Below the pieces are notes generated by a model. That model was not told where the DNA came from. It did not search any database and saw nothing but the letters and a program-made list of their open reading frames with translations. A DNA stretch of 64,000 nucleotides from Macrostomum lignano (lineage: Eukaryota), in contig NIVC01002884.1 of the NCBI GenBank assembly GCA_002269645.1, positions 1-64,000 on the forward strand, written 5' to 3'. Shown piece by piece: positions 1 to 64,000 of the stretch. A program made the position numbers and the translations under genes. Positions within the stretch are counted from its first letter, which is position 1. Each line of letters starts with the position of its first letter.

Positions 1-475
1 ACATATTGCATGCACGCGTTGAATTGAAAGTCGAATTTCAAACCGAATGTATCGCATGTTATTTTCAGTAGTACATGGTGCAAACTGCAATTTTCGACAG
101 TTTCTTTTAATCCAACTTTAGCTGGAAAAAGCATGCAGATTGCTTTTCTCTTGCGCTAAAAGTTGCTTGAACATTTCTTCGCGTTAAAACACTTTTGTTT
201 TAAACTGCTGGTTGAGCTTTGAGAAAAACAGACGAATGGAGTTTTGATTTTGTCAATTGGGTTTCGCGATGTTCAAATCGACCGGTTTGCAATGACTGTG
301 TTAAATCCATCATTGCATTTTTTTTCTCCTCTGTGAATTACATAAATTCACTTATAGATGCGATTTTCGGCAATAACTTTGCTTCATCCAGATAACATAA
401 AACACCAGTAAAATTACCTCTTTGTTCTTTTTTGCTGCCTTCATTTTAGAGCAAAATTTAAAGGAATTGATCCGT

Positions 476-1770
476 TTGTATCAATCCCAATGCATTGATC
501 AGTGTGTATCAATCCCAATGCATTGATCAGTGTGTATCAATCCCAATGCATTGATCAGTGTGTATCAATCCCAATGCATTGATCAGTGTGTATCAATCCC
601 AATGCATTGATCAGTGTGTATCAATCCCAATGCATTGATCAGTGTATCAATCCCAATGCATTGATCATATGTGTGTATCAATCCAATGCATTGATCAGTG
701 TGTATCAATCCCAATGCATTGATCAGTGTGTATCAATCCCAATGCATTGATCAGTGTGTATCAATCCCAATGCATTGATCAGTGTGTATCAATCCCAATG
801 CATTGATCAGTGTGTATCAATCCCAATGCATTGATCAGTGTGTATCAATCCAATGCATTGATCAGTGTATCAATCCCAATGCATTGATCAGTGTGTATCA
901 ATCCCAATGCATTGATCAGTGTGCATCAATCCCAATGCATTGATCAGTGTGTATCAATCCCAATGCATTGATCAGTGTGTATCAATCCCAATGCATTGAT
1001 CAGTGTGTATCAATCCCAATGCATTGATCAGTGTGTATCAATCCCAATGCATTGATCAGTGTGTATCAATCCCAATGCATTGATCAGTGCATCAATCCCA
1101 ATGCATTGATCAGTGTGCATCAATCCCAATGCATTGATCAGTGTGTATCAATCCCAATGCATTGATCAGTGTGTATCAATCCCAATGCATTGATCAGTGT
1201 ATCAATCCCAATGCATTGATCAGTGTATCAATCCCAATGCATTGATCAGTGTGTATCAATCCCAATGCATTGATCAGTGTGTATCAATCCCAATGCATTG
1301 ATCAGTGTGTATCAATCCCAATGCATTGATCAGTGTGTATCAATCCCAATGCATTGATCAGTGTGTATCAATCCCAATGCATTGATCAGTGTGTATCAAT
1401 CCCAATGCATTGATCAGTGTGTATCAATCCCAATGCATTGATCAGTGTGTATCAATCCAATGCATTGATCAGTGTGTATCAATCCCAATGCATTGATCAG
1501 TGTGTATCAATCCCAATGCATTGATCAGTGTGTATCAATCCCAATGCATTGATCAGTGTGTATCAATCCCAATGCATTGATCAGTGTGTATCAATCCCAA
1601 TGCATTGATCAGTGTGTATCAATCCCAATGCATTGATCAGTGTGTATCAATCCCAATGCATTGATCAGTGTGTATCAATCCCAATGCATTGATCAGTGTG
1701 CATCAATCCCAATGAATTGATCAGTGTGTATCAATCCCAATGCATTGATCAGTGTGCATCAATCCCAATG
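476..1770. repeat. 28-bp tandem satellite (GTGTATCAATCCCAATGCATTGATCAGT)n, about 46 copies
   Basis: Near-perfect 28-bp periodicity read directly; occasional 1-2 bp deletion variants. Confidence 0.97.
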
Positions 1771-2974
1771 AAGTCTTTTTTGCACATGCACAACGCTGAA
1801 AATTAAATGAACGCCAGAAGCTGCCGCAGCGATTTTGGCCATCAATCAATCAGCTATGAGCGTAAGTGGCTCTTTGTGGGCAGCCTCTCTCCCAGCAGAT
1901 GATGGTACGAACGTATTTCATCAATTTTCCAATTTTTCACTAATTGAAATCGTGGGGCGTCCGCTGATTGTTGTCAACGCTGAAGACACACGGACCAATT
2001 CATTTCCAAAAATTTATAAATTAGCAAGACAGGTAAGAAGCCTTGCTATATTTGCACAAGTTCGAACTATCGCTAAAAGTCAATGCTAATCTGTTCAACT
2101 TTAGAAAAGAACCTATTGATAAAATTCATGTTTCTGGAACAGCTCGATTTATTTGTGTGTTGCGTTTTCCATGATTTCTTGGAAAACTTTTGAAGGCCTG
2201 TTTTTCGTACTGAACTCGATTTTTGCAGACTGTTTGATGTCTCAATTTGAAATGCAAGTTTTCAGAATCAGAAAAATCATTCGGCCTTCAATTATTCTTT
2301 TCTTAGAAACCAAGTGTCCACTCGTGACTTTCTATACTTCTATTGACTATTGGTCCCTGCATCGTCGACTGATGGTATCTTTAGAGAGTGGCGCTATAGA
2401 CTATGACGTAATAACCCTTCCCTGCTTTCCTAAACATCTCTTGTTTATACCCATCCATCACTCTCGGCATTGACTCTATAGAAAACCGATGAAACTCCAC
2501 AGATCCTGGACGGTGCAGAACCGATCAAAATTATTCTCCTAGCTATTATTTGTTTTAATGCTTTCTCATAGACACTTCCTCGTAGATACTACGAGCAAAT
2601 GGTGTCCGCGTGCGGTCTCTCCCCACATCCTCCCAGAGCCTAGGATATCCCCTAGGAGGATCGAGATGAACTGCACACATACAGCTCTTATCTCCCTGCC
2701 ACCCCAGCAGAAGATGTCTGTCCTTATCTCTTGGCCAGCGAGGGTTTTGTGTATTTTTTATCTTCACAGCGTCATCATCGCATATGCCAGTGGCGCCATA
2801 TTTTATTACGTTCGTAGCTAAGCTGTAGGTTGGACGTTGGTTAAAAATGCTAGCTCGGTTTGTTCCTATTCGATGCAAATATTAGAAAGAAATTATTAAT
2901 TTTGTTTTTGGTTTTGTAAACGCAAACCGCTATGCAAAATTTCCAGGCATTATAGCAACAGATGCTGTCATAAA

Positions 2975-3275
2975 ATACTGAAGGAGCGGAAGCTGTAATG
3001 AAATCTCGCAACGAAGGGGATGAAGCTGTCATGAAATACAGAGGGGCGGAAGCTGTCATGAAATACAGAGGGGGCGGAAGCTGTCATGAAATACAGAGGG
3101 GCGGAAGATGTCATGAAATACAGAGGGGGCGGAAGCTGTCATGAAATACAGAGGGGGCGGAAGCTGTCATGAAATACAGAGGGGGCGGAAGCTGTCATGA
3201 AATACAGAGGGGGCGGAAGCTGTCATGAAATACAGAGGGGGCGGAAGCTGTCATGAAATACAGAGGGGGTGGGAA
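2975..3275. repeat. 29-30 bp minisatellite (GGGGCGGAAGCTGTCATGAAATACAGAG)n
   Basis: About 9-10 tandem copies with degenerate flanking units. Confidence 0.93.
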
Positions 3276-3830
3276 ACTGTTAATAATATAGATTAAATGT
3301 CATAAAAAGTCAAGCAGCACAGGGGCGGAAGCTGTCAGAAATGAACTGTAAAAACCAGATTCATAATAACTAAAGTATACTTTAAGAAATCAACTTTCAC
3401 TGCATGCATCTCAGCCATATGTAATCAAGGATCGGTGTGTATCATGCACTGTTCCTTTGTAATGCTGCGCAGGGATGACAGATAGTGAAGGAGATTGGCT
3501 GCTGTGGCTGCCTGTAATTCTCCCAAATATGTCAGACCGGGGGGGGGGGGTCCGCCCTTCCTTTCCCAGCAGACGCGTTGTCGGTTAACAGTAAAATTTA
3601 TTACTGTCAAAAAGCAGGTGCCCAGCAACTAAGCGCATGCTGTGTCCTATGCGTATGTGTATCAAGAATGTGTGCTACTGTCGACTTGGAAAACGCAATC
3701 GTTTCTATGGATTTTGTTACATCCGGACTGCCTCTGACGCTGGGCAGGCTTAGAAAGCTATAGTTGCTTTATAACATTGTAGTTGATAACTCTGATTGTG
3801 TTGAAATTCAATTTGGCCTTCTGGGAACTC

Positions 3831-4064
3831 CGCTGTCTCATTGGGTCTTTGTCGGCTGTGTCATTGGGGTCTTTGTCCGCTGTCTCATTGGGGTCTTTGT
3901 CCGCTGTCTCATTGGGTCCTTGTCCGCTGTCTCATTGGGGTCTTTGTCCGCTGTGTCATTGGGGTCCTTGTCCGCTGTCTCATTGGGGTCCTTGTCCGCT
4001 GTGCCATTGGGGTCCTTGTCCGCTGTGCCATTGGGTCTTTGTCCGCTGTCTCATTGGGCTCCTT
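3831..4064. repeat. 24-bp minisatellite (GTCCGCTGTCTCATTGGGGTCTTT)n upstream of the protocadherin
   Basis: About 10 tandem copies; explains the repetitive ORFs at 3764-4247. Confidence 0.92.
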
Positions 4065-4215
4065 GAGCGCGACCTCTGTTGTCAAAATATCAAAAAGCCG
4101 AAAAACGCGCCAAACATACTACTCACCAGCTTGTTAATCCTATTTTCCGGCCGCGACTCTCTGGTTGGCTGGCTGAATATTTTGTTTGAACCAGCAGCAA
4201 ATCGAAATCTCAGGC

Positions 4216-4258
4216 CAATGAGCGAGCGGCCTCACAGTGCGGATTAACCATAAAAAGT
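4216..4258 (+). promoter_or_regulatory. Possible core promoter motifs (CCAAT and CATAAAA) upstream of the protocadherin ATG
   Basis: CCAAT near 4216 and TATA-like CATAAAAAG near 4249, 40-80 bp upstream of ATG 4294; motif match only. Confidence 0.25.
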
Positions 4259-4293
4259 TGGCAGGCCCTGGCCGCAACTGACAGCTCGGGAAA

Positions 4294-6059
4294 ATGCCGC
4301 CGCCTCAACTTCGCGCTTGGAGGTTGCTGACCGTACTGGCCGCCTTGGCTGCGTCCGCCGCCGCTGCCGGGTCCCCTATCGTCTTCCAGCTGGACGAAGA
4401 CGACGGCCGAATGCCGCCGCCGCCGACGTCCGCCGAACAGCAGCGTCGGCAGCTCCGCCAGATCGGACGGCTGGACGTCGGCCAGGCCTCTTCCAGCGCC
4501 TCACCGATCCGATTCACCCTGCTGCGCGCTCCCGGCGACACTCTGGCTGGCCAGTTCGACGTCGACTCCGACAGAGGCGCGGTCAGCTACCGGGCGCCAG
4601 AATCGACCGAGACAGCCTCTGCGCCACCACCGGCGCCTGCTGCGACTCCAGCCGTCAGGTCTGCGTCATCCAGCTGCGGGTGCGCGCCATCAACCCGTCC
4701 GCTCCGGACAGCAGCCGCAGCCTGCTGGTGGAGATTCACCTGCGCGACGTCAACGACAACGCGCCCAGCTTCCCCAGGCCGGAACTCCAGCTGACGCTGG
4801 ACGAGAACGGTCACCAGGGCGAGGAGATCGCGCTGCCAGCCTCTACGGACGCCGACGCTGGCGAGAACGGCATCGAGAGCTACGAGCTTGTCGGCGACAC
4901 TGCGGGACACTTCCAGCTGAGGACGAGCGGCGGCGGCGGCCGTCCGGAGCCCAGGCTGCTGGTGACGAAGCCGCTGGACCGGGAGGAGACGCCGGAGCTC
5001 CGGTTAACCCTGGTGGCCCGCGATGGCGGCGACCCGCGCCTGTCTGGCCAGCTCCGCATCCGCGTCCGCGTCAACGACAAAAACGACGAGACGCCTCGGT
5101 TTCATCTGGACGGACTGCGGCCGCCGCTGACTGTCCGGCTGTCCGAGACGCATCCGGCTGGAGCCGACCAGCCGTTCCTGCTGCTGAACGCCACCGACTC
5201 CGACGCTGGCCTCAACTCCCGCCTGCGCTACCGGCTGCGCGACTCTCAGCAACGCGCCCAGTCTCTATTCTTCATCAACCCGTCCACTGGAGCTCTCAGC
5301 CTCGCCAGCCAGCTGGACTACGAGCGGGCGCCGGTGCACACTCTGGTCGTCGAGGCTGTCGATCGGGACGGCGGCTTCGCCAGCGGCGGCGTCGCTTCGC
5401 GCACCGGCAGCGTCACGCTGACGATCAGCGTCTTGGACGTCAACGACGAGGCGCCGGTGATCGTGCTGACGTCGCTCAGCTCAGATGGTCAGTTGAGCGT
5501 CGACGAGAACAAACCGCCGGACACTCTGGTGGCCTGGCTGACGGTCTCTGACGCTGACAGCAGCGGAGTCCGCGGGGTCGACTGCCGACTTGGAGACGAC
5601 AAAAGAGATTCCGGCGGCAGCGGCGGCGGCTTCCGCCTGCTGGCAAAGTCGAGCACGGTGGGCCTCGACCAGCAAGAGTTCGAGCTGAGGACCGCTCGGC
5701 AGCTGGACGCCGAGACGAGCCCGAAGGTGAACCTGACGATCGTCTGTACGGACCGCGGCAAGCCGCCGTTGAGCAGCAGACGCAGCATTCGCGTGATCGT
5801 CAACAACCTCAACGACAACGCACCGACATTCCAGGTGCCGGGTGCCGGTGGCCAGCCGCCGCTGCGGCTCAGCGTCCCGGAGAACCGGCGGCCCGGCTGG
5901 CTCGTCTGCGGTCTCAACGCCACCGACGCCGACGGTGACGCGATCCGATTCGAGCTGCTCGAGTTCGGTCGGGCGCCGTTTCGACTGGACGAACGGACCG
6001 GCCGGCTGTACGCGACCGAGAGCTTCGACAGGGAGCTGGTGGACGAGTATCACCTGCGG
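4294..6059 (+). CDS. Protocadherin exon 1 (signal peptide, EC1 to most of EC5); one-base frameshift at about 4591-4594
   Basis: Frame from 4294 gives a signal peptide (MPPPQLRAWRLLTVLAALAASAAAAG) and ...GQFDVDSDRGAVSYR. The -1 frame continues GARIDRDSLC...DVNDNAPSF, LDREE, NATDSDAGLN, LDYE, DVNDEAP, NLNDNAPTF, DADGD, FDRE (cadherin Ca2+ motifs). Donor CGG|GTGGGT at 6060, phase 0. Confidence 0.9.
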
Positions 6060-6159
6060 GTGGGTGCAGCTTTGCTTTCTTAGGTTGCACGGTCTCAAAT
6101 TTTGGTTTTCATAGTGCCGACGGACCTACTAGCGATGAGACAATAAGATTAACGACCGG

Positions 6160-6686
6160 ATTAGCAACAGGATTAGCATCTGGATTAGCAACTGGATTAG
6201 CAAATGGATTAGCAACAGGATTAGCATCTGGATTAGCATCTGGATTAGCATCTGGATTAGCAACTAGATTAACAACTGGATTAGCAACTGGATTAGCATA
6301 TGGATTAGCATCTGGATTAGCATCTGGATTAGCAACTGGATTAGCATCTGGATTAGCATCTGGATTAGCAACTGGATTAGCAACTGGATTAGCATCTGGA
6401 TTAGCAACTGGATTAGCATCTGGATTAGCATCTGGATTAGCATCTGGATTAGCAACTGGATTAGCATCTGGATTAGCATCTGGATTAGCAACTGGATTAG
6501 CAACTGGATTAGCATCTGGATTAGCAACTGGATTAGCAACTGGATTAGCAACAGGATTAGCATCTGGATTAGCATCTGGATTAGCATCTGGATTAGCAAC
6601 TGGATTAGCAACTGGATTAGCAACTGGATTAGCAACTGGATTAGCAACTGGATTAGCAACTGGATTAGCAACTGGATTAGCAACTA
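6160..6686. repeat. 12-bp minisatellite (GGATTAGCAACT/GGATTAGCATCT)n filling protocadherin intron 1
   Basis: About 44 copies, ending in CAACTAAC about 18 bp before the acceptor. Confidence 0.96.
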
Positions 6687-6703
6687 ACCCTGAACCCTAC
6701 AAG

Positions 6704-7090
6704 GTCCGCGCCACCGACCTCGGCAAGCCGCCGCTCCTCTCCTCGGCGCCGCTCGACGTTATCGTCAAAATCAGCGACGTCAACGACAATCCGCCCAGCT
6801 TCCCGCCCGGCACCGTCTACGAATTCACTGTGTCCGAGTCGGCCGAACCCGGACAGCCGTTAGGCGTACTTCGAGCTGACGATCCGGACGCCGGAGAAAA
6901 TGGCCGGGTGCAGTACAGCCTGGCCGAGTTCGCGGCGCGGCGTCGATTCAGACTCGATCCGGACACCGGACAGCTGTCCACGGCCGCGAAGCTGGACAGG
7001 GAGGTGGACGGACCGAGGCACAGCTTCACGGTCTGGGCTGTGGATGGTGGCCGGGTCAGGAGAACCGCCACGGCTCAGGTCACAGTCCTG
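6704..7090 (+). CDS. Protocadherin exon 2 (end of EC5, most of EC6)
   Basis: Acceptor CTACAAG|GTC; VRATDLGKPPLLSS...DVNDNPPSF...ADDPDAGENG...LDRE...AVDGG; donor CTG|GTGAGT at 7091, phase 0. Confidence 0.93.
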
Positions 7091-7112
7091 GTGAGTGCCT
7101 TGGGAGATGATG

Positions 7113-8080
7113 GTGAGAAGGAGACAGGTAGATAGACAGTGAGAAGGAGACAGGTAGATAGACAGTGAGAAGGAGACAGGTAGATAGACAGTGAGAAGGA
7201 GACAGTTAGATAGACCGTAAGAAGGAGACAGGTAGATAGACAGTGAGAAGGAGACAGGTAGATAGACCGTGAGAAGGAGACAGTTAGATAGACAGTGAGA
7301 AGGAGACAGGTAGATAGACAGTGAGAAGGAGACAGGTAGATAGACCGTGAGGAGACAGGTAGATAGACAATGAGAAGGAGACAGGTAGTTATATAGTGAG
7401 AAGGAGACAGGTAGATATATAGTTAGAAGGAGACAGGTAGATAGACAGTGAGAAGGAGACAGGTAGATAGACAGTGAGAAGGAGACAGGTAGATAGACAG
7501 TGAGAAGGAGACAGGTAGATAGACAGTGAGAAGGAGACAGGTAGATAGACAGTGAGAAGGAGACAGGTAAATAGACCGTGAGAAGGAGACAGGTAGTTAT
7601 ATAGTGAGAAGGAGACAGGTAGATATATAGTGAGAAGGAGACAGGTAGATAGACCGTGAGAAGGAGACAGGTAGATAGACAGTGAGAAGGAGACAGGTAG
7701 ATATATAGTGAGAAGGAGACAGGTAGATATATAGTGAGAAGGAGACAGGTAGATAGACAATGAGAAGGAGACAGGTAGATAGACAATGAGAAGGAGATAG
7801 GTAGTTATATAGTGAGAAGGAGACAGGTAGATATATAGTGAGAAGGAGACAGGTAGATAGACAATGAGAAGGAGACAGGTAGATAGACAGTGAGAAGGAG
7901 ATAGGTAGTTATATAGTGAGAAGGAGACAGGTAGATAGACAATGAGAAGGAGATAGGTAGTTATATAGTGAGAAGGAGATAGGTAGTTATATAGTGAGAA
8001 GGAGACAGGTAGATAGACAATGAGAAGGAGATAGGTAGTTATATAGTGAGAAGGAGACAGGTAGATAGACCGTGAGAAGG
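7113..8080. repeat. 26-bp minisatellite (GTGAGAAGGAGACAGGTAGATAGACA)n at the start of protocadherin intron 2
   Basis: About 37 copies, starting about 20 bp after the donor. Confidence 0.95.
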
Positions 8081-8462
8081 AGCCCCCCATATTCTTCAGT
8101 GCTCTTCCCTCTCTGCCTCCAACATCAGAGGCTGGACAGTGAGTCAGGCATAGAGCCTACTAGTTAACTAACAGTTCATCCTTTTTGAAAATTAGTAAGT
8201 CTATATTGTGTATAATTTAGCTTAGCTTCACCCAAGTATCTTCAGCCTTACCTGGCTGGCTTGCCTGTGCCGCCAGTGTCAGATTTCCTTAGTTGGCATT
8301 TATCGAGCAGCTGCCCCAGCTGGAGACAGACTGTTGCTTGCGCGCATCCGCTCTACGGGGCTGTTTGACAACAAAAAACTTGGAGCGGATTTGACACCGA
8401 ATTCGATGCTTGATTCCTGCCGGTTCTTTAGCTCGTAGTTGTCTCAATCTACTTGTATTTTT

Positions 8463-9110
8463 GTCTGCCTGTCTTCTGTGTGTGTGTCTGCCTGTCTCCT
8501 CTGTGTGTCTGCCTGTCTCCTCTGTGTGTCTGCCTGTCTCCTCTGTGTGTGTCTGCCTGTCTGTTCTCTGTGTGTCTGCCTGTCTCCTCTGTGTGTGTCT
8601 GCCTGTCTGTTCTCTGTGTGTCTGCCTGTCTCCTCTGTGTGTGTCTGCCTGTCTCCTCTGTGTGTGTCTGCCTGTCTGTTCTCTGTGTGTCTCCCTTTCT
8701 GTTCTCTGTGTGTGTCTGCCTGTCTCCTCTGTGTGTGTGTCTGCCTGTCTCCTCTGTGTGTGTCTGCCTGTCTCCTCTGTGTGTGTGTCTGCCTGTCTCC
8801 TCTGTGTGTGTGTCTGCCTGTTCTCTGTGTGTCTGCCTGTCTCCTCTGTGTGTCTCCCTGTCTGTTCTCTGTGTGTCTGCCTGTCTCGTCTGTGTGTGTC
8901 TGCCTGTCTCCTCTGTGTGTCTCCCTTTCTGTTCTCTGTGTATCTGCCTGTCTCGTCTGTGTGTGTCTGCCTGTCTCCTCTGTGTGTATCTGCCTGTCTC
9001 ATCTGTGTGTCTGCCTGTCTCCTCTGTGTGTGTCTGCCTGTCTCTTCTCTGTCTCACTGTCTATCTACCTGTCTCCTTCTCACTTTCTCACTGTCTATCT
9101 ACCTGTCCTA
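8463..9110. repeat. 20-26 bp pyrimidine-rich minisatellite (GTCTGCCTGTCTCCTCTGTGT)n, ending in reverse-complement units of the 7113-8080 array
   Basis: Tandem array; 9053-9110 reads CTCACTGTCTATCTACCTGTCTCCTTCTCAC, the exact reverse complement of the 26-bp unit. Confidence 0.92.
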
Positions 9111-9774
9111 TTTGTCTACTTCTGCTAGCTTCTCACTGAGACCTCTATAACTTAATCACGGGCAGATTTCCCTCATTATTGAGAACTGTGAGCTGGGTTT
9201 AAACTGTCTGCATTCCCAACAGTGGCCTCCCTAACCTTAGCTAATTTTCCCTAGGGATAGTTCCGACTCCTCAACCTTCAGAATCTCAAATCAGATAACT
9301 TAACTGTACAAAACTACAAGTTTACAGAGGTTCAATGAGTTAAACTGACCTGAACTGCTCTGTTTTTTGTTATAAAATCACTTTGAACAAAGGCTCTGGC
9401 TGCTGTTCTGCCTTAAAACGTCGGGTTAATCCCCGCCCATCATTTTCCAAACATCCCTCATCCCAACGTAGATTTCATTGTAGAACATAAAAGACTGCAT
9501 TAAAACTGCAATGAGTACACAATTATAGCCCCTCAAAATGAAGAGAAGACACTATTTATCAGGTTACGCAAGTTTTAACAACCTCAGCAAGTGAACAAAG
9601 GTCTCGTTTGGTCAGCTTGTCATTGATAGTTGTTGCCTGTTTTGAGCATATTGTCTTGATTAATAATGCATCCCAGTTTACTCAAATTCATGCTTTAGCT
9701 ACAGGCGGATCTTGCATTGGTAGAACAGTGAGACGGGTGCGCACAGTTCCTTTTTTGGGAGATGCAGACAGAGA

Positions 9775-10480
9775 TTGAGAGAGGTGAGAGGGGGTAGAGT
9801 GAGGGTTAGAAGGGTAAGAGACAATATGAGAGAGAGAATGAGAGAGAGAGGGTGAGAGAGAGGGGTGGGAAAGAGGGTGAGAAAGAGGGGTGAGAGAGAG
9901 AGGGTAGTGAGAAAGAGGGGTGAGAAAGAGGGGTGAGAAAGAGGAATGAGAGAGAGAGGGGTGAGAGAGGGGGTGAGAGAGAGGGATGGGAAAGAGGCTT
10001 AAGAAAGAGGGGTGAGAGAGAGGGGTGTGAGAGAGGGTTGAGAGAGAGGGGTGAGTTAGAGGGGTGAGAGAGAGAGGGGGGTGAGAGAGAGAGGGTTGAG
10101 AGAGAGGGGTGAGAAAGAGGGTTGAGAGAGAGGGGTGAGTTAGAGGGGTGAGAGAGAGGGGGTGAGAGAGAGGGGTGAGAGAGAGGGGGTGAGAGAGAGG
10201 GGTGTGAGAGAGGGGTGTGAGAGAGGGGTGAGTTAGAGGGGTGAGAGAGAGAGAGGGTGAGAGAGAGAGGGTTGAGAGAGAGGGGTGAGAAAGAGGGTTG
10301 AGAGAGAGGGGTGAGTTAGAGGGGTGAGAGAGAGGGGGTGAGAGAGAGGGGTGAGAGAGAGAGGGGTGAGAGAGAGGGGTGAGAGTGAGGGGTGAGAGAG
10401 AGGGGTGAGAGTGAGGGGTGAGAGTGAGGGGTGAGAGAAAAGGGTGAGTTAGAGGGGTGAGAAAGAGGGGTGAGAGAGTA
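9775..10480. repeat. Purine-rich low-complexity array (GAGAGAGGGGT)n
   Basis: Degenerate 11-14 bp GA/GT repeats. Confidence 0.9.
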
Positions 10481-11435
10481 AGAGACAAAAAAGGAAATAG
10501 AAACACACAGAAAGAGCAACACCTCCGGTAGCCATGGTGAAATGGAGGAGGATTAGTGAGGGACGGGAAAGAACAGTCCACCTTAGCGGCGGGACACAGT
10601 GTTGATTTTAAGCGCGGGTTTTAAAAAATCACCAATCTTGCTTATCCTATCTACCCAGATATGGGGATGGGGATATTTCCCTTACTGCCTCGCAGTTTTT
10701 CCCTCATGGGGATAACAGGCAGCGCTGTGGCGCAGGAGAGTTAGAAGGGGATCAGAGATGTCGGGATGGAGAGGCAGCTGTCACGGGCTTTCCCGGGCTT
10801 TTCAAAACTGGACTTGCCGCTTTTAGAAGCAATGGAGAGCGAGCCGCAGAGACCAAGCAGTCGCAGGCAGGCGTAACAGGGGGGGGGGATGAAAAAGTGT
10901 TTGACGAACAAAAAAGTTGGGGTTGTGGTGAGGGGGGGGGGTAAATCCCCTCCCGAGGCATTTGGGCCTCTCCTAAGTGACTAATTTTTGGTTGGCAACT
11001 GTCGGCGGGACCCGAGGCTCCCTTGGGACCAGAGGGGGGTCACCTGTTTACAGGGATTTTTCCGGGAGAGAAAGGTGATGGGGGGGGGTAATAACCATTT
11101 AGCGACCAATTTACAAACCTTGACTTTGAGGGCAGCGCAAACTTATGTTTTTTTTCCTGCTGGGCCTCCTGGCAAGTTTTATGAGCTGCCGGCACAGTGT
11201 CAAGGATGCCTGCAGCTAGAGCTTGGACGGGTAGTTCTTATCAAAATGGTACGAGCTAAATCAAGAAAAAATTGATGATGCAGGAAAGTTTCTTTAGTCG
11301 ATTGTAGCCAAAAATACGAGCACCAAGCTGTGTCGAGGGACAGAGCAGCTCAGACTCTCGCCGAAGGGCAGCTGTACACCCTGCATGAGCGAGTGTATGA
11401 GTGCTGTGCTTCAAGGCGCTGGTTGTGGGACGATG

Positions 11436-11515
11436 GCGCCAAGCTGCCTCCAGATGGGTTGCAACTCGATCCAGACTCTAGTTCAAAGTCCTCCTTGATC
11501 TGCGACTGTATGAAG
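11436..11515. repeat. Dispersed repeat, copy 1 (related copies at 14079-14155 and 15704-15732)
   Basis: GCGCCAAGCTGCCTCCAGATGGGTTGCAACTCGATCCAGACTCTAGTTCAAAGTCCTCCTTGATCTGCGACTGTATGA closely matches 14079-14155. Confidence 0.75.
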
Positions 11516-12097
11516 CTTGCCGTAAAAACGGTAATGTCGCCAGCTTCTTCCATTAACAACCATGCAGATGGTTTGTAAGCCGCTGATTCAGATTGAGGCT
11601 TGACTGGTGACTGCGCCTGCATAGCGTGTCAAAGCCTGTTGTTGTTGGGGGGGGGGGGGTATGGCAAAGGCCTTCAAAGACATGCCAAGAGAGCTTGTCA
11701 GAAAGGGTTTTATTGCGTAATTCTCTCACTAATTGGTCCCAGCGGGCTCCGGGAGGTCAGCAATGATCCTTAGGGCGGGGGGGTCAATTTTTTGCACGAG
11801 GCTACTTGCAAATCTCTCTGGGCACCGTTTCCATTAGAAACAAGACTGACCTTCGCAAGTTTGCAAGGATGAAATGTTGCAAATTAGAAATGAATTTCTC
11901 CAACTTCACCAATCCTGCGATGCTTCACTAACACTCGGATAGTTCACCAATTCAGCAATTCCTACGATAATTCACCAATCCTACCATAATTCAGCAAACC
12001 TAGTATAAATTTATCGAGTGACGATTTATCGTTTCACCAATTCACAAATGATGAATTCACCAAATATTCACCAACTTCGAAATCCCCCGCCCCGCAG

Positions 12098-12260
12098 GTG
12101 ACGGACTCGAACGACAACCCGCCCCGGTTTATGTTCCCCAGCCAGCCCAACACTACCATAGACAGCTCGTTCAGGAACCCCGCAGGGGCGACGGTGGCCG
12201 AGCTGCAGGCGACAGACCCGGACGAGGGGCCGAACTCTGAGCTGGTGTACTCGTTGCTGG
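12098..12260 (+). CDS. Protocadherin exon 3 (EC6/EC7 junction)
   Basis: Acceptor CCCGCAG|GTG; VTDSNDNPPRF...ATDPDEGPNSELVYSLL; donor G|GTGAGC at 12261, phase 1. Confidence 0.93.
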
Positions 12261-12314
12261 GTGAGCGAGTCGATTGGGTCTAATGTTTCTTGACTGGGCA
12301 GTTTGCTGTGTCTT

Positions 12315-12512
12315 AATATTCACCAACCCGAATCTTCATCAACCCGAATCATTCACCAACTCGAATCATTCACCAACTCGAATCATTCACCAACCCGAAT
12401 CATTCACCAACTCGAATCATTCACCAACCCGAATCATTCACCAACCCGAATCCTTCACCAACCCGAATCATTCACCAACCCGAATCCTTCACCAACCCGA
12501 GTCCTTCACCAG
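12315..12512. repeat. TTCACCAAC(C/T)CGAATCA-type minisatellite filling intron 3; related TTCACCAA repeats at 11900-12080
   Basis: Tandem TTCACCAA-containing units on both sides of exon 3. Confidence 0.85.
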
Positions 12513-12550
12513 CCTTGATCGTGATCAATTCCACCTTCCCCATTCCACAG

Positions 12551-13236
12551 GCGACAGCGGCGGCGGCCGTTTCGATGTGGATCCGGTCACCGGACGCCTC
12601 TTCGCCGCCAGGACTCTGGCCCCCAGCGACGCCGGGGTGTACCAGCTGCGCCTGTCAGTCAGAGACCGCGGCCAGCCGTCTCAGTCCACCGACATCGACC
12701 TTCGAGTTTCCCTGGTCGACCTGCCGCCGGAGAAGCCGAGGCCGGACCCGCAGTCGCCGCAGGTGCCGCAGCAGCCGCTTTCGACGTCGGCGGGTGGCCG
12801 AGGCAAGCAGAACTCGCTCGCCGATGGCAGCGGCGGCAGCGGCGGCGGTGTCGGTGGGAGTCTGGGAGGTCGCGGTCTGCTCCTGCTTGGCTGCCTGGCG
12901 ATTCCAGCCGCTGTCCTGGCCATTCTGTGCCTCATCTTGCTGCTCCTGGCCAAAGGGAAAAACAGACTTGGTCGGAGAGCTCCCGCTTCCACCACGAGTG
13001 GCGGCATCGGCGGCGGCGGCGGCGGCGGCGGCGACGGCGGCGGCAAACCGGACATCCGGTTGATTGTCGGCGGCCTGCCGATGTCTCACTTCGATTATCC
13101 GACATCGCCGACTGGAACTTCAGCCGCTGCGGTCGGGACGCCGACTTCAGCTGCTGCGACAGCGGCGGCGGCTTTCGGGCCCAAACTGCTTCTGGATTCG
13201 CCTGGTGGTGGCGGCGACGACTTCAAAACGGCGAGG
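12551..13236 (+). CDS. Protocadherin exon 4 (rest of EC7, TM helix, start of cytoplasmic tail)
   Basis: Acceptor TTCCACAG|GC completes the phase-1 Gly codon; RFDVDPVTGRL...VRDRGQP; hydrophobic LLLLGCLAIPAAVLAILCLILLLLA (about 12877-12951) followed by KGKNR; donor AGG|GTGAGT at 13237, phase 0. Confidence 0.9.
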
Positions 13237-13283
13237 GTGAGTCCGGGTGCCCAATGGATTTCAGCGGCTTCAATGACTTTCCA

Positions 13284-13550
13284 GGACTTCAGGGGTTTCA
13301 GAGACTTCATGGACTTCAGGAGTTTCAGAGACTTTGCAGGGACTTCAAAGGTTTCAGAGACTTCAGGGACTTCAGAGGTTTCAGAGACTTCAGGGACTTC
13401 AGGGATTTCAGAGACTTCAGGGAATTCAGGGTTTCAGAGACTTTAGGGACTTCAGGGGTTTCAGAGACTTCAGGGGTTTCAGAGACTTCAGGGACTTCAG
13501 GGGTTTCAGAGACTTCGGGGGTTTCAGAGACTTCAGGGACTTCAGGGGTT
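13284..13550. repeat. 9/18/27-bp minisatellite (GGGACTTCAGGGGTTTCAGAGACTTCA)n at the start of intron 4
   Basis: Tandem array starting about 45 bp after the donor; explains the SETSGT/FRDFRG ORFs. Confidence 0.9.
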
Positions 13551-14078
13551 TTTATAGGTTCAAGTGGCTCCACACGGGTGTCAAGGTGTCTTCGTGTGCC
13601 CCCTCCTTAACTGTGTTTCCAAGCGAGCCCGATAATTGTTGAGGCAAGTACGCCCCTTCCTTTAAGAATATTTTCTCCACCTTGAGCCAGTTGTCCTGCT
13701 TTTACCACCAGTAAGTTGCATTAGCAAGTACGCTATGAATAAAAATTCTCTTCAAAATCTCAATAAGTCTACAATACAATAAGACTATATAAGTAGCCCC
13801 ACTTGAATACCATATTCATATTTCTGATTACGCAACCCTATTGAGTAACCCTAATTCACTGTGACTATAATTTCTTTTATCAAATATGGCACATAAAATC
13901 ATTCTCTTCTTATCCAACTGAAGAAGACATTTCCGGCTGTAGCCACTTCCGGTCAGCCGAAAAGGTTGAGCTTTTAACAAGGAGACCCGGAGGTACCGAT
14001 TCTTCCTTTAAATTAAATACATTTCAAGATACGAACTGCCATCAGCGATTGTTGCGGAATGATGTTGTTGAAGGCGCT

Positions 14079-14155
14079 GCGCCAGGCTGCCTCCAGAAGG
14101 GTTGCGACTCGATCCAGGCTCTAGTTTAAGTCCTCCTTGATCTGCGACTGTATGA
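14079..14155. repeat. Dispersed repeat, copy 2
   Basis: High similarity to 11436-11515. Confidence 0.75.
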
Positions 14156-14657
14156 GAGAATTGAGAGGATTTGTAACGGACATCCGTGGTCTTCTTCCAC
14201 CTGTAATCCTGGCTAGCATTATCTCTTGGGTTGGGTCTTGCTTGTCTCTTCATTGGACAAAGAGAAAAAAATGTAGAAATTTCTATAAAATAGACAGAAC
14301 TGTGTGGGATTCTTGCCTTTTTTAACACAATGGACTGCCCCAACCCCACCCAGACGATTCACTCGGATAAATTCCTAGAATCGGATTTCAGAGCGTTTTT
14401 TCTCTCCCCATTCCGCCCCCAGTCCTTACCGATACTGAAAATCTGAAATAATCAGTGGCGCTTCTGTTAAAAATCTGAATGGCCCATTCTGCTCTGCGGC
14501 CACTTCTTTACCCACTTGGCATTGTCTCTCAGTGTAGCCCATTGTCTTACTTTGCTGCTTGGAGTGTGCATTGCTTGCTGCTAATGCATTTGCACCAGCC
14601 ATTTCCCGGCCCATCTCTCTGCTGTCCATTTTCTCTCGTGTCTGCTCATGTCCTCAC

Positions 14658-15191
<534 letters not shown>

Positions 15192-16267
15192 TACCTCATA
15201 CAGAACCGGAAAATGCCATTATAGCCATTCCACGGGCCAATCGTGAACAAACGCAGATCATTTCGAAAACAGTCGCTGGGCCACCCAGCTGCAAAGTCAG
15301 AATTTGCGCAGACAAAGAAGCCAATAAAAGCGAGCTGCAAAGATCGAACAAGACACGCAGGGACAGACTTGTTATCTTTTGAAAAAATCTGAGGCCCCAC
15401 TTCCGCTGCGGCGCAGTCAGATGGGGAATCCGCGATCCCCATCCCTGGCAGCAATCAGCCGAGCGGAATCCAGCTTCAATTTTCCCCCATTCGTGATCCC
15501 CATTTCAAAGTCCGAGAGGAGAGAGCCAGGGAGGCCCAGAAACAAAATCTGGAGTTAGCAGCTCACCATTTTCAGACAACTATTGGCTGACTGTTGTTCT
15601 TCAGTTTGTGTACGGAAACGATTTTAATAAATTAATTTGAAAAGTGGGAAAACGTCAGTTCATCGAAAACAAAGATTGCCTTGGAGTCGTGACTCCAGTG
15701 ACTCCAGACTGTAGTTTAAAGGCCTCCTTGATGGAGGAGAAATCCAACGGAAGCCGCCCCCAAGCCGCTTGCTGTCAGTTCAGTCGCTGACAGTTTCAAT
15801 TTGTTTAAAATCCCCCTATTCGCTCTTCCCCATCACTTTTGATGGGGTCCGCGGCTCGCCTGCCTTCTCGGCCAGAAATCCTGCAGCCCTTGCCCGTCGC
15901 TCTGCTCTCCCCGATCCCTGAGCGCCTGGATCGCGTGAATTCCGTTTTTTTCTCCCCTCACTTACTCCTCCCCGTCTCCCACTTAATCTGAACTTCACAG
16001 CTGGCCCCTGTCAGAATCCCGTCACTGGGCCCTTTGACTTCGATTTAGCTGGGTTAATTTTAGCAATTGTCTGCCTGTGCTCAGAGATCTGCTCTAATCA
16101 AGGGCAGTTGAAAATCTTTTAGTTTTTTTTCTAAACGCATTTTTTTATGTTCAGAAAGTTTTTGAACGGTAAAAAAATTCCCGTCACAGGAATTTCTAGT
16201 AGATTGAACTCCCTTTCAACTTGAGTTCCTCCTGGCTTTATTCCCCCCAAACAAGGTCACTTTAGAG

Positions 16268-16930
16268 TTTGAATTCCCCTTTAGAAAAAGCTTGAATTCC
16301 CCCTTAGAAAAATTTTGAATTCCCTTTAGAAAAAGCTTGAATTCCCATTAGAAAAAGCTTGAATTCCCCTTAGAAAAAGCTTGAGTTCCCATCAGAAAAA
16401 GCTTGAGTTCCCCTTAGAAAAAATCTTGAATTCCCCTTAGAAAAAGCTTGAATTCCCCTTAGAAAAAGCTTGAATTCCCCTTAGAAAAAGCTTGAGTTCC
16501 CCTTAGAAAAAATCTTGAATTCCCCTTAGAAAAAGCTTCATTTCCCCTCAGAAAAAGCTTGAGTTCCCCTTAGAAAAAATCTTGAATTCCCTTTAGAAAA
16601 AGCTTCATTTCCCCTCAGAAAAAGCTTGAGTTCCCCTTAGAAAAAATCCTGAATTTCACCTCAGAAAATGCTTGAATTCCCCTTAGAAAAAGCTTGAATT
16701 CCCCTTAGAAAAAGCTTGAATTCCCCTCAGAAAAAGCTTCATTTCCCCTCAGAAAAAGCTTGAATTCCCCTTAGAAAAAGCTTTAATTCCCCTTAGAAAA
16801 AAGCTTGAATTCCCCTTAGAAAAAGCTTGAATTCCCCTTAGAAAAAGCTTGAATTCCCCTTAGAAAAAGCTTGAATTCCCCTTAGAAAATGCTTGAATTC
16901 CCCTTAGAAAAAAGCTTGAACTCCCTTTAA
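16268..16930. repeat. 22-bp minisatellite (AGAAAAAGCTTGAATTCCCCTT)n
   Basis: About 30 copies; the unit contains adjacent AAGCTT and GAATTC palindromes. Confidence 0.95.
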
Positions 16931-17679
16931 AAATTAAAAATGTAAAAATTCCTGGTCATTTATTCTACATCAGCTTCATATTCGAATTTGTTTTGGCAGA
17001 CATGAAGATCAAGGAAAAAAGCAATTCCTTCATCAATCGATAGAAATCCCCAAATCCCTTTCCCGCCCATATTTGTCCCAACACTTCATACATCATTCTT
17101 ACTCTTAGGTCGAATCCATCAATCTTCTGTTCTTTATAATTTATCCAACCAAATAGTGTATAATCTAGACGGCTTATCTTCACTAATCCGCCCTCTTAGC
17201 TAAAGCTAATCTGCTTGCGTGGAGCGGAGTGGTGAGACACGAATGATAGCTATTGGGTCAAGTAGGCTATAAAAGAATCTCATCTTCTCCTAAGATACTT
17301 GTATAATAAGGCTATAGAAAGTAATTCACAGAGTGGCTGATCACGAAGGGAGCTGATAGCTAATAATTATTACCTATAATAAGATGCAAATATGCACAGA
17401 TCATGCATGACCGCGCACATGTCTGTCTTGACCGAATTAACCAAAATCTTCAATCATTTTACCGCCCTTTCGTTGCCAAGCATTCTGTTTGTATCGTTAT
17501 TATCAGGCTTACTCCAACTGTGCCTCTGATCTCTCCGCTGTCTTCTTAATTTCTGTCTGATTATAATTGCACTTGATTACTCCTGTGGCTGATCGTGCGC
17601 GGGCCTCCGTCCTGGCTGCGGCTGGACTGTCGTGTTGATTTGCCTTTTCTATCACTCTCGTCCTTCTCTTCTCTCCTCT

Positions 17680-18345
17680 CTCCTCCCCCTCTCCTTCTCC
17701 TCTCTCTCCCTCTCATTCTCCTCTCTCTCCCTCTCATTCTCCTGTCTCTCCCTCTCATTCTCCTCTCTCTCCCTCTCATTCTCCTCTCTCTCCCTCTCAT
17801 TCTCCTGTCTCTCCCTCTCATTCTCCTGTCTCTGCCTCTCATTCTCCTGTCTCTCCCTCTCATTCTCCTCTCTCTCCCTCTCATTCTCCTCTCTCTCCCT
17901 CTCATTCTCCTCTCTCTCCCTCTCATTCTCCTCTCTCTCCCTCTCATTCTCCTCTCTCTCCCTCTCATTCTCCTCTCTCTCCCTCTCATTCTCCTCTCTC
18001 TCCCTCTCATTCTCCTCTCTCTGCCTCTCACTCTCCTCTCTCTCCCTCTCATTCTCCTGTCTCTCCCTCTCATTCTCCTGTCTCTCCCTCTCATTCTCCT
18101 GTCTCTCCCTCTCATTCTCCTCTCTCTCCCTCTCATTCTCCTCTCTCTGCCTCTCATTCTCCTCTCTCTGCCTCTCATTCTCCTCTCTCTGCCTCTCACT
18201 CTCCTCTCTCTCCCTCTCATTCTCCTGTCTCTCCCTCTCATTCTCCTGTCTCTCCCTCTCATTCTCCTGTCTCTCCCTCTCATTCTCCTGTCTCTCCCTC
18301 TCATTCTCCTGTCTCTCCCTCTCATTCTTCTCTCTCTCTGCCTCT
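17680..18345. repeat. 21-bp pyrimidine minisatellite (CTCTCTCCCTCTCATTCTCCT)n
   Basis: About 31 copies; explains the LLSLPLI/RMRGRER ORFs. Confidence 0.96.
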
Positions 18346-18800
18346 CATTTTCCCTCTCTTCCCCCTCTCCCACTCCCAATCCAATATTTACCGGGTGTCA
18401 TTTAATTCTCGCATAAGTTAAAAGGCAGTCAAACGTTTAAAAAAGCAGAAAAATTCGCTACAACATTTCCCTATTTCTTTCTTCATCACATCTGAGGCCG
18501 CGAGTCTCGCGAGACTGTCTGTCTCTTATTTCTCGCTGTTTATCAAGCACGCAAGGCAAGCTTCTCGACTTTGGCCAGGGTTTGTCAAAGAGACAGAACC
18601 CAGCAGCACTGAATGAGGTAACGCGAGAGCCTGTCACGCATTTTCGAAAACCTCGTCTTGGCTAAGCGTTATTTGATTCGAAAATTTTCACCCAAATTTC
18701 CTTCGTCAACAACGTCTAGAAGACTAGGAGTAGCTTTAAAAATAAGTTGAAAGATACTCGTTAAAAAACTTGACTATTGCTCTCTGCACCGCCTCCGCAG

Positions 18801-18906
18801 CAGCAGCAGCACTGCCCTACTCTGCCCATGCCGCAGTCTGGGGAGGCGCAGCACAGGCCGCACACCCTGCTGAGACTGGGGGGCGGCCCAGATGCCAGCA
18901 ACGCCT
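18801..18906 (+). CDS. Protocadherin exon 5 (cytoplasmic)
   Basis: Acceptor CCTCCGCAG|CAG (phase 0, matches exon 4; neighbouring CAGs are alternative acceptors); QQQHCPTLPMPQ...HTLLRLGGG; donor T|GTGAGT at 18907, phase 1, matching exon 6. Confidence 0.72.
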
Positions 18907-18934
18907 GTGAGTCACTTCTGCTGATAAGATTCAA

Positions 18935-19610
18935 CCATCTCACTCCCTCACCCATCTCACTCCCTCACCCATCTCACTCCCTCACCCACCTCACTCCCTC
19001 ACCCACTCACTCCCTCACCCACCTCACTCACCATCTCACTCCCTCACCCACCTCACTCACCATCTCACTCCCTCACCCACCTCACTCACCATCTCACTCC
19101 CTCACCCACCTCACTCCCTCGATCACCCACCTCACTCCCTCGATCACCCACCTCACTCCCTCGATCACCCACCTCACTCCCTCGATCACCCACCTCACTC
19201 CCTCGATCACCCACCTCACTCCCTCGATCACCCACCTCACTCCCTCGATCACCCACCTCACTCCCTCACCCACCTCACTCCCTCAACTAACCTCACTCCC
19301 TCACCCACCTCACTCCCTCACCAACCTCACCCCCAAACCACCTCACTCCCTCGATCACCTACCTCACTCCCTCACCCACGTCACTCCCTCACCCACCTCA
19401 CTCCCTCACCCACCTCACTCCCTCACCCACCTCACTCCCTCAACTAACCTCACTCCCTCACCCACCTCACTCCCTCACCCACGTCACTCCCTCACCCACC
19501 TCACTCCCTCACCCACCTCACTCCCTCACCCACGTCACTCCCTCACCCACCTCACTCCCTCACCCACCTCACTCCCTCACCCACCTCACTCCCTCACCCA
19601 CCTCACTCCC
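18935..19610. repeat. C-rich minisatellite (CCTCACTCCCTCACCCA)n filling intron 5 up to the acceptor AG
   Basis: Array ends at ...CCTCACTCCC immediately before AG at 19611-19612. Confidence 0.93.
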
Positions 19611-19612
19611 AG

Positions 19613-20271
19613 ATTACCGCATCCCAGCATCCGATGAAGACAGCGGCGGATACGACAGAGGAGGCGGCGGCATCCGAAGGACTCCGGGTGATTCAGCGGC
19701 GACCATTGATGGACGACGGGCTGGCCGACGGGCAAGCAGTGGGCAAAGGCAGCAGCAGCCTCCAGCTTACCAGACTCTGATGCAGCATCAGCAGCAGCAG
19801 CAGCAGCAGCAGCCTCACATCCAGCAAGCCTCCGAGCAGCTCCAGACACTGGCTAGACCCCATCGGGGCTGGCCGCCAGTGCTGGACTGTCAGGCGTGGG
19901 GTGGAAGGTCCGTTGGCCACGGACACGAAAGCTGGAATTCCGGCCCCTCTGCTGGGGTTGACCCTGGTGGACCTGGTGGCAGGCTCACCGACATGCCCTC
20001 TGCACACTCACGCGGCGACGCGGTGGTGCAAGGCCCCTGTCCTATGGTGAGCGGGGCATTGACGGCTGGCTGTGCCATGTTGCAGTCAGACCGTTCCCGT
20101 AGGCCCATTGACCAGGTGACCCAGCGGGGCCGGCATCAACAACAACAACAACAGCAGCAGCAGCAGCAGCTTCATCAATCCAGCTTCCCAGTTAGCTCCC
20201 CAACGACTACCAGCAGACGATCGGACATGCAGAAGCGACAATTCCATTTGGTGAACTCTTCATTTGTATGA
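19613..20271 (+). CDS. Protocadherin exon 6 (terminal cytoplasmic exon, polyQ tracts, ends ...NSSFV*)
   Basis: Acceptor CTCCCAG|AT completes a Tyr codon; YRIPASDEDSGGYD...; in frame with ORF 19780-20271; stop TGA at 20269-20271. Confidence 0.8.
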
Positions 20272-20493
20272 TGCAGAATTTAAAAGGTGTGTACAAGCTG
20301 TAAGAACGTTTGAACAATTTGCGAACAAGAATACAATAATGTGTTGTACATGTGTGCCACGATTGGGTACATGTGTAGGCCAACTGAAATGATTCATTAT
20401 TTGCTACACTGTCTGTAAATAAACATACTTAACATTTGTAAAATTAAGCTTTGTGAAACTGCTTGCCTTTGCTTTTTTATTTGCAACGAATTA

Positions 20494-20850
20494 TGAGATT
20501 GAGCATAAATAGTGTGAGATTGAGCATAGATAGTGTGAGATTGAGCATAGTGTGAGATTGAGCATAGTGTGAGATTGAGCATAGATAGTGTGAGATTGAG
20601 CAAAGATAGTGTGAGATTGAGCATAGACACAGTGAGATTGAGCATAGACACAGTGAGATTGAGCATAGACACAGTGAGATTGAGCATAGACACAGTGAGA
20701 TTGAGCATAGACACAGTGAGATTGAGCATAGATAGTGTGAGATTGAGCATAGACACAGTGAGATTGAGCATAGAAACAGTGAGATTGAGCATAGACACAG
20801 TGAGATTGAATATAGATCAAGCGAGATTGAGCATATATCTAATTAGATTG
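20494..20850 (+). repeat. 21-bp minisatellite (GTGAGATTGAGCATAGACACA)n; left arm of an inverted pair
   Basis: Reverse complement of the array at 21465-22125. Confidence 0.93.
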
Positions 20851-21464
20851 AGCATGAATAGTGCAAGTTTGAGTCAGAGTATTTTCCTCGAAATCTGAGT
20901 GGAGAAGGCTCATAAAAATGTGAGAAAAATATCCATTTAATTGACGTTGAAGCAAAAGTCAGACGATCGGACCAATTAGTTATAAAAAAGTAGCAAAAAA
21001 TAGCGGAACTTGCAGTAGAAAAAGCCTGCAAAAAGAAGTCACACTTATTGCACAGTGCTGCCCCCCCCCCCAGCCATCAATAACCGCTGCAGACCCGGCT
21101 AATAACAGGAGGTGCCGCCGGGATTCGAAAGAATCAAAATAATAATAATGGCGGAGCGGCCCAGTCCGTATGGGGATGGCAATTATCGATTTTGAGAGAA
21201 TCTGACTCGCGCTGAAATCTGTGCAGTGGGCTGGGCTGGGAGCTGCGAAAGCAATTGATCAACTGATGATGATGGGGATTGGGGAGAGGCTGGGCTGCGG
21301 ATGGGGGAGGAGAGACGGGAAGTGGGAGAAGACGGGTAATTTCCTCACTCTCTGCACCACCCGGAGATGAGCTGGATACTCCCGCCCCGCCACCCCACTG
21401 GCGCAACCAGGCCCGAGTCAAGGAGCTCTGAGTATAACACCTGGACTGAACTGAACAACTTTTC

Positions 21465-22125
21465 ACTGCTCAATCTCACTTTGTCTGTGCTCAATCTCAC
21501 TGTGTCTATGCTCAATCTCACTGTGTCTATGCTCAATCTCACTGTGTCTATGCTCAATCTCACTGTGTCTATGCTCAATCTCACTGTGTCTATGCTCAAT
21601 CTCACTGTGTCTATGCTCAATCTCACTGTGTCTATGCTCAATCTCACTGTGTCTATGCTCAATCTCACTGTGTCTATGCTCAATCTCACTGTGTCTATGC
21701 TCAATCTCACTGTGTCTATGCTCAATCTCACTGTGTCTATGCTCAATCTCACTGTGTCTATGCTCAATCTCACTGTGTCTATGCTCAATCTCACTGTGTC
21801 TATGCTCAATCTCACTGTGTCTATGCTCAATCTCACTGTGTCTATGCTCAATCTCACTGTGTCTATGCTCAATCTCACTGTGTCTATGCTCAATCTCACT
21901 GTGTCTATGCTCAATCTCACTGTGTCTATGCTCAATCTCACTGTGTCTATGCTCAATCTCACTGTGTCTATGCTCAATCTCACTGTGTCTATGCTCAATC
22001 TCACTGTGTCTATGCTCAATCTCACTGTGTCTATGCTCAATCTCACTGTGTCTATGCTCACTCTCACTGTGTCTATGCTCAATCTCACACTATTTATGCT
22101 CAATCCCACACTTATCTATGCTTAA
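21465..22125 (-). repeat. 21-bp minisatellite (CTCAATCTCACTGTGTCTATG)n; right arm of an inverted pair
   Basis: About 31 near-perfect copies, reverse complement of the 20494-20850 unit. Confidence 0.96.
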
Positions 22126-22639
22126 TGTCACACTTTATACTCAGAGAATTCTTATAGAGTTCATTCCCAACAAAGTAAAAAAGTAGGTTTCCAATCTAGT
22201 TTGCTAACTTTAGTAGTCCACGGCATATAGCAGCAGCTGAAATTGCAGTGGGTCTGAAAATATTCTGCTAACCCTTACTGCAGGTCGAGTAACTTCCGCC
22301 AAAACTATGTATCAGTTGTAATCCTGCAGTTTTATCTTCAGCCAAAATATAACCGATTTTTTTCTGCCCGTAGACCCTTCTCAAGTCTGATCTCTATTCT
22401 AAAAGGGATAATTTTCCCATGAGAAAGATTAAGCGGTTTCAATAGCGTCAAGTGGGATTGTTTTATTTTCAGCAGTCTAAGACTAAGAAAGACTGCCTTG
22501 GTGCAGTTGAATAAACAAAGCAGATTTGTTGCATAGGACTGTCGTGCCGCTGTGTGCTGTAGAAACAGGTGGTAAGTAAGACTTTCTGAAGCTTGTGTTT
22601 ATTCAGCCGCTGTAGGGTTAAATACGCAGGATAGATTAC

Positions 22640-23245
22640 AAGTGTACATGATAGATCACAGGTGTACATGATAGATCACAGGAGTACATGATAGATCATA
22701 GGTGTACATGATAGATCACAGGTGTACATGATAGATCACAGGTGTACATGATAGATCATAGGTGTACATGATAGATCACAGGTGTACATGATAGATCACA
22801 GGTGTACATGATAGATCATAGGTGTACATGATAGATCACAGGTGTACATGATAGATCACAGGTGTACATGATAGATCACAGGTGTACATGATAGATCACA
22901 GGTGTACATGATAGATCACAGGTGTACATGATAGATCATAGGTGTACATGATAGATCACAGGTGTACATGATAGATCACAGGTGTACATAATAGATCACA
23001 GGTGTACATGATAGATCACAGGTGTACATGATAGATCACAGGTGTACATGATAGATCATAGGTGTACATGATAGATCACAGGTGTACATGATAGATCACA
23101 GGTGTATATGATAGATCACAGGTGTACATGATAGATCACAGGTGTACATGATAGATCATAGGTGTACACGATAGATCACAGGTGCACATGATCGATTACA
23201 GATGTACATGATAGATCATAGGTGTACATGATAGATCACAGGTAT
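22640..23245. repeat. 20-bp minisatellite (GGTGTACATGATAGATCACA)n
   Basis: About 30 copies with CACA/CATA variants. Confidence 0.96.
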
Positions 23246-23804
23246 ACTGATTGATAGATGGTGTGACCGCAATTGCAGGGTGTATCAATAGACGCTGGAC
23301 CACAATTCAATTCTGGCACAAAATACCACCCCGGAATCGAATTCAGATATGCCACTCATCCAATAAAAAGAATTTCACAAAAGCCAAAACTAAGGATTTG
23401 GTTCCGACTGAGTAAGACTGCCTCTGGCTCAAGTCTATAAATTGCAATAAAAAAGTTGAAGAGTCTTGTCGATCAGGAACTGTGAGACAAAGCTGAATCA
23501 CTTTTTGAAAAGATTTTTTATGACTGGCAAAGCATCTTTCACAGCTTAACTAACCATGAATGTTAGCTGCGGCACCTGCTCATGCCAATCTTATTTTGCC
23601 TCTGCTGGGCTGAAGATCAAGAAATTTTAGTGCAAATGTGATTTTTAAAGAGGCTGGGCAACTGTCTACACATGGGTTGGGATTTCCAGGCAACTGTAGA
23701 CGATCCTTTACCATTTGCTTGCTAAATTTATGTCCTCTTATGTAGAAAGCAAGTTTAGTTGTGCATTTTTTATCATTGGTCAAACTTAATTTAGACAGGT
23801 GAGA

Positions 23805-25512
23805 GTCAGGAGAGAATCCTGACATGATGATATCCGAATGAGAGTCAGGAGAATCCTGACATGATGATATCCGAATGAGAGTCAGGAGAGAATCCTGACA
23901 TGATGATATCCGAATGAGAGTCAGAGAATCCTGACATGATGATATCCGAATAAGAGTCAGAGAATCCTGACCTGATGATATCCGAATGAGAGTCAGGAGA
24001 GAATCCTGACATGATGATATCCGAATGAGAGTCAGAGAATCCTGACATGATGATATCCGAATGAGAGTCAGAGAATCCTGACATGATGATATCCGAATGA
24101 GAGTCAGAGAATCCTGACATGATGATATCCGAATGAGAGTCAGGAGAATCCTGACATGATGATATCCGAATGAGAGTCAGGAGAATCCTGACATGATGAT
24201 ATCCGAATGAGAGTCAGAGAATCCTGACATGATGATATCCGAATGAGAGTCAGAGAATCCTGACATGATGATATCCGAATGAGAGTCAGGAGAATCCTGA
24301 CATGATGATATCCGAATGAGAGTCAGGAGAGAATCCTGACATGATGATATCCGAATGAGAGTCAGGAGAGAATCCTGACATGATGATATCCGAATGAGAG
24401 TCAGAGAATCCTGACATGATGATATCCGAATGAGAGTCAGAGAATCCTGACCTGATGATATCCGAATGAGAGTCAGGAGAGAATCCTGACATGATGATAT
24501 CCGAATGAGAGTCAGAGAATCCTGACATGATGATATCCGAATGAGAGTCAGAGAATCCTGACATGATGATATCCGAATGAGAGTCAGAGAATCCTGACAT
24601 GATGATATCCGAATGAGAGTCAGAGAATCCTGACATGATGATATCCGAATGAGAGTCAGAAGAGAATCCTGACATGCTGATATCCGAATGAGAGTCAGGA
24701 GAGAATCCTGACATGATGATATCCGAATGAGAGTCAGGAGAGAATCCTGACATGATGATATCCGAATGAGAGTCAGAAGAGAATCCTGACATCCGAATGA
24801 GAGTCAGGGAGAGAATCCTGACATCCGAATGAGAGTCAGGGAGAGAATCCTGACATCCGAATGAGAGTCAGGAGAGAATCCTGACATCCGAATGAGAGTC
24901 AGAAGAGAATCCTGACATCCGAATGAGAGTCAGGGAGAGAATCCTGACATCCGAATGAGAGTCAGAAGAGAATCCTGACATCCGAATGAGAGTCAGGAGA
25001 GAATCCTGACATCCGAATGAGAGTCAGAAGAGAATCCTGACATCCGAATGAGAGTCAGAAGAGAATCCTGACATCCGAATGAGAGTCAGGGAGAGAATCC
25101 TCACATCCGAATGAGAGTCAGAAGAGAATCCTGACATCCGAATGAGAGTCAGGGAGAGAATCCTCACATCCGAATGAGAGTCAGAAGAGAATCCTCACAT
25201 GACATCCGAATGAGAGTCAGGACAGAATCCTGACATCCGAATGAGAGTCAGTAGAGAATCCTGACATCCGAATGAGAGTCAGGAGAGAATCCTGACATCC
25301 GAATGAGAGTCAGAAGAGAATCCTGACATTTGAATGAGAGTCAGTAGAGAATCCTGACATCCGAATGAGAGTCAGTAGAGAATCCTGACATCCGAATGAG
25401 AGTCAGAAGAGAATCCTGACATCCGAATGAGAGTCAGAAGAGAATCCTGACATCCGAATGAGAGTCAGAAGAGAATCCTGACATTTGAATGAGAGTCAGT
25501 AGAGAATCCTGA
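23805..25512. repeat. Two-domain satellite: 36-39 bp units to about 24790, then 31-32 bp units
   Basis: Long unit GAATCCTGACATGATGATATCCGAATGAGAGTCAG(GA)GA; the short unit lacks GATGATAT. Confidence 0.96.
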
Positions 25513-25728
25513 GAATTCGAATATGAATATGAGAAATCGTCTTCACCTAAACCAGATCCCAAGCTCAAAGCCCATATATCGTTAGCTAAGATTGATTGTT
25601 AAATCAACATTGACGGATTAACCAAGTCAGCTACATCAGATACATGTAAGCCTCAAAAAAGATTCTTCAGTCTGTCATCTGTCTTTCTAACTAGTGTACA
25701 CTTCCGGTGGATCAGTCGCACTACGGAT

Positions 25729-25730
<2 letters not shown>

Positions 25731-25804
<74 letters not shown>
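25731..25804. repeat. (GA)n microsatellite
   Basis: Direct reading. Confidence 0.98.
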
Positions 25805-25807
<3 letters not shown>

Positions 25808-26356
25808 CCGGAAGTAGCGACACGGGGGGTTGGGAGAATTGGGATAATTATACCCAGCAGTCTTGGCAAGGATGAGTAAGGAGATTTGGGATAAAATCTC
25901 TGAGAGGAAGTGAATTCCTTGTCAAAGCTATGAACTGCCGGCGTTACACTCGGCATCAGTCTTGCTTCCAAGTCTCACTTTGCAGATTGTTGAGTCACTC
26001 ATTGCGCTGCTCTGAGTCCTTTAGCTTTTGTATGAAGCCAATGATCCCCTATTTTCCCATTCTCTCCCCCCCCAACCAGAGCCAGAACCAGATCCTCTTC
26101 TCTGTTAGATGTTTGAGTAGAACAGAAAAAAGACCTGCTCAACTGAGACGTTGAGCGTGAAACGATTTCGAAAAGAATGAATTTCCAATTTCATAATCCT
26201 GCATGATTTACTATACTAGAAGGAATTACAACAGATAGGTAGGACTTCTAGAGAGTATCGGGACTGGAATCGATTCCTAGAATTCATACAATAATATGGT
26301 AAATGTTAGCTATATATTAATTACAAGTAAAGACTTACTGTGTTGTTAAACTAAAC

Positions 26357-26979
26357 CAGGGTTCGGCAACCTCCGGCCCGCAAAGACTTTCTATGCGGCC
26401 CGCGAACTTCCTTAATCTTAATTATTATAATCTGGCCCGCACCTTTATTGTAACTTCATTGTTTCTCCCACAAAAGTTTTGTGCACAAAATGGGGAATTT
26501 CTTTCCTCAATTGCCAACTTTAATGACAAAATAGTAATGAGACACGAACTGATCGTGTAAGTGGCTGTTTACAAACTCTAGACAGACAGCACATCAGTTC
26601 AAACTTTCGAATAGAATAGAAATAGGGGAACTGGCGGCGAAGGAAAGTGAGGTGGTGGCGGGCCAACAACGGGAGTACAAATGTAGTAATTTAATAAAGA
26701 CCCAGGGGCGGATTCTGGATGGTAAAGACCCAGGGGGCGGATTCTGGAGGGTAAAGACCCAGTGGGGCAGATACTGGAGGGTAAAAAACCAGGGGGCGGA
26801 TTCTGGAGGGTAAAGACCCAGTGGGGCAGATACTGGAGGGTAAAGACCCAGGGGGCTGATTCTGGAGGGTAAAGAAAGACCCGGGGGGGGGGTGAAGTAA
26901 TCGGGGGCGACCTGTGGCCCGTGGTCTTGAACTGAAAGCCTCATCTGGCCCTCAAGTGGAAAAAGGTTGCCGACCCCTG
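26357..26979. mobile_element. Non-autonomous hAT (Charlie-type) MITE, 623 bp
   Basis: 16-bp TIRs CAGGGTTCGGCAACCT / AGGTTGCCGACCCCTG (1 mismatch); perfect 8-bp TSD AACTAAAC at 26349-26356 and 26980-26987; internal 30-bp tandem repeat at about 26693-26880. Confidence 0.92.
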
Positions 26980-28440
26980 AACTAAACTATATAATCTCTA
27001 CATGTAGTTTTAAAAGCGTTTTTTTTCACTCTTTCTCCGGGCTGCGGGTCCCAAATTCCATCCAGTGGCTGCTTAGCCAGGGACTGCTGTATAAATAGCA
27101 ACGTTGGACTTAAAGCAAAAATTTCCTCTCCTCTCTCATCTCCTCTTCTGTCTCTTCTCATCTCTCCTATTATCTTCTCTTTCATCTTTTCTCTAATCCC
27201 ATCTCTCATCTTCTCTCTCGTATCTCGTCTCTGCCTTCACCTCTCGTCTCATCACTTGACTTACTTGACTTGACTTACATGTAATCTCATCTTTCAGCTC
27301 TTCTCTTTCTCATGAGCTGGATTCTTTGTCTGGCCCTTGAGGTAAAAAATATTCTCCAACACCTTGTGTAAATAAGCAAAGAGCATGACACACCAGCTAC
27401 TGCAGGGATCCGTGAGCGCGTCTTACACTAGCTTCCAGTCCAATAGTGATACATCTATAGAAGTCCCTGGCCTAACTGAATGAGTTAGAATATGTTGATG
27501 CTCTGTCAGATTTTTTCCTACAGTGTTGGTAGTTGATAGAAAGTGTTGGACCCAATGGAGACGCAGTGATATTTCTAAGCCAGAGGCAGCTTGGAGGCAA
27601 GCTGTAGCTACAGTTAGGAAAAAATTGAAGAAAAAAGCAGAAAATTCGGGATCCACATAAACAATAACACGCACCAGTAACCAGGATTTGTAAAGCAAAC
27701 GCATACAGACAGACTGCCTGCCTGCCTTATATCTGCTTCATTGTCACCAACAATAAATGATTAGTAATCGCATATCAACCATAGGATTTTATGCGTGGTA
27801 TCATATTAGTAGTATACCGGATGTACACAAGACTCCAAATCAGGACTGCAAGCCAGATGACAGAGGAGAGGGAATAGAGGAGAGGCGAGAGACGAGAGAG
27901 AAGATAAGTGGAGAGATGGGAGTAGAGCTGAGAAGAGACAAGTCTTAAGCAGACCGGATTGCTATTGTGAAGTTTCAAAGGACTCGACCCGAGGGCCGGA
28001 TTGAGAGGAGTTCGCCACGACCTCTGTTGTTGGAAGTATGCTCAGTCTACAAAGTTGTATAGAAAAATGGCCCTAGTCGTCAGAACTCCATTCATTATCC
28101 TAAGAAAGTCAATGTCACGTGATACGCAATCGAACGAGGATAAATGAAGTGAATCTGCTTATAAAGCCGTTTCGGAAATACGACAATTAGAAAGGATGTT
28201 CTCGAATGAGTCCCAAATCGGCTAGGGATTTGTAATTTGTAATTTTTTAACGATCGAGGTAAAATCAACGTCACAATCGGTAAGCAGTCATGAGAGCACG
28301 AACACGAACAGGGTGTACTGCAGCCAATTGACATTGTGAGGCAGTAGTGTACACCTCTCAATGCCTTGGACCCTTGGAGGTTGGCCCTTCATGGGCGTGA
28401 ACTGCAGGACAATTTTCTTGGACAAGCCTCAAATTAATGT

Positions 28441-28514
28441 GGTCGAGCACGGAATCGAACCCGAGTTCGTGGGCACGAGAGTTGGGCGCGTTCACCGCTG
28501 AGCTGTACTGGCCC
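28441..28514 (-). mobile_element. tRNA-derived SINE head or tRNA pseudogene
   Basis: Minus strand GGGCCAGTACAGCTCAGCGGTGAACGCG...GGGTTCGATTCCGTGCTCGACCA has an A-box-like AGCTCAGCGG and a B-box GGTTCGATTCC; acceptor and T stems are imperfect. Confidence 0.6.
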
Positions 28515-31401
28515 TTGAGGAAAGTCTGACTAACTACGCTCCTAGGATACACACTTCGGCCCGAGGGTCAACACCCAGCCATGCGAGACGTCACGCGAAT
28601 ATTTTAAACCTGGCACACGCAACCTCTCCTTTCCCTGCTCACTCTACTCTCTCTCTCTCTAACCAAGTTCCCGCCCGTGTTTTTCTCGATTGATCCCAAT
28701 TTGTCCCCGCGGATCGAGTCAAATCGAGTGCCGGCATCCACACGCCATGAAGCCTCGTCAACCATCCAGCGACACACACACACACACACACAAAATCACG
28801 GACACGCAAGTGGCTGCTCGAAGCCAAAAGCCGAAATCTCTCCGTGTCCCCCGGCGGTGCGCACGTGTTTCGTGTCACCCCGGACTAATTCTATCAATTA
28901 AAGCGAAACCATGCCAACACAGACCCAGTTGACTCGATCTGGGCGGGGCCTCGGCATAGGGTCCGAACGCAACTGCATATGTCGAGCGAGGTCAGGGAGC
29001 TCTCTCTCATTAAGAAGAATTTCTGAGTTTTTAGTCTGACTTGAAGGGACTGAGGCTTGGGATTTTTCTTCCTTGGTTCTTTTCTCTCTCTGCTCTCGTC
29101 AGCCTGCAGTGAGGAGGCTCCGATCCCTTGCGGTGAAGGAGCACCGACCGCATGGGGAATACAGTATATTAAAGCCTGCTCTAATGCTGGATCACCGATT
29201 AGATGACTGTTTATGGCTCTTTATACTCGTAAAACAGTGTTTACTTAACACTCTATTTTAACACTTCAGTAAAAGAGCGGGGAAAGAGCCAAAATACACT
29301 ACGGAGACTACTGAATGATCTTTTCATAATATATTGTTTACGAAATCCGTATTTTTACTAAATAAAGCTTTTTAAAACAGCAATGAACCACTAAAAACAA
29401 GCATGTCATACTACTTGCAATTGTTATTCTTCTTATAGGCAATAAAGTGACAATAACAACAAAATACTGCAAGCACTGGTATGACGCCTCATGGGAATTC
29501 CTGCTCCTGTACTGTACTTACTACTACCAGTAGGAATGTCAATTTTCTTATTCCCTTTTTCTTCCCCGTTCTTTCTTTCCCTCGGGCGTCTCCCAGGTCT
29601 CCATCTATAAATATTCCTCTCATGCCTTTTCTTTGTCACCAGATGGTCAAGGCATTCGGCAGCCGCCATCTGGTATGCGGGCCTGCGGGTCAACGAGTAC
29701 AGGCGCAACGAGTACAACGAGTACATGGTCTGGGAGAGTCAGGTGACTGGCGTTTTTTCTCTCATTTTTGACACGCTACCAATCGCGTGAGATGTTGACC
29801 TATTGTTCAAATTTATACAAGAGTGACAATTTTTTAAAAGTATACTTTTTTAATCTTAACATTCCTGCGGATTATCCCATTGCACTTCAACCCTGATCTT
29901 ATGCATATTAGGCGTCTTAGGCAAACTCATAAATGATTTTGTATCAAAATTTGACGACCTTATTGCCGCACCTGTCGTTTTTGAGAGATGCCCGCGAAGC
30001 CTAATACATGCAGGATCTCTTGTATTTTCGCGTCTTAGTAGCAACGAGCTCAGCCAATCAGAATTGACGAGTTCCACTATAACAAATCATAAGCCAGTTG
30101 GTTCGTTTAGAGTCTGCATGGTGCTTGCGGTCTCAGGATTCCTTGGCCAACCGGGCAGTCTGAGCATCTGATTTGGTTGGTGAGAGGCTACAGCTTGAAT
30201 CTGCTTAGTTGGGAGCACTCTTTATCTGACCCCGTTTTCAGTAGCTTTATTGAGCATTGCACTTTGCCAGCTTGCTTTTCCTGTGCTAAACTCGAGTCAG
30301 AAATCCAGCGTTTAATACTAAGAGTAGCTTATTCTCTCTGGATCAGTTTTTGCGAGTTTATCAAGAAGGTAAATCTGATGAGGTATTTGATTTTGTTTCT
30401 TGATTCTTTGACAGCTAAGCTGAAGGTGGGGGTCACAGTGGATTGAATGGCCAAGCAGTACACAGCTGATAAACCAATCAATCATTTTGAACCAGAATTC
30501 AAGCCATTCATGTACTTTAGTGCTGACTCAGGCATAGAAGAGGCTTACCTAGCATGTAAGACTTCACCAGCTAGGGTCTCAGAGGGCTATGACTGCTTAA
30601 CATCAGCGTTATTGGCAAGTTTGTAGTCACATTAATGGCCAGAAGCTGCCCCGCTCAAACTATGCATTGCTCTGCATTTTGTCAGCTGACCTGCTTGCCT
30701 GCTTGACTATAAAATACACTGTCTTGAATAATTTGCCTTAAAAAATATATGAGCCTTGTAATAGGGTCTTTGGAGGCCAGTGTGTTAGAAGATCTTTCTG
30801 GCCTGTGAGCAGAAGTTAGCAGGAAAATAAAACCTGTTGAAGCATATACAAAGCTTTCATAATGGAAAGATTCATTCTTCTAACTGGGCCACCGGTGTAA
30901 AGAATAAGTTGAGCTACCGTCGTCTTATTATTGTCAATCGCCAGAAGTAGGCAATGGGTACGCGGTGGGGTGAGTCTAGTCCAATAGCCCCCCTTCCCAA
31001 ACCTTTTAGTTGCTTTTCATTTGCCAGGTAAAATACTGTAGTTATTTATCCAAGTCTTCTTTGGATAGTTTATTAGCTAGTTGTTGCAATTCGAAGGCCA
31101 GGGAGACACAAAATGGGGTACTCAGCAGATTTAGTTCAGTGCCATCCTGATCTACCTTTTCCACTTAGATACCTGCATGAAACGTTGTATTTTTTAATTG
31201 AAGTTATTTAGCAAAAGAGTATGTCACTTTTGATGGTGCTTACAGTGTTTCACTTCTGTTTTATGAATATATCAGAAGCAACCAGTGTACCTAATCTGTT
31301 TATAGACTGTAGTAAATTCATTATAACAACTACTATATAGGGATTCAGAAATTCAGCATACAGGTTAGGGCCTAGGGCTACAAGAGGGGAGTTTAACAGT
31401 A

Positions 31402-33058
31402 GAACTACCAAGGGGGGGGGAATTCCCCCCCTGACAATTTTTTTTGCTGCGCCGGAACGGAGCAACGCAGGCACACAAAATTCAAGAACACGAGCTAACT
31501 TTTTGTTGCGCACCTTCTCAAACAAAAATCAAGTCGCCAGCCCTTCGGACCGTCGAGATATTCGACGATTCTGCCAGAAGGTCGGATTTTTCCTAGAAGC
31601 GCTAGTGTATTCAGTACACCCCTGTGCGCCAATCAGCACTGCGCCTCAGTGCAGCCTTGCTAAGTCTCCAAATTTCATCAGCACGTCGACCACATGTGTC
31701 TGCATCAGTTCTGACTTCGTTGGTCACTAGCCTTCACCCAGGTGGAGCTTCTGGACCCTCAACAGCTGTGGCACCAGGTGACTATGGACACCCTGATGCT
31801 GATTTCTCTAGTTTCGCCGATCAAGCCTCGACAGTGGGCAAGCCTCAACTTCTGAAAACCCTCAGCTAGTCTCTCGAGCCTTCAGTCATCATTCCGACGC
31901 CGTCGGCACCTTCAACAGGTGGCACCAGGTGAGTAAGGACACTTGAGTGTGATTTTTCATCATGCTCTTAACATTTCGAAGCTCTCAAAATTTTTTAAGC
32001 ACGGACATTGCTATAGTTCTGCTTGAACTCATGTTGCTGTATATTTATATTATTATTACACATACTTTTATACATTCCGAAAGAAACCGATTGAATTTAC
32101 TGGCACGCAAATAAAATTTAGGTTTTTTCATTTTTTAAAAGCATAACCCTTTGTGCATAAAAATTGGGTTCGATATTATAGTTCAATAAACTAAACAGCT
32201 TGTCAAATAAAATATGTATGTAGCTTGTATGTATAAAAGTTATGTAATAATAATATAAATATACAGCAACATGAGTTCAAGCAGAACTATAGCAATGTCC
32301 GTGCCTAAAAAATTTTGAGAGCTTCGAAATGTTAAGAGCATGATGAAAAATCACACTCAAGTGTCCTTACTCACCTGGTGCCACCTGTTGAAGGTGCCGA
32401 CGGCGTCGGGGTGATGACTGAAGGCTCGAGAGACTAGCTGAGGGTTTTCAGAAGTTGAGGCTTGCCCACTGTCGAGGCTTGATCGGCGAAACTAGAGAAA
32501 TCAGCATCAGGGTGTCCATAGTCACCTGGTGTAATCTGTTGAAGGTGCCGACGGCGTCGGAATGATGACGGAATGCTCGAGAGACTAGCTGAGAATGTCT
32601 GGCGGCTGATTCTTGCCCACTGTCGAGGCTTGATCGGCGAAACTAGAGAAATCCGCATCAGGGTGTCCATAGTCACCTGGTGCCACAGCTGTTGAGGGTC
32701 CAGAAGCTCCACCTGGGTGAAGGCTAGTGACCAACGAAGTCAGAACTGATGCAGACACATGTGGTCGACGTGCTGGTGAAATTTGGAGACTTAGCAAGGC
32801 TGCACTGAGGCGCAGTGCTGATTGGCGCACAGGGGTGTACTGAATACACTAGCGCTTCTAGGAAAAATCCGACCTTCTGGCAGAATCGTCGAATATCTCG
32901 ACGGTCCGAAGGGCTGGCGACTTGATTTTTGTTTGAGAAGGTGCGCAACAAAAAGTTAGTTCGTGTTCTTGAATTTCGTGTGCCTGCGTTGCTCCGTTCC
33001 GGCGCAGCAAAAAAAATTGTCAGGGGGGGGGGAAATTTCCCCCCCCCCTTGGTAGTTC
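31402..33058. mobile_element. Foldback-type element with about 670/830-bp inverted arms and an AT-rich spacer of about 155 bp
   Basis: 31402-32073 is the reverse complement of 32231-33058 at very high identity; mirrored ORFs (31250-31525 vs 32929-33153); right arm has an extra copy of about 150 bp; no TSD recognised. Confidence 0.88.
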
Positions 33059-34559
33059 GACAGGCGGAAAAATGGCTTGGTATTCCTACTGTTTTAAAGC
33101 AGGCGCGGGGAGGCCAGAACAATAGAAATGGGCATAGGCTGAGCCTACAATAGGACACGCAGCGCATGGCAAAGCTACAGCAGCCTCCATCAATTGCAGA
33201 CAGACATCAAAGGCGAGGCGGCAATTTGACCTGGACGGTTGACAGGCGGTGACGGCCGGCCGGAGAATTCTTAATGAGCCCGGCGCGGAGGCCGCACCTG
33301 GGGAGGAGCTGCGGGCAGGCCTGGGACCGACGCCCAACCCCGATCGGCGTGGCAACCGAGGGGTGGATGCGTGAGCCGGCCCGCACAGAAGGACAGTGAA
33401 CTGAACTCCCCCTAGATGCTCTAACGCAACCAGAGTAATCCGCCAAGTCTAACCGTCTAACCCTCGCCCCCGTAGTTACGGGCATGTCTAGTGCTGTTAA
33501 TTGCATGCGCTGTGTTGTGTAAACCCTCCCGTCGTGAGGAAAGCGTTTCCCCACCTCATCGGCGGCAGGGGACGAAGTCGTAGAGCTCTGCATAAAGCAG
33601 GAAGCCCGGAGGCTCAAACCTTGGCTGAGTTTAAGCTAGAAACCAATTTTTTGTTGGTGATCTTTGTGATAATTACAACGAACTTGAGCCATAAGGCGAC
33701 CTCTAAGTAAGCTCTTACGATAAACTGACCAAGTATACATACAAGAAAGGAGCTTACATACTACAACTCAGAATTTAAGCTTTTACTCAATAGATACTAG
33801 CTGAGGTTTTACTTATAGAAAAGTGTTAAAATGCTCTACTTAATTAAGACAAAGACATTGACTGAGTCTTAGTCTCATTGCTTTTATTGTCCTATACACG
33901 ACTGAAAACGTCAATATATATTTTTGCAGAGCAGCACATACTGCAAAGGAACTCCAGCGCACAAGATTCTCGGCATCGAGCCGCTGTAAAAGAGTGACTG
34001 TTGTTTAACAGCAGTTGCAGCTCAGCACATTAGCGGAAACGGCTGAGTGGTGAGCAGCAAACTGAGTAATTATAATTATGCTTCTACCGACACTTAGCTA
34101 TAAAACCTAATTATCGACCTGACTTATAGTCTATTTGTCGTAATTCTACTTCAAGTAGTCTCTTCATTTCCCATTTCGTTCGTTCGTCTTGCTCTTTTCT
34201 GGTCTTGTGAAATTTTTCCTCATAATTATTGATAAGTAGTGGCGTAGATAGATGGAAAGCTTATTTGGCCTTATTTAAACCAATTAAGTCTACTTTGAGT
34301 ACGTACTATAATACTATCAAATATAAATAATCTATAGTAATAAAATTATATAATATAGTATAATATTTTCTTGGGGAAATTAAAGAATACCACAGCTCAG
34401 CTCATCTCTTCCAGCAGTCTATCTATCAGCACGTGTCAATGGTAAAATGCAACTTTTGCGTATACTGTAAAGAAGTTAGCAACTGTACGCTCGTGTGTGA
34501 AAGCGTTGTAAAGCAGACGCAAACCCGAGGCACATGACACTGTTGGTGGTGGTGACGGT

Positions 34560-34795
34560 GGTTGCTAAACTTTTCGACGATGTGATTTTTCGAGCTTATG
34601 AAGGCTCCATCACAAGCTCGAAGGGTCACAACGTCGAAAACTGATTTAGCAGACACCGTCACGATTGCTCGAAAAGGTACAAGCTCTAACCGTAACCCTA
34701 ATTAACCTAACCCTACCCAAACCCCAACCTTTTTCGAGCTTGTGATGGTGGATGCTTTTCGACGATGTGATTTTTTGAGCTTGTGATGGGCCCCC
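34560..34795. mobile_element. Possible non-autonomous Helentron/HINE-like element
   Basis: Repeated TTTTCGACGATGTGATTTTTCGAGCTT, inverted GCTCGAAAAGGT / ACCTTTTTCGAGC pair, central TAACCGTAACCCTAATTAACCTAACCC telomere-like tract; family assignment is by resemblance only. Confidence 0.35.
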
Positions 34796-35224
34796 ACACT
34801 GTTGACAGGCCAATGTCATACAGCTGTGCAAAGTTAGAAGTTTATGAAATGAAGGGCCAGTTTGCCTCTCATCTGCTTCAAGGTCAGCCGATCGGTTCTC
34901 TTCGGCACAAGCTATGAAGCATTGGATTATTCCTGGGGTCAATTTGGTGTGCTTTTTACCTCCTAGAGGGGACAGGGGAGTCTGGAGGGGAAGGAGGGGA
35001 GGATGAACAGAATCTGGTAGCGAACTATCAGGCCCGATAGTGAGCGGCTAAGTTGTTAAATTTGTTTCAAAAAAGAGAATAGACAAAACTCTCTAATTTA
35101 TGCAGTCGGGGAATAGGGGAAGAAAACTAAGGGATAGAGAGAAGATTGGGAGACCGCCAAGTCATTTAAACCCAAAAAACTAAATTCTAACTGTTTTCAT
35201 ACTTTGCAGTCGTAGCCGCTTGTC

Positions 35225-38200
35225 ATGAGCGATTCATCATCAACAGCCAATGCGGAGCTGATGGATGACGAGAAGCTAAAAGAAAATGCAGAGCAGGAAA
35301 AGAAAGAAAAGGAAGAGAAAGAGGAGAGGGAAAAGCAGGCTGCAAAGGATTTTGTGGCCGCCAAAGAGAAAGAGGCCATTGAGAGGCACACAGAAGAGTC
35401 ACGGGCATTGAAAGCCGTAGAAAAGCATGCTGAGCAAGCGGCAGCAGGCGAGAGGAATCAAAAGCTGCAAGATAATTCAGAAGCTCAGAAAAAGCTGGAC
35501 TCAGGCCAGCAAATGCTAGAGCAGAATCAACAGCAGAGGCAACAATTGACTCGACCCCTATCAGACACTGAAGTAGTTGAAGTCCTATCCAGTGCTGCAG
35601 AGGGAGCTGCTTTAAAAGGTTTGTTCTTCTTGGAGGGCCAATGGGTTCGAAAAGAGCGTCAGCTCATGGAGATTTGCGAACCATTATCATTTATTCCATC
35701 AGATCTGAGTAAAAGCTTTTATGAGGAATTCTCCACACAGAAGCAGCTGGACAACTTCAGCTCGTCTTTGACTACAGGGGAGCTGAAAGTTGGAATGCAA
35801 GCAGATGTCAATGTTGGACTTTCCGCAACTAAAGCGAAAGCAGATGCCTCATATTACAAAGAAGGCACTCAGGGCACAGAGAAGCACAAAACGAGCTGCT
35901 TCATCTCCCGTTGCCGTGTTCACACCCAGGCAGCTGGCGCATGCAATTTAAAGCAGTCTCAGCTTCGACTTTCAGCAGAAGCTGTAGAAGAGCTAAAGAA
36001 GATAGATAAAGAGCTCAATCTGAAAGGCAAGGCTGACAGCTCGATTGAAAGTTTTTTCTCCAACTTTGGCAGCCATGTAACTTACGGAACAGTGTATTTT
36101 GGGACCCTGTTCGTTACAACTGCAGAGTACAAGAGCGAGAGATTGGAGGACGCTGAAACGTACCGGGAACTTGTGAGCAAGGAATTAGATGCATCTTTTG
36201 CGACTGCTTTTGGACCCCGGGTCGGTTTTGGAGCGCATGGCAGACTTGCAAAGGGAGAATCTACAAATCGAGAGTGTTCAAGCGATCAAAGAATGGAGAA
36301 TATTGTTATAAAAAGCACTGAAAGAGGCAACGGTGGCACTGTTGAAGAGCCCCAAAACTTTGCTATCATCACAAAGCTATCATCTCAACATGGAGCTTGG
36401 AACTTAGTAAAGCATCACAAAAGTGAGTTCCACAACCCTTCAGCCCTGTCACAAGCACTCAAGTCCGTGTGGGAGTCCCTCACTGGTCTTCGCGACGAGG
36501 AAGTGGATGGCGAATGCTCTGATGCAATTGAATCAGCAAATGAATTCGTTAAAGGCGTTTGCAGCGTCATCAGCAACTCAGGCCAAATTCAAACTCTGAA
36601 GCAGTGGGAGGATCGCTTGAGAACTGTGTGCGACAAGCTGGAACGAATTGAGCAGCTCACAGTTCCTGATCGCAAAGGTGAAGGCTGGGTGCACTTAGAA
36701 AGCGTTCAGCAGTTTCTTGAAGCATTCTGGTCGGAAAAGCGTGATCTGGATTGCTTTGAAGGAGAAGCCATCAAAAAGCAATTGAAGCGCCTGATTGAGC
36801 TGTCGGGAAGCAAAGAGTTTCCGAAAAAAGAAAAGATTGTCTGCCTAATGCAGGAAAAATCGGTGAAACCGAAGTACACTGCTTTGAGTGATATGCGAAT
36901 CACAACACCGGAACAACTATTAGATGCTATCCGCAGCCGAACGCTACCAGACATGCAAAGAGAGATCAGCAAGCCGGGTTGTGATGAAGAAAAAGTGTTA
37001 CAAGTTGTTCGGCAAGACCTCACAGCTGCAGTGAGACATTTGCTCAAGCATCTTGAAGCCGATCAAAAAAGAGCACTGTTTGTGACACTTTTGGCTCTTC
37101 TAGAAGCGTCGTTTCAGCTTGAAAACGAAGAATTCGACTTGCTACTCACTCGAGAAAAGATTGAAGCAATGACTGAAAATCTTGATGAAATGATTCAGGA
37201 ACTCAGGAAACTTGAAAACACTGGAGAGCCACAATTCATTGATTGTCAGTTGTTAAAAATCCTGATCCTACATGAAGGAGGTAAATGGAGTTTTCGTGAA
37301 AGTGCTATAAGCCTGTTGAACCATGTTGCCTGGACTTCAACAGTGCGACAGGCGGTAGAGAGTTTCAAGACGTCTAAAGACTGGAACAGTTTGAGCGAAA
37401 AAGTGAATGGACTATTGACAAACTTCACCAGGGATGGAAAGCCGCTGCAGCTCAGCTTTGCTGTAGACGAACCCTCACAAAATTCGGTTGAAGTGCCATC
37501 CACAGAGTTTCTGGAAGTGACACGAAATTCTCTTACAGAAGACCAGAAAAAACTTTTCAGGATTTTAAATCTAACAGAGAGCTTTCCGGACAAGATTACT
37601 CCCTGTGAAGTCATGAAGCTTCAGGATGAGAGTCAAGCTTCGCCAAACCACATGGAAGATATTGCTTATCGAATATTGAAAGCAGTTATTATGACTGACT
37701 ATGAATCGGTGAGGAATTTTTTAAAAACTAAGTTAAAAACCTCGTCTCCTGCAGCACCTGCAGCGATAAAAAACGGTTGGTATAAAGGCGAGGACAGCTC
37801 AAAAGCTGAGGAAGGTGCAGAGGTCTCACCGTTTCCTTCGGATGTTTTTCTTGCCTGTTTTCTTTGCTGCGATGCCAGGCTAAAGCAGCTGATAGCAGAG
37901 AAGCTTTTCGACTGCAAGATGGCTGTTCCGATAGCTTGGAGTGCTGCAGAAGGTGTGCAGCTGTTCACCTGGCCTCTCAGATCATGCGTTCTCAAGTACA
38001 AAGTCCATGGTGAAGTCAATGTTCAGAAGCATATGATTTCTGATTATTTTCGTGTGATATCTGTACTTAGGCTTGGCGTTAGCACGGTTTCTAAGTCTCA
38101 GATAATCAACAAGTGCATCGATGACAAACATTTGGCGTTCAGCGAGCCATCGGAATCAAGAAGCAGCAGAATTTTAAGTGCCGGCAGCATTGAGCAAGCT

Positions 38201-41200
38201 TGGATATTCCCAACTGCAGATAGTAACCCTCTTGAACTGAACGAAGCTGCTTGCGTCCTGAATTTGAGGGGTGACGCCATGAAGTTTGTGAAACAGCGAC
38301 AGTTTCTTGCTGACGTGTCAGCCTGCGTCATTGTACTGCTCCCCGATGATGAGGGCTTGGATACTCAGCAGCAGAGTGCAGTAACAGAATCTCTCAGTGA
38401 CCTATTCAAGAAAAATAAAAACCTCCTGCTGGTTTCAACTTCGATCGATGTTCCACGCTATGTAGAACAACTGACGTCAGCTGAAAACTTTGGCAATGAT
38501 TTTATGGACTCAGTGTCAATAGTTATTGGTAAAAAGAGGCTATCTGATTGCGTGAATGATGTAAAGATACAACTCAGCAATAGGCTAAGCGAGGCGCAAC
38601 AAAATTCTATTTCAATTAATGCTATGATTGAAAACGCAAAAAAATTTACAGGTTGGCAAGTTGATGAAGTTCAGAGAGAAATTCGTTTGCAGCAAAAAAA
38701 TGCTGAAACACTGGTTCGCACGGCTCGTAGCATTTCGGTGGAGCAAAAGAAATCGTTGTTTCCATTGCAAGAAGAGCCTTGGAAACAGATTGCAAAATTA
38801 GAGAAAGGCATTGTAAGAAATGTCCAAAAATTGAGCTCGGAAGAAAAACTTAAGCAAATTGATGAGGATGAATCAAGGATCAGAGAGCTTCGACAAAAGC
38901 AAATGGAGCTTCTATCGAATGAAATGGAAAATCCGAAAGGCTTTATGAAGTTATTTTTCGATTTTCTTAACCAAGCCTCAGAGGATTCGGCTGTGCTTAT
39001 CTTTTTACAGTGCTTGAAGATTAGTTTTGATGCACAGGCTACTCTAACTGAGGCTCAGGAAGAACAGAATAAAAGAGTTGGAATCGAGTATATTCTCCGT
39101 GAGGTCTGCCAGGTGTACGAGGCAATTGTGAGTACCGATAGCATGGCTACAAAATATCGAGATTTCACCGACAAGCTGCTCACCTCCACTGTGCAGCTGC
39201 TGCTGCATGGACACCCAATTGAGCTGATGGATGGAGACGTCAGCTGCATCCCTACCAAGTGGGTCGAGGCGCTGATGAAAAAACTGCACGAGACCCTCGG
39301 TGACAAATCATTGCTGGTTGTGTCAGTGCTGGGAGTTCAGAGTTCTGGAAAATCAACGCTGTTAAACACCATGTTCGGATTGCAGAATGCAGTTAGTGCA
39401 GGTCGGTGCACAAAAGGTGCATTTATGCAGCTGGTGCAAAATGACCCAAGGAAATCAGGCCTGCCAATAGATTTCGTCATAATCATAGATACTGAAGGCC
39501 TGCGTTCATCAGACAAAGGAGATGCAGGAAGGAGCCTCGATAACGAGCTGGCCACAGTGGCAATCGGGCTGGCTGACGTCACCATCATCAAAATTATGGG
39601 TGAAAATGCAGCAGAAATTTTAGACGTATTGCAGATTGTGGCTCATGCGTTTTTGAAAATGCGGGCAGCATCAGAAAATCTGGTGCGAAACAAATCCTGT
39701 CTGTTTATTCACAAAGACGTGTCTGCAACAGACTCGAAAGAGAAGACCCAGACTGCTCGTGATCGGCTGCTCGAGACGCTCAACAAGACGGCGCAAGCAG
39801 CAGCAGCTGATCAAGGCATTGAAGAAGTGAAGAGCTTTAGTGACATCATAGCTTTCGATTGCAATGAAAGTGTGATTTTTCTACCAGCTCTGTGGGAAGG
39901 CGAGCTGCCTCGAGCGCCAGTGAACCCGGGGTATTGCCGTGGAATACAAAACGCTAAATGCCGGTTATTTGAGTGCTTGCCCAACGCAGCTGAGTCGAGG
40001 CTGACTTTGAAACAATTTTCCACAAGACTAAAGGACCTGTGGGAAGCAGTTTTGAAAGAAGACTTTTTGTTCAGCTTCAAGAATACATTAGAGATCAATG
40101 CTTACCGAGAAGTTGAAAGGTGTTACACTGAGCATAGGAAAAAGCTGGAACTAGGCGTCTGGACTAATGTCACAAAGGTCCATCTACCGAAAATGCGATC
40201 ATGCACAGATATAGATCTCTTGTCTCGTACGCTTAGAGAATTGACTTCTGAAACTACGAAATACATTGAAGAGCGTTTCGGAGAAGTAAATAAAGAGCTA
40301 AAGAAATTCTTCACAAGCCATGACCAAAACCAGATTATTGTGCAGTGGAAGGAAAGAACTCTGCTACATTTGGATGATGATAAAGACAGGCTAATACGCG
40401 AACATACTTGCAGGCTTTGTGAAGTGAAAGAAGAGCAACGCGTTCTGCTTCAGAGTAAAGGAAAGTCTGATAAGTGCAAGAAGAAGGTATTTAAGAAAGC
40501 AGGCAGCCTAGCTAAAGAAATGAAAAATAAAGAAATGAAAATGACAGAATCAGAGGTAGAAGAGAAATTTGACGTCTTCTGGGAGAAGGAAATGAGCGAA
40601 TTGTCGCGCACTGACAAGGCTCCAACTGACTTTCATGGCACGGCTGAGAAAATTCTTCGGGAGTTGCATAGTGAAAAAAATTCTATAATTGGTGAAGTAA
40701 TCGACTTTTTTCGGAGCCATGTGAATAGTTCAGTAAACCTGGACGAGTCATTGAAGGAAATACTTATCGAATTCAATCGCCAGAAGAAAAACTGCTTGTA
40801 TAAGCGATTAGATGTCGAAAAGACTGATTACGATTGTCAACAACAAAGTTTGGACATAGCCGAAGGAATTTTTGACAAAATAAAGGAGCAGGAAATCGAT
40901 TCACTCGTTGAAGAAGAAAATAACATTGCTAAGGTGTTCGATGACATTGCTAAGCATATTGATGGAGAGGTCCGCGACTTCAATTCAGAAGAGCAACATG
41001 GCGATGAAAAAAGACTAATCACTCTCTTACCGCAGTTCAATATGTGCCTGCAAGCATTTTCAACGTTTTATGCAGCAACAGTGTTTACGGAGAGGCATGA
41101 CAAATTCGAGCGAGAGCATGGTGCCAAAGCGAAGCTGCAGAACTTTAGGCCAACAATTCTACAGGAGTTTCTGGGCATTTTTAGACAGGAGAGTGAGGAA

Positions 41201-42328
41201 GTGAGCAGTGCGTGCCTCATCGGCAATCTTCTTGGCGAAAGCGTGCGCACGGAGGCTCTCCGAGATGCTGCGAATGATATTGCTAGAGAAATCATGGAAA
41301 CAGCTAGCTATGAAAGCAAAAAAGAATTGTTTGAAACAATCATGTCCAGCTTGGTCAACAGATTTGAGGAACAAGAACTTTCTGAAGAAAATAAGTTTCA
41401 GGAATTCATGGATTTCGTGCAAAACAGCAACGAATTTGCAAAAAAGTGGTTTAGAAAACAAGTTAATACTAAATTCTTTCAGAAGGTTGACAGAGAAGAT
41501 TCAGAGTACACACTTCTTCTGAGGAAAGCAATTCAGACCCACATGAAGCCGATTTTTGAATCTGTAGAGGAAACAACCAAGAAAGTGAAGACACAGCTTG
41601 AAGAAGCAGGAGAGGATGCTAAACTTTCATCCAACCTGTTGCAGATGTGGACTGACACATATAGTAATTGTTACGACAAAGCAGGTGCAGTCAACTTCGA
41701 TGTGACAACTGACCGATCAATTAATGATCTTGAAAACTTTTCTAAGCTACTTCTAGAGAAACTGAAAGCTATAGAAGAAGATATACTCAGAAACGCTCCA
41801 ACAAAGTACGAGGAAATGAAATGGGATGGAAAAGCACCTGAAGTATACACAGGCAAGTTCTTCGGAATTCATAGGAATGCTCGTATGTTAATTGTGCGAA
41901 GCTTTCCTTGCTTTTCTGCGATTTTCGGCGGTTACAGAGATAAAACAGAGAAACTTTTACCAAAATGGTTGCGGAACCAACAACCACTCTGTCTGATGGG
42001 GTGGGTAGAAGAAAAGACGGACAAATTGGCTCTTGTCAGTTGCCGTAGAGCTCGAAGATTCACTTTGAATGAAGAAAAAAAAACAATCAAGAAAAAATTA
42101 CTGTTTTTACCAACTGATTTTGAGGTATGTGATGAAGTAACGCAAAGCCAGTTTTGGCAATGGTTTGTGTGTAAGTTCAAGAAGGAGTTGGAGTCAAAAT
42201 ACGGCAAAGAATTGGCGGCTGTGCCAAAAGAGTGGCAGGATATTAGTTTTGACGAGGCCAAGGACTGGCTTTCAAGACATGAACTTCAGGCTGAGGAGCC
42301 AGTTAATAGATCGTGCAACATCCTGTGA
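35225..42328 (+). CDS. GVIN1: Interferon-induced very large GTPase 1-like (VLIG/GVIN1, URGCP family) protein, 2367 aa, single coding exon, N-terminal MACPF-like domain
   Basis: Uninterrupted 7.1-kb ORF. G1 GVQSSGKS (39332-39355), G2 SAGRCTKGAFMQL, G3 DTEGL (39488), FIHKDV. URGCP-like CCDARLKQLIAEKLFDCKMAVP and RLGVSTVSKSQIIN. C-terminal FWQWFVCKFKKELESKY...PKEWQDIS. N-terminal FFSNFGSHVTYGTVYFGT (36053-36106) resembles the MACPF signature. Confidence 0.9.
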   Translation: MSDSSSTANAELMDDEKLKENAEQEKKEKEEKEEREKQAAKDFVAAKEKEAIERHTEESRALKAVEKHAEQAAAGERNQKLQDNSEAQKKLDSGQQMLEQNQQQRQQLTRPLSDTEVVEVLSSAAEGAALKGLFFLEGQWVRKERQLMEICEPLSFIPSDLSKSFYEEFSTQKQLDNFSSSLTTGELKVGMQADVNVGLSATKAKADASYYKEGTQGTEKHKTSCFISRCRVHTQAAGACNLKQSQLRLSAEAVEELKKIDKELNLKGKADSSIESFFSNFGSHVTYGTVYFGTLFVTTAEYKSERLEDAETYRELVSKELDASFATAFGPRVGFGAHGRLAKGESTNRECSSDQRMENIVIKSTERGNGGTVEEPQNFAIITKLSSQHGAWNLVKHHKSEFHNPSALSQALKSVWESLTGLRDEEVDGECSDAIESANEFVKGVCSVISNSGQIQTLKQWEDRLRTVCDKLERIEQLTVPDRKGEGWVHLESVQQFLEAFWSEKRDLDCFEGEAIKKQLKRLIELSGSKEFPKKEKIVCLMQEKSVKPKYTALSDMRITTPEQLLDAIRSRTLPDMQREISKPGCDEEKVLQVVRQDLTAAVRHLLKHLEADQKRALFVTLLALLEASFQLENEEFDLLLTREKIEAMTENLDEMIQELRKLENTGEPQFIDCQLLKILILHEGGKWSFRESAISLLNHVAWTSTVRQAVESFKTSKDWNSLSEKVNGLLTNFTRDGKPLQLSFAVDEPSQNSVEVPSTEFLEVTRNSLTEDQKKLFRILNLTESFPDKITPCEVMKLQDESQASPNHMEDIAYRILKAVIMTDYESVRNFLKTKLKTSSPAAPAAIKNGWYKGEDSSKAEEGAEVSPFPSDVFLACFLCCDARLKQLIAEKLFDCKMAVPIAWSAAEGVQLFTWPLRSCVLKYKVHGEVNVQKHMISDYFRVISVLRLGVSTVSKSQIINKCIDDKHLAFSEPSESRSSRILSAGSIEQAWIFPTADSNPLELNEAACVLNLRGDAMKFVKQRQFLADVSACVIVLLPDDEGLDTQQQSAVTESLSDLFKKNKNLLLVSTSIDVPRYVEQLTSAENFGNDFMDSVSIVIGKKRLSDCVNDVKIQLSNRLSEAQQNSISINAMIENAKKFTGWQVDEVQREIRLQQKNAETLVRTARSISVEQKKSLFPLQEEPWKQIAKLEKGIVRNVQKLSSEEKLKQIDEDESRIRELRQKQMELLSNEMENPKGFMKLFFDFLNQASEDSAVLIFLQCLKISFDAQATLTEAQEEQNKRVGIEYILREVCQVYEAIVSTDSMATKYRDFTDKLLTSTVQLLLHGHPIELMDGDVSCIPTKWVEALMKKLHETLGDKSLLVVSVLGVQSSGKSTLLNTMFGLQNAVSAGRCTKGAFMQLVQNDPRKSGLPIDFVIIIDTEGLRSSDKGDAGRSLDNELATVAIGLADVTIIKIMGENAAEILDVLQIVAHAFLKMRAASENLVRNKSCLFIHKDVSATDSKEKTQTARDRLLETLNKTAQAAAADQGIEEVKSFSDIIAFDCNESVIFLPALWEGELPRAPVNPGYCRGIQNAKCRLFECLPNAAESRLTLKQFSTRLKDLWEAVLKEDFLFSFKNTLEINAYREVERCYTEHRKKLELGVWTNVTKVHLPKMRSCTDIDLLSRTLRELTSETTKYIEERFGEVNKELKKFFTSHDQNQIIVQWKERTLLHLDDDKDRLIREHTCRLCEVKEEQRVLLQSKGKSDKCKKKVFKKAGSLAKEMKNKEMKMTESEVEEKFDVFWEKEMSELSRTDKAPTDFHGTAEKILRELHSEKNSIIGEVIDFFRSHVNSSVNLDESLKEILIEFNRQKKNCLYKRLDVEKTDYDCQQQSLDIAEGIFDKIKEQEIDSLVEEENNIAKVFDDIAKHIDGEVRDFNSEEQHGDEKRLITLLPQFNMCLQAFSTFYAATVFTERHDKFEREHGAKAKLQNFRPTILQEFLGIFRQESEEVSSACLIGNLLGESVRTEALRDAANDIAREIMETASYESKKELFETIMSSLVNRFEEQELSEENKFQEFMDFVQNSNEFAKKWFRKQVNTKFFQKVDREDSEYTLLLRKAIQTHMKPIFESVEETTKKVKTQLEEAGEDAKLSSNLLQMWTDTYSNCYDKAGAVNFDVTTDRSINDLENFSKLLLEKLKAIEEDILRNAPTKYEEMKWDGKAPEVYTGKFFGIHRNARMLIVRSFPCFSAIFGGYRDKTEKLLPKWLRNQQPLCLMGWVEEKTDKLALVSCRRARRFTLNEEKKTIKKKLLFLPTDFEVCDEVTQSQFWQWFVCKFKKELESKYGKELAAVPKEWQDISFDEAKDWLSRHELQAEEPVNRSCNIL

Positions 42329-44206
42329 CGATTATGAAGTACTTTTTGTTAAATATGCAACTATATAAAAATAACTTTAAGATAATGAGGTTTGATATCA
42401 GCGAAAATATTAGCTATCAATACTGAGATCACTACAGTAGGTACATTCTGAATTCCAAAGAACTACGCACGTAGTTTAACCGAATGTACTGCACCATTTC
42501 TTAATAGCTAGCTCGTAAATTGCTAAGCCAGTAATTGTTCATTGATGAATTTTTGTTTAACTTACATCTTTATTTCTGTCAGTATGATACAAAATTTATC
42601 CAAATAAGCAAAAAATGATTACTCAAAAACCTTACCGATTTACGAGCTAAAAGTTTGGAACCATCATTTTGATTAAAGTATTTCGGCTGAAGTCGAATTT
42701 CAAAACCGTTTGTTGGTATTGTTCGTTCAGTTGATTTTTAGTTTACGAGCGTATTTGACAAAATTACTAAATCACATTAAAACTTTTTCCAAGACCCTCA
42801 GGCATCGTTTTTTAGCTATCTGATATGCCTGCAAAGTCTTACAGAAACTAATATTTTTGAGTAGCTACGTTCATAATTCCTAGATTTTTATAGTCATGTT
42901 TTTTTTCTCATTTTTTGTACGATCGTAATTTAAATTGTAAACCCATAATTTAAACTGTGTTGAACTACCCATGTATTGCAAGCTTGTAACCACTTTCTCA
43001 ATTAGCTAGAGACTTCGTTTTTATGACTCATTTTGCATATTTGTAATTGAGGTCTGTTTAACTGCTCTATAATTTTGATTAGCTACACTATAGGGTGATA
43101 GAAATCGAACCCGAAGTCAATTATTCTCGCTTATTTTTTGCGTTTCTTATATATAATTTTTTTGCACCTGAAAAGCAGATTTTTCGACTTCTCTATATTA
43201 TGCTTATTATTATCCAGATTCGTTGAGCGGTACCGATGAATAATATCAACTTTTTATTTTATATCAACGTATTTATCTTTTATTGTACAGGATGTTCAGG
43301 AGCGATAGTTGAAGCCCCAACATATATTCCAGATTCTCAACCGCGTATAAATTTAGTTATCGAATTGTTCTTTATTAATTGAAATAAATATATTCAAATT
43401 TTAATTTTTTAATTATACAACGTAAAACATCACAAATAGTAATCTGCACTATATATACATGTATGGTTATCTGCTTATTATCCTAAATGTTTCGCCTGCA
43501 GTTTGCTTCCTCTTTCAAATTGAATAGATTAAAGAATTACAAGGGTTAATGGCGTCAATGTGATAACCAGGAGTACAAAAATTGCCCACGCGAAGTTTGC
43601 CAGCCGAATTTTGCAAATCGATGATTGCCGAAGTGCACATAACATTTCCCTGGTTCTTTGACTCTAGTATGTCATTGTAAGATTGTAATACGAGTATAGC
43701 AACATGCGTTTAAGGTCGAAAATTAGACTATCGATCAATGGAAACTCGAGGCTACAACTAAATATAACTCGTACGCTAGTAGCATGTAATTTAGGTGCGT
43801 TATGTACATGTATGCCGATGCTTGCTTTAATTTGTTAAAACGATGAGTGGGTGGGAAATCCAAGATGCGGGCAAATTAAGCGGGCAATCCTTGGTGGCAA
43901 ATTTCCCACGGGCAATTTTCATAGACCCGATGATATAATCTCTCTAATCGTTCAGTCCGCGTCATCCCTTTTTTCTTGATATCACCCTCCAACTCTTGTG
44001 AGTTTTGCCCCCCCCCCCGAATGAGCAGTCTAATCTAAATATACTAAATCTCTAATATTTGTATGCTTGTCCATAACGCTCTAGTCCTATATACTAAATC
44101 CATAATACTAAAAAAGGTTTGTTGGTATGTGATCGAGTTCTGAAAAATTTTAATCTTAATAAAAGAGGATAAATGAAGTGCAGTTCATATAAGCGCAGCT
44201 TGTGGC

Positions 44207-44590
44207 CAAGGACCACTAGAAGTCTAGAAGTTACCGTTGTATCAGGACGTAACACACTTAAATATTGCAAAATTATTTGAAGGCCCGCTTGTTTGCATCG
44301 CAGCTAAACTTTGGATCAGCTGCACTTAAAATGACAATTTTTCGCCAGGTTGTTTGCAATTTCGTTTGCTTTAAGTTGACGCAAAGTTTGGCCTTATATC
44401 TACATGTAGGCGTGTAGAATAATGGCTTTACGCAATATTTCTTGCAGTTAAAAAGAATAAAGCTGGAGAGTCATTTTAACTATCATAAACATCGCTAAAT
44501 ACACTGTAAAACAGCGATCCTTCAAATAATAATTTTGCAATACTTAAGAGTGTTACGTCCCGATGCAATGGTAACTTCTAGTGGTCCTTG
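44207..44590. mobile_element. MITE with imperfect TIRs of about 75 bp
   Basis: CAAGGACCACTAGAAG...TTGCAAAATTATTTGAAGG (44207-44283) mirrors CCTTCAAATAATAATTTTGCAA...CTTCTAGTGGTCCTTG (44519-44590); no clear TSD. Confidence 0.75.
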
Positions 44591-46638
44591 AGTGTGACCC
44601 CTCCCGGTAAGACAAAACAGACTTTTTATTTATTTTTCCTATATTTCTTCCTCTTTTGACTTTGTCCTCCAATTACCAGTCATCAAGATTGGACACAAGC
44701 TTACGAGTCTGCTAGTCTGCCAGTCTGCTGCTCATCCAAATCTCTTCCACCTGTTGAAGCTTTTACTCGGATCTGTGAAGAGTCCGTACACTCTCAAAAC
44801 AGTAATCACCTTTCTGTCGCTGCTAAGTCGCTACTTGCTGCAGCCTCATCATCCGTGACGCATATCGGGGACCGCCGCTCCCTCCCTATCCCACTTGGCA
44901 AGCTGTGGGCAGTCCAGTACTCGAACTCTGAATGTTCCGCCTGCGATCGGTCCGCAGGGATGGAAGCGTAAAATATACAACAAAACCATTATCCATCAAG
45001 ATAAAAATATTGCAATAATCCTAAATCCAAACTAAATACATTAACAGGTCGTATGACATTTATAAATTTCTCTGATTCATACTGACCAAACCTAATGACC
45101 TTTAACAAGAGGAGAAAAAGGACCACTTATAAGTAGGACGCGACACTGCTTATTCTCTAGCATATTCTAGCGTCACTTTCTCTAGCCTCGCTTGCTGTCT
45201 GGTAACATAAAAATACATATACTCAGCAACATTCAAAACCGCCGACCAAGAGCATTGCCTTTCCAACTCTCACTCAGACGCACTGGGTCAGACGCAGTTT
45301 GCAAGCTACGCTGACACTAATGAAGCAGTACTAGCTAGCAGAGACCAAAAATTAAAAAAGAAAAACTCAAAACAAACCATTGATTTATCTGGTCTGTCCT
45401 CGCTCTGTTTTGCAAAATGATCACATAATTGAAATACAAAAATGATTCTGGCACTTTTGTTATTGTACAGGTAGGTTTTATAGGTATTCGGTAGTACGCT
45501 CTTGTTAATACGAGGGGTCACATGCGGAATTATTAGTCAAATAACAATAATTCATATACTACTTACTAAACAGTAGTTTTGAAGTTATTTGCATCAAGCG
45601 GTTCCCTTTGATGCGATAAACTTCACAAAGAAGCTGTCCTTAATTTTTATTCGGCACACACAACCGGTAACTTTATCAGGCATTAATAATTTTATCAATG
45701 TTCATTAAATTTGAAATTCGAAGTATAATAAAATAATTTCGCCATGATTGGACGATTGCAGCGTTCTACTCTTAAAGGAACATAAAAATAAATAATATGA
45801 GAGGTCTGTAGTGGGCTTTCTATGGGCTGGAAAATAGCCTATGCCAATAGGAAGCTTGCCCTAGATATAATCAATACTAACTGCTGTAGCTAAACTAATT
45901 ATTAAATATGAATATAGATTTCAAGCAATAAGGATTACTACAGTATGCTGCATCTCAATCAATATTTCTATTAAACTAATTCAAAAGCTGTCCTTATTAA
46001 TGCGACACCTGACTTTATGATCTATAAATTTAACTTCTATTGCTGTTTAGCAATGGATTGGAATTTCCAACATCCCAAATCTTCAGATTCTCAAACTATA
46101 CAATCTACCTCTACACAAAAGATGGAATATGGTAACTGATTAAACAGCTCATACAGTACTTTACAAACAGAGCTTATGGTATATGAGCATAAACAATCTT
46201 AGGGCAGAAAGAAAAAAACAAAATCTATGAGTGAGTGCATCAGGAAATTGCACTAACTGTCAGCATAAACAGTTCATACATAGAGAAAATAAAACTTTAA
46301 CTAAATAATTACACCAATTGTTTGTAAATCTTTGTGCAACCATAGTATTCATCATTAAAAAGGCCTCAAATCAATTTAGCCGCCCTAGATGAAAATTGAA
46401 CATTCAATGAAGCCAAAAATGGAAGCAAGATTTAACAAGCTAGTCTATGTACCTGCTGTATGGGCTTGCTGGAACATGCTCGGAGGTGCATATGAGCAGA
46501 ATGGGAATATATAAGAATACGAATAGCACTGCACAGATGCTTGCAAAAAGCTTTGCTAATGGACGAGTGTGATTCGTTCTGACGGGCAATGCTCTGCTTT
46601 TGAAGAATTATCCGTGATTTTTGACGTGGAAACACATG

Positions 46639-46648
46639 TTACAGCTGC
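46639..46648 (-). CDS. SLC25A37: Putative mitoferrin exon 4 coding part (adds QL*)
   Basis: Minus-strand acceptor TATTATTGAATTTCAG|GCAGCTGTAA; completes the phase-2 Arg codon from exon 3, then Q, L, stop. Confidence 0.45.
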
Positions 46649-46724
46649 CTGAAATTCAATAATAATAGTGGCCTCGTTAAACATGCAATTTTTTTTTCAA
46701 ATTAAGGCAGGAATGTCACACAAT

Positions 46725-47258
46725 GAATGGGTGACAGATACAGATACAGAATGTGTGACAGGTAGAGACACAGAATCGGTGACAAGTACGAGTAGAGACA
46801 CAGAGTGAATGACAGGTAGAGACACAGAGTGGGTGACAGGTTAAAGACGCAGACTGGGCGACAAGTAAAGACAGAATGTGTGACAGGTTAGAGACACAGA
46901 GTGGATGAAGTGGATGACAGGTAGAGACAGAATGGGTGACAGGTAGAGACACAGAATGGGTGACAGGTAGAGACACAGAATCGGTGACAGGTAGAGACAG
47001 AATGGGTGACAGGTACAGACACAGAATCGGTGACAGGTAGAGACACAGAAAGGGTGACAGGTAGAGACACAGAATCGGTGACAGGTAGAGACAGAATGGG
47101 TGACAGGTAGAGACACAGAATCGGTGACAGGTAGAGACACAGAATCGGTGACAGGTAGAGACAGAATGGGTGACAGGTACAGACACAGAATCGGTGACAG
47201 GTAGAGCACAGAATCGGTGACAGGTAGAGACAGAATGGGTGACAGGTACAGACACAAA
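46725..47258. repeat. 20-24 bp minisatellite (GTGACAGGTAGAGACACAGAATCG/ATGG)n in the last mitoferrin intron or 3' UTR
   Basis: Tandem array starting about 10 bp from the donor at 47269. Confidence 0.92.
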
Positions 47259-47269
47259 ATGAAACTCAC

Positions 47270-47544
47270 CTGTTGTCAATCACCAGCGGATTAACCTGAG
47301 ATCCAGCCGCCGCCGCCGTAGCGGTGGCAGTGGCGGCCGCCCGCCCGCTCTCGCCGCTCAAATACCATTTGAAGGTTTCGTACACCAGCCAGGAGATGGC
47401 GGTGCCGGGCATCTGGAAGACAACGCGAGCTTGGACGCCTTTGAAGTAGCCGGCGAAGCCCTCAAGTCTGTAGACGGTGCGCAGGGCGCTGCCGATTGAA
47501 GCTACGGGGCGGAGTCGGCCGGCCGCTTGCAGTGCGCACTGCTC
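47270..47544 (-). CDS. SLC25A37: Mitoferrin exon 3
   Basis: Acceptor CTCTCCACAG|GAG; EQCALQ...RTVYRLEGFAGYFKGVQARVVFQMPGTAISWLVYETFK; ends AACAG|GTGAGT (read-through gives AGG TGA, stop at 47266-47268). Confidence 0.9.
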
Positions 47545-47589
47545 CTGTGGAGAGTGGGGACGGGACCAGAGGGAGAAAATGTTTCAATG

Positions 47590-47765
47590 TGAGGGCAATT
47601 CTTTGGGTATCTGTGGGGCGATTTTTAGGGTATATGTGGGGCGATTCTAGGGGTATCTGTGGGGCGATTCTTGGGGTATCTGTGGGGCGATTCTTGGGGC
47701 ATCTGTGGGGCGATTCTTGGGGTATCTGTGGGGCGATTCTTGGGGTATCTGTGGGGCGATTCATT
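47590..47765. repeat. About 24-bp minisatellite (GGGGCGATTCTTGGGGTATCTGT)n in mitoferrin intron 2
   Basis: About 7 tandem copies. Confidence 0.88.
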
Positions 47766-47887
47766 GGATATTTATTGAAAGACTTCTAGTGTACCTCTAG
47801 GCGGAATTCTTTAAAGTACACGCCATTCTAAGGCCGCATGCAGGGCAATTTCAAATATTCTGACAGGCTATGTAATAGGCTACTCAC

Positions 47888-48186
47888 CTGAGTATTAAGC
47901 AGAGTCTTGCACACGTCCAGAGGATTAGTGCAAGCCGCAGCGCAGGCGCCGGCAATAGCGCCGCTAATCACGTGAGTGCTAGGCGCGTAATGCCGCTCAG
48001 AATTCACATAGTCCTGAGCCAGTTCGTAAGCGTTGAAGTGTACAACGTGGAAAGGTATATTCATTACTAGCTGGGTTGTGTAGGCCCGGTAGAGTGCGGC
48101 CAGGCCTTCGCTTCGAAGTACAGCGCGAAAACAGTCGAGAGAGTTGGAGTAGGGCGAGCGATACACTTGAACTCGCTGCTTCACGG
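47888..48186 (-). CDS. SLC25A37: Mitoferrin exon 2
   Basis: Acceptor CCAACCAG|CC; AVKQRVQVY...[16 protein letters not shown]...[13 protein letters not shown]; donor CAG|GTGAGT, phase 0. Confidence 0.93.
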
Positions 48187-48869
48187 CTGGTTGGGAGATT
48201 GAAAATCAGATATTGCATATAGTCTCATGGAAGAACCATGCAGTAAAAGAACACTTATAATTGTTTGGGCAATGTATTAGATGCTGGTATTAACAGTAGA
48301 AAGACCACGTTATTTTTCCACATGGGGAAAGACCACGGGGGTGTATTACAAATACACACGACCCATCTCACGATAGCTCGCAAACCGAATTACCGATTCG
48401 TAAAAGTCCTCCAAACGGATCAAAATTTCAACCCTTTCCGACGAACTAACTTTCAAAGTCATCCGACGTCAGCATCGTCGAGATATTCAACGATTCTTGT
48501 TGAAGACACTGGTGGCAAGGACAACCAACACAACACTGTATAAACCCTTATGGTGAATCCATATTGGCTCAATAATCTGGGTCCATCTGTCTTAGAGGCC
48601 TTTGTTCTCAGCATCCCAGGCACCAGGGTCCCCTTCATCACCGTCTGGAGCATCGGCGGCGACCGTCGGGACCTACAACAAAAGCACCCCATCGGCATTT
48701 CATCGGCGTTCCCAAAGCTGAAATGGAAGAATCCTCTTCTGCATGCAGCATTCAGTCAGTGGACACAATCGGTGAATGAAATGGACGATGGCGACCCTCT
48801 AGGCTGACCTGTAGACATACAGGCGACCTTCGGGACCTTCAACGGAGTGCCACCACGCGGCCCTGACGA

Positions 48870-49091
48870 GCTGGCACCCCCAACATCGTGATTTTTCTAT
48901 CAAGGCACCAAACCAAATTTTAAATTGGAGAGCTACAGATTTAATTGGCGACTGAAAAATATAAAATATTTAAATTTCAAAAATGAAATCTGTAACTCTC
49001 CAATTTAACATGGGGCAAAAGCATTGTATAATATGCAGACATGCCTGGTTTGGTGCCTTGATAGAAAAATCACGATGTTGGGGGTGCCAGC
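48870..49091. mobile_element. 222-bp hairpin/MITE with 46-bp perfect outer IR and a nested inner IR
   Basis: GCTGGCACCCCCAACATCGTGATTTTTCTATCAAGGCACCAAACCA and its exact reverse complement at 49046-49091; inner TTAAATTGGAGAGCTACAGATTT / AAATCTGTAACTCTCCAATTTAA. Confidence 0.85.
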
Positions 49092-50175
49092 AACTGAGGA
49101 TCTGGGAGGGACAGCCTAATTAGGCAATCAACACATTTATTGGCCATGAACTGACACGGGACACAAATTACTCATTTATTTACCTATTTGTTAGGTTAGG
49201 AAAAAATTAAAGGCTACGGAATAATATATGAAAAATCGAGTCATAATTTAAACCGGTAAACCGGGAGTCGTTATCAAACGAATGGGAATAATTTGTCAAA
49301 TTAAAATATTGTTGACTTTTTGTGACAAATGGTTTACATTAGATAAAGTGCTATTTTTACTACTGACTGATAGTGTTAGTAGCATCAGTAGCATATCAGT
49401 GTAAAACCTTAGCACTAGGGGTGTGCCGCTTAAAATTAAGATTAGATAGCGCAAAAAACTGACTGAAAAAACATAGCGAGCAACTATTTGTCATTAATAA
49501 TATAGAATTCTATTCAACGCGTAACTAAATGCAGTAAGCCAAAGATAGAGCGAACACACAAACCCCACTATCTGTTTTTTTTGGCACATACATGTACATA
49601 CATAGTACCGGTCTAGAAAGCTTTCTTACAGATAGAAAACCAAATCTACTAACCTTCGATCCAATACCAGACAGCACTGCACTGCCTGCTTTACTTTTAC
49701 TAATCAAAGCCAACGGCAATGAAAATAGCAAAATAAAACCAAGCCCCATTATAGATTTTAATTTACTTGCATGCTTAGGCATAACGCAAAAAAGGCGAGG
49801 AAACCCCACTAAGCCAGTAGCTGTCTTATTAAATCAATAAAGCATAAACGCTACATTCAAGGACGATCAGTGTTAACCCCCCCCCCATAAGCAATAAGCA
49901 GTTTTATTACAAGAGGAACAATGGAAATTTATTGCAGTATAGAAAACACACACAGAGCAGGTGGACTCATTTCTGTACTGGATCATGTGACAACGAATAA
50001 GCATACTTGCGTTTTCCATTTGGAATAATGTATACAATTAACTACGAGCTGAACTGCGAATAAATAAGAGCGCCGAAAACTGTCTATGATATTTGAACTT
50101 ATAGAAAACTGCGCCCGTAGTTCTTTTAACTAGATTATAGATTTGAAGCCGCAAAAAAAGCTTCTAAATCAGTAG

Positions 50176-51588
50176 CCCAGCAATTGAGGATCTGACTGGC
50201 CCAGCAACTGAGGACCTGGGAAGCTGGCCCAGCAACTGAGGATCTAAGAGGGTGGCCGAGCAACTGAGGATCTAAGAGGGTGGCCGAGCAACTGAGGATC
50301 TAAGAGGGTGGCCCAGCAATTGAGGATCTAAGAGGGTGGCCGAGCAACTGAGGATCTAAGAGGGTGGCCGAGCAATTGAGGATCTAAGAGGATGGCCGAG
50401 CAATTGAGGATCTAAGAGGGTGGCCGAGCAACTGAGGATCTAAGAGGGTGGCCGAGCAATTGAGGATCTAAGAGGGTGGCCGAGCAATTGAGGATCTAAG
50501 AGGGTGGCCGAGCAACTGAGGATCTAAGAGGGTGGCCGAGCAATTGAGGATCTAAGAGGGTGGCCGAGCAACTGAGGATCTAAGAGGGTGGCCGAGCAAC
50601 TGAGGATCTAAGAGGGTGGCCGAGCAACTGAGGATCTAAGAGGGTGGCCGAGCAACTGAGGATCTAAGAGGGTGGCCGAGCAACTGAGGATCTAAGAGGG
50701 TGGCCGAGCAACTGAGGATCTAAGAGGGTGGCCGAGCAACTGAGGATCTAAGAGGGTGGCCGAGCAACTGAGGTTCTAAGAGGGTGGCCGAGCAACTGAG
50801 GATCTAAGAGGGTGGCCGAGCAATTGAGGATCTAAGAGGATGGCCGAGCAATTGAGGATCTAAGAGGGTGGCCGAGCAACTGAGGATCTAAGAGGGTGGC
50901 CGAGCAATTGAGGATCTAAGAGGGTGGCCGAGCAATTGAGGATCTAAGAGGGTGGCCGAGCAACTGAGGATCTAAGAGGGTGGCCGAGCAATTGAGGATC
51001 TAAGAGGGTGGCCGAGCAATTGAGGATCTAAGAGGGTGGCCGAGCAACTGAGGATCTAAGAGGGTGGCCGAGCAACTGAGGATCTAAGAGGGTGGCCGAG
51101 CAACTGAGGATCTAAGAGGGTGGCCGAGCAACTGAGGATCTAAGAGGGTGGCCGAGCAACTGAGGATCTAAGAGGGTGGCCGAGCAACTGAGGATCTAAG
51201 AGGGTGGCCGAGCAACTGAGGATCTAAGAGGGTGGCCGAGCAATTGAGGATCTAAGAGGGTGGCCGAGCAACTGAGGATCTAAGAGGGTGGCCGAGCAAC
51301 TGAGGATCTAAGAGGGTGGCCGAGCAACTGAGGATCTAAGAGGGTGGCCGAGCAACTGAGGATCTAAGAGGGTGGCCGAGCAACTGAGGATCTAAGAGGG
51401 TGGCCGAGCAATTGAGGATCTAAGAGGGTGGCCGAGCAATTGAGGATCTAAGAGGGTGGCCGAGCAACTGAGGATCTAAGAGGGTGGCCGAGCAACTGAG
51501 GATCTAAGAGGGTGGCCGAGCAACTGAGGATCTAAGAGGGTGGCCGAGCAACTGAGGATCTAAGAGGGTGGCCGAGCAACTGAGGATC
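50176..51588. repeat. 28-bp satellite (CAACTGAGGATCTAAGAGGGTGGCCGAG)n in mitoferrin intron 1
   Basis: About 49 copies; the array ends about 35 bp from the exon 1 donor. Confidence 0.97.
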
Positions 51589-51624
51589 CGGAAGTGTAGC
51601 GGCAGTTCCTGTATGGTCACTCAC

Positions 51625-52027
51625 CATCCGCAGGTGTCATGATGGAATCGTGCAGGACGGTGGCACCAACAGCGCTCAGCCCGTAGCCAATCTGATCATT
51701 GAAGCCACGCCTAGCGCAGGCCAGCTTCATCTGCTCGTAGGAGGCAAAGTAGAGCGCGTGCGCCGGACCGGCGCCAAATACAACGGCGCCAACGCCGCGC
51801 AGAGTCCGGCCGATGCCTTCGGTGACAACGATGGTGCGCAGGCCGTCTAGAAGGCCGCGATATCTGGCGCCTTCGAGCGGGCGCAGGCACTGCAGGCGGG
51901 TTTTGACGCAGTCAACCGGATAGACCAGGGTGTGCTCCATAACACCGGCGCAGGCCCCGGCAATCATGTGCTGAGCGGCCGAGCTCTGCTCGAGTAGAGA
52001 CTCATATTCGTCTGGCTCTGAGCCCAT
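51625..52027 (-). CDS. SLC25A37: Mitoferrin (SLC25A37/SLC25A28-type mitochondrial iron carrier) exon 1
   Basis: MGSEPDEYESL...HMIAGACAGVMEHTLVYPVDCVKTRLQ...GAGPAHALYFASYE...LHDSIMTPAD; carrier PX[DE]XX[KR] motifs and mitoferrin-type signatures; donor G|GTGAGT at 51624, phase 1. Full product about 326-328 aa; paralog assignment (A37 vs A28) is not resolvable. Confidence 0.93.
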
Positions 52028-52956
52028 TTTGCTGCTGCGAATTGGGATGAATAGCGGCTAACCCTGAGCTAACCTAATGAGCTGCGGGAATGGCGGTTTT
52101 GTTTGTGGCTTGCTGCATTATGAGAGTTGTGGGGTGTTGTCACCAGGGGACATGTCAATGCTAAGTCCCATGCCCCATCCATGTGACCCATTATGGAAAT
52201 CAAGAATTTTGCTTCAGATGGTAGATGTTACAATGAGTGCCTAGCCAATCAGTATTAACAATACCAATTCCCAAAATATAGGTGTTTAGGTGTTAAACTT
52301 TAGGATTCTTGGTTTGCCCCCCCCCCCCTATCATAAAATCCATGTGCTACCCACTGAGAGATATGAAATACATAGTCAATTATATTGCCATGAATCTGAA
52401 TTACATTGTTAGTTACATTGTTAATTATCCTTAATTACATTTCCCATCAAACTTTTCTTTTCAAGATTTGGCTACAGTACGATTTTTTATTAGTAAATAG
52501 CACACCAAGCCTTTCCTGCAAAGATTTTCCCACATTGCTTTCTTCTTATAATGCATTTAGCCACATTGCAAATTTTGTCTATATTAATTTTGCCCCTTGC
52601 TTACAAATCCTTATTCTGGTTTAAATGCTCATTTTTCTTGTGGAAAAGGTTTCAATTTCTGTATATATGTAGGAGTTTGTTATATGTGTATTAGTGAGTG
52701 CATTTAGCCATGCCGTCTTTTATGCCCTAAATCTTTATATTATTATATATTACTAAGTATGGTAGGGGCAAAATGCAAGTTAATGAAAAAATGTTTGCAT
52801 GGCTAAATGCATTATGTAATAAACAATTAAACAAAAAAATAAGCTAGAAACTAAGAAAAACATAGGGTAAATTAAATAGAAATAGCAAATAGTATATCTA
52901 AATATACTAATCTCAATTTTAGAATATAGGCTTTTTGGTAGTGTCAAAGCATAGAT

Positions 52957-53534
52957 CTATATACCATAGTCCGGATCATGCTGGACTTACGCCAGAGGAA
53001 AAATCCAACATTTTTTGGCACTTACGCCAGACTTACGCCAACCAAAAAAAGGTCCCTCTGACTTATGCCACCCAAAAAAGGTCCCTCACAATTATTGTGA
53101 ATAGAATAGAATAGAATAGATGATTTACAATTAATCGGTGATTAATTAAATTCAGAAGTTGCAAATTCTGAATCAAGAATCAAAGTAAGCATCTTGAAGC
53201 TAAAAAACTTTTGCTATCCTATAATAGATATTCTGCTATCTCATTTATACAAACTGCAATATTTTAATGAACTTTGTTTTAATGCTGCTCTTTAACATCA
53301 TAATTAACGCAAATGTGTAATGTTTTATAGTGATATATTTGATCGTGAATGATCTCATTTGTGCCAACATTTACGCCACTTGATTTATGCCATGTACTTA
53401 CACCAAGCACTTATGCCAAGGCACATTTTGGCCTATACTTACGCCAAGCACTTATGCCAGCCTCCAATCCCAAACCAGATTTACGCCGGAGATCTCCGGC
53501 ATAAACAACATGATCCGGACTATGGTCTATATAG
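52957..53534. mobile_element. MITE-like element with about 25-bp TIRs and internal ACTTA(C/T)GCCA repeats
   Basis: CTATATACCATAGTCCGGATCATG / CATGATCCGGACTATGGTCTATATAG; about 10 copies of ACTTACGCCA/ACTTATGCCA inside. Confidence 0.7.
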
Positions 53535-55569
53535 CATAGTAAAGTATAATATAGTGATGTATTTAAGTTAGGTTTATATGTTCTAATAGGGATAATATAA
53601 ATAAATAAAGATTAATTTTTGATTTTAATGAAATACATAGTAAAACAAAAAGATATTTTATTTGGCTTTTATATAGACCTTAAGATAGGCCCTAAACATA
53701 CATGTGCAACTCTTCTGATTTACACTGGCATTGTGACTTACTTTTTGACCAAAAATGCAACTTACCTATGAAAAAACTCCTAAAGCAAAATTAATGCAAT
53801 TTTAGGTAAATGGCAGTAGTAACTATGGCTGTCTTATTAAGGCTATAGTATTATAAAAATATGGTATCAAATGTATTATAGATAGTTTTTAATGATATTT
53901 ATATTAGCTAGCCAAATAATTAAATAAATATTTATTGTTTTTAAAAGCTGCTTCTTAATATAATGTTGCATGTATGCATTCAGGCTATAGAAAAAATCAT
54001 AGACAAAAGCCATGATAAAAGCCAGAACCCTTTGTAAACTTAGATTCTGGTTAGGCCTAAAGGCTAGACTTATCATTAAAATACTCATTGCCATTATATC
54101 ATATAAACTGTTTAAGGCAAGCTACCTAATTAAGATAGAACAAAAAAATTTGAGTTTTGACTAATATATTTAAAATAATTTTTTAAATCCCTAGATAAGT
54201 TCAAAGCTTTGATATTTTTAGACAAAATATATGATAATGTACTAAAGAAAAGGACATGTGCAATTGCTAGCCCATTTGGCAAATTTTGTTGTCAAAAAGT
54301 CATAGGACTGACAGTCTCTATCAAATTAAACTTGCATGCCCAGACTCAGACTCACTGACTCAGAACAAATTTTGGAGATTGCATATATTATATGTTGACA
54401 TTGATCAGATCCAATATGATATGTCAGAAAAGGCCTATCATGCCTATAAACTATGATGTAACATTCAATCACTTGCAAAACAAACAAAATTGTATTAGAA
54501 TTAGAAACAATACTTTCCTATAATGCCTAGTTACCAATGCACTTAGCACTCCATAGGTTAAAATTCTATAAATATAATAATTCCAAATAAATTTATGGAA
54601 AAAAATGCAAGACATTTGAAGATATGAATTAAGTTTAATCGTTTTTTGTCAAGTCTTTAAAATCTTTAGTTTAGTATTACAGTTGATTGATGCTAGCCAA
54701 AAATCAGTCTAATAATAGAAAGACATATTAGACATAATAGAAAGAGATAAAAAACTTAAAAAAATCTTTTGACATGATCCACGATATCAAAAAGCGTAAA
54801 TTAAAAATTGCAACCTAGTAAATCAAATTTTTTATTGTTACTTTACCTTGCAACCGTTTATATACAAAAAGTGTATTAAAGTAAGGAAAAGTTTTACACG
54901 GTTAAATAAAAGACGGAAGTAAAAGGCAAGAAAATAATAGTACTATTCCACGTGTGCACTTTTTTAATATAGTAATTTGAAATCTTTTTCACTGTTTTAG
55001 GAATGTATACATGTTATGTATGAATGATGGCCATGATATGATAACAAGTTAACAACAACAATAAATCAATGCCATATGTTCAGCTTCTCTTAAAAAGTTT
55101 CAGCATTATATAATTTCATATCTTTAGTAGTTTCATTAAAATATAGACAATTACTATTAGTATGATGTACATAGTTGACTGCAGAATGTATGCATAGAAT
55201 GTATGTAAGCTATTAATTTAGTATTAAGCTAATTTTCGATATTGTCCTGTGTTTTTTCTTTTTTAGTCATTGGTATTTTTAGTATTTTATCAGACTAATA
55301 GCATTAGGCCTAGTAGTTTGTGATTAATGTATTAAAAATTAAAGTTGCGCCATAGCTATGGATACCAATATAGCTACAGGAAGTTACTGATATAGAGGTT
55401 TTTTGGCAAAGCATATGGATATGGATATGGTTACAGGAACACATACTTGCCATATGTAGTTCCTGTATATAGTGATATCACTTAACTAAGAATTGAAAGA
55501 CTATTGGCATTAGAGCTATTGATTTGATAGGGTTCAAGGTTCAAGTTCAAGCTCAAGCATCAGCGTAGA

Positions 55570-55930
55570 TTATCAATGCCATGTCCACATTGTGGTTGGG
55601 GGTGGTAGGGGCTAAAGTTAAGATGAATGTTTAAACTTTCAAAGGGAAGCTCTCAAGTCCTTGCATGAATTTGGGGAATTAGCAACAGAGTTTGGATGCC
55701 ATATGCACACTTTGGTTGGATGGTGGGAGGCTAATATTAAGATGAATATTTTTACTTTCAATGCAAGGGGAGCTCTTAAGTCCTTGGGATTGGGGACAAC
55801 AAAGTTTTGATACCATGTGTATATTTGGGTTGGGTGGTAGGGCTATAGTTGCAATAAACGTTTTTACTTTCAATGTGAGGGGAGCTCTTAAGTTGATAGA
55901 ATTAGGGACTCAAGCAACAAAGACAGAAAT
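55570..55930. repeat. Diverged tandem triplication of a 115-120 bp unit
   Basis: Three copies of ...CCATGT...TTGGGTGGTAGGG(C)TA...TTTACTTTCAA...GGGAGCTCTTAAGT. Confidence 0.7.
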
Positions 55931-55961
55931 GTTTGACATTGCATGTATATTAAGGGATGAT

Positions 55962-56092
55962 GGTCATTTCATCAATTGGCATTTCGTCAACTCAGTTGAT
56001 GAAGTGACCAAAGTGTAGAGGTGACTTTATTAATGGTTGACGAAGTGACCAATGCCTAGGTCTTTCCCATTTGCTTGTTGACGAAGTGACTA
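55962..56092. repeat. Cluster of GTTGACGAAGTGACC / GGTCATTTCGTCAAC motifs (transposon subterminal-like), copy 1
   Basis: Multiple direct and inverted copies; related cluster at 57838-58008. Confidence 0.6.
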
Positions 56093-57289
56093 AAATTTTC
56101 ATTATATGAATGATATATAGTAGCTGATACAGTGGCATATCTTGTATATAGCTTACAATTATTGTTATATCTATGACTTATTTTATTAATTGCCTTATTT
56201 TTTAAAAATGAACAAATTTTGAAACTTTGCAATACCAGACTGCATTTCCATTAGGTTAAATGTTTTAATGCAAATATTTAATGCAAATGTGTCACCCCAT
56301 GCGCACTCATGCCTATATGCATCTAGGCATTCATGAATCTTGAGTATTTGTGTGTTATGCGACCATACATGTGACTACATAACATGGGTATTTCTCCTAT
56401 CAAAACGCATCAAGGATGCTATAAAGTCACCTATATATGGAGTCGTGAAAATTGGTGAACTGCGTGCACCTTCCCATCCTTCCACCCCGCTGTGCACTGC
56501 ACAGTCAACCAAAGCCCCCGCAGCAAATCTTGATATCCGGTAATGCTCTTAATTGGAGTATATAATTATGCACAATTTATGTGCGCTCATTGATCAATCA
56601 TACCGTACATGTATAAGGTATTTCACTCCTATCACACTTAACACTAAAATGTACAATGTACTATAAGAAGGCACAAGCAGACACGAGCAGACAGACACAA
56701 AGGCATAGGCAGACACGCAAACCGATTGACAATATTGGGTGCAGTACCACAGCGGCATGCTCTTGATTCGTGCATTCCTGCTCATGTAGTTGCACAAGAC
56801 TTGGCCATGTTTTGCGAGCCTTGCACTGTGAGCGAGAAATCTTTCAAGCCGCCAAAGGTGCTGCTGACCCCGACAAGGTGGCCATCCCAGATCGACATCT
56901 TTAGCAAACTCACGGCACTGGCGCCCCAGTCAATTGGACCACTGAAGTCACCTAAGCGCAGTCCTTGAAATGAGTGCAGTACAGTTGCGCAATGTTTGAA
57001 TTAGTTGAAAATTTGAGCATTTTCAAACTTTTGGCTATTCCAACACAGAATTGAATATTGGCCCTGGTTAATGTCATAATGCCACAAACTAATATAACAG
57101 CAGGAGTTTGGGTGCCCTTAGATTAGAAGAAATTATGTGCAATGTGCCCTCTCATCAAAAAGCCCCCCCCCCACTCTGAAATATGTTCTGACACTACTGG
57201 CTTGAGCTACAGTATATTTACATGTAGTCTGGGGGAGTCCTGCAGTCCGTGAGGCCAGCTAATTAATGTACAGCTGACCGCTTGAGCGC

Positions 57290-57500
57290 AGCATTGTTCC
57301 AGGCGAAGCGGTGATCAAGACCGTCCTGCTGTACAGTGTCAAGACCTGGACGCTGATGAAGTCGCTCGAGCAACAAGTTAACGTGGCGCACGCTGGCCTG
57401 CTGAACGCTGCCTTCAAGATCGCCTACGCGAGTGACCAACGCGGCTTTTGTATCACCACGCCAACCTGTTCCGTCCAAGCGACCTGCTGCGCAGTCATAC
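57290..57500 (+). mobile_element. RTE-clade non-LTR retrotransposon fragment (region C-terminal to the RT domain)
   Basis: IKTVLLYSVKTWTLMKSLEQQVNVAHAGLLNAAFKI resembles the RTE motif VxSVLLYGxETWTLTxxLExxLDxxxxxxLR. Confidence 0.72.
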
Positions 57501-57837
57501 ATGACCACATTCATGTATGTAATGGCTTGATTTGGAATGCTTTCTATATGTATGTTTTGCGAATAGAGGACCCGGCCACTTTAAGCGTTATCTTTGGTCT
57601 GAGTACTCCTCAACTACATGTACTACTTCTTAATTAACTTTGCATTCAAAATTTAAAATATACAAATGTGTAACACGGGATGTCAACCCCGTCGTGCTGC
57701 ACGCGTTTCAAACACAAAAGCGCATTATATTTTGTTAGTACATGTACAAGTGTACAACAGAGACGCATCGATCGAAAGCCGGCAGATGTTGCAGAAGGGT
57801 ATGAATATTAATTAGCCTGTCAACTTAGTCATTTCAG

Positions 57838-58008
57838 GGTTCAGTTTTACTTTTTGACAAAGTGACAAAGTGACCAATGTTGGAACACTTCCTGTTGGCC
57901 AGTTGACGAAGTGACCGAGGTTTGAGATTGCTTCATTGGCTAGTTGACGAAACGACCAGTGATAAAACTGAGTTGACGAAATGGCCAGTTGGCGAAATGA
58001 CTAGGACC
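57838..58008. repeat. Cluster of GTTGACGAA(A/G)TGACC motifs, copy 2
   Basis: 57966-58002 is the reverse complement of 55962-55997 with a few mismatches. Confidence 0.6.
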
Positions 58009-58399
58009 CATATTAAGATTGGAATAGAGGGGGTGAAGTGAAAGTAAAGATATTTTTTTAATTTCAAAGGGGAGAAAAAGAAAAAGGAGAGAAAAGAAGG
58101 CAATGAAAAGAGGAAAGGGAAGAAGGGATAAAGAGAGGATGTTTGCCCTTGGCCTTGCCTGCATAGTCCCTGCAGCTTGATTGAGTAGCAGCAATTTATG
58201 TAGTGGCTTAGGGTAGCAGGCCTTTGATCAGATGACATGGCTAGCCATAGCCAGTTGAAGTTGTTGCCTGTGCAACAGATTAGAAGGCCACATCAGGCAT
58301 GCCCTTGTTAGAGTGCTGCATTGGTCTTGCTGTTTAGACTGATGCATACTCCAAATGCTGCATGTAGCATGGCTGGCATTGGCCATATATATGTAGAGA

Positions 58400-59075
58400 C
58401 TCTTGCTATCCAGGGATACTTGCTAGCTGGGATTACTTGCTATTGGGGGGATGTTTGCTATTGGAAGGATGCTTGCTATCTGAGGTACTTGCTATTGGGA
58501 GATGCTTGCTCTTGGGGTATGGAAGGTACTTGCTATTTGAGAGTGGGTTACTAGCTATCTATAAGGATTCTTTCAATGCAGGGATGCTTGCTATCTGAGG
58601 GATGCTTACTATCTGGGGTTGTTTGTTATTGGGGGATTCTTGCTATTAAGGGATGCTTGCTATCTGGGGGATGATTGCTATCTGGGGTTGCTTGCTATTG
58701 GAGGATACTTGCTATCTGGAGGATGCTTGCTATCTGGGGGATGCTTGCTATCTGGGGGATGCTTGCTATCTGGGGGATGCTTGCTGTTTGGGATTGCTTG
58801 CTATCTGGGGGATGCTAAGATGCTTGCTATTTGGGGGATGCTTGCTATTTAGGGTTGCTTACTATTAGGGGATGCTTGCTGTTTAAGGTTGCTTACTATT
58901 GGGGGGGGATGCTTGCTATCTGGGGGATGCTTGCTGTTTAGGGTTGCTTACTATTGGGGGATGCTTGCTATTTAGGGTTGCTTACTATTGGGGGATGCTT
59001 GCTATCTGGGGGATGCTTGCTGTTTAGGGTTGCTTACTATTGGGGGATGCTTGCTATCTGGGGGGGGGGGCAATG
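58400..59075. repeat. About 18-bp minisatellite (GGGGGATGCTTGCTATCT)n
   Basis: Degenerate tandem array; explains the GDACYL ORFs. Confidence 0.88.
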
Positions 59076-60257
59076 CTTGCCATCTGGGGAATGCTTTCAA
59101 CTTAGGGGGAATGCCTATTATCTTTGTGAAGGCTTTATTTTGTTGTGTACTTTTTTACTTTTAGACAAAAGAGATTCATAGCAAATATCTTTGTCCATGG
59201 CATTTTTACTCAAATAAGGTTATCTATAAACTGAAGAAGGAATCAGTTCTCAAGAAAATGTGCTTCTTTAATGATTTGCATGAATAATTTTTGCTCCTTA
59301 CTTATTTGGCAACCTGAAGGGGGACACTAGATTGCTAGTAATATTATAAAATTAGTGCAATAATATAACTACAATAAAATTTTTTACAATGATCATCATT
59401 CTTAGATTTTTCATGAAATGTTTTTACAATTAAAAAATAGCTATAAAAGTTAATTGACATAAATACAGTTTTGTTTTTTAATTCAAATTTGCTCAGTTAA
59501 CAGTTAACAAGAAACAACAATAGAGTCTAGGGAGCTGGAAACAAATCTAAGGAACTGTGACCATGGATGTGGAGCCATTTTAGTGGGTAATAATGCGCTC
59601 ATTGCTTAATAGATAGTACTTGACCAGCCACTTCATTTCTGTCAGCAAGTCAGCAGCCAGTATAAACAGATCTGTGTCAGGTTAAGTTCTATCAACTCCA
59701 TAGATTGGCATACATCTCCAAGTGTGATGATGCTCATAGGTGCAGGCAGATGTCCCACTGTCACAAGTTGTCAATTCTGAAATTTAGTGAGAATTAGCTC
59801 TGTGTCTATTGCCCAGTCTGCCTTGTCTGCATCTCTCCTGTTCTCCCCTCCCCATCAGCTTTTGTCATAGACAACTTGCCATTAAGAATTTAAATTTAAT
59901 GAATAAAACTGTATTTATGCCCATTATCTTTAATGAGGCTAATGATTTCTTTATTAGCTGATCTTTGATATTTTTACTACCTATATTAGCCTTATAGTAA
60001 GTTTTTTTCCCAATAGGTATCAAGTGGTTCAAGCCCAATAAATTAACTACATTGGTATGGTATTGACCTAGTAATATTTTATATTCTTTATTCCAAGTTT
60101 TAACTGATCTATTTTTAGTTATATAGCATATTCATATAATATTCACTTTGCAGACATTTTAGAACTTAATATATTGATTAAGAATTTATAGCAAAGAAGC
60201 TATGTGGTAGCTCTATTAGCTACCCAAAGCTTACCAATTCTACAAACTTTTGTTGGC

Positions 60258-60347
60258 ATGGATGCAAATGATGAGCAGCTAGCAAGATTGAAAGAGATTA
60301 TTCGTCATAATGAAGAGGAGCTAAAGCAGAAGGAGCAACAATATGAG
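60258..60347 (+). CDS. Coiled-coil protein, first coding exon (MDANDEQLARLKEIIRHNEEELKQKEQQYE)
   Basis: ATG preceded by an in-frame TAG at 60189; upstream acceptor TTTGCAG at 60152-60153; donor GAG|GTATGT at 60348, phase 0. Confidence 0.68.
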
Positions 60348-61081
60348 GTATGTAGTTTGTGCTATTGATTTGATTTGATTTGTATTGATTTGTATTATTA
60401 AATTTATTAGTAACTTTTGGATATATTCATTGTCTTGCCTATATATTATATATTCTTGACTTCTTACATTTAACTTCCATATTGAGTTTATGATACTACT
60501 TTATTTGTTGTCTCTCTGTCTACTCTCTATCTAGTTTGTTTTTTTGCTACCTTTATTGTCAAGTATGCTCTATGCTTATTTGCTTATTTGTCATCAATTT
60601 ATGTTTAGAAGTTTACCTATTATTTGATCAGTGTTGTGTTAATTTGCTGTAAATATAAGCTGTCTAGTGTTTTCAGTTAATTACCTATCACCTGTCCAAG
60701 TGTTTCCATTAGCATCTTGTTGTGAGTGAGAGGTTTGCCATAAATCCTAAACACTCAGGCCACGGTTGTACACATCTACCAGTCTTTAAGTTGTTCTTTA
60801 AGTTTGAATTTAATAACAACTTCTGGGTCAGTGGGGGGCACATAAGGAAAAAAAAACTGCCCTCTGGAGAGGCGTTTTATCACACATTGCTTGTCTGTTT
60901 AGTGTCTTTTAGCTGACCTGTCATTTGTCACATCATGTTGGTAGCTTCCCGTCGATGAGTTTCCAGTATCTGAAATGACTTTCCTGATATGTGTCCTCTG
61001 TTTTTATCAACCTTAACCTGCCAACCATGAAATTCAATAATTGAGTCAGTAATTATGTACTCATTTGGCTCTGTAACTCAG

Positions 61082-61381
61082 GAACAGATCTCAGCCCTTC
61101 ACGCTGCCAGCGTTTTCAAAGACGACCGCCTGTCCCAATTAGACAGTCAAATTCGTCAGCTAGAAGGCCAGGCTCACGAACTGCGGGAAAGCGTTGCTGA
61201 ACAATTGCAAGTTGTTGAATCTCGCGACGCCGCTATTAAATTGCTGCGCGAACAGCAGGCTGCCGCGTTGCAAGCCAAAGATGAGCAGTTTGCCGAGAAG
61301 CTGGCCGCTACACAACTCTATTTTGAGGAGTGCTTGGCCGAGAAAGAGGACGAGAAGTCGCGTCTAATGGATGCTATTAAG
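61082..61381 (+). CDS. Coiled-coil protein, second coding exon (EQISALHAASVFKDDRLSQLDSQIRQLE...RLMDAIK)
   Basis: Acceptor CTGTAACTCAG|GAA in phase 0; heptad-rich helical sequence; donor AAG|GTGCGG at 61382; downstream exons not identified. Confidence 0.72.
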
Positions 61382-61651
61382 GTGCGGAAGTTATTTCCGT
61401 TCAAAGCCAGCAGAATTTTATGATCGTTCATAAGTAGTGTATTGAGTTTCATATCTTTAGTCCCAATATATTATTTTCTAAGCTGTCTTTTTGGTTTCGA
61501 ATCTTCTTTTAGTCTTACTTGAGGTACCAAACGTGATTTTCGATGGAGGTCGGTTTTCGCTGCAGAATGCATTAGCGAGACAGGAATTTTGTACCTGTCT
61601 CCCCTCAGTGTATTCTTTTAAGGATTTTCCAGCGCAGCTTTTTCTCTACTG

Positions 61652-61910
61652 ACCCGCTAAAAATTCAGGTGCTTCTTCGTTTGCTTCTTGTCGGAATCGG
61701 CGCCGCTTCCAGAAACCGAAGGAGCAGCACAAAAAACTTCAGGGAAACTTTAGGTGGGTGGGCTTTGTCTGCTTCCTGCGCTGATTCCGCAATCAAAGGA
61801 ACATCAATAGCTTCTTCAGTTGCTTCTTTTACACTGTCGAGATAGGGCTCCTCTCGGCTGGAGTTGCGTCACAGAAGCGAACGAAGAAACAGCCGAATTT
61901 TTTAGCGGGG
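61652..61910. repeat. Imperfect inverted repeat pair of about 40 bp (possible MITE)
   Basis: CCCGCTAAAAATTCAGGTGCTTCTTCGTTTGCTTCT versus AGAAGCGAACGAAGAAACAGCCGAATTTTTTAGCGGG. Confidence 0.55.
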
Positions 61911-62089
61911 AATTGTCTATGGCCAAACCCCATTCAGCGCTATGCAAAGAGCTAATCTTTGCAAAGCCAGCTTAGGAAACAGCACTGTATTGTAAGCGTT
62001 GCCGGTCTCCAGTAACACGAGGTGTGGCCGAAAATTAACGATAATTTTGCCATGATCTGGTATTGAGCAAAACATGAATTATAATTTTT

Positions 62090-62520
62090 AACACGGCACC
62101 CCAATCGCTGATGCCAGCTCCCGATGCATTCTTGGAAGCTCTCCGTCGAGATGCCTCGTAAGACTCATCATCTCGACTGTCGCATTGTTCTTTATGTCTT
62201 CCAGTTCTTCAAATCGTGATTCTTTGAGAGGTTGCTTTACCTTTGGAAAGAGCCAGAAATCGCACGGGGCCGTATCTGGCAAATAAGGTAGTTTGTGCGA
62301 CTTATATTTCAGCCAAAAACTGTTACAGTGAAAGTGCTTTGTGCGCCGATGGGTTTTCGTGATGCAGCAACCAGGCATTGTTTCTCCTACTGTTCACGTC
62401 GAACCCACTGCATCCTCAGTATCAACCTCTCTCGAGAACTGCCCCTGTGGCACAAACTCGTGATGGATGCACGAGGCCATGCAAATAAAATTTTTAGTTA
62501 CTTTTTCAGTCAAAATTCTG
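62090..62520 (-). pseudogene. Degraded mariner (Tc1/mariner DD34D) transposase
   Basis: Across frameshifts: HHEFVPQGQ (62439-62465), WLLHHENPSAH (62341-62373; canonical HHDNAPAH) and PYLPDTAPCDFWLFPKVK (canonical YSPDLAPCDFWLF). Confidence 0.85.

Positions 62521-64000: not shown

Follow-up and report, generated by a model that had tools for sequence, protein, structure and literature searches.

The function of the giant GTPases of the GVIN/VLIG family has been a puzzle since their discovery. In vertebrates the family includes GVIN1, whose human form was formerly named GVINP1, and VLIG-1 (interferon-induced very large GTPase 1). According to one report, the human GVIN1 gene is intronless and its product forms coatomers on cytosolic Burkholderia, displacing an outer-membrane protein; the coat-forming ORF is 1,808 aa long, about 600 aa below the full-length family members (10.1101/2025.03.24.645074). 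This was the sole mechanistic study found, and it makes no mention of a perforin-like domain (10.1101/2025.03.24.645074). In addition, the literature search returned no searchable paper connecting GVIN/VLIG with MACPF.

The MACPF proteins with proven pore-forming activity, among them pleurotolysin B (PlyB), MPEG1, and C9, provide a second point of reference. The known animal MACPF effectors attack membranes from outside the cell or from within a lumen, and a cytosolic one is not known to have a precedent. It is also well documented that several MACPF proteins are non-lytic. Here we describe a GVIN/VLIG-type gene of the flatworm Macrostomum lignano that joins a perforin-like domain to a giant GTPase. 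This species separately carries 13 conventional MPEG1 genes (PMC10781884).

Gene structure, family membership, and cellular location

The window, by which we mean the whole 64-kb stretch of M. lignano DNA that was analyzed, contains an intact gene for a giant GTPase (Table 1), and the whole protein is encoded in one intronless ORF of 7.1 kb. An M. lignano paralog, BOX15_Mlig012665g1, is 87% identical to the window protein at 100% coverage. Vertebrate GVIN1 (2,400 aa) is collinear with it, at about 25% identity over 95-99% coverage in most of the 18 vertebrate matches. The Pfam analysis showed a URGCP domain followed by a VLIG-type G domain, the order found in GVIN/VLIG giant GTPases, and the protein resembles vertebrate GVIN1/VLIG-1 both in its intronless coding sequence and in its series of regions, which runs from MACPF-like through URGCP and URGCP_GTPase to GVIN1_C. 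The GVIN1_C entry (PF26772) is recorded for the 87%-identical paralog, and this record belongs to the paralog rather than to the window protein. GVIN1_N (PF26771) is recorded for vertebrate matches, but not for two flatworm paralogs. The flatworm protein differs from vertebrate GVIN1 in lacking GVIN1_N, in its K/E-rich N-terminus, in its CNIL end, and in having GT for GG in the MACPF signature. We are practically certain that the window protein belongs to the GVIN/VLIG family. No database record of its exact sequence was found, and tblastn revealed no second copy or fragment of the ORF within the 64-kb window. Most of the other window ORFs longer than 120 aa overlap minisatellite arrays, and the cadherin exons are the only real coding sequence among them.

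Table 1. Positions of the features of the M. lignano giant GTPase gene within the window.
Feature	Residues (aa)	Position (nt)	Strand	Evidence
Splice-acceptor-like TTTGCAG		35203..35209	+	Sequence; kept, with ATG context, in M. lignano paralog locus
Intact single-exon ORF, GVIN/VLIG-family giant GTPase	2,367 aa	35225..42328 (stop included)	+	ORF list
K/E-rich low-complexity N-terminus, in place of vertebrate GVIN1_N	1-110	35225..35554	+	Sequence
MACPF/perforin-fold domain	~112-405	35558..36439	+	Pfam, AF2 model, Foldseek, family profile
TMH1 region, ~55 aa between core strands	170-224	35732..35896	+	AF2 model
MACPF signature FGSHVTYGTVYFGT, ending GT not GG	281-294	36065..36106	+	Motif, family alignment
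TMH2 region, ~55 aa	305-359	36137..36301	+	AF2 model
URGCP domain	871-1163	37835..38713	+	Pfam PF25496, E=9.2e-49
VLIG-type G domain (URGCP_GTPase)	1231-1571	38915..39937	+	Pfam PF25683, E=4.4e-95
CaaX-type box CNIL, exact C-terminus	2364-2367	42314..42325	+	Motif

An initial annotation of this DNA had placed a URGCP-like region and an intact GTPase in the same chain, and our results agree with this. The two regions were identified by Pfam as URGCP and URGCP_GTPase, and the motifs G1 (GVQSSGKS, 39332-39355), switch I (GRCTKG), and G3 (DTEGL, with DTEG at 39488-39499) are intact. Compared with the G domains of urchin and vertebrate proteins, the identity is 41-44%, and these three motifs are conserved. 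Weaker Pfam matches were obtained to GBP (29.2 bits, cut-off 21.1) and RHD3. The URGCP domain carries a degenerate P-loop, GVSTVSKS (aa 951-958, 38075-38098), and is probably a pseudo-GTPase domain. Like GBP1, GBP2, and GBP5, the window protein has a dynamin-superfamily G domain, aligned at G1, switch I, and G3 to the GBP1/GBP2 structures, as well as a C-terminal CaaX box, and by analogy GTP-dependent coat formation on cytosolic microbes may be expected of it. However, it is about four times larger than the GBPs, its specific family is URGCP_GTPase and not GBP, the P-loop arginine of the GBPs (GLYRTGKS) is replaced (GVQSSGKS), and the GBPs have no MACPF domain.

The upstream region and both termini bear on the location of the protein. 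The TTTGCAG element may be used as a cis- or trans-splice site, and an in-frame TAG lies at 35213-35215, between this element and the ATG at 35225. An upstream coding exon is thus impossible in the window copy, and secretion by way of an upstream signal-peptide exon is ruled out for it. The codon equivalent to this TAG is TGG in the M. lignano paralog. The N-terminus of the window protein is charged, no TM helix was found in it (mean hydropathy <1.6 in every 19-residue window), and no signal peptide was evident in the vertebrate GVIN1-family N-termini compared. Judged from its sequence, the window protein is cytosolic, with neither a signal peptide nor a TM helix. The CNIL box at the other end is common to the window protein and the 87%-identical paralog, and is absent in 18 of 18 vertebrate matches, in the remaining M. 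lignano paralogs, and in the urchin protein; one other representative ends in CNIS. It appears to be a putative prenylation motif limited to one flatworm sub-clade. The CaaX box of human GBP2 is also CNIL.

The perforin-like domain and its distribution

The initial annotation had proposed a MACPF-like module at aa ~112-420 (35558-36484), which was to be given up if aa 100-430 produced no structural match to the MACPF/CDC fold. An AlphaFold2 model of aa 101-470 built on a 65-sequence alignment (pLDDT 79, pTM 0.75) showed strands of 18-21 residues and two helix-plus-coil insertions. When this model was searched against the PDB with Foldseek, 45 matches were obtained at E<=0.001, and 50 of the 50 best listed were MACPF proteins, so that the proposal survived. 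The E-values were 6.9e-10 for PlyB, 1.2e-6 for MPEG1, 1.3e-6 for C9, and 9e-5 for ASTN2, with further MACPF matches to C8, perforin, Plu-MACPF, and TgPLP1; the TM-scores were modest (0.35-0.45) and the sequence identity was 8-16%. By this predicted structure, the window protein shares one fold with PlyB, MPEG1/perforin-2, perforin, and C8/C9 (Foldseek E 6.9e-10 to 9e-5, probability 1.00).

Scanned alone, aa 101-440 matched Pfam MACPF (PF01823) over aa 209-368 at 28.6 bits and E=1.9e-6, above the gathering score of 21.5, and 22 of the 65 family members matched as well (best E=1.5e-12). MACPF was not listed in the Pfam scan of the full-length ORF, which may explain the missing PF01823 entry for the 87%-identical paralog and for full-length turtle GVIN1. 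The family profile matched C8-alpha MACPF over 200 residues among PDB sequences (E=0.027); the engineered gp41 helix bundles at the top of that search were rejected as coiled-coil/linker noise. With the full-length ORF as query, only GBP G domains were found among PDB sequences, a result that is uninformative on the N-terminus. Taken together, we are highly confident that aa ~112-405 adopt a genuine MACPF fold.

The segment FFSNFGSHVTYGTVYFGT (aa 277-294, 36053-36106) carries the signature core FGSH at aa 281-284, between the TMH1 and TMH2 regions. The initial annotation had placed a similar motif in vertebrate GVIN1, and this proved right, as FGSH-x7-GG is present in nearly all full-length vertebrate matches, with FGSH at the same alignment position as in the window protein. 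Of 196 family members, 182 have the terminal GG, and the urchin protein and two other M. lignano paralogs are among them. The window protein and its 87%-identical paralog have GT, and a further M. lignano paralog has GA. Of the MACPF signature originally reported for this protein, the FGSH core therefore stands and the terminal GG does not. The two signature glycines are hinge residues, and loss of the second could impair the hinge.

The two segments of alternating residues that had been assigned to the TMH1 and TMH2 positions, TGELKVGMQADVNVGLSATKAKADASYY (aa 184-211, 35774-35857) and SKELDASFATAFGPRVGFGAHGRL (aa 318-341, 36176-36247), were found inside the modelled TMH regions, and the strand-turn-strand hydrophobic alternation is kept at both across 179 relatives. 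TMH1 has the highest beta-amphipathic moment. Its amphipathic hairpin-tip pattern covers aa 185-208 (35777-35848) and includes the longest strict hydrophobic/polar alternation of the ORF (17 residues, aa 186-202), a length reached by 26 of 2,000 shuffles. Nowhere in the domain is the period-2 power higher than in the family-wide pattern of TMH1, which turns at aa 195-198; the return strand of TMH1 is polar in the window sequence. The TMH2 pattern (aa 323-341, 36191-36247) is the second strongest conserved period-2 signal in the domain. In the AlphaFold2 model, TMH1 lies between strands E62-69 and E125-142 and TMH2 between strands E184-204 and E260-267; each begins as a helix (210-229 in TMH2) and continues as coil of low confidence. 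An F-G-S-H core between two amphipathic TMH regions of about 55 aa is thus a likeness to the pore-forming MACPF proteins. In contrast to them, the window protein is predicted to be cytosolic instead of secreted or lumenal, it lacks the second signature glycine and any C2, P2, EGF, TSP, or PlyA-type targeting partner, and it is fused instead to a GTPase scaffold of about 1,950 aa.

A profile search identified 491 cluster representatives with the MACPF module at E<=0.001, many of them about 2,400 aa long; a word-indexed homolog search with the MACPF segment had given four turtle fragments only, and the profile search found the rest. The module occurs in GVIN-family proteins of flatworm, sea urchin, fish, amphibians, reptiles, birds, and mammals. 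The complete architecture is also present in sea urchin, and the module recurs in several paralogs of M. lignano. Between turtle and sea urchin, the identity is 52% for the GTPase, 34% for the MACPF module (the second highest), 26% for URGCP, and 23% for the C-terminus. Relative to the 87%-identical paralog, the dN/dS of the MACPF region was 0.52, and both comparisons speak for constraint on the module. From its occurrence across these animals, the module dates back to the ancestor of the GVIN family and is not a flatworm invention. UniProt auto-names family fragments, an M. lignano paralog included, as 'MACPF domain-containing protein'. The novelty originally attributed to the gene was therefore overstated: the module is family-wide and already auto-named, and the window gene adds a member but no new architecture.

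Proposed mechanism and alternative readings

Our preferred reading, to which we assign a probability of roughly 55%, is that the protein is a GTPase-scaffolded cytosolic factor whose MACPF module perforates or destabilises the membranes of a cytosolic microbe or of its vacuole. The protein would reside in the cytosol, as expected from the lack of a signal peptide and of a TM helix. By homology, its intact VLIG-type G domain would drive GTP-dependent dimerisation or coat assembly on the target membrane, for which the reported assembly of human GVIN1 and of GBPs is a precedent, and in the flatworm clade the CNIL box may supply a geranylgeranyl anchor. Such an assembly would concentrate the MACPF domains, and the helical clusters of TMH1 and TMH2, each of about 55 aa, would refold into amphipathic beta-hairpins, enter the membrane of the microbe or its vacuole, and perforate or destabilise it. 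This last step is suggested by the fold and by the conserved period-2 amphipathic pattern. On the basis of the model, we regard the chances that the MACPF module inserts into a membrane as about even, and gating of that insertion by the GTPase is a more doubtful proposition. A role of the window gene in immunity is suggested by family resemblance. Several observations speak against the proposed mechanism: the lost second signature glycine, the modest TM-scores, the polar return strand of TMH1, the shorter coat-forming ORF of human GVIN1, the existence of non-lytic MACPF proteins, the fact that a cytosolic MACPF effector is not known from other animals, and the dN/dS of about 0.6, which is high.

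A non-lytic function was also considered and seems unlikely, albeit one to be taken seriously. The MACPF module may have been repurposed so that it never forms a transmembrane pore but serves the GTPase coat as a scaffold, either for oligomerisation or for binding a lipid or glycan target, a reading modelled on proposals for astrotactins, BRINPs, and Torso-like. Astrotactin-2, BRINPs, and Torso-like do share the MACPF fold and offer a precedent for its use in a non-pore role. ASTN2 is among the Foldseek matches, and the change of the signature GG to GT in the window copy and to GA in another M. lignano paralog points in the same direction. Judged by length alone, the coat-forming human GVIN1 probably lacks the MACPF part, and in that case coat function would be independent of this part and the scaffold would suffice alone. 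However, astrotactin-2, BRINPs, and Torso-like act in development as secreted or membrane proteins, whereas the TMH regions of the window protein keep the hairpin-type pattern. Both regions have their full length, and the period-2 strand-turn-strand patterns kept among the relatives are required by inserted hairpins and not by a helical soluble state. Moreover, the best structural matches, PlyB, MPEG1, and C9, are proven pore formers.

It is considerably less probable that the GTPase-activated MACPF module inserts into host membranes and kills the infected cell, as gasdermins, MLKL, or resistosomes do. The cytosolic location of the protein would suit such a function, a CaaX box would direct the protein to host endomembranes or the plasma membrane, and the family has many copies, evolves fast, and is mosaic, all of which are typical traits of immune sensors and effectors. 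On the other hand, the CaaX box is confined to one flatworm sub-clade, and human GVIN1 reportedly works at the bacterial surface (10.1101/2025.03.24.645074). The comparison with gasdermins drawn in the initial annotation is useful as an analogy, in that gasdermins, NLR/resistosome effectors, and the window protein are cytosolic proteins whose membrane-inserting module may be controlled by one that regulates or oligomerises. It does not extend to kinship: there was no Pfam gasdermin match and no gasdermin among the 50 listed Foldseek matches, membership of the gasdermin or NLR groups was rejected, and no homology, in sequence or in structure, links the window protein to either.

The possibility that the window gene is a redundant multi-copy member drifting to a pseudogene, with its MACPF region as a relic, is very improbable. 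The dN/dS relative to the 87%-identical paralog was 0.61 overall and 0.89 in URGCP. These values, the missing second signature glycine, and the many paralogs could be taken as signs of decay. But both copies keep an unbroken 7.1-kb ORF at a dS of about 0.10, and dN/dS is below 1, a rough estimate giving about 310 non-synonymous and 150 synonymous differences, with about 3.3 times more non-synonymous sites. Moreover, G1, switch I, and G3 are preserved, and the paralog locus shares the start context and the 3' flank. Finally, a coincidental FGSH motif and alternating segments in a protein with no MACPF domain might be argued from the full-length Pfam scan, from a first AlphaFold2 model that was uninformative (23 mostly amniote sequences, pLDDT 37), and from a shallow-alignment profile that found no MACPF match among PDB sequences, but this is refuted by the Foldseek result, and Pfam on the segment and relatives, the AlphaFold2 model, the period-2 pattern, and the family profile all converge with it on MACPF. 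The TgMIC5 and EthR matches of the shallow-alignment profile were discarded as noise, EthR having been matched through a chance 'FFxxFGSH'.

Implications for the GVIN/VLIG family

The invertebrate origin of the gene, as first supposed, was borne out by its host, and to our knowledge flatworms possess neither interferons nor a classical interferon system, so the label 'interferon-induced' cannot apply to the window protein. It is conceivable, and we propose it tentatively, that GVIN/VLIG proteins are ancient bilaterian GTPase-scaffolded perforin-like pore formers of the cytosol that predate interferon, in which a GTPase coat delivers the MACPF domain to microbe, vacuole, or host membranes. The conserved MACPF module, its hairpin-type TMH regions, and its second-highest conservation between turtle and urchin lead to a testable effector hypothesis for the family, namely perforation of membranes from the cytosolic side. 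This hypothesis predicts loss of the perforating activity wherever the gene is truncated, as in human. With transgenesis and RNAi, diverged paralogs, and a prenylatable sub-clade, Macrostomum would be a tractable interferon-free invertebrate model. If the hypothesis is true, the GVIN/VLIG proteins would be the first functionally described case both of a cytosolic MACPF effector of animals and of a MACPF domain coupled to a dynamin-superfamily GTPase.

MACPF identity of the N-terminal region

The initial annotation placed a MACPF-like module at 35558-36484, corresponding to aa 112-420 of the 2,367-aa ORF, and the three peptides that it quoted are present there (FFSNFGSHVTYGTVYFGT at aa 277-294, TGELKVGMQADVNVGLSATKAKADASYY at aa 184-211, and SKELDASFATAFGPRVGFGAHGRL at aa 318-341). 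Four independent lines of evidence indicate that this N-terminal region is a MACPF domain. First, Pfam MACPF (PF01823) matched aa 101-440 searched alone (E=1.9e-6; 28.6 bits, gathering score 21.5), covering aa 209-368. MACPF was not listed in the Pfam scan of the full-length protein, a possible reason for its absence from automatic annotations of full-length proteins. Second, relatives of the segment themselves matched Pfam MACPF, 9 of 23 in one alignment and 22 of 65 in another, with a best E-value of 1.5e-12. Third, an AlphaFold2 model of aa 101-470 built from a 65-sequence alignment reached pLDDT 79 and pTM 0.75 (a shallow alignment gave an uninformative pLDDT of 37). Foldseek comparison of the model with the PDB yielded 45 matches with E<=0.001, and all 50 matches listed were MACPF proteins, including pleurotolysin B (6.9e-10), MPEG1/perforin-2 (1.2e-6), C9 (1.3e-6), C8, perforin, astrotactin-2, Plu-MACPF, and TgPLP1. 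The TM-scores were modest (0.35-0.45), as expected from two flexible insertions and extra domains on both sides. Fourth, the family HMM matched the C8-alpha MACPF domain across about 200 residues (E=0.027). The proposed module therefore stands, since structural matches to the MACPF/CDC fold were found.

The two alternating peptides, which the initial annotation assigned to the TMH1 and TMH2 positions, both lie within the insertions of the model. The FGSH signature (aa 281-294) sits between these insertions, matching known MACPFs. This part of the signature claim was borne out, but the final G-G was not: the motif ends in G-T in the window copy, whereas G-G occurs in 182 of 196 relatives, among them the urchin protein and two other M. 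lignano paralogs. The longest strict hydrophobic/polar alternation of the entire ORF spans 17 residues (aa 186-202), a length reached in 26 of 2,000 shuffles; the beta-amphipathic moment is maximal at the same site. Across a 179-relative alignment, the strongest period-2 hydrophobicity signal of the domain forms a strand-turn-strand pattern at aa 185-194, 195-198, and 199-208, and the second strongest lies at aa 323-330 and 333-341, separated by a turn. Such a pattern is a requirement of a membrane-inserted beta-hairpin, not of the helical soluble state. We take its conservation in both TMH regions as the best available evidence that the MACPF domain of the GVIN/VLIG family keeps insertion competence.

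GTPase region, cellular location and C-terminus

The URGCP-like region and intact RHD3/GBP-class GTPase also proposed were largely recovered on the full-length protein: URGCP, URGCP_GTPase, and GBP (29.2 bits; cut-off 21.1) matched, but RHD3_GTPase (30.8 bits) stayed under its cut-off. The G domain aligned with the GBP1 and GBP2 structures across G1, switch I, and G3, its motifs GVQSSGKS, GRCTKG, and DTEGL are intact, and it shares 41-44% identity with the G domains of urchin and vertebrates. The degenerate P-loop of the URGCP domain suggests that this first large-GTPase-like domain is probably a pseudo-GTPase. In the flatworm, one exon contains the entire 7.1-kb coding sequence, and human GVIN1 is reported to lack introns (10.1101/2025.03.24.645074).

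Downstream of an acceptor-like TTTGCAG, an in-frame TAG (35213-35215) lies 10 nt before the ATG and excludes an upstream coding exon for the window copy. It is not formally excluded for the M. lignano paralog BOX15_Mlig012665g1, in whose genomic locus (L001) the matching codon is TGG. Together with this stop codon, the highly charged N-terminus and the finding that none of the protein's 19-residue windows reaches TM-helix hydropathy place the protein in the cytosol. With X = L, the C-terminal CaaX-type box CNIL is of the geranylgeranyl type; human GBP2 has the same CaaX sequence. The box is common to the window protein and this 87%-identical paralog, and was not found in any of the 18 vertebrate GVIN1 matches, the other M. 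lignano paralogs, or the urchin protein; representative P0188 (2,586 aa) ends in CNIS.

Features of the window and of the paralog locus L001
Feature	Position	Strand	Remarks
Cadherin repeats, GC-rich ORFs	4317-6083; ~12274-13446	+	Pfam Cadherin E=9.5e-54, four stretches; second match weaker; local GC up to 0.66
Long minisatellite arrays	within 466-25512, 46725-51588, 58436-63479		12-36-bp units, up to ~50 copies
Example minisatellite arrays	466-1770; 7113-8082; 23800-25510; 50197-51588
Giant-GTPase ORF	35225..42328	+	2,367 aa; one very long ORF
Insertion 1 (TMH1 region)	aa 170-224	+	~55 residues; helix then low-confidence coil between core strands (model)
Insertion 2 (TMH2 region)	aa 305-359	+	~55 residues; helix then low-confidence coil between core strands (model)
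URGCP	aa 871-1163	+	Pfam, full-length protein, E=9e-49
Degenerate P-loop GVSTVSKS	38075-38098 (aa 951-958)	+	in URGCP domain; S replaces G of GK[ST]
URGCP_GTPase	aa 1231-1571	+	Pfam, full-length protein, E=4e-95
CaaX-type box CNIL	42314-42325 (aa 2364-2367)	+	C-terminal end of ORF
Mitochondrial carrier (Mito_carr)	L001 21376-27116	-	next called gene downstream in paralog locus

Family, constraint and genomic context

The best match of the window protein was the above paralog (2,371 aa, 100% coverage), followed by ~2,400-aa vertebrate GVIN1 proteins from turtles, birds, crocodile, frogs, and a loach, most with about 25% identity and 95-99% query coverage. The FGSH motif that the initial annotation ascribed to vertebrate GVIN1 is indeed present: in nearly all full-length vertebrate matches, FGSH-x7-GG lies about 335-350 residues into the protein. 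An exhaustive profile search identified this N-terminal domain in 491 cluster representatives, 345 of them at E<=1e-10; many are about 2,400 aa long. Named examples are GVIN1-like proteins of toadfish, tarpon, and a sea urchin (2,418 aa in the urchin), together with at least four further M. lignano entries. The combination of MACPF and giant GTPase is thus not special to the flatworm. In UniProt, many N-terminal fragments are already called 'MACPF domain-containing protein', including M. lignano A0A1I8H5V1, and precomputed Pfam places PF01823 on two marsupial entries; the newer GVIN1-specific families (GVIN1_N, URGCP_N, GVIN1, GVIN1_C) leave the MACPF part unnamed. Within the known GVIN/VLIG family, the window gene is a new member that is distinguished by clade-specific features, namely the CaaX box, the signature G-T, and a K/E-rich N-terminus in place of the GVIN1_N found in vertebrates.

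Comparison with the paralog gave dN=0.059, dS=0.097, and dN/dS=0.61 overall (0.52 for the MACPF region), and the 7.1-kb ORF is intact in both copies; the gene is constrained yet fast-evolving. Between turtle and sea urchin, identity was 52% for the GTPase, 34% for MACPF, 26% for URGCP, 23% for the C-terminus, and 21% for the helical region. Second only to the GTPase in identity, the MACPF module is therefore not a decaying appendage.

The paralog locus is collinear with the window across about 13 kb at 93% identity (34731-47762 against L001 9518-22522), with flanks 99% (3') and 96% (5') identical, which assigns the window to M. lignano or a very near relative. Coding divergence is mosaic, from 99.3-99.7% identity (aa ~1684-1984) down to ~81% (aa ~1086-1284) and 85% (aa ~2184-2284), a pattern suggestive of gene conversion or of recombination between paralogs or haplotypes in a multi-copy family. 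Since collinearity extends at least to 47762, the Mito_carr neighbour may also lie in the window. A 20-bp array at 22630-23255 recurs in the paralog locus (~94% identity), and most other ORFs above 120 aa, on both strands, arise from minisatellite arrays. The cadherin ORFs belong, as exons, to a large cadherin/FAT-like gene that lies upstream of the GTPase gene.

Proposed mechanism and significance

Human GVIN1 forms coats on Burkholderia (10.1101/2025.03.24.645074). By homology with these coats and with GBPs, the window protein would assemble on a target membrane in a GTP-dependent manner; assembly would locally concentrate the MACPF domains, and TMH1 and TMH2 might then unfurl and perforate a membrane, be it microbial, vacuolar, or that of the host. 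The results support the structural part of the initial annotation's interpretation; its functional part is plausible. We estimate the probability of membrane insertion by the MACPF module at about 0.5, while gating of insertion by the GTPase is a more tentative proposal. The main rival, a non-lytic MACPF repurposed for another role, seems less likely, given the hairpin-type pattern kept in both TMH regions. The human coat-forming ORF has 1,808 aa (10.1101/2025.03.24.645074), about 600 aa fewer than full-length family members, and from its length probably lacks the MACPF domain, which predicts that coating is independent of that domain. A variant in which insertion serves host-directed cell death is improbable.

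No paper linking GVIN, VLIG, or URGCP with MACPF or perforin-like domains was found in the searchable full text, outside which most subscription journals lie; the sole co-occurrence there was in a review of fish transcriptomes, unrelated to such a link. The human GVIN1 coatomer study mentions neither MACPF nor perforin (10.1101/2025.03.24.645074). Our results indicate that a conserved, apparently insertion-competent perforin-like domain, undiscussed in the searchable literature, extends across the whole GVIN/VLIG family, and this point may be of wider interest than the single window gene.
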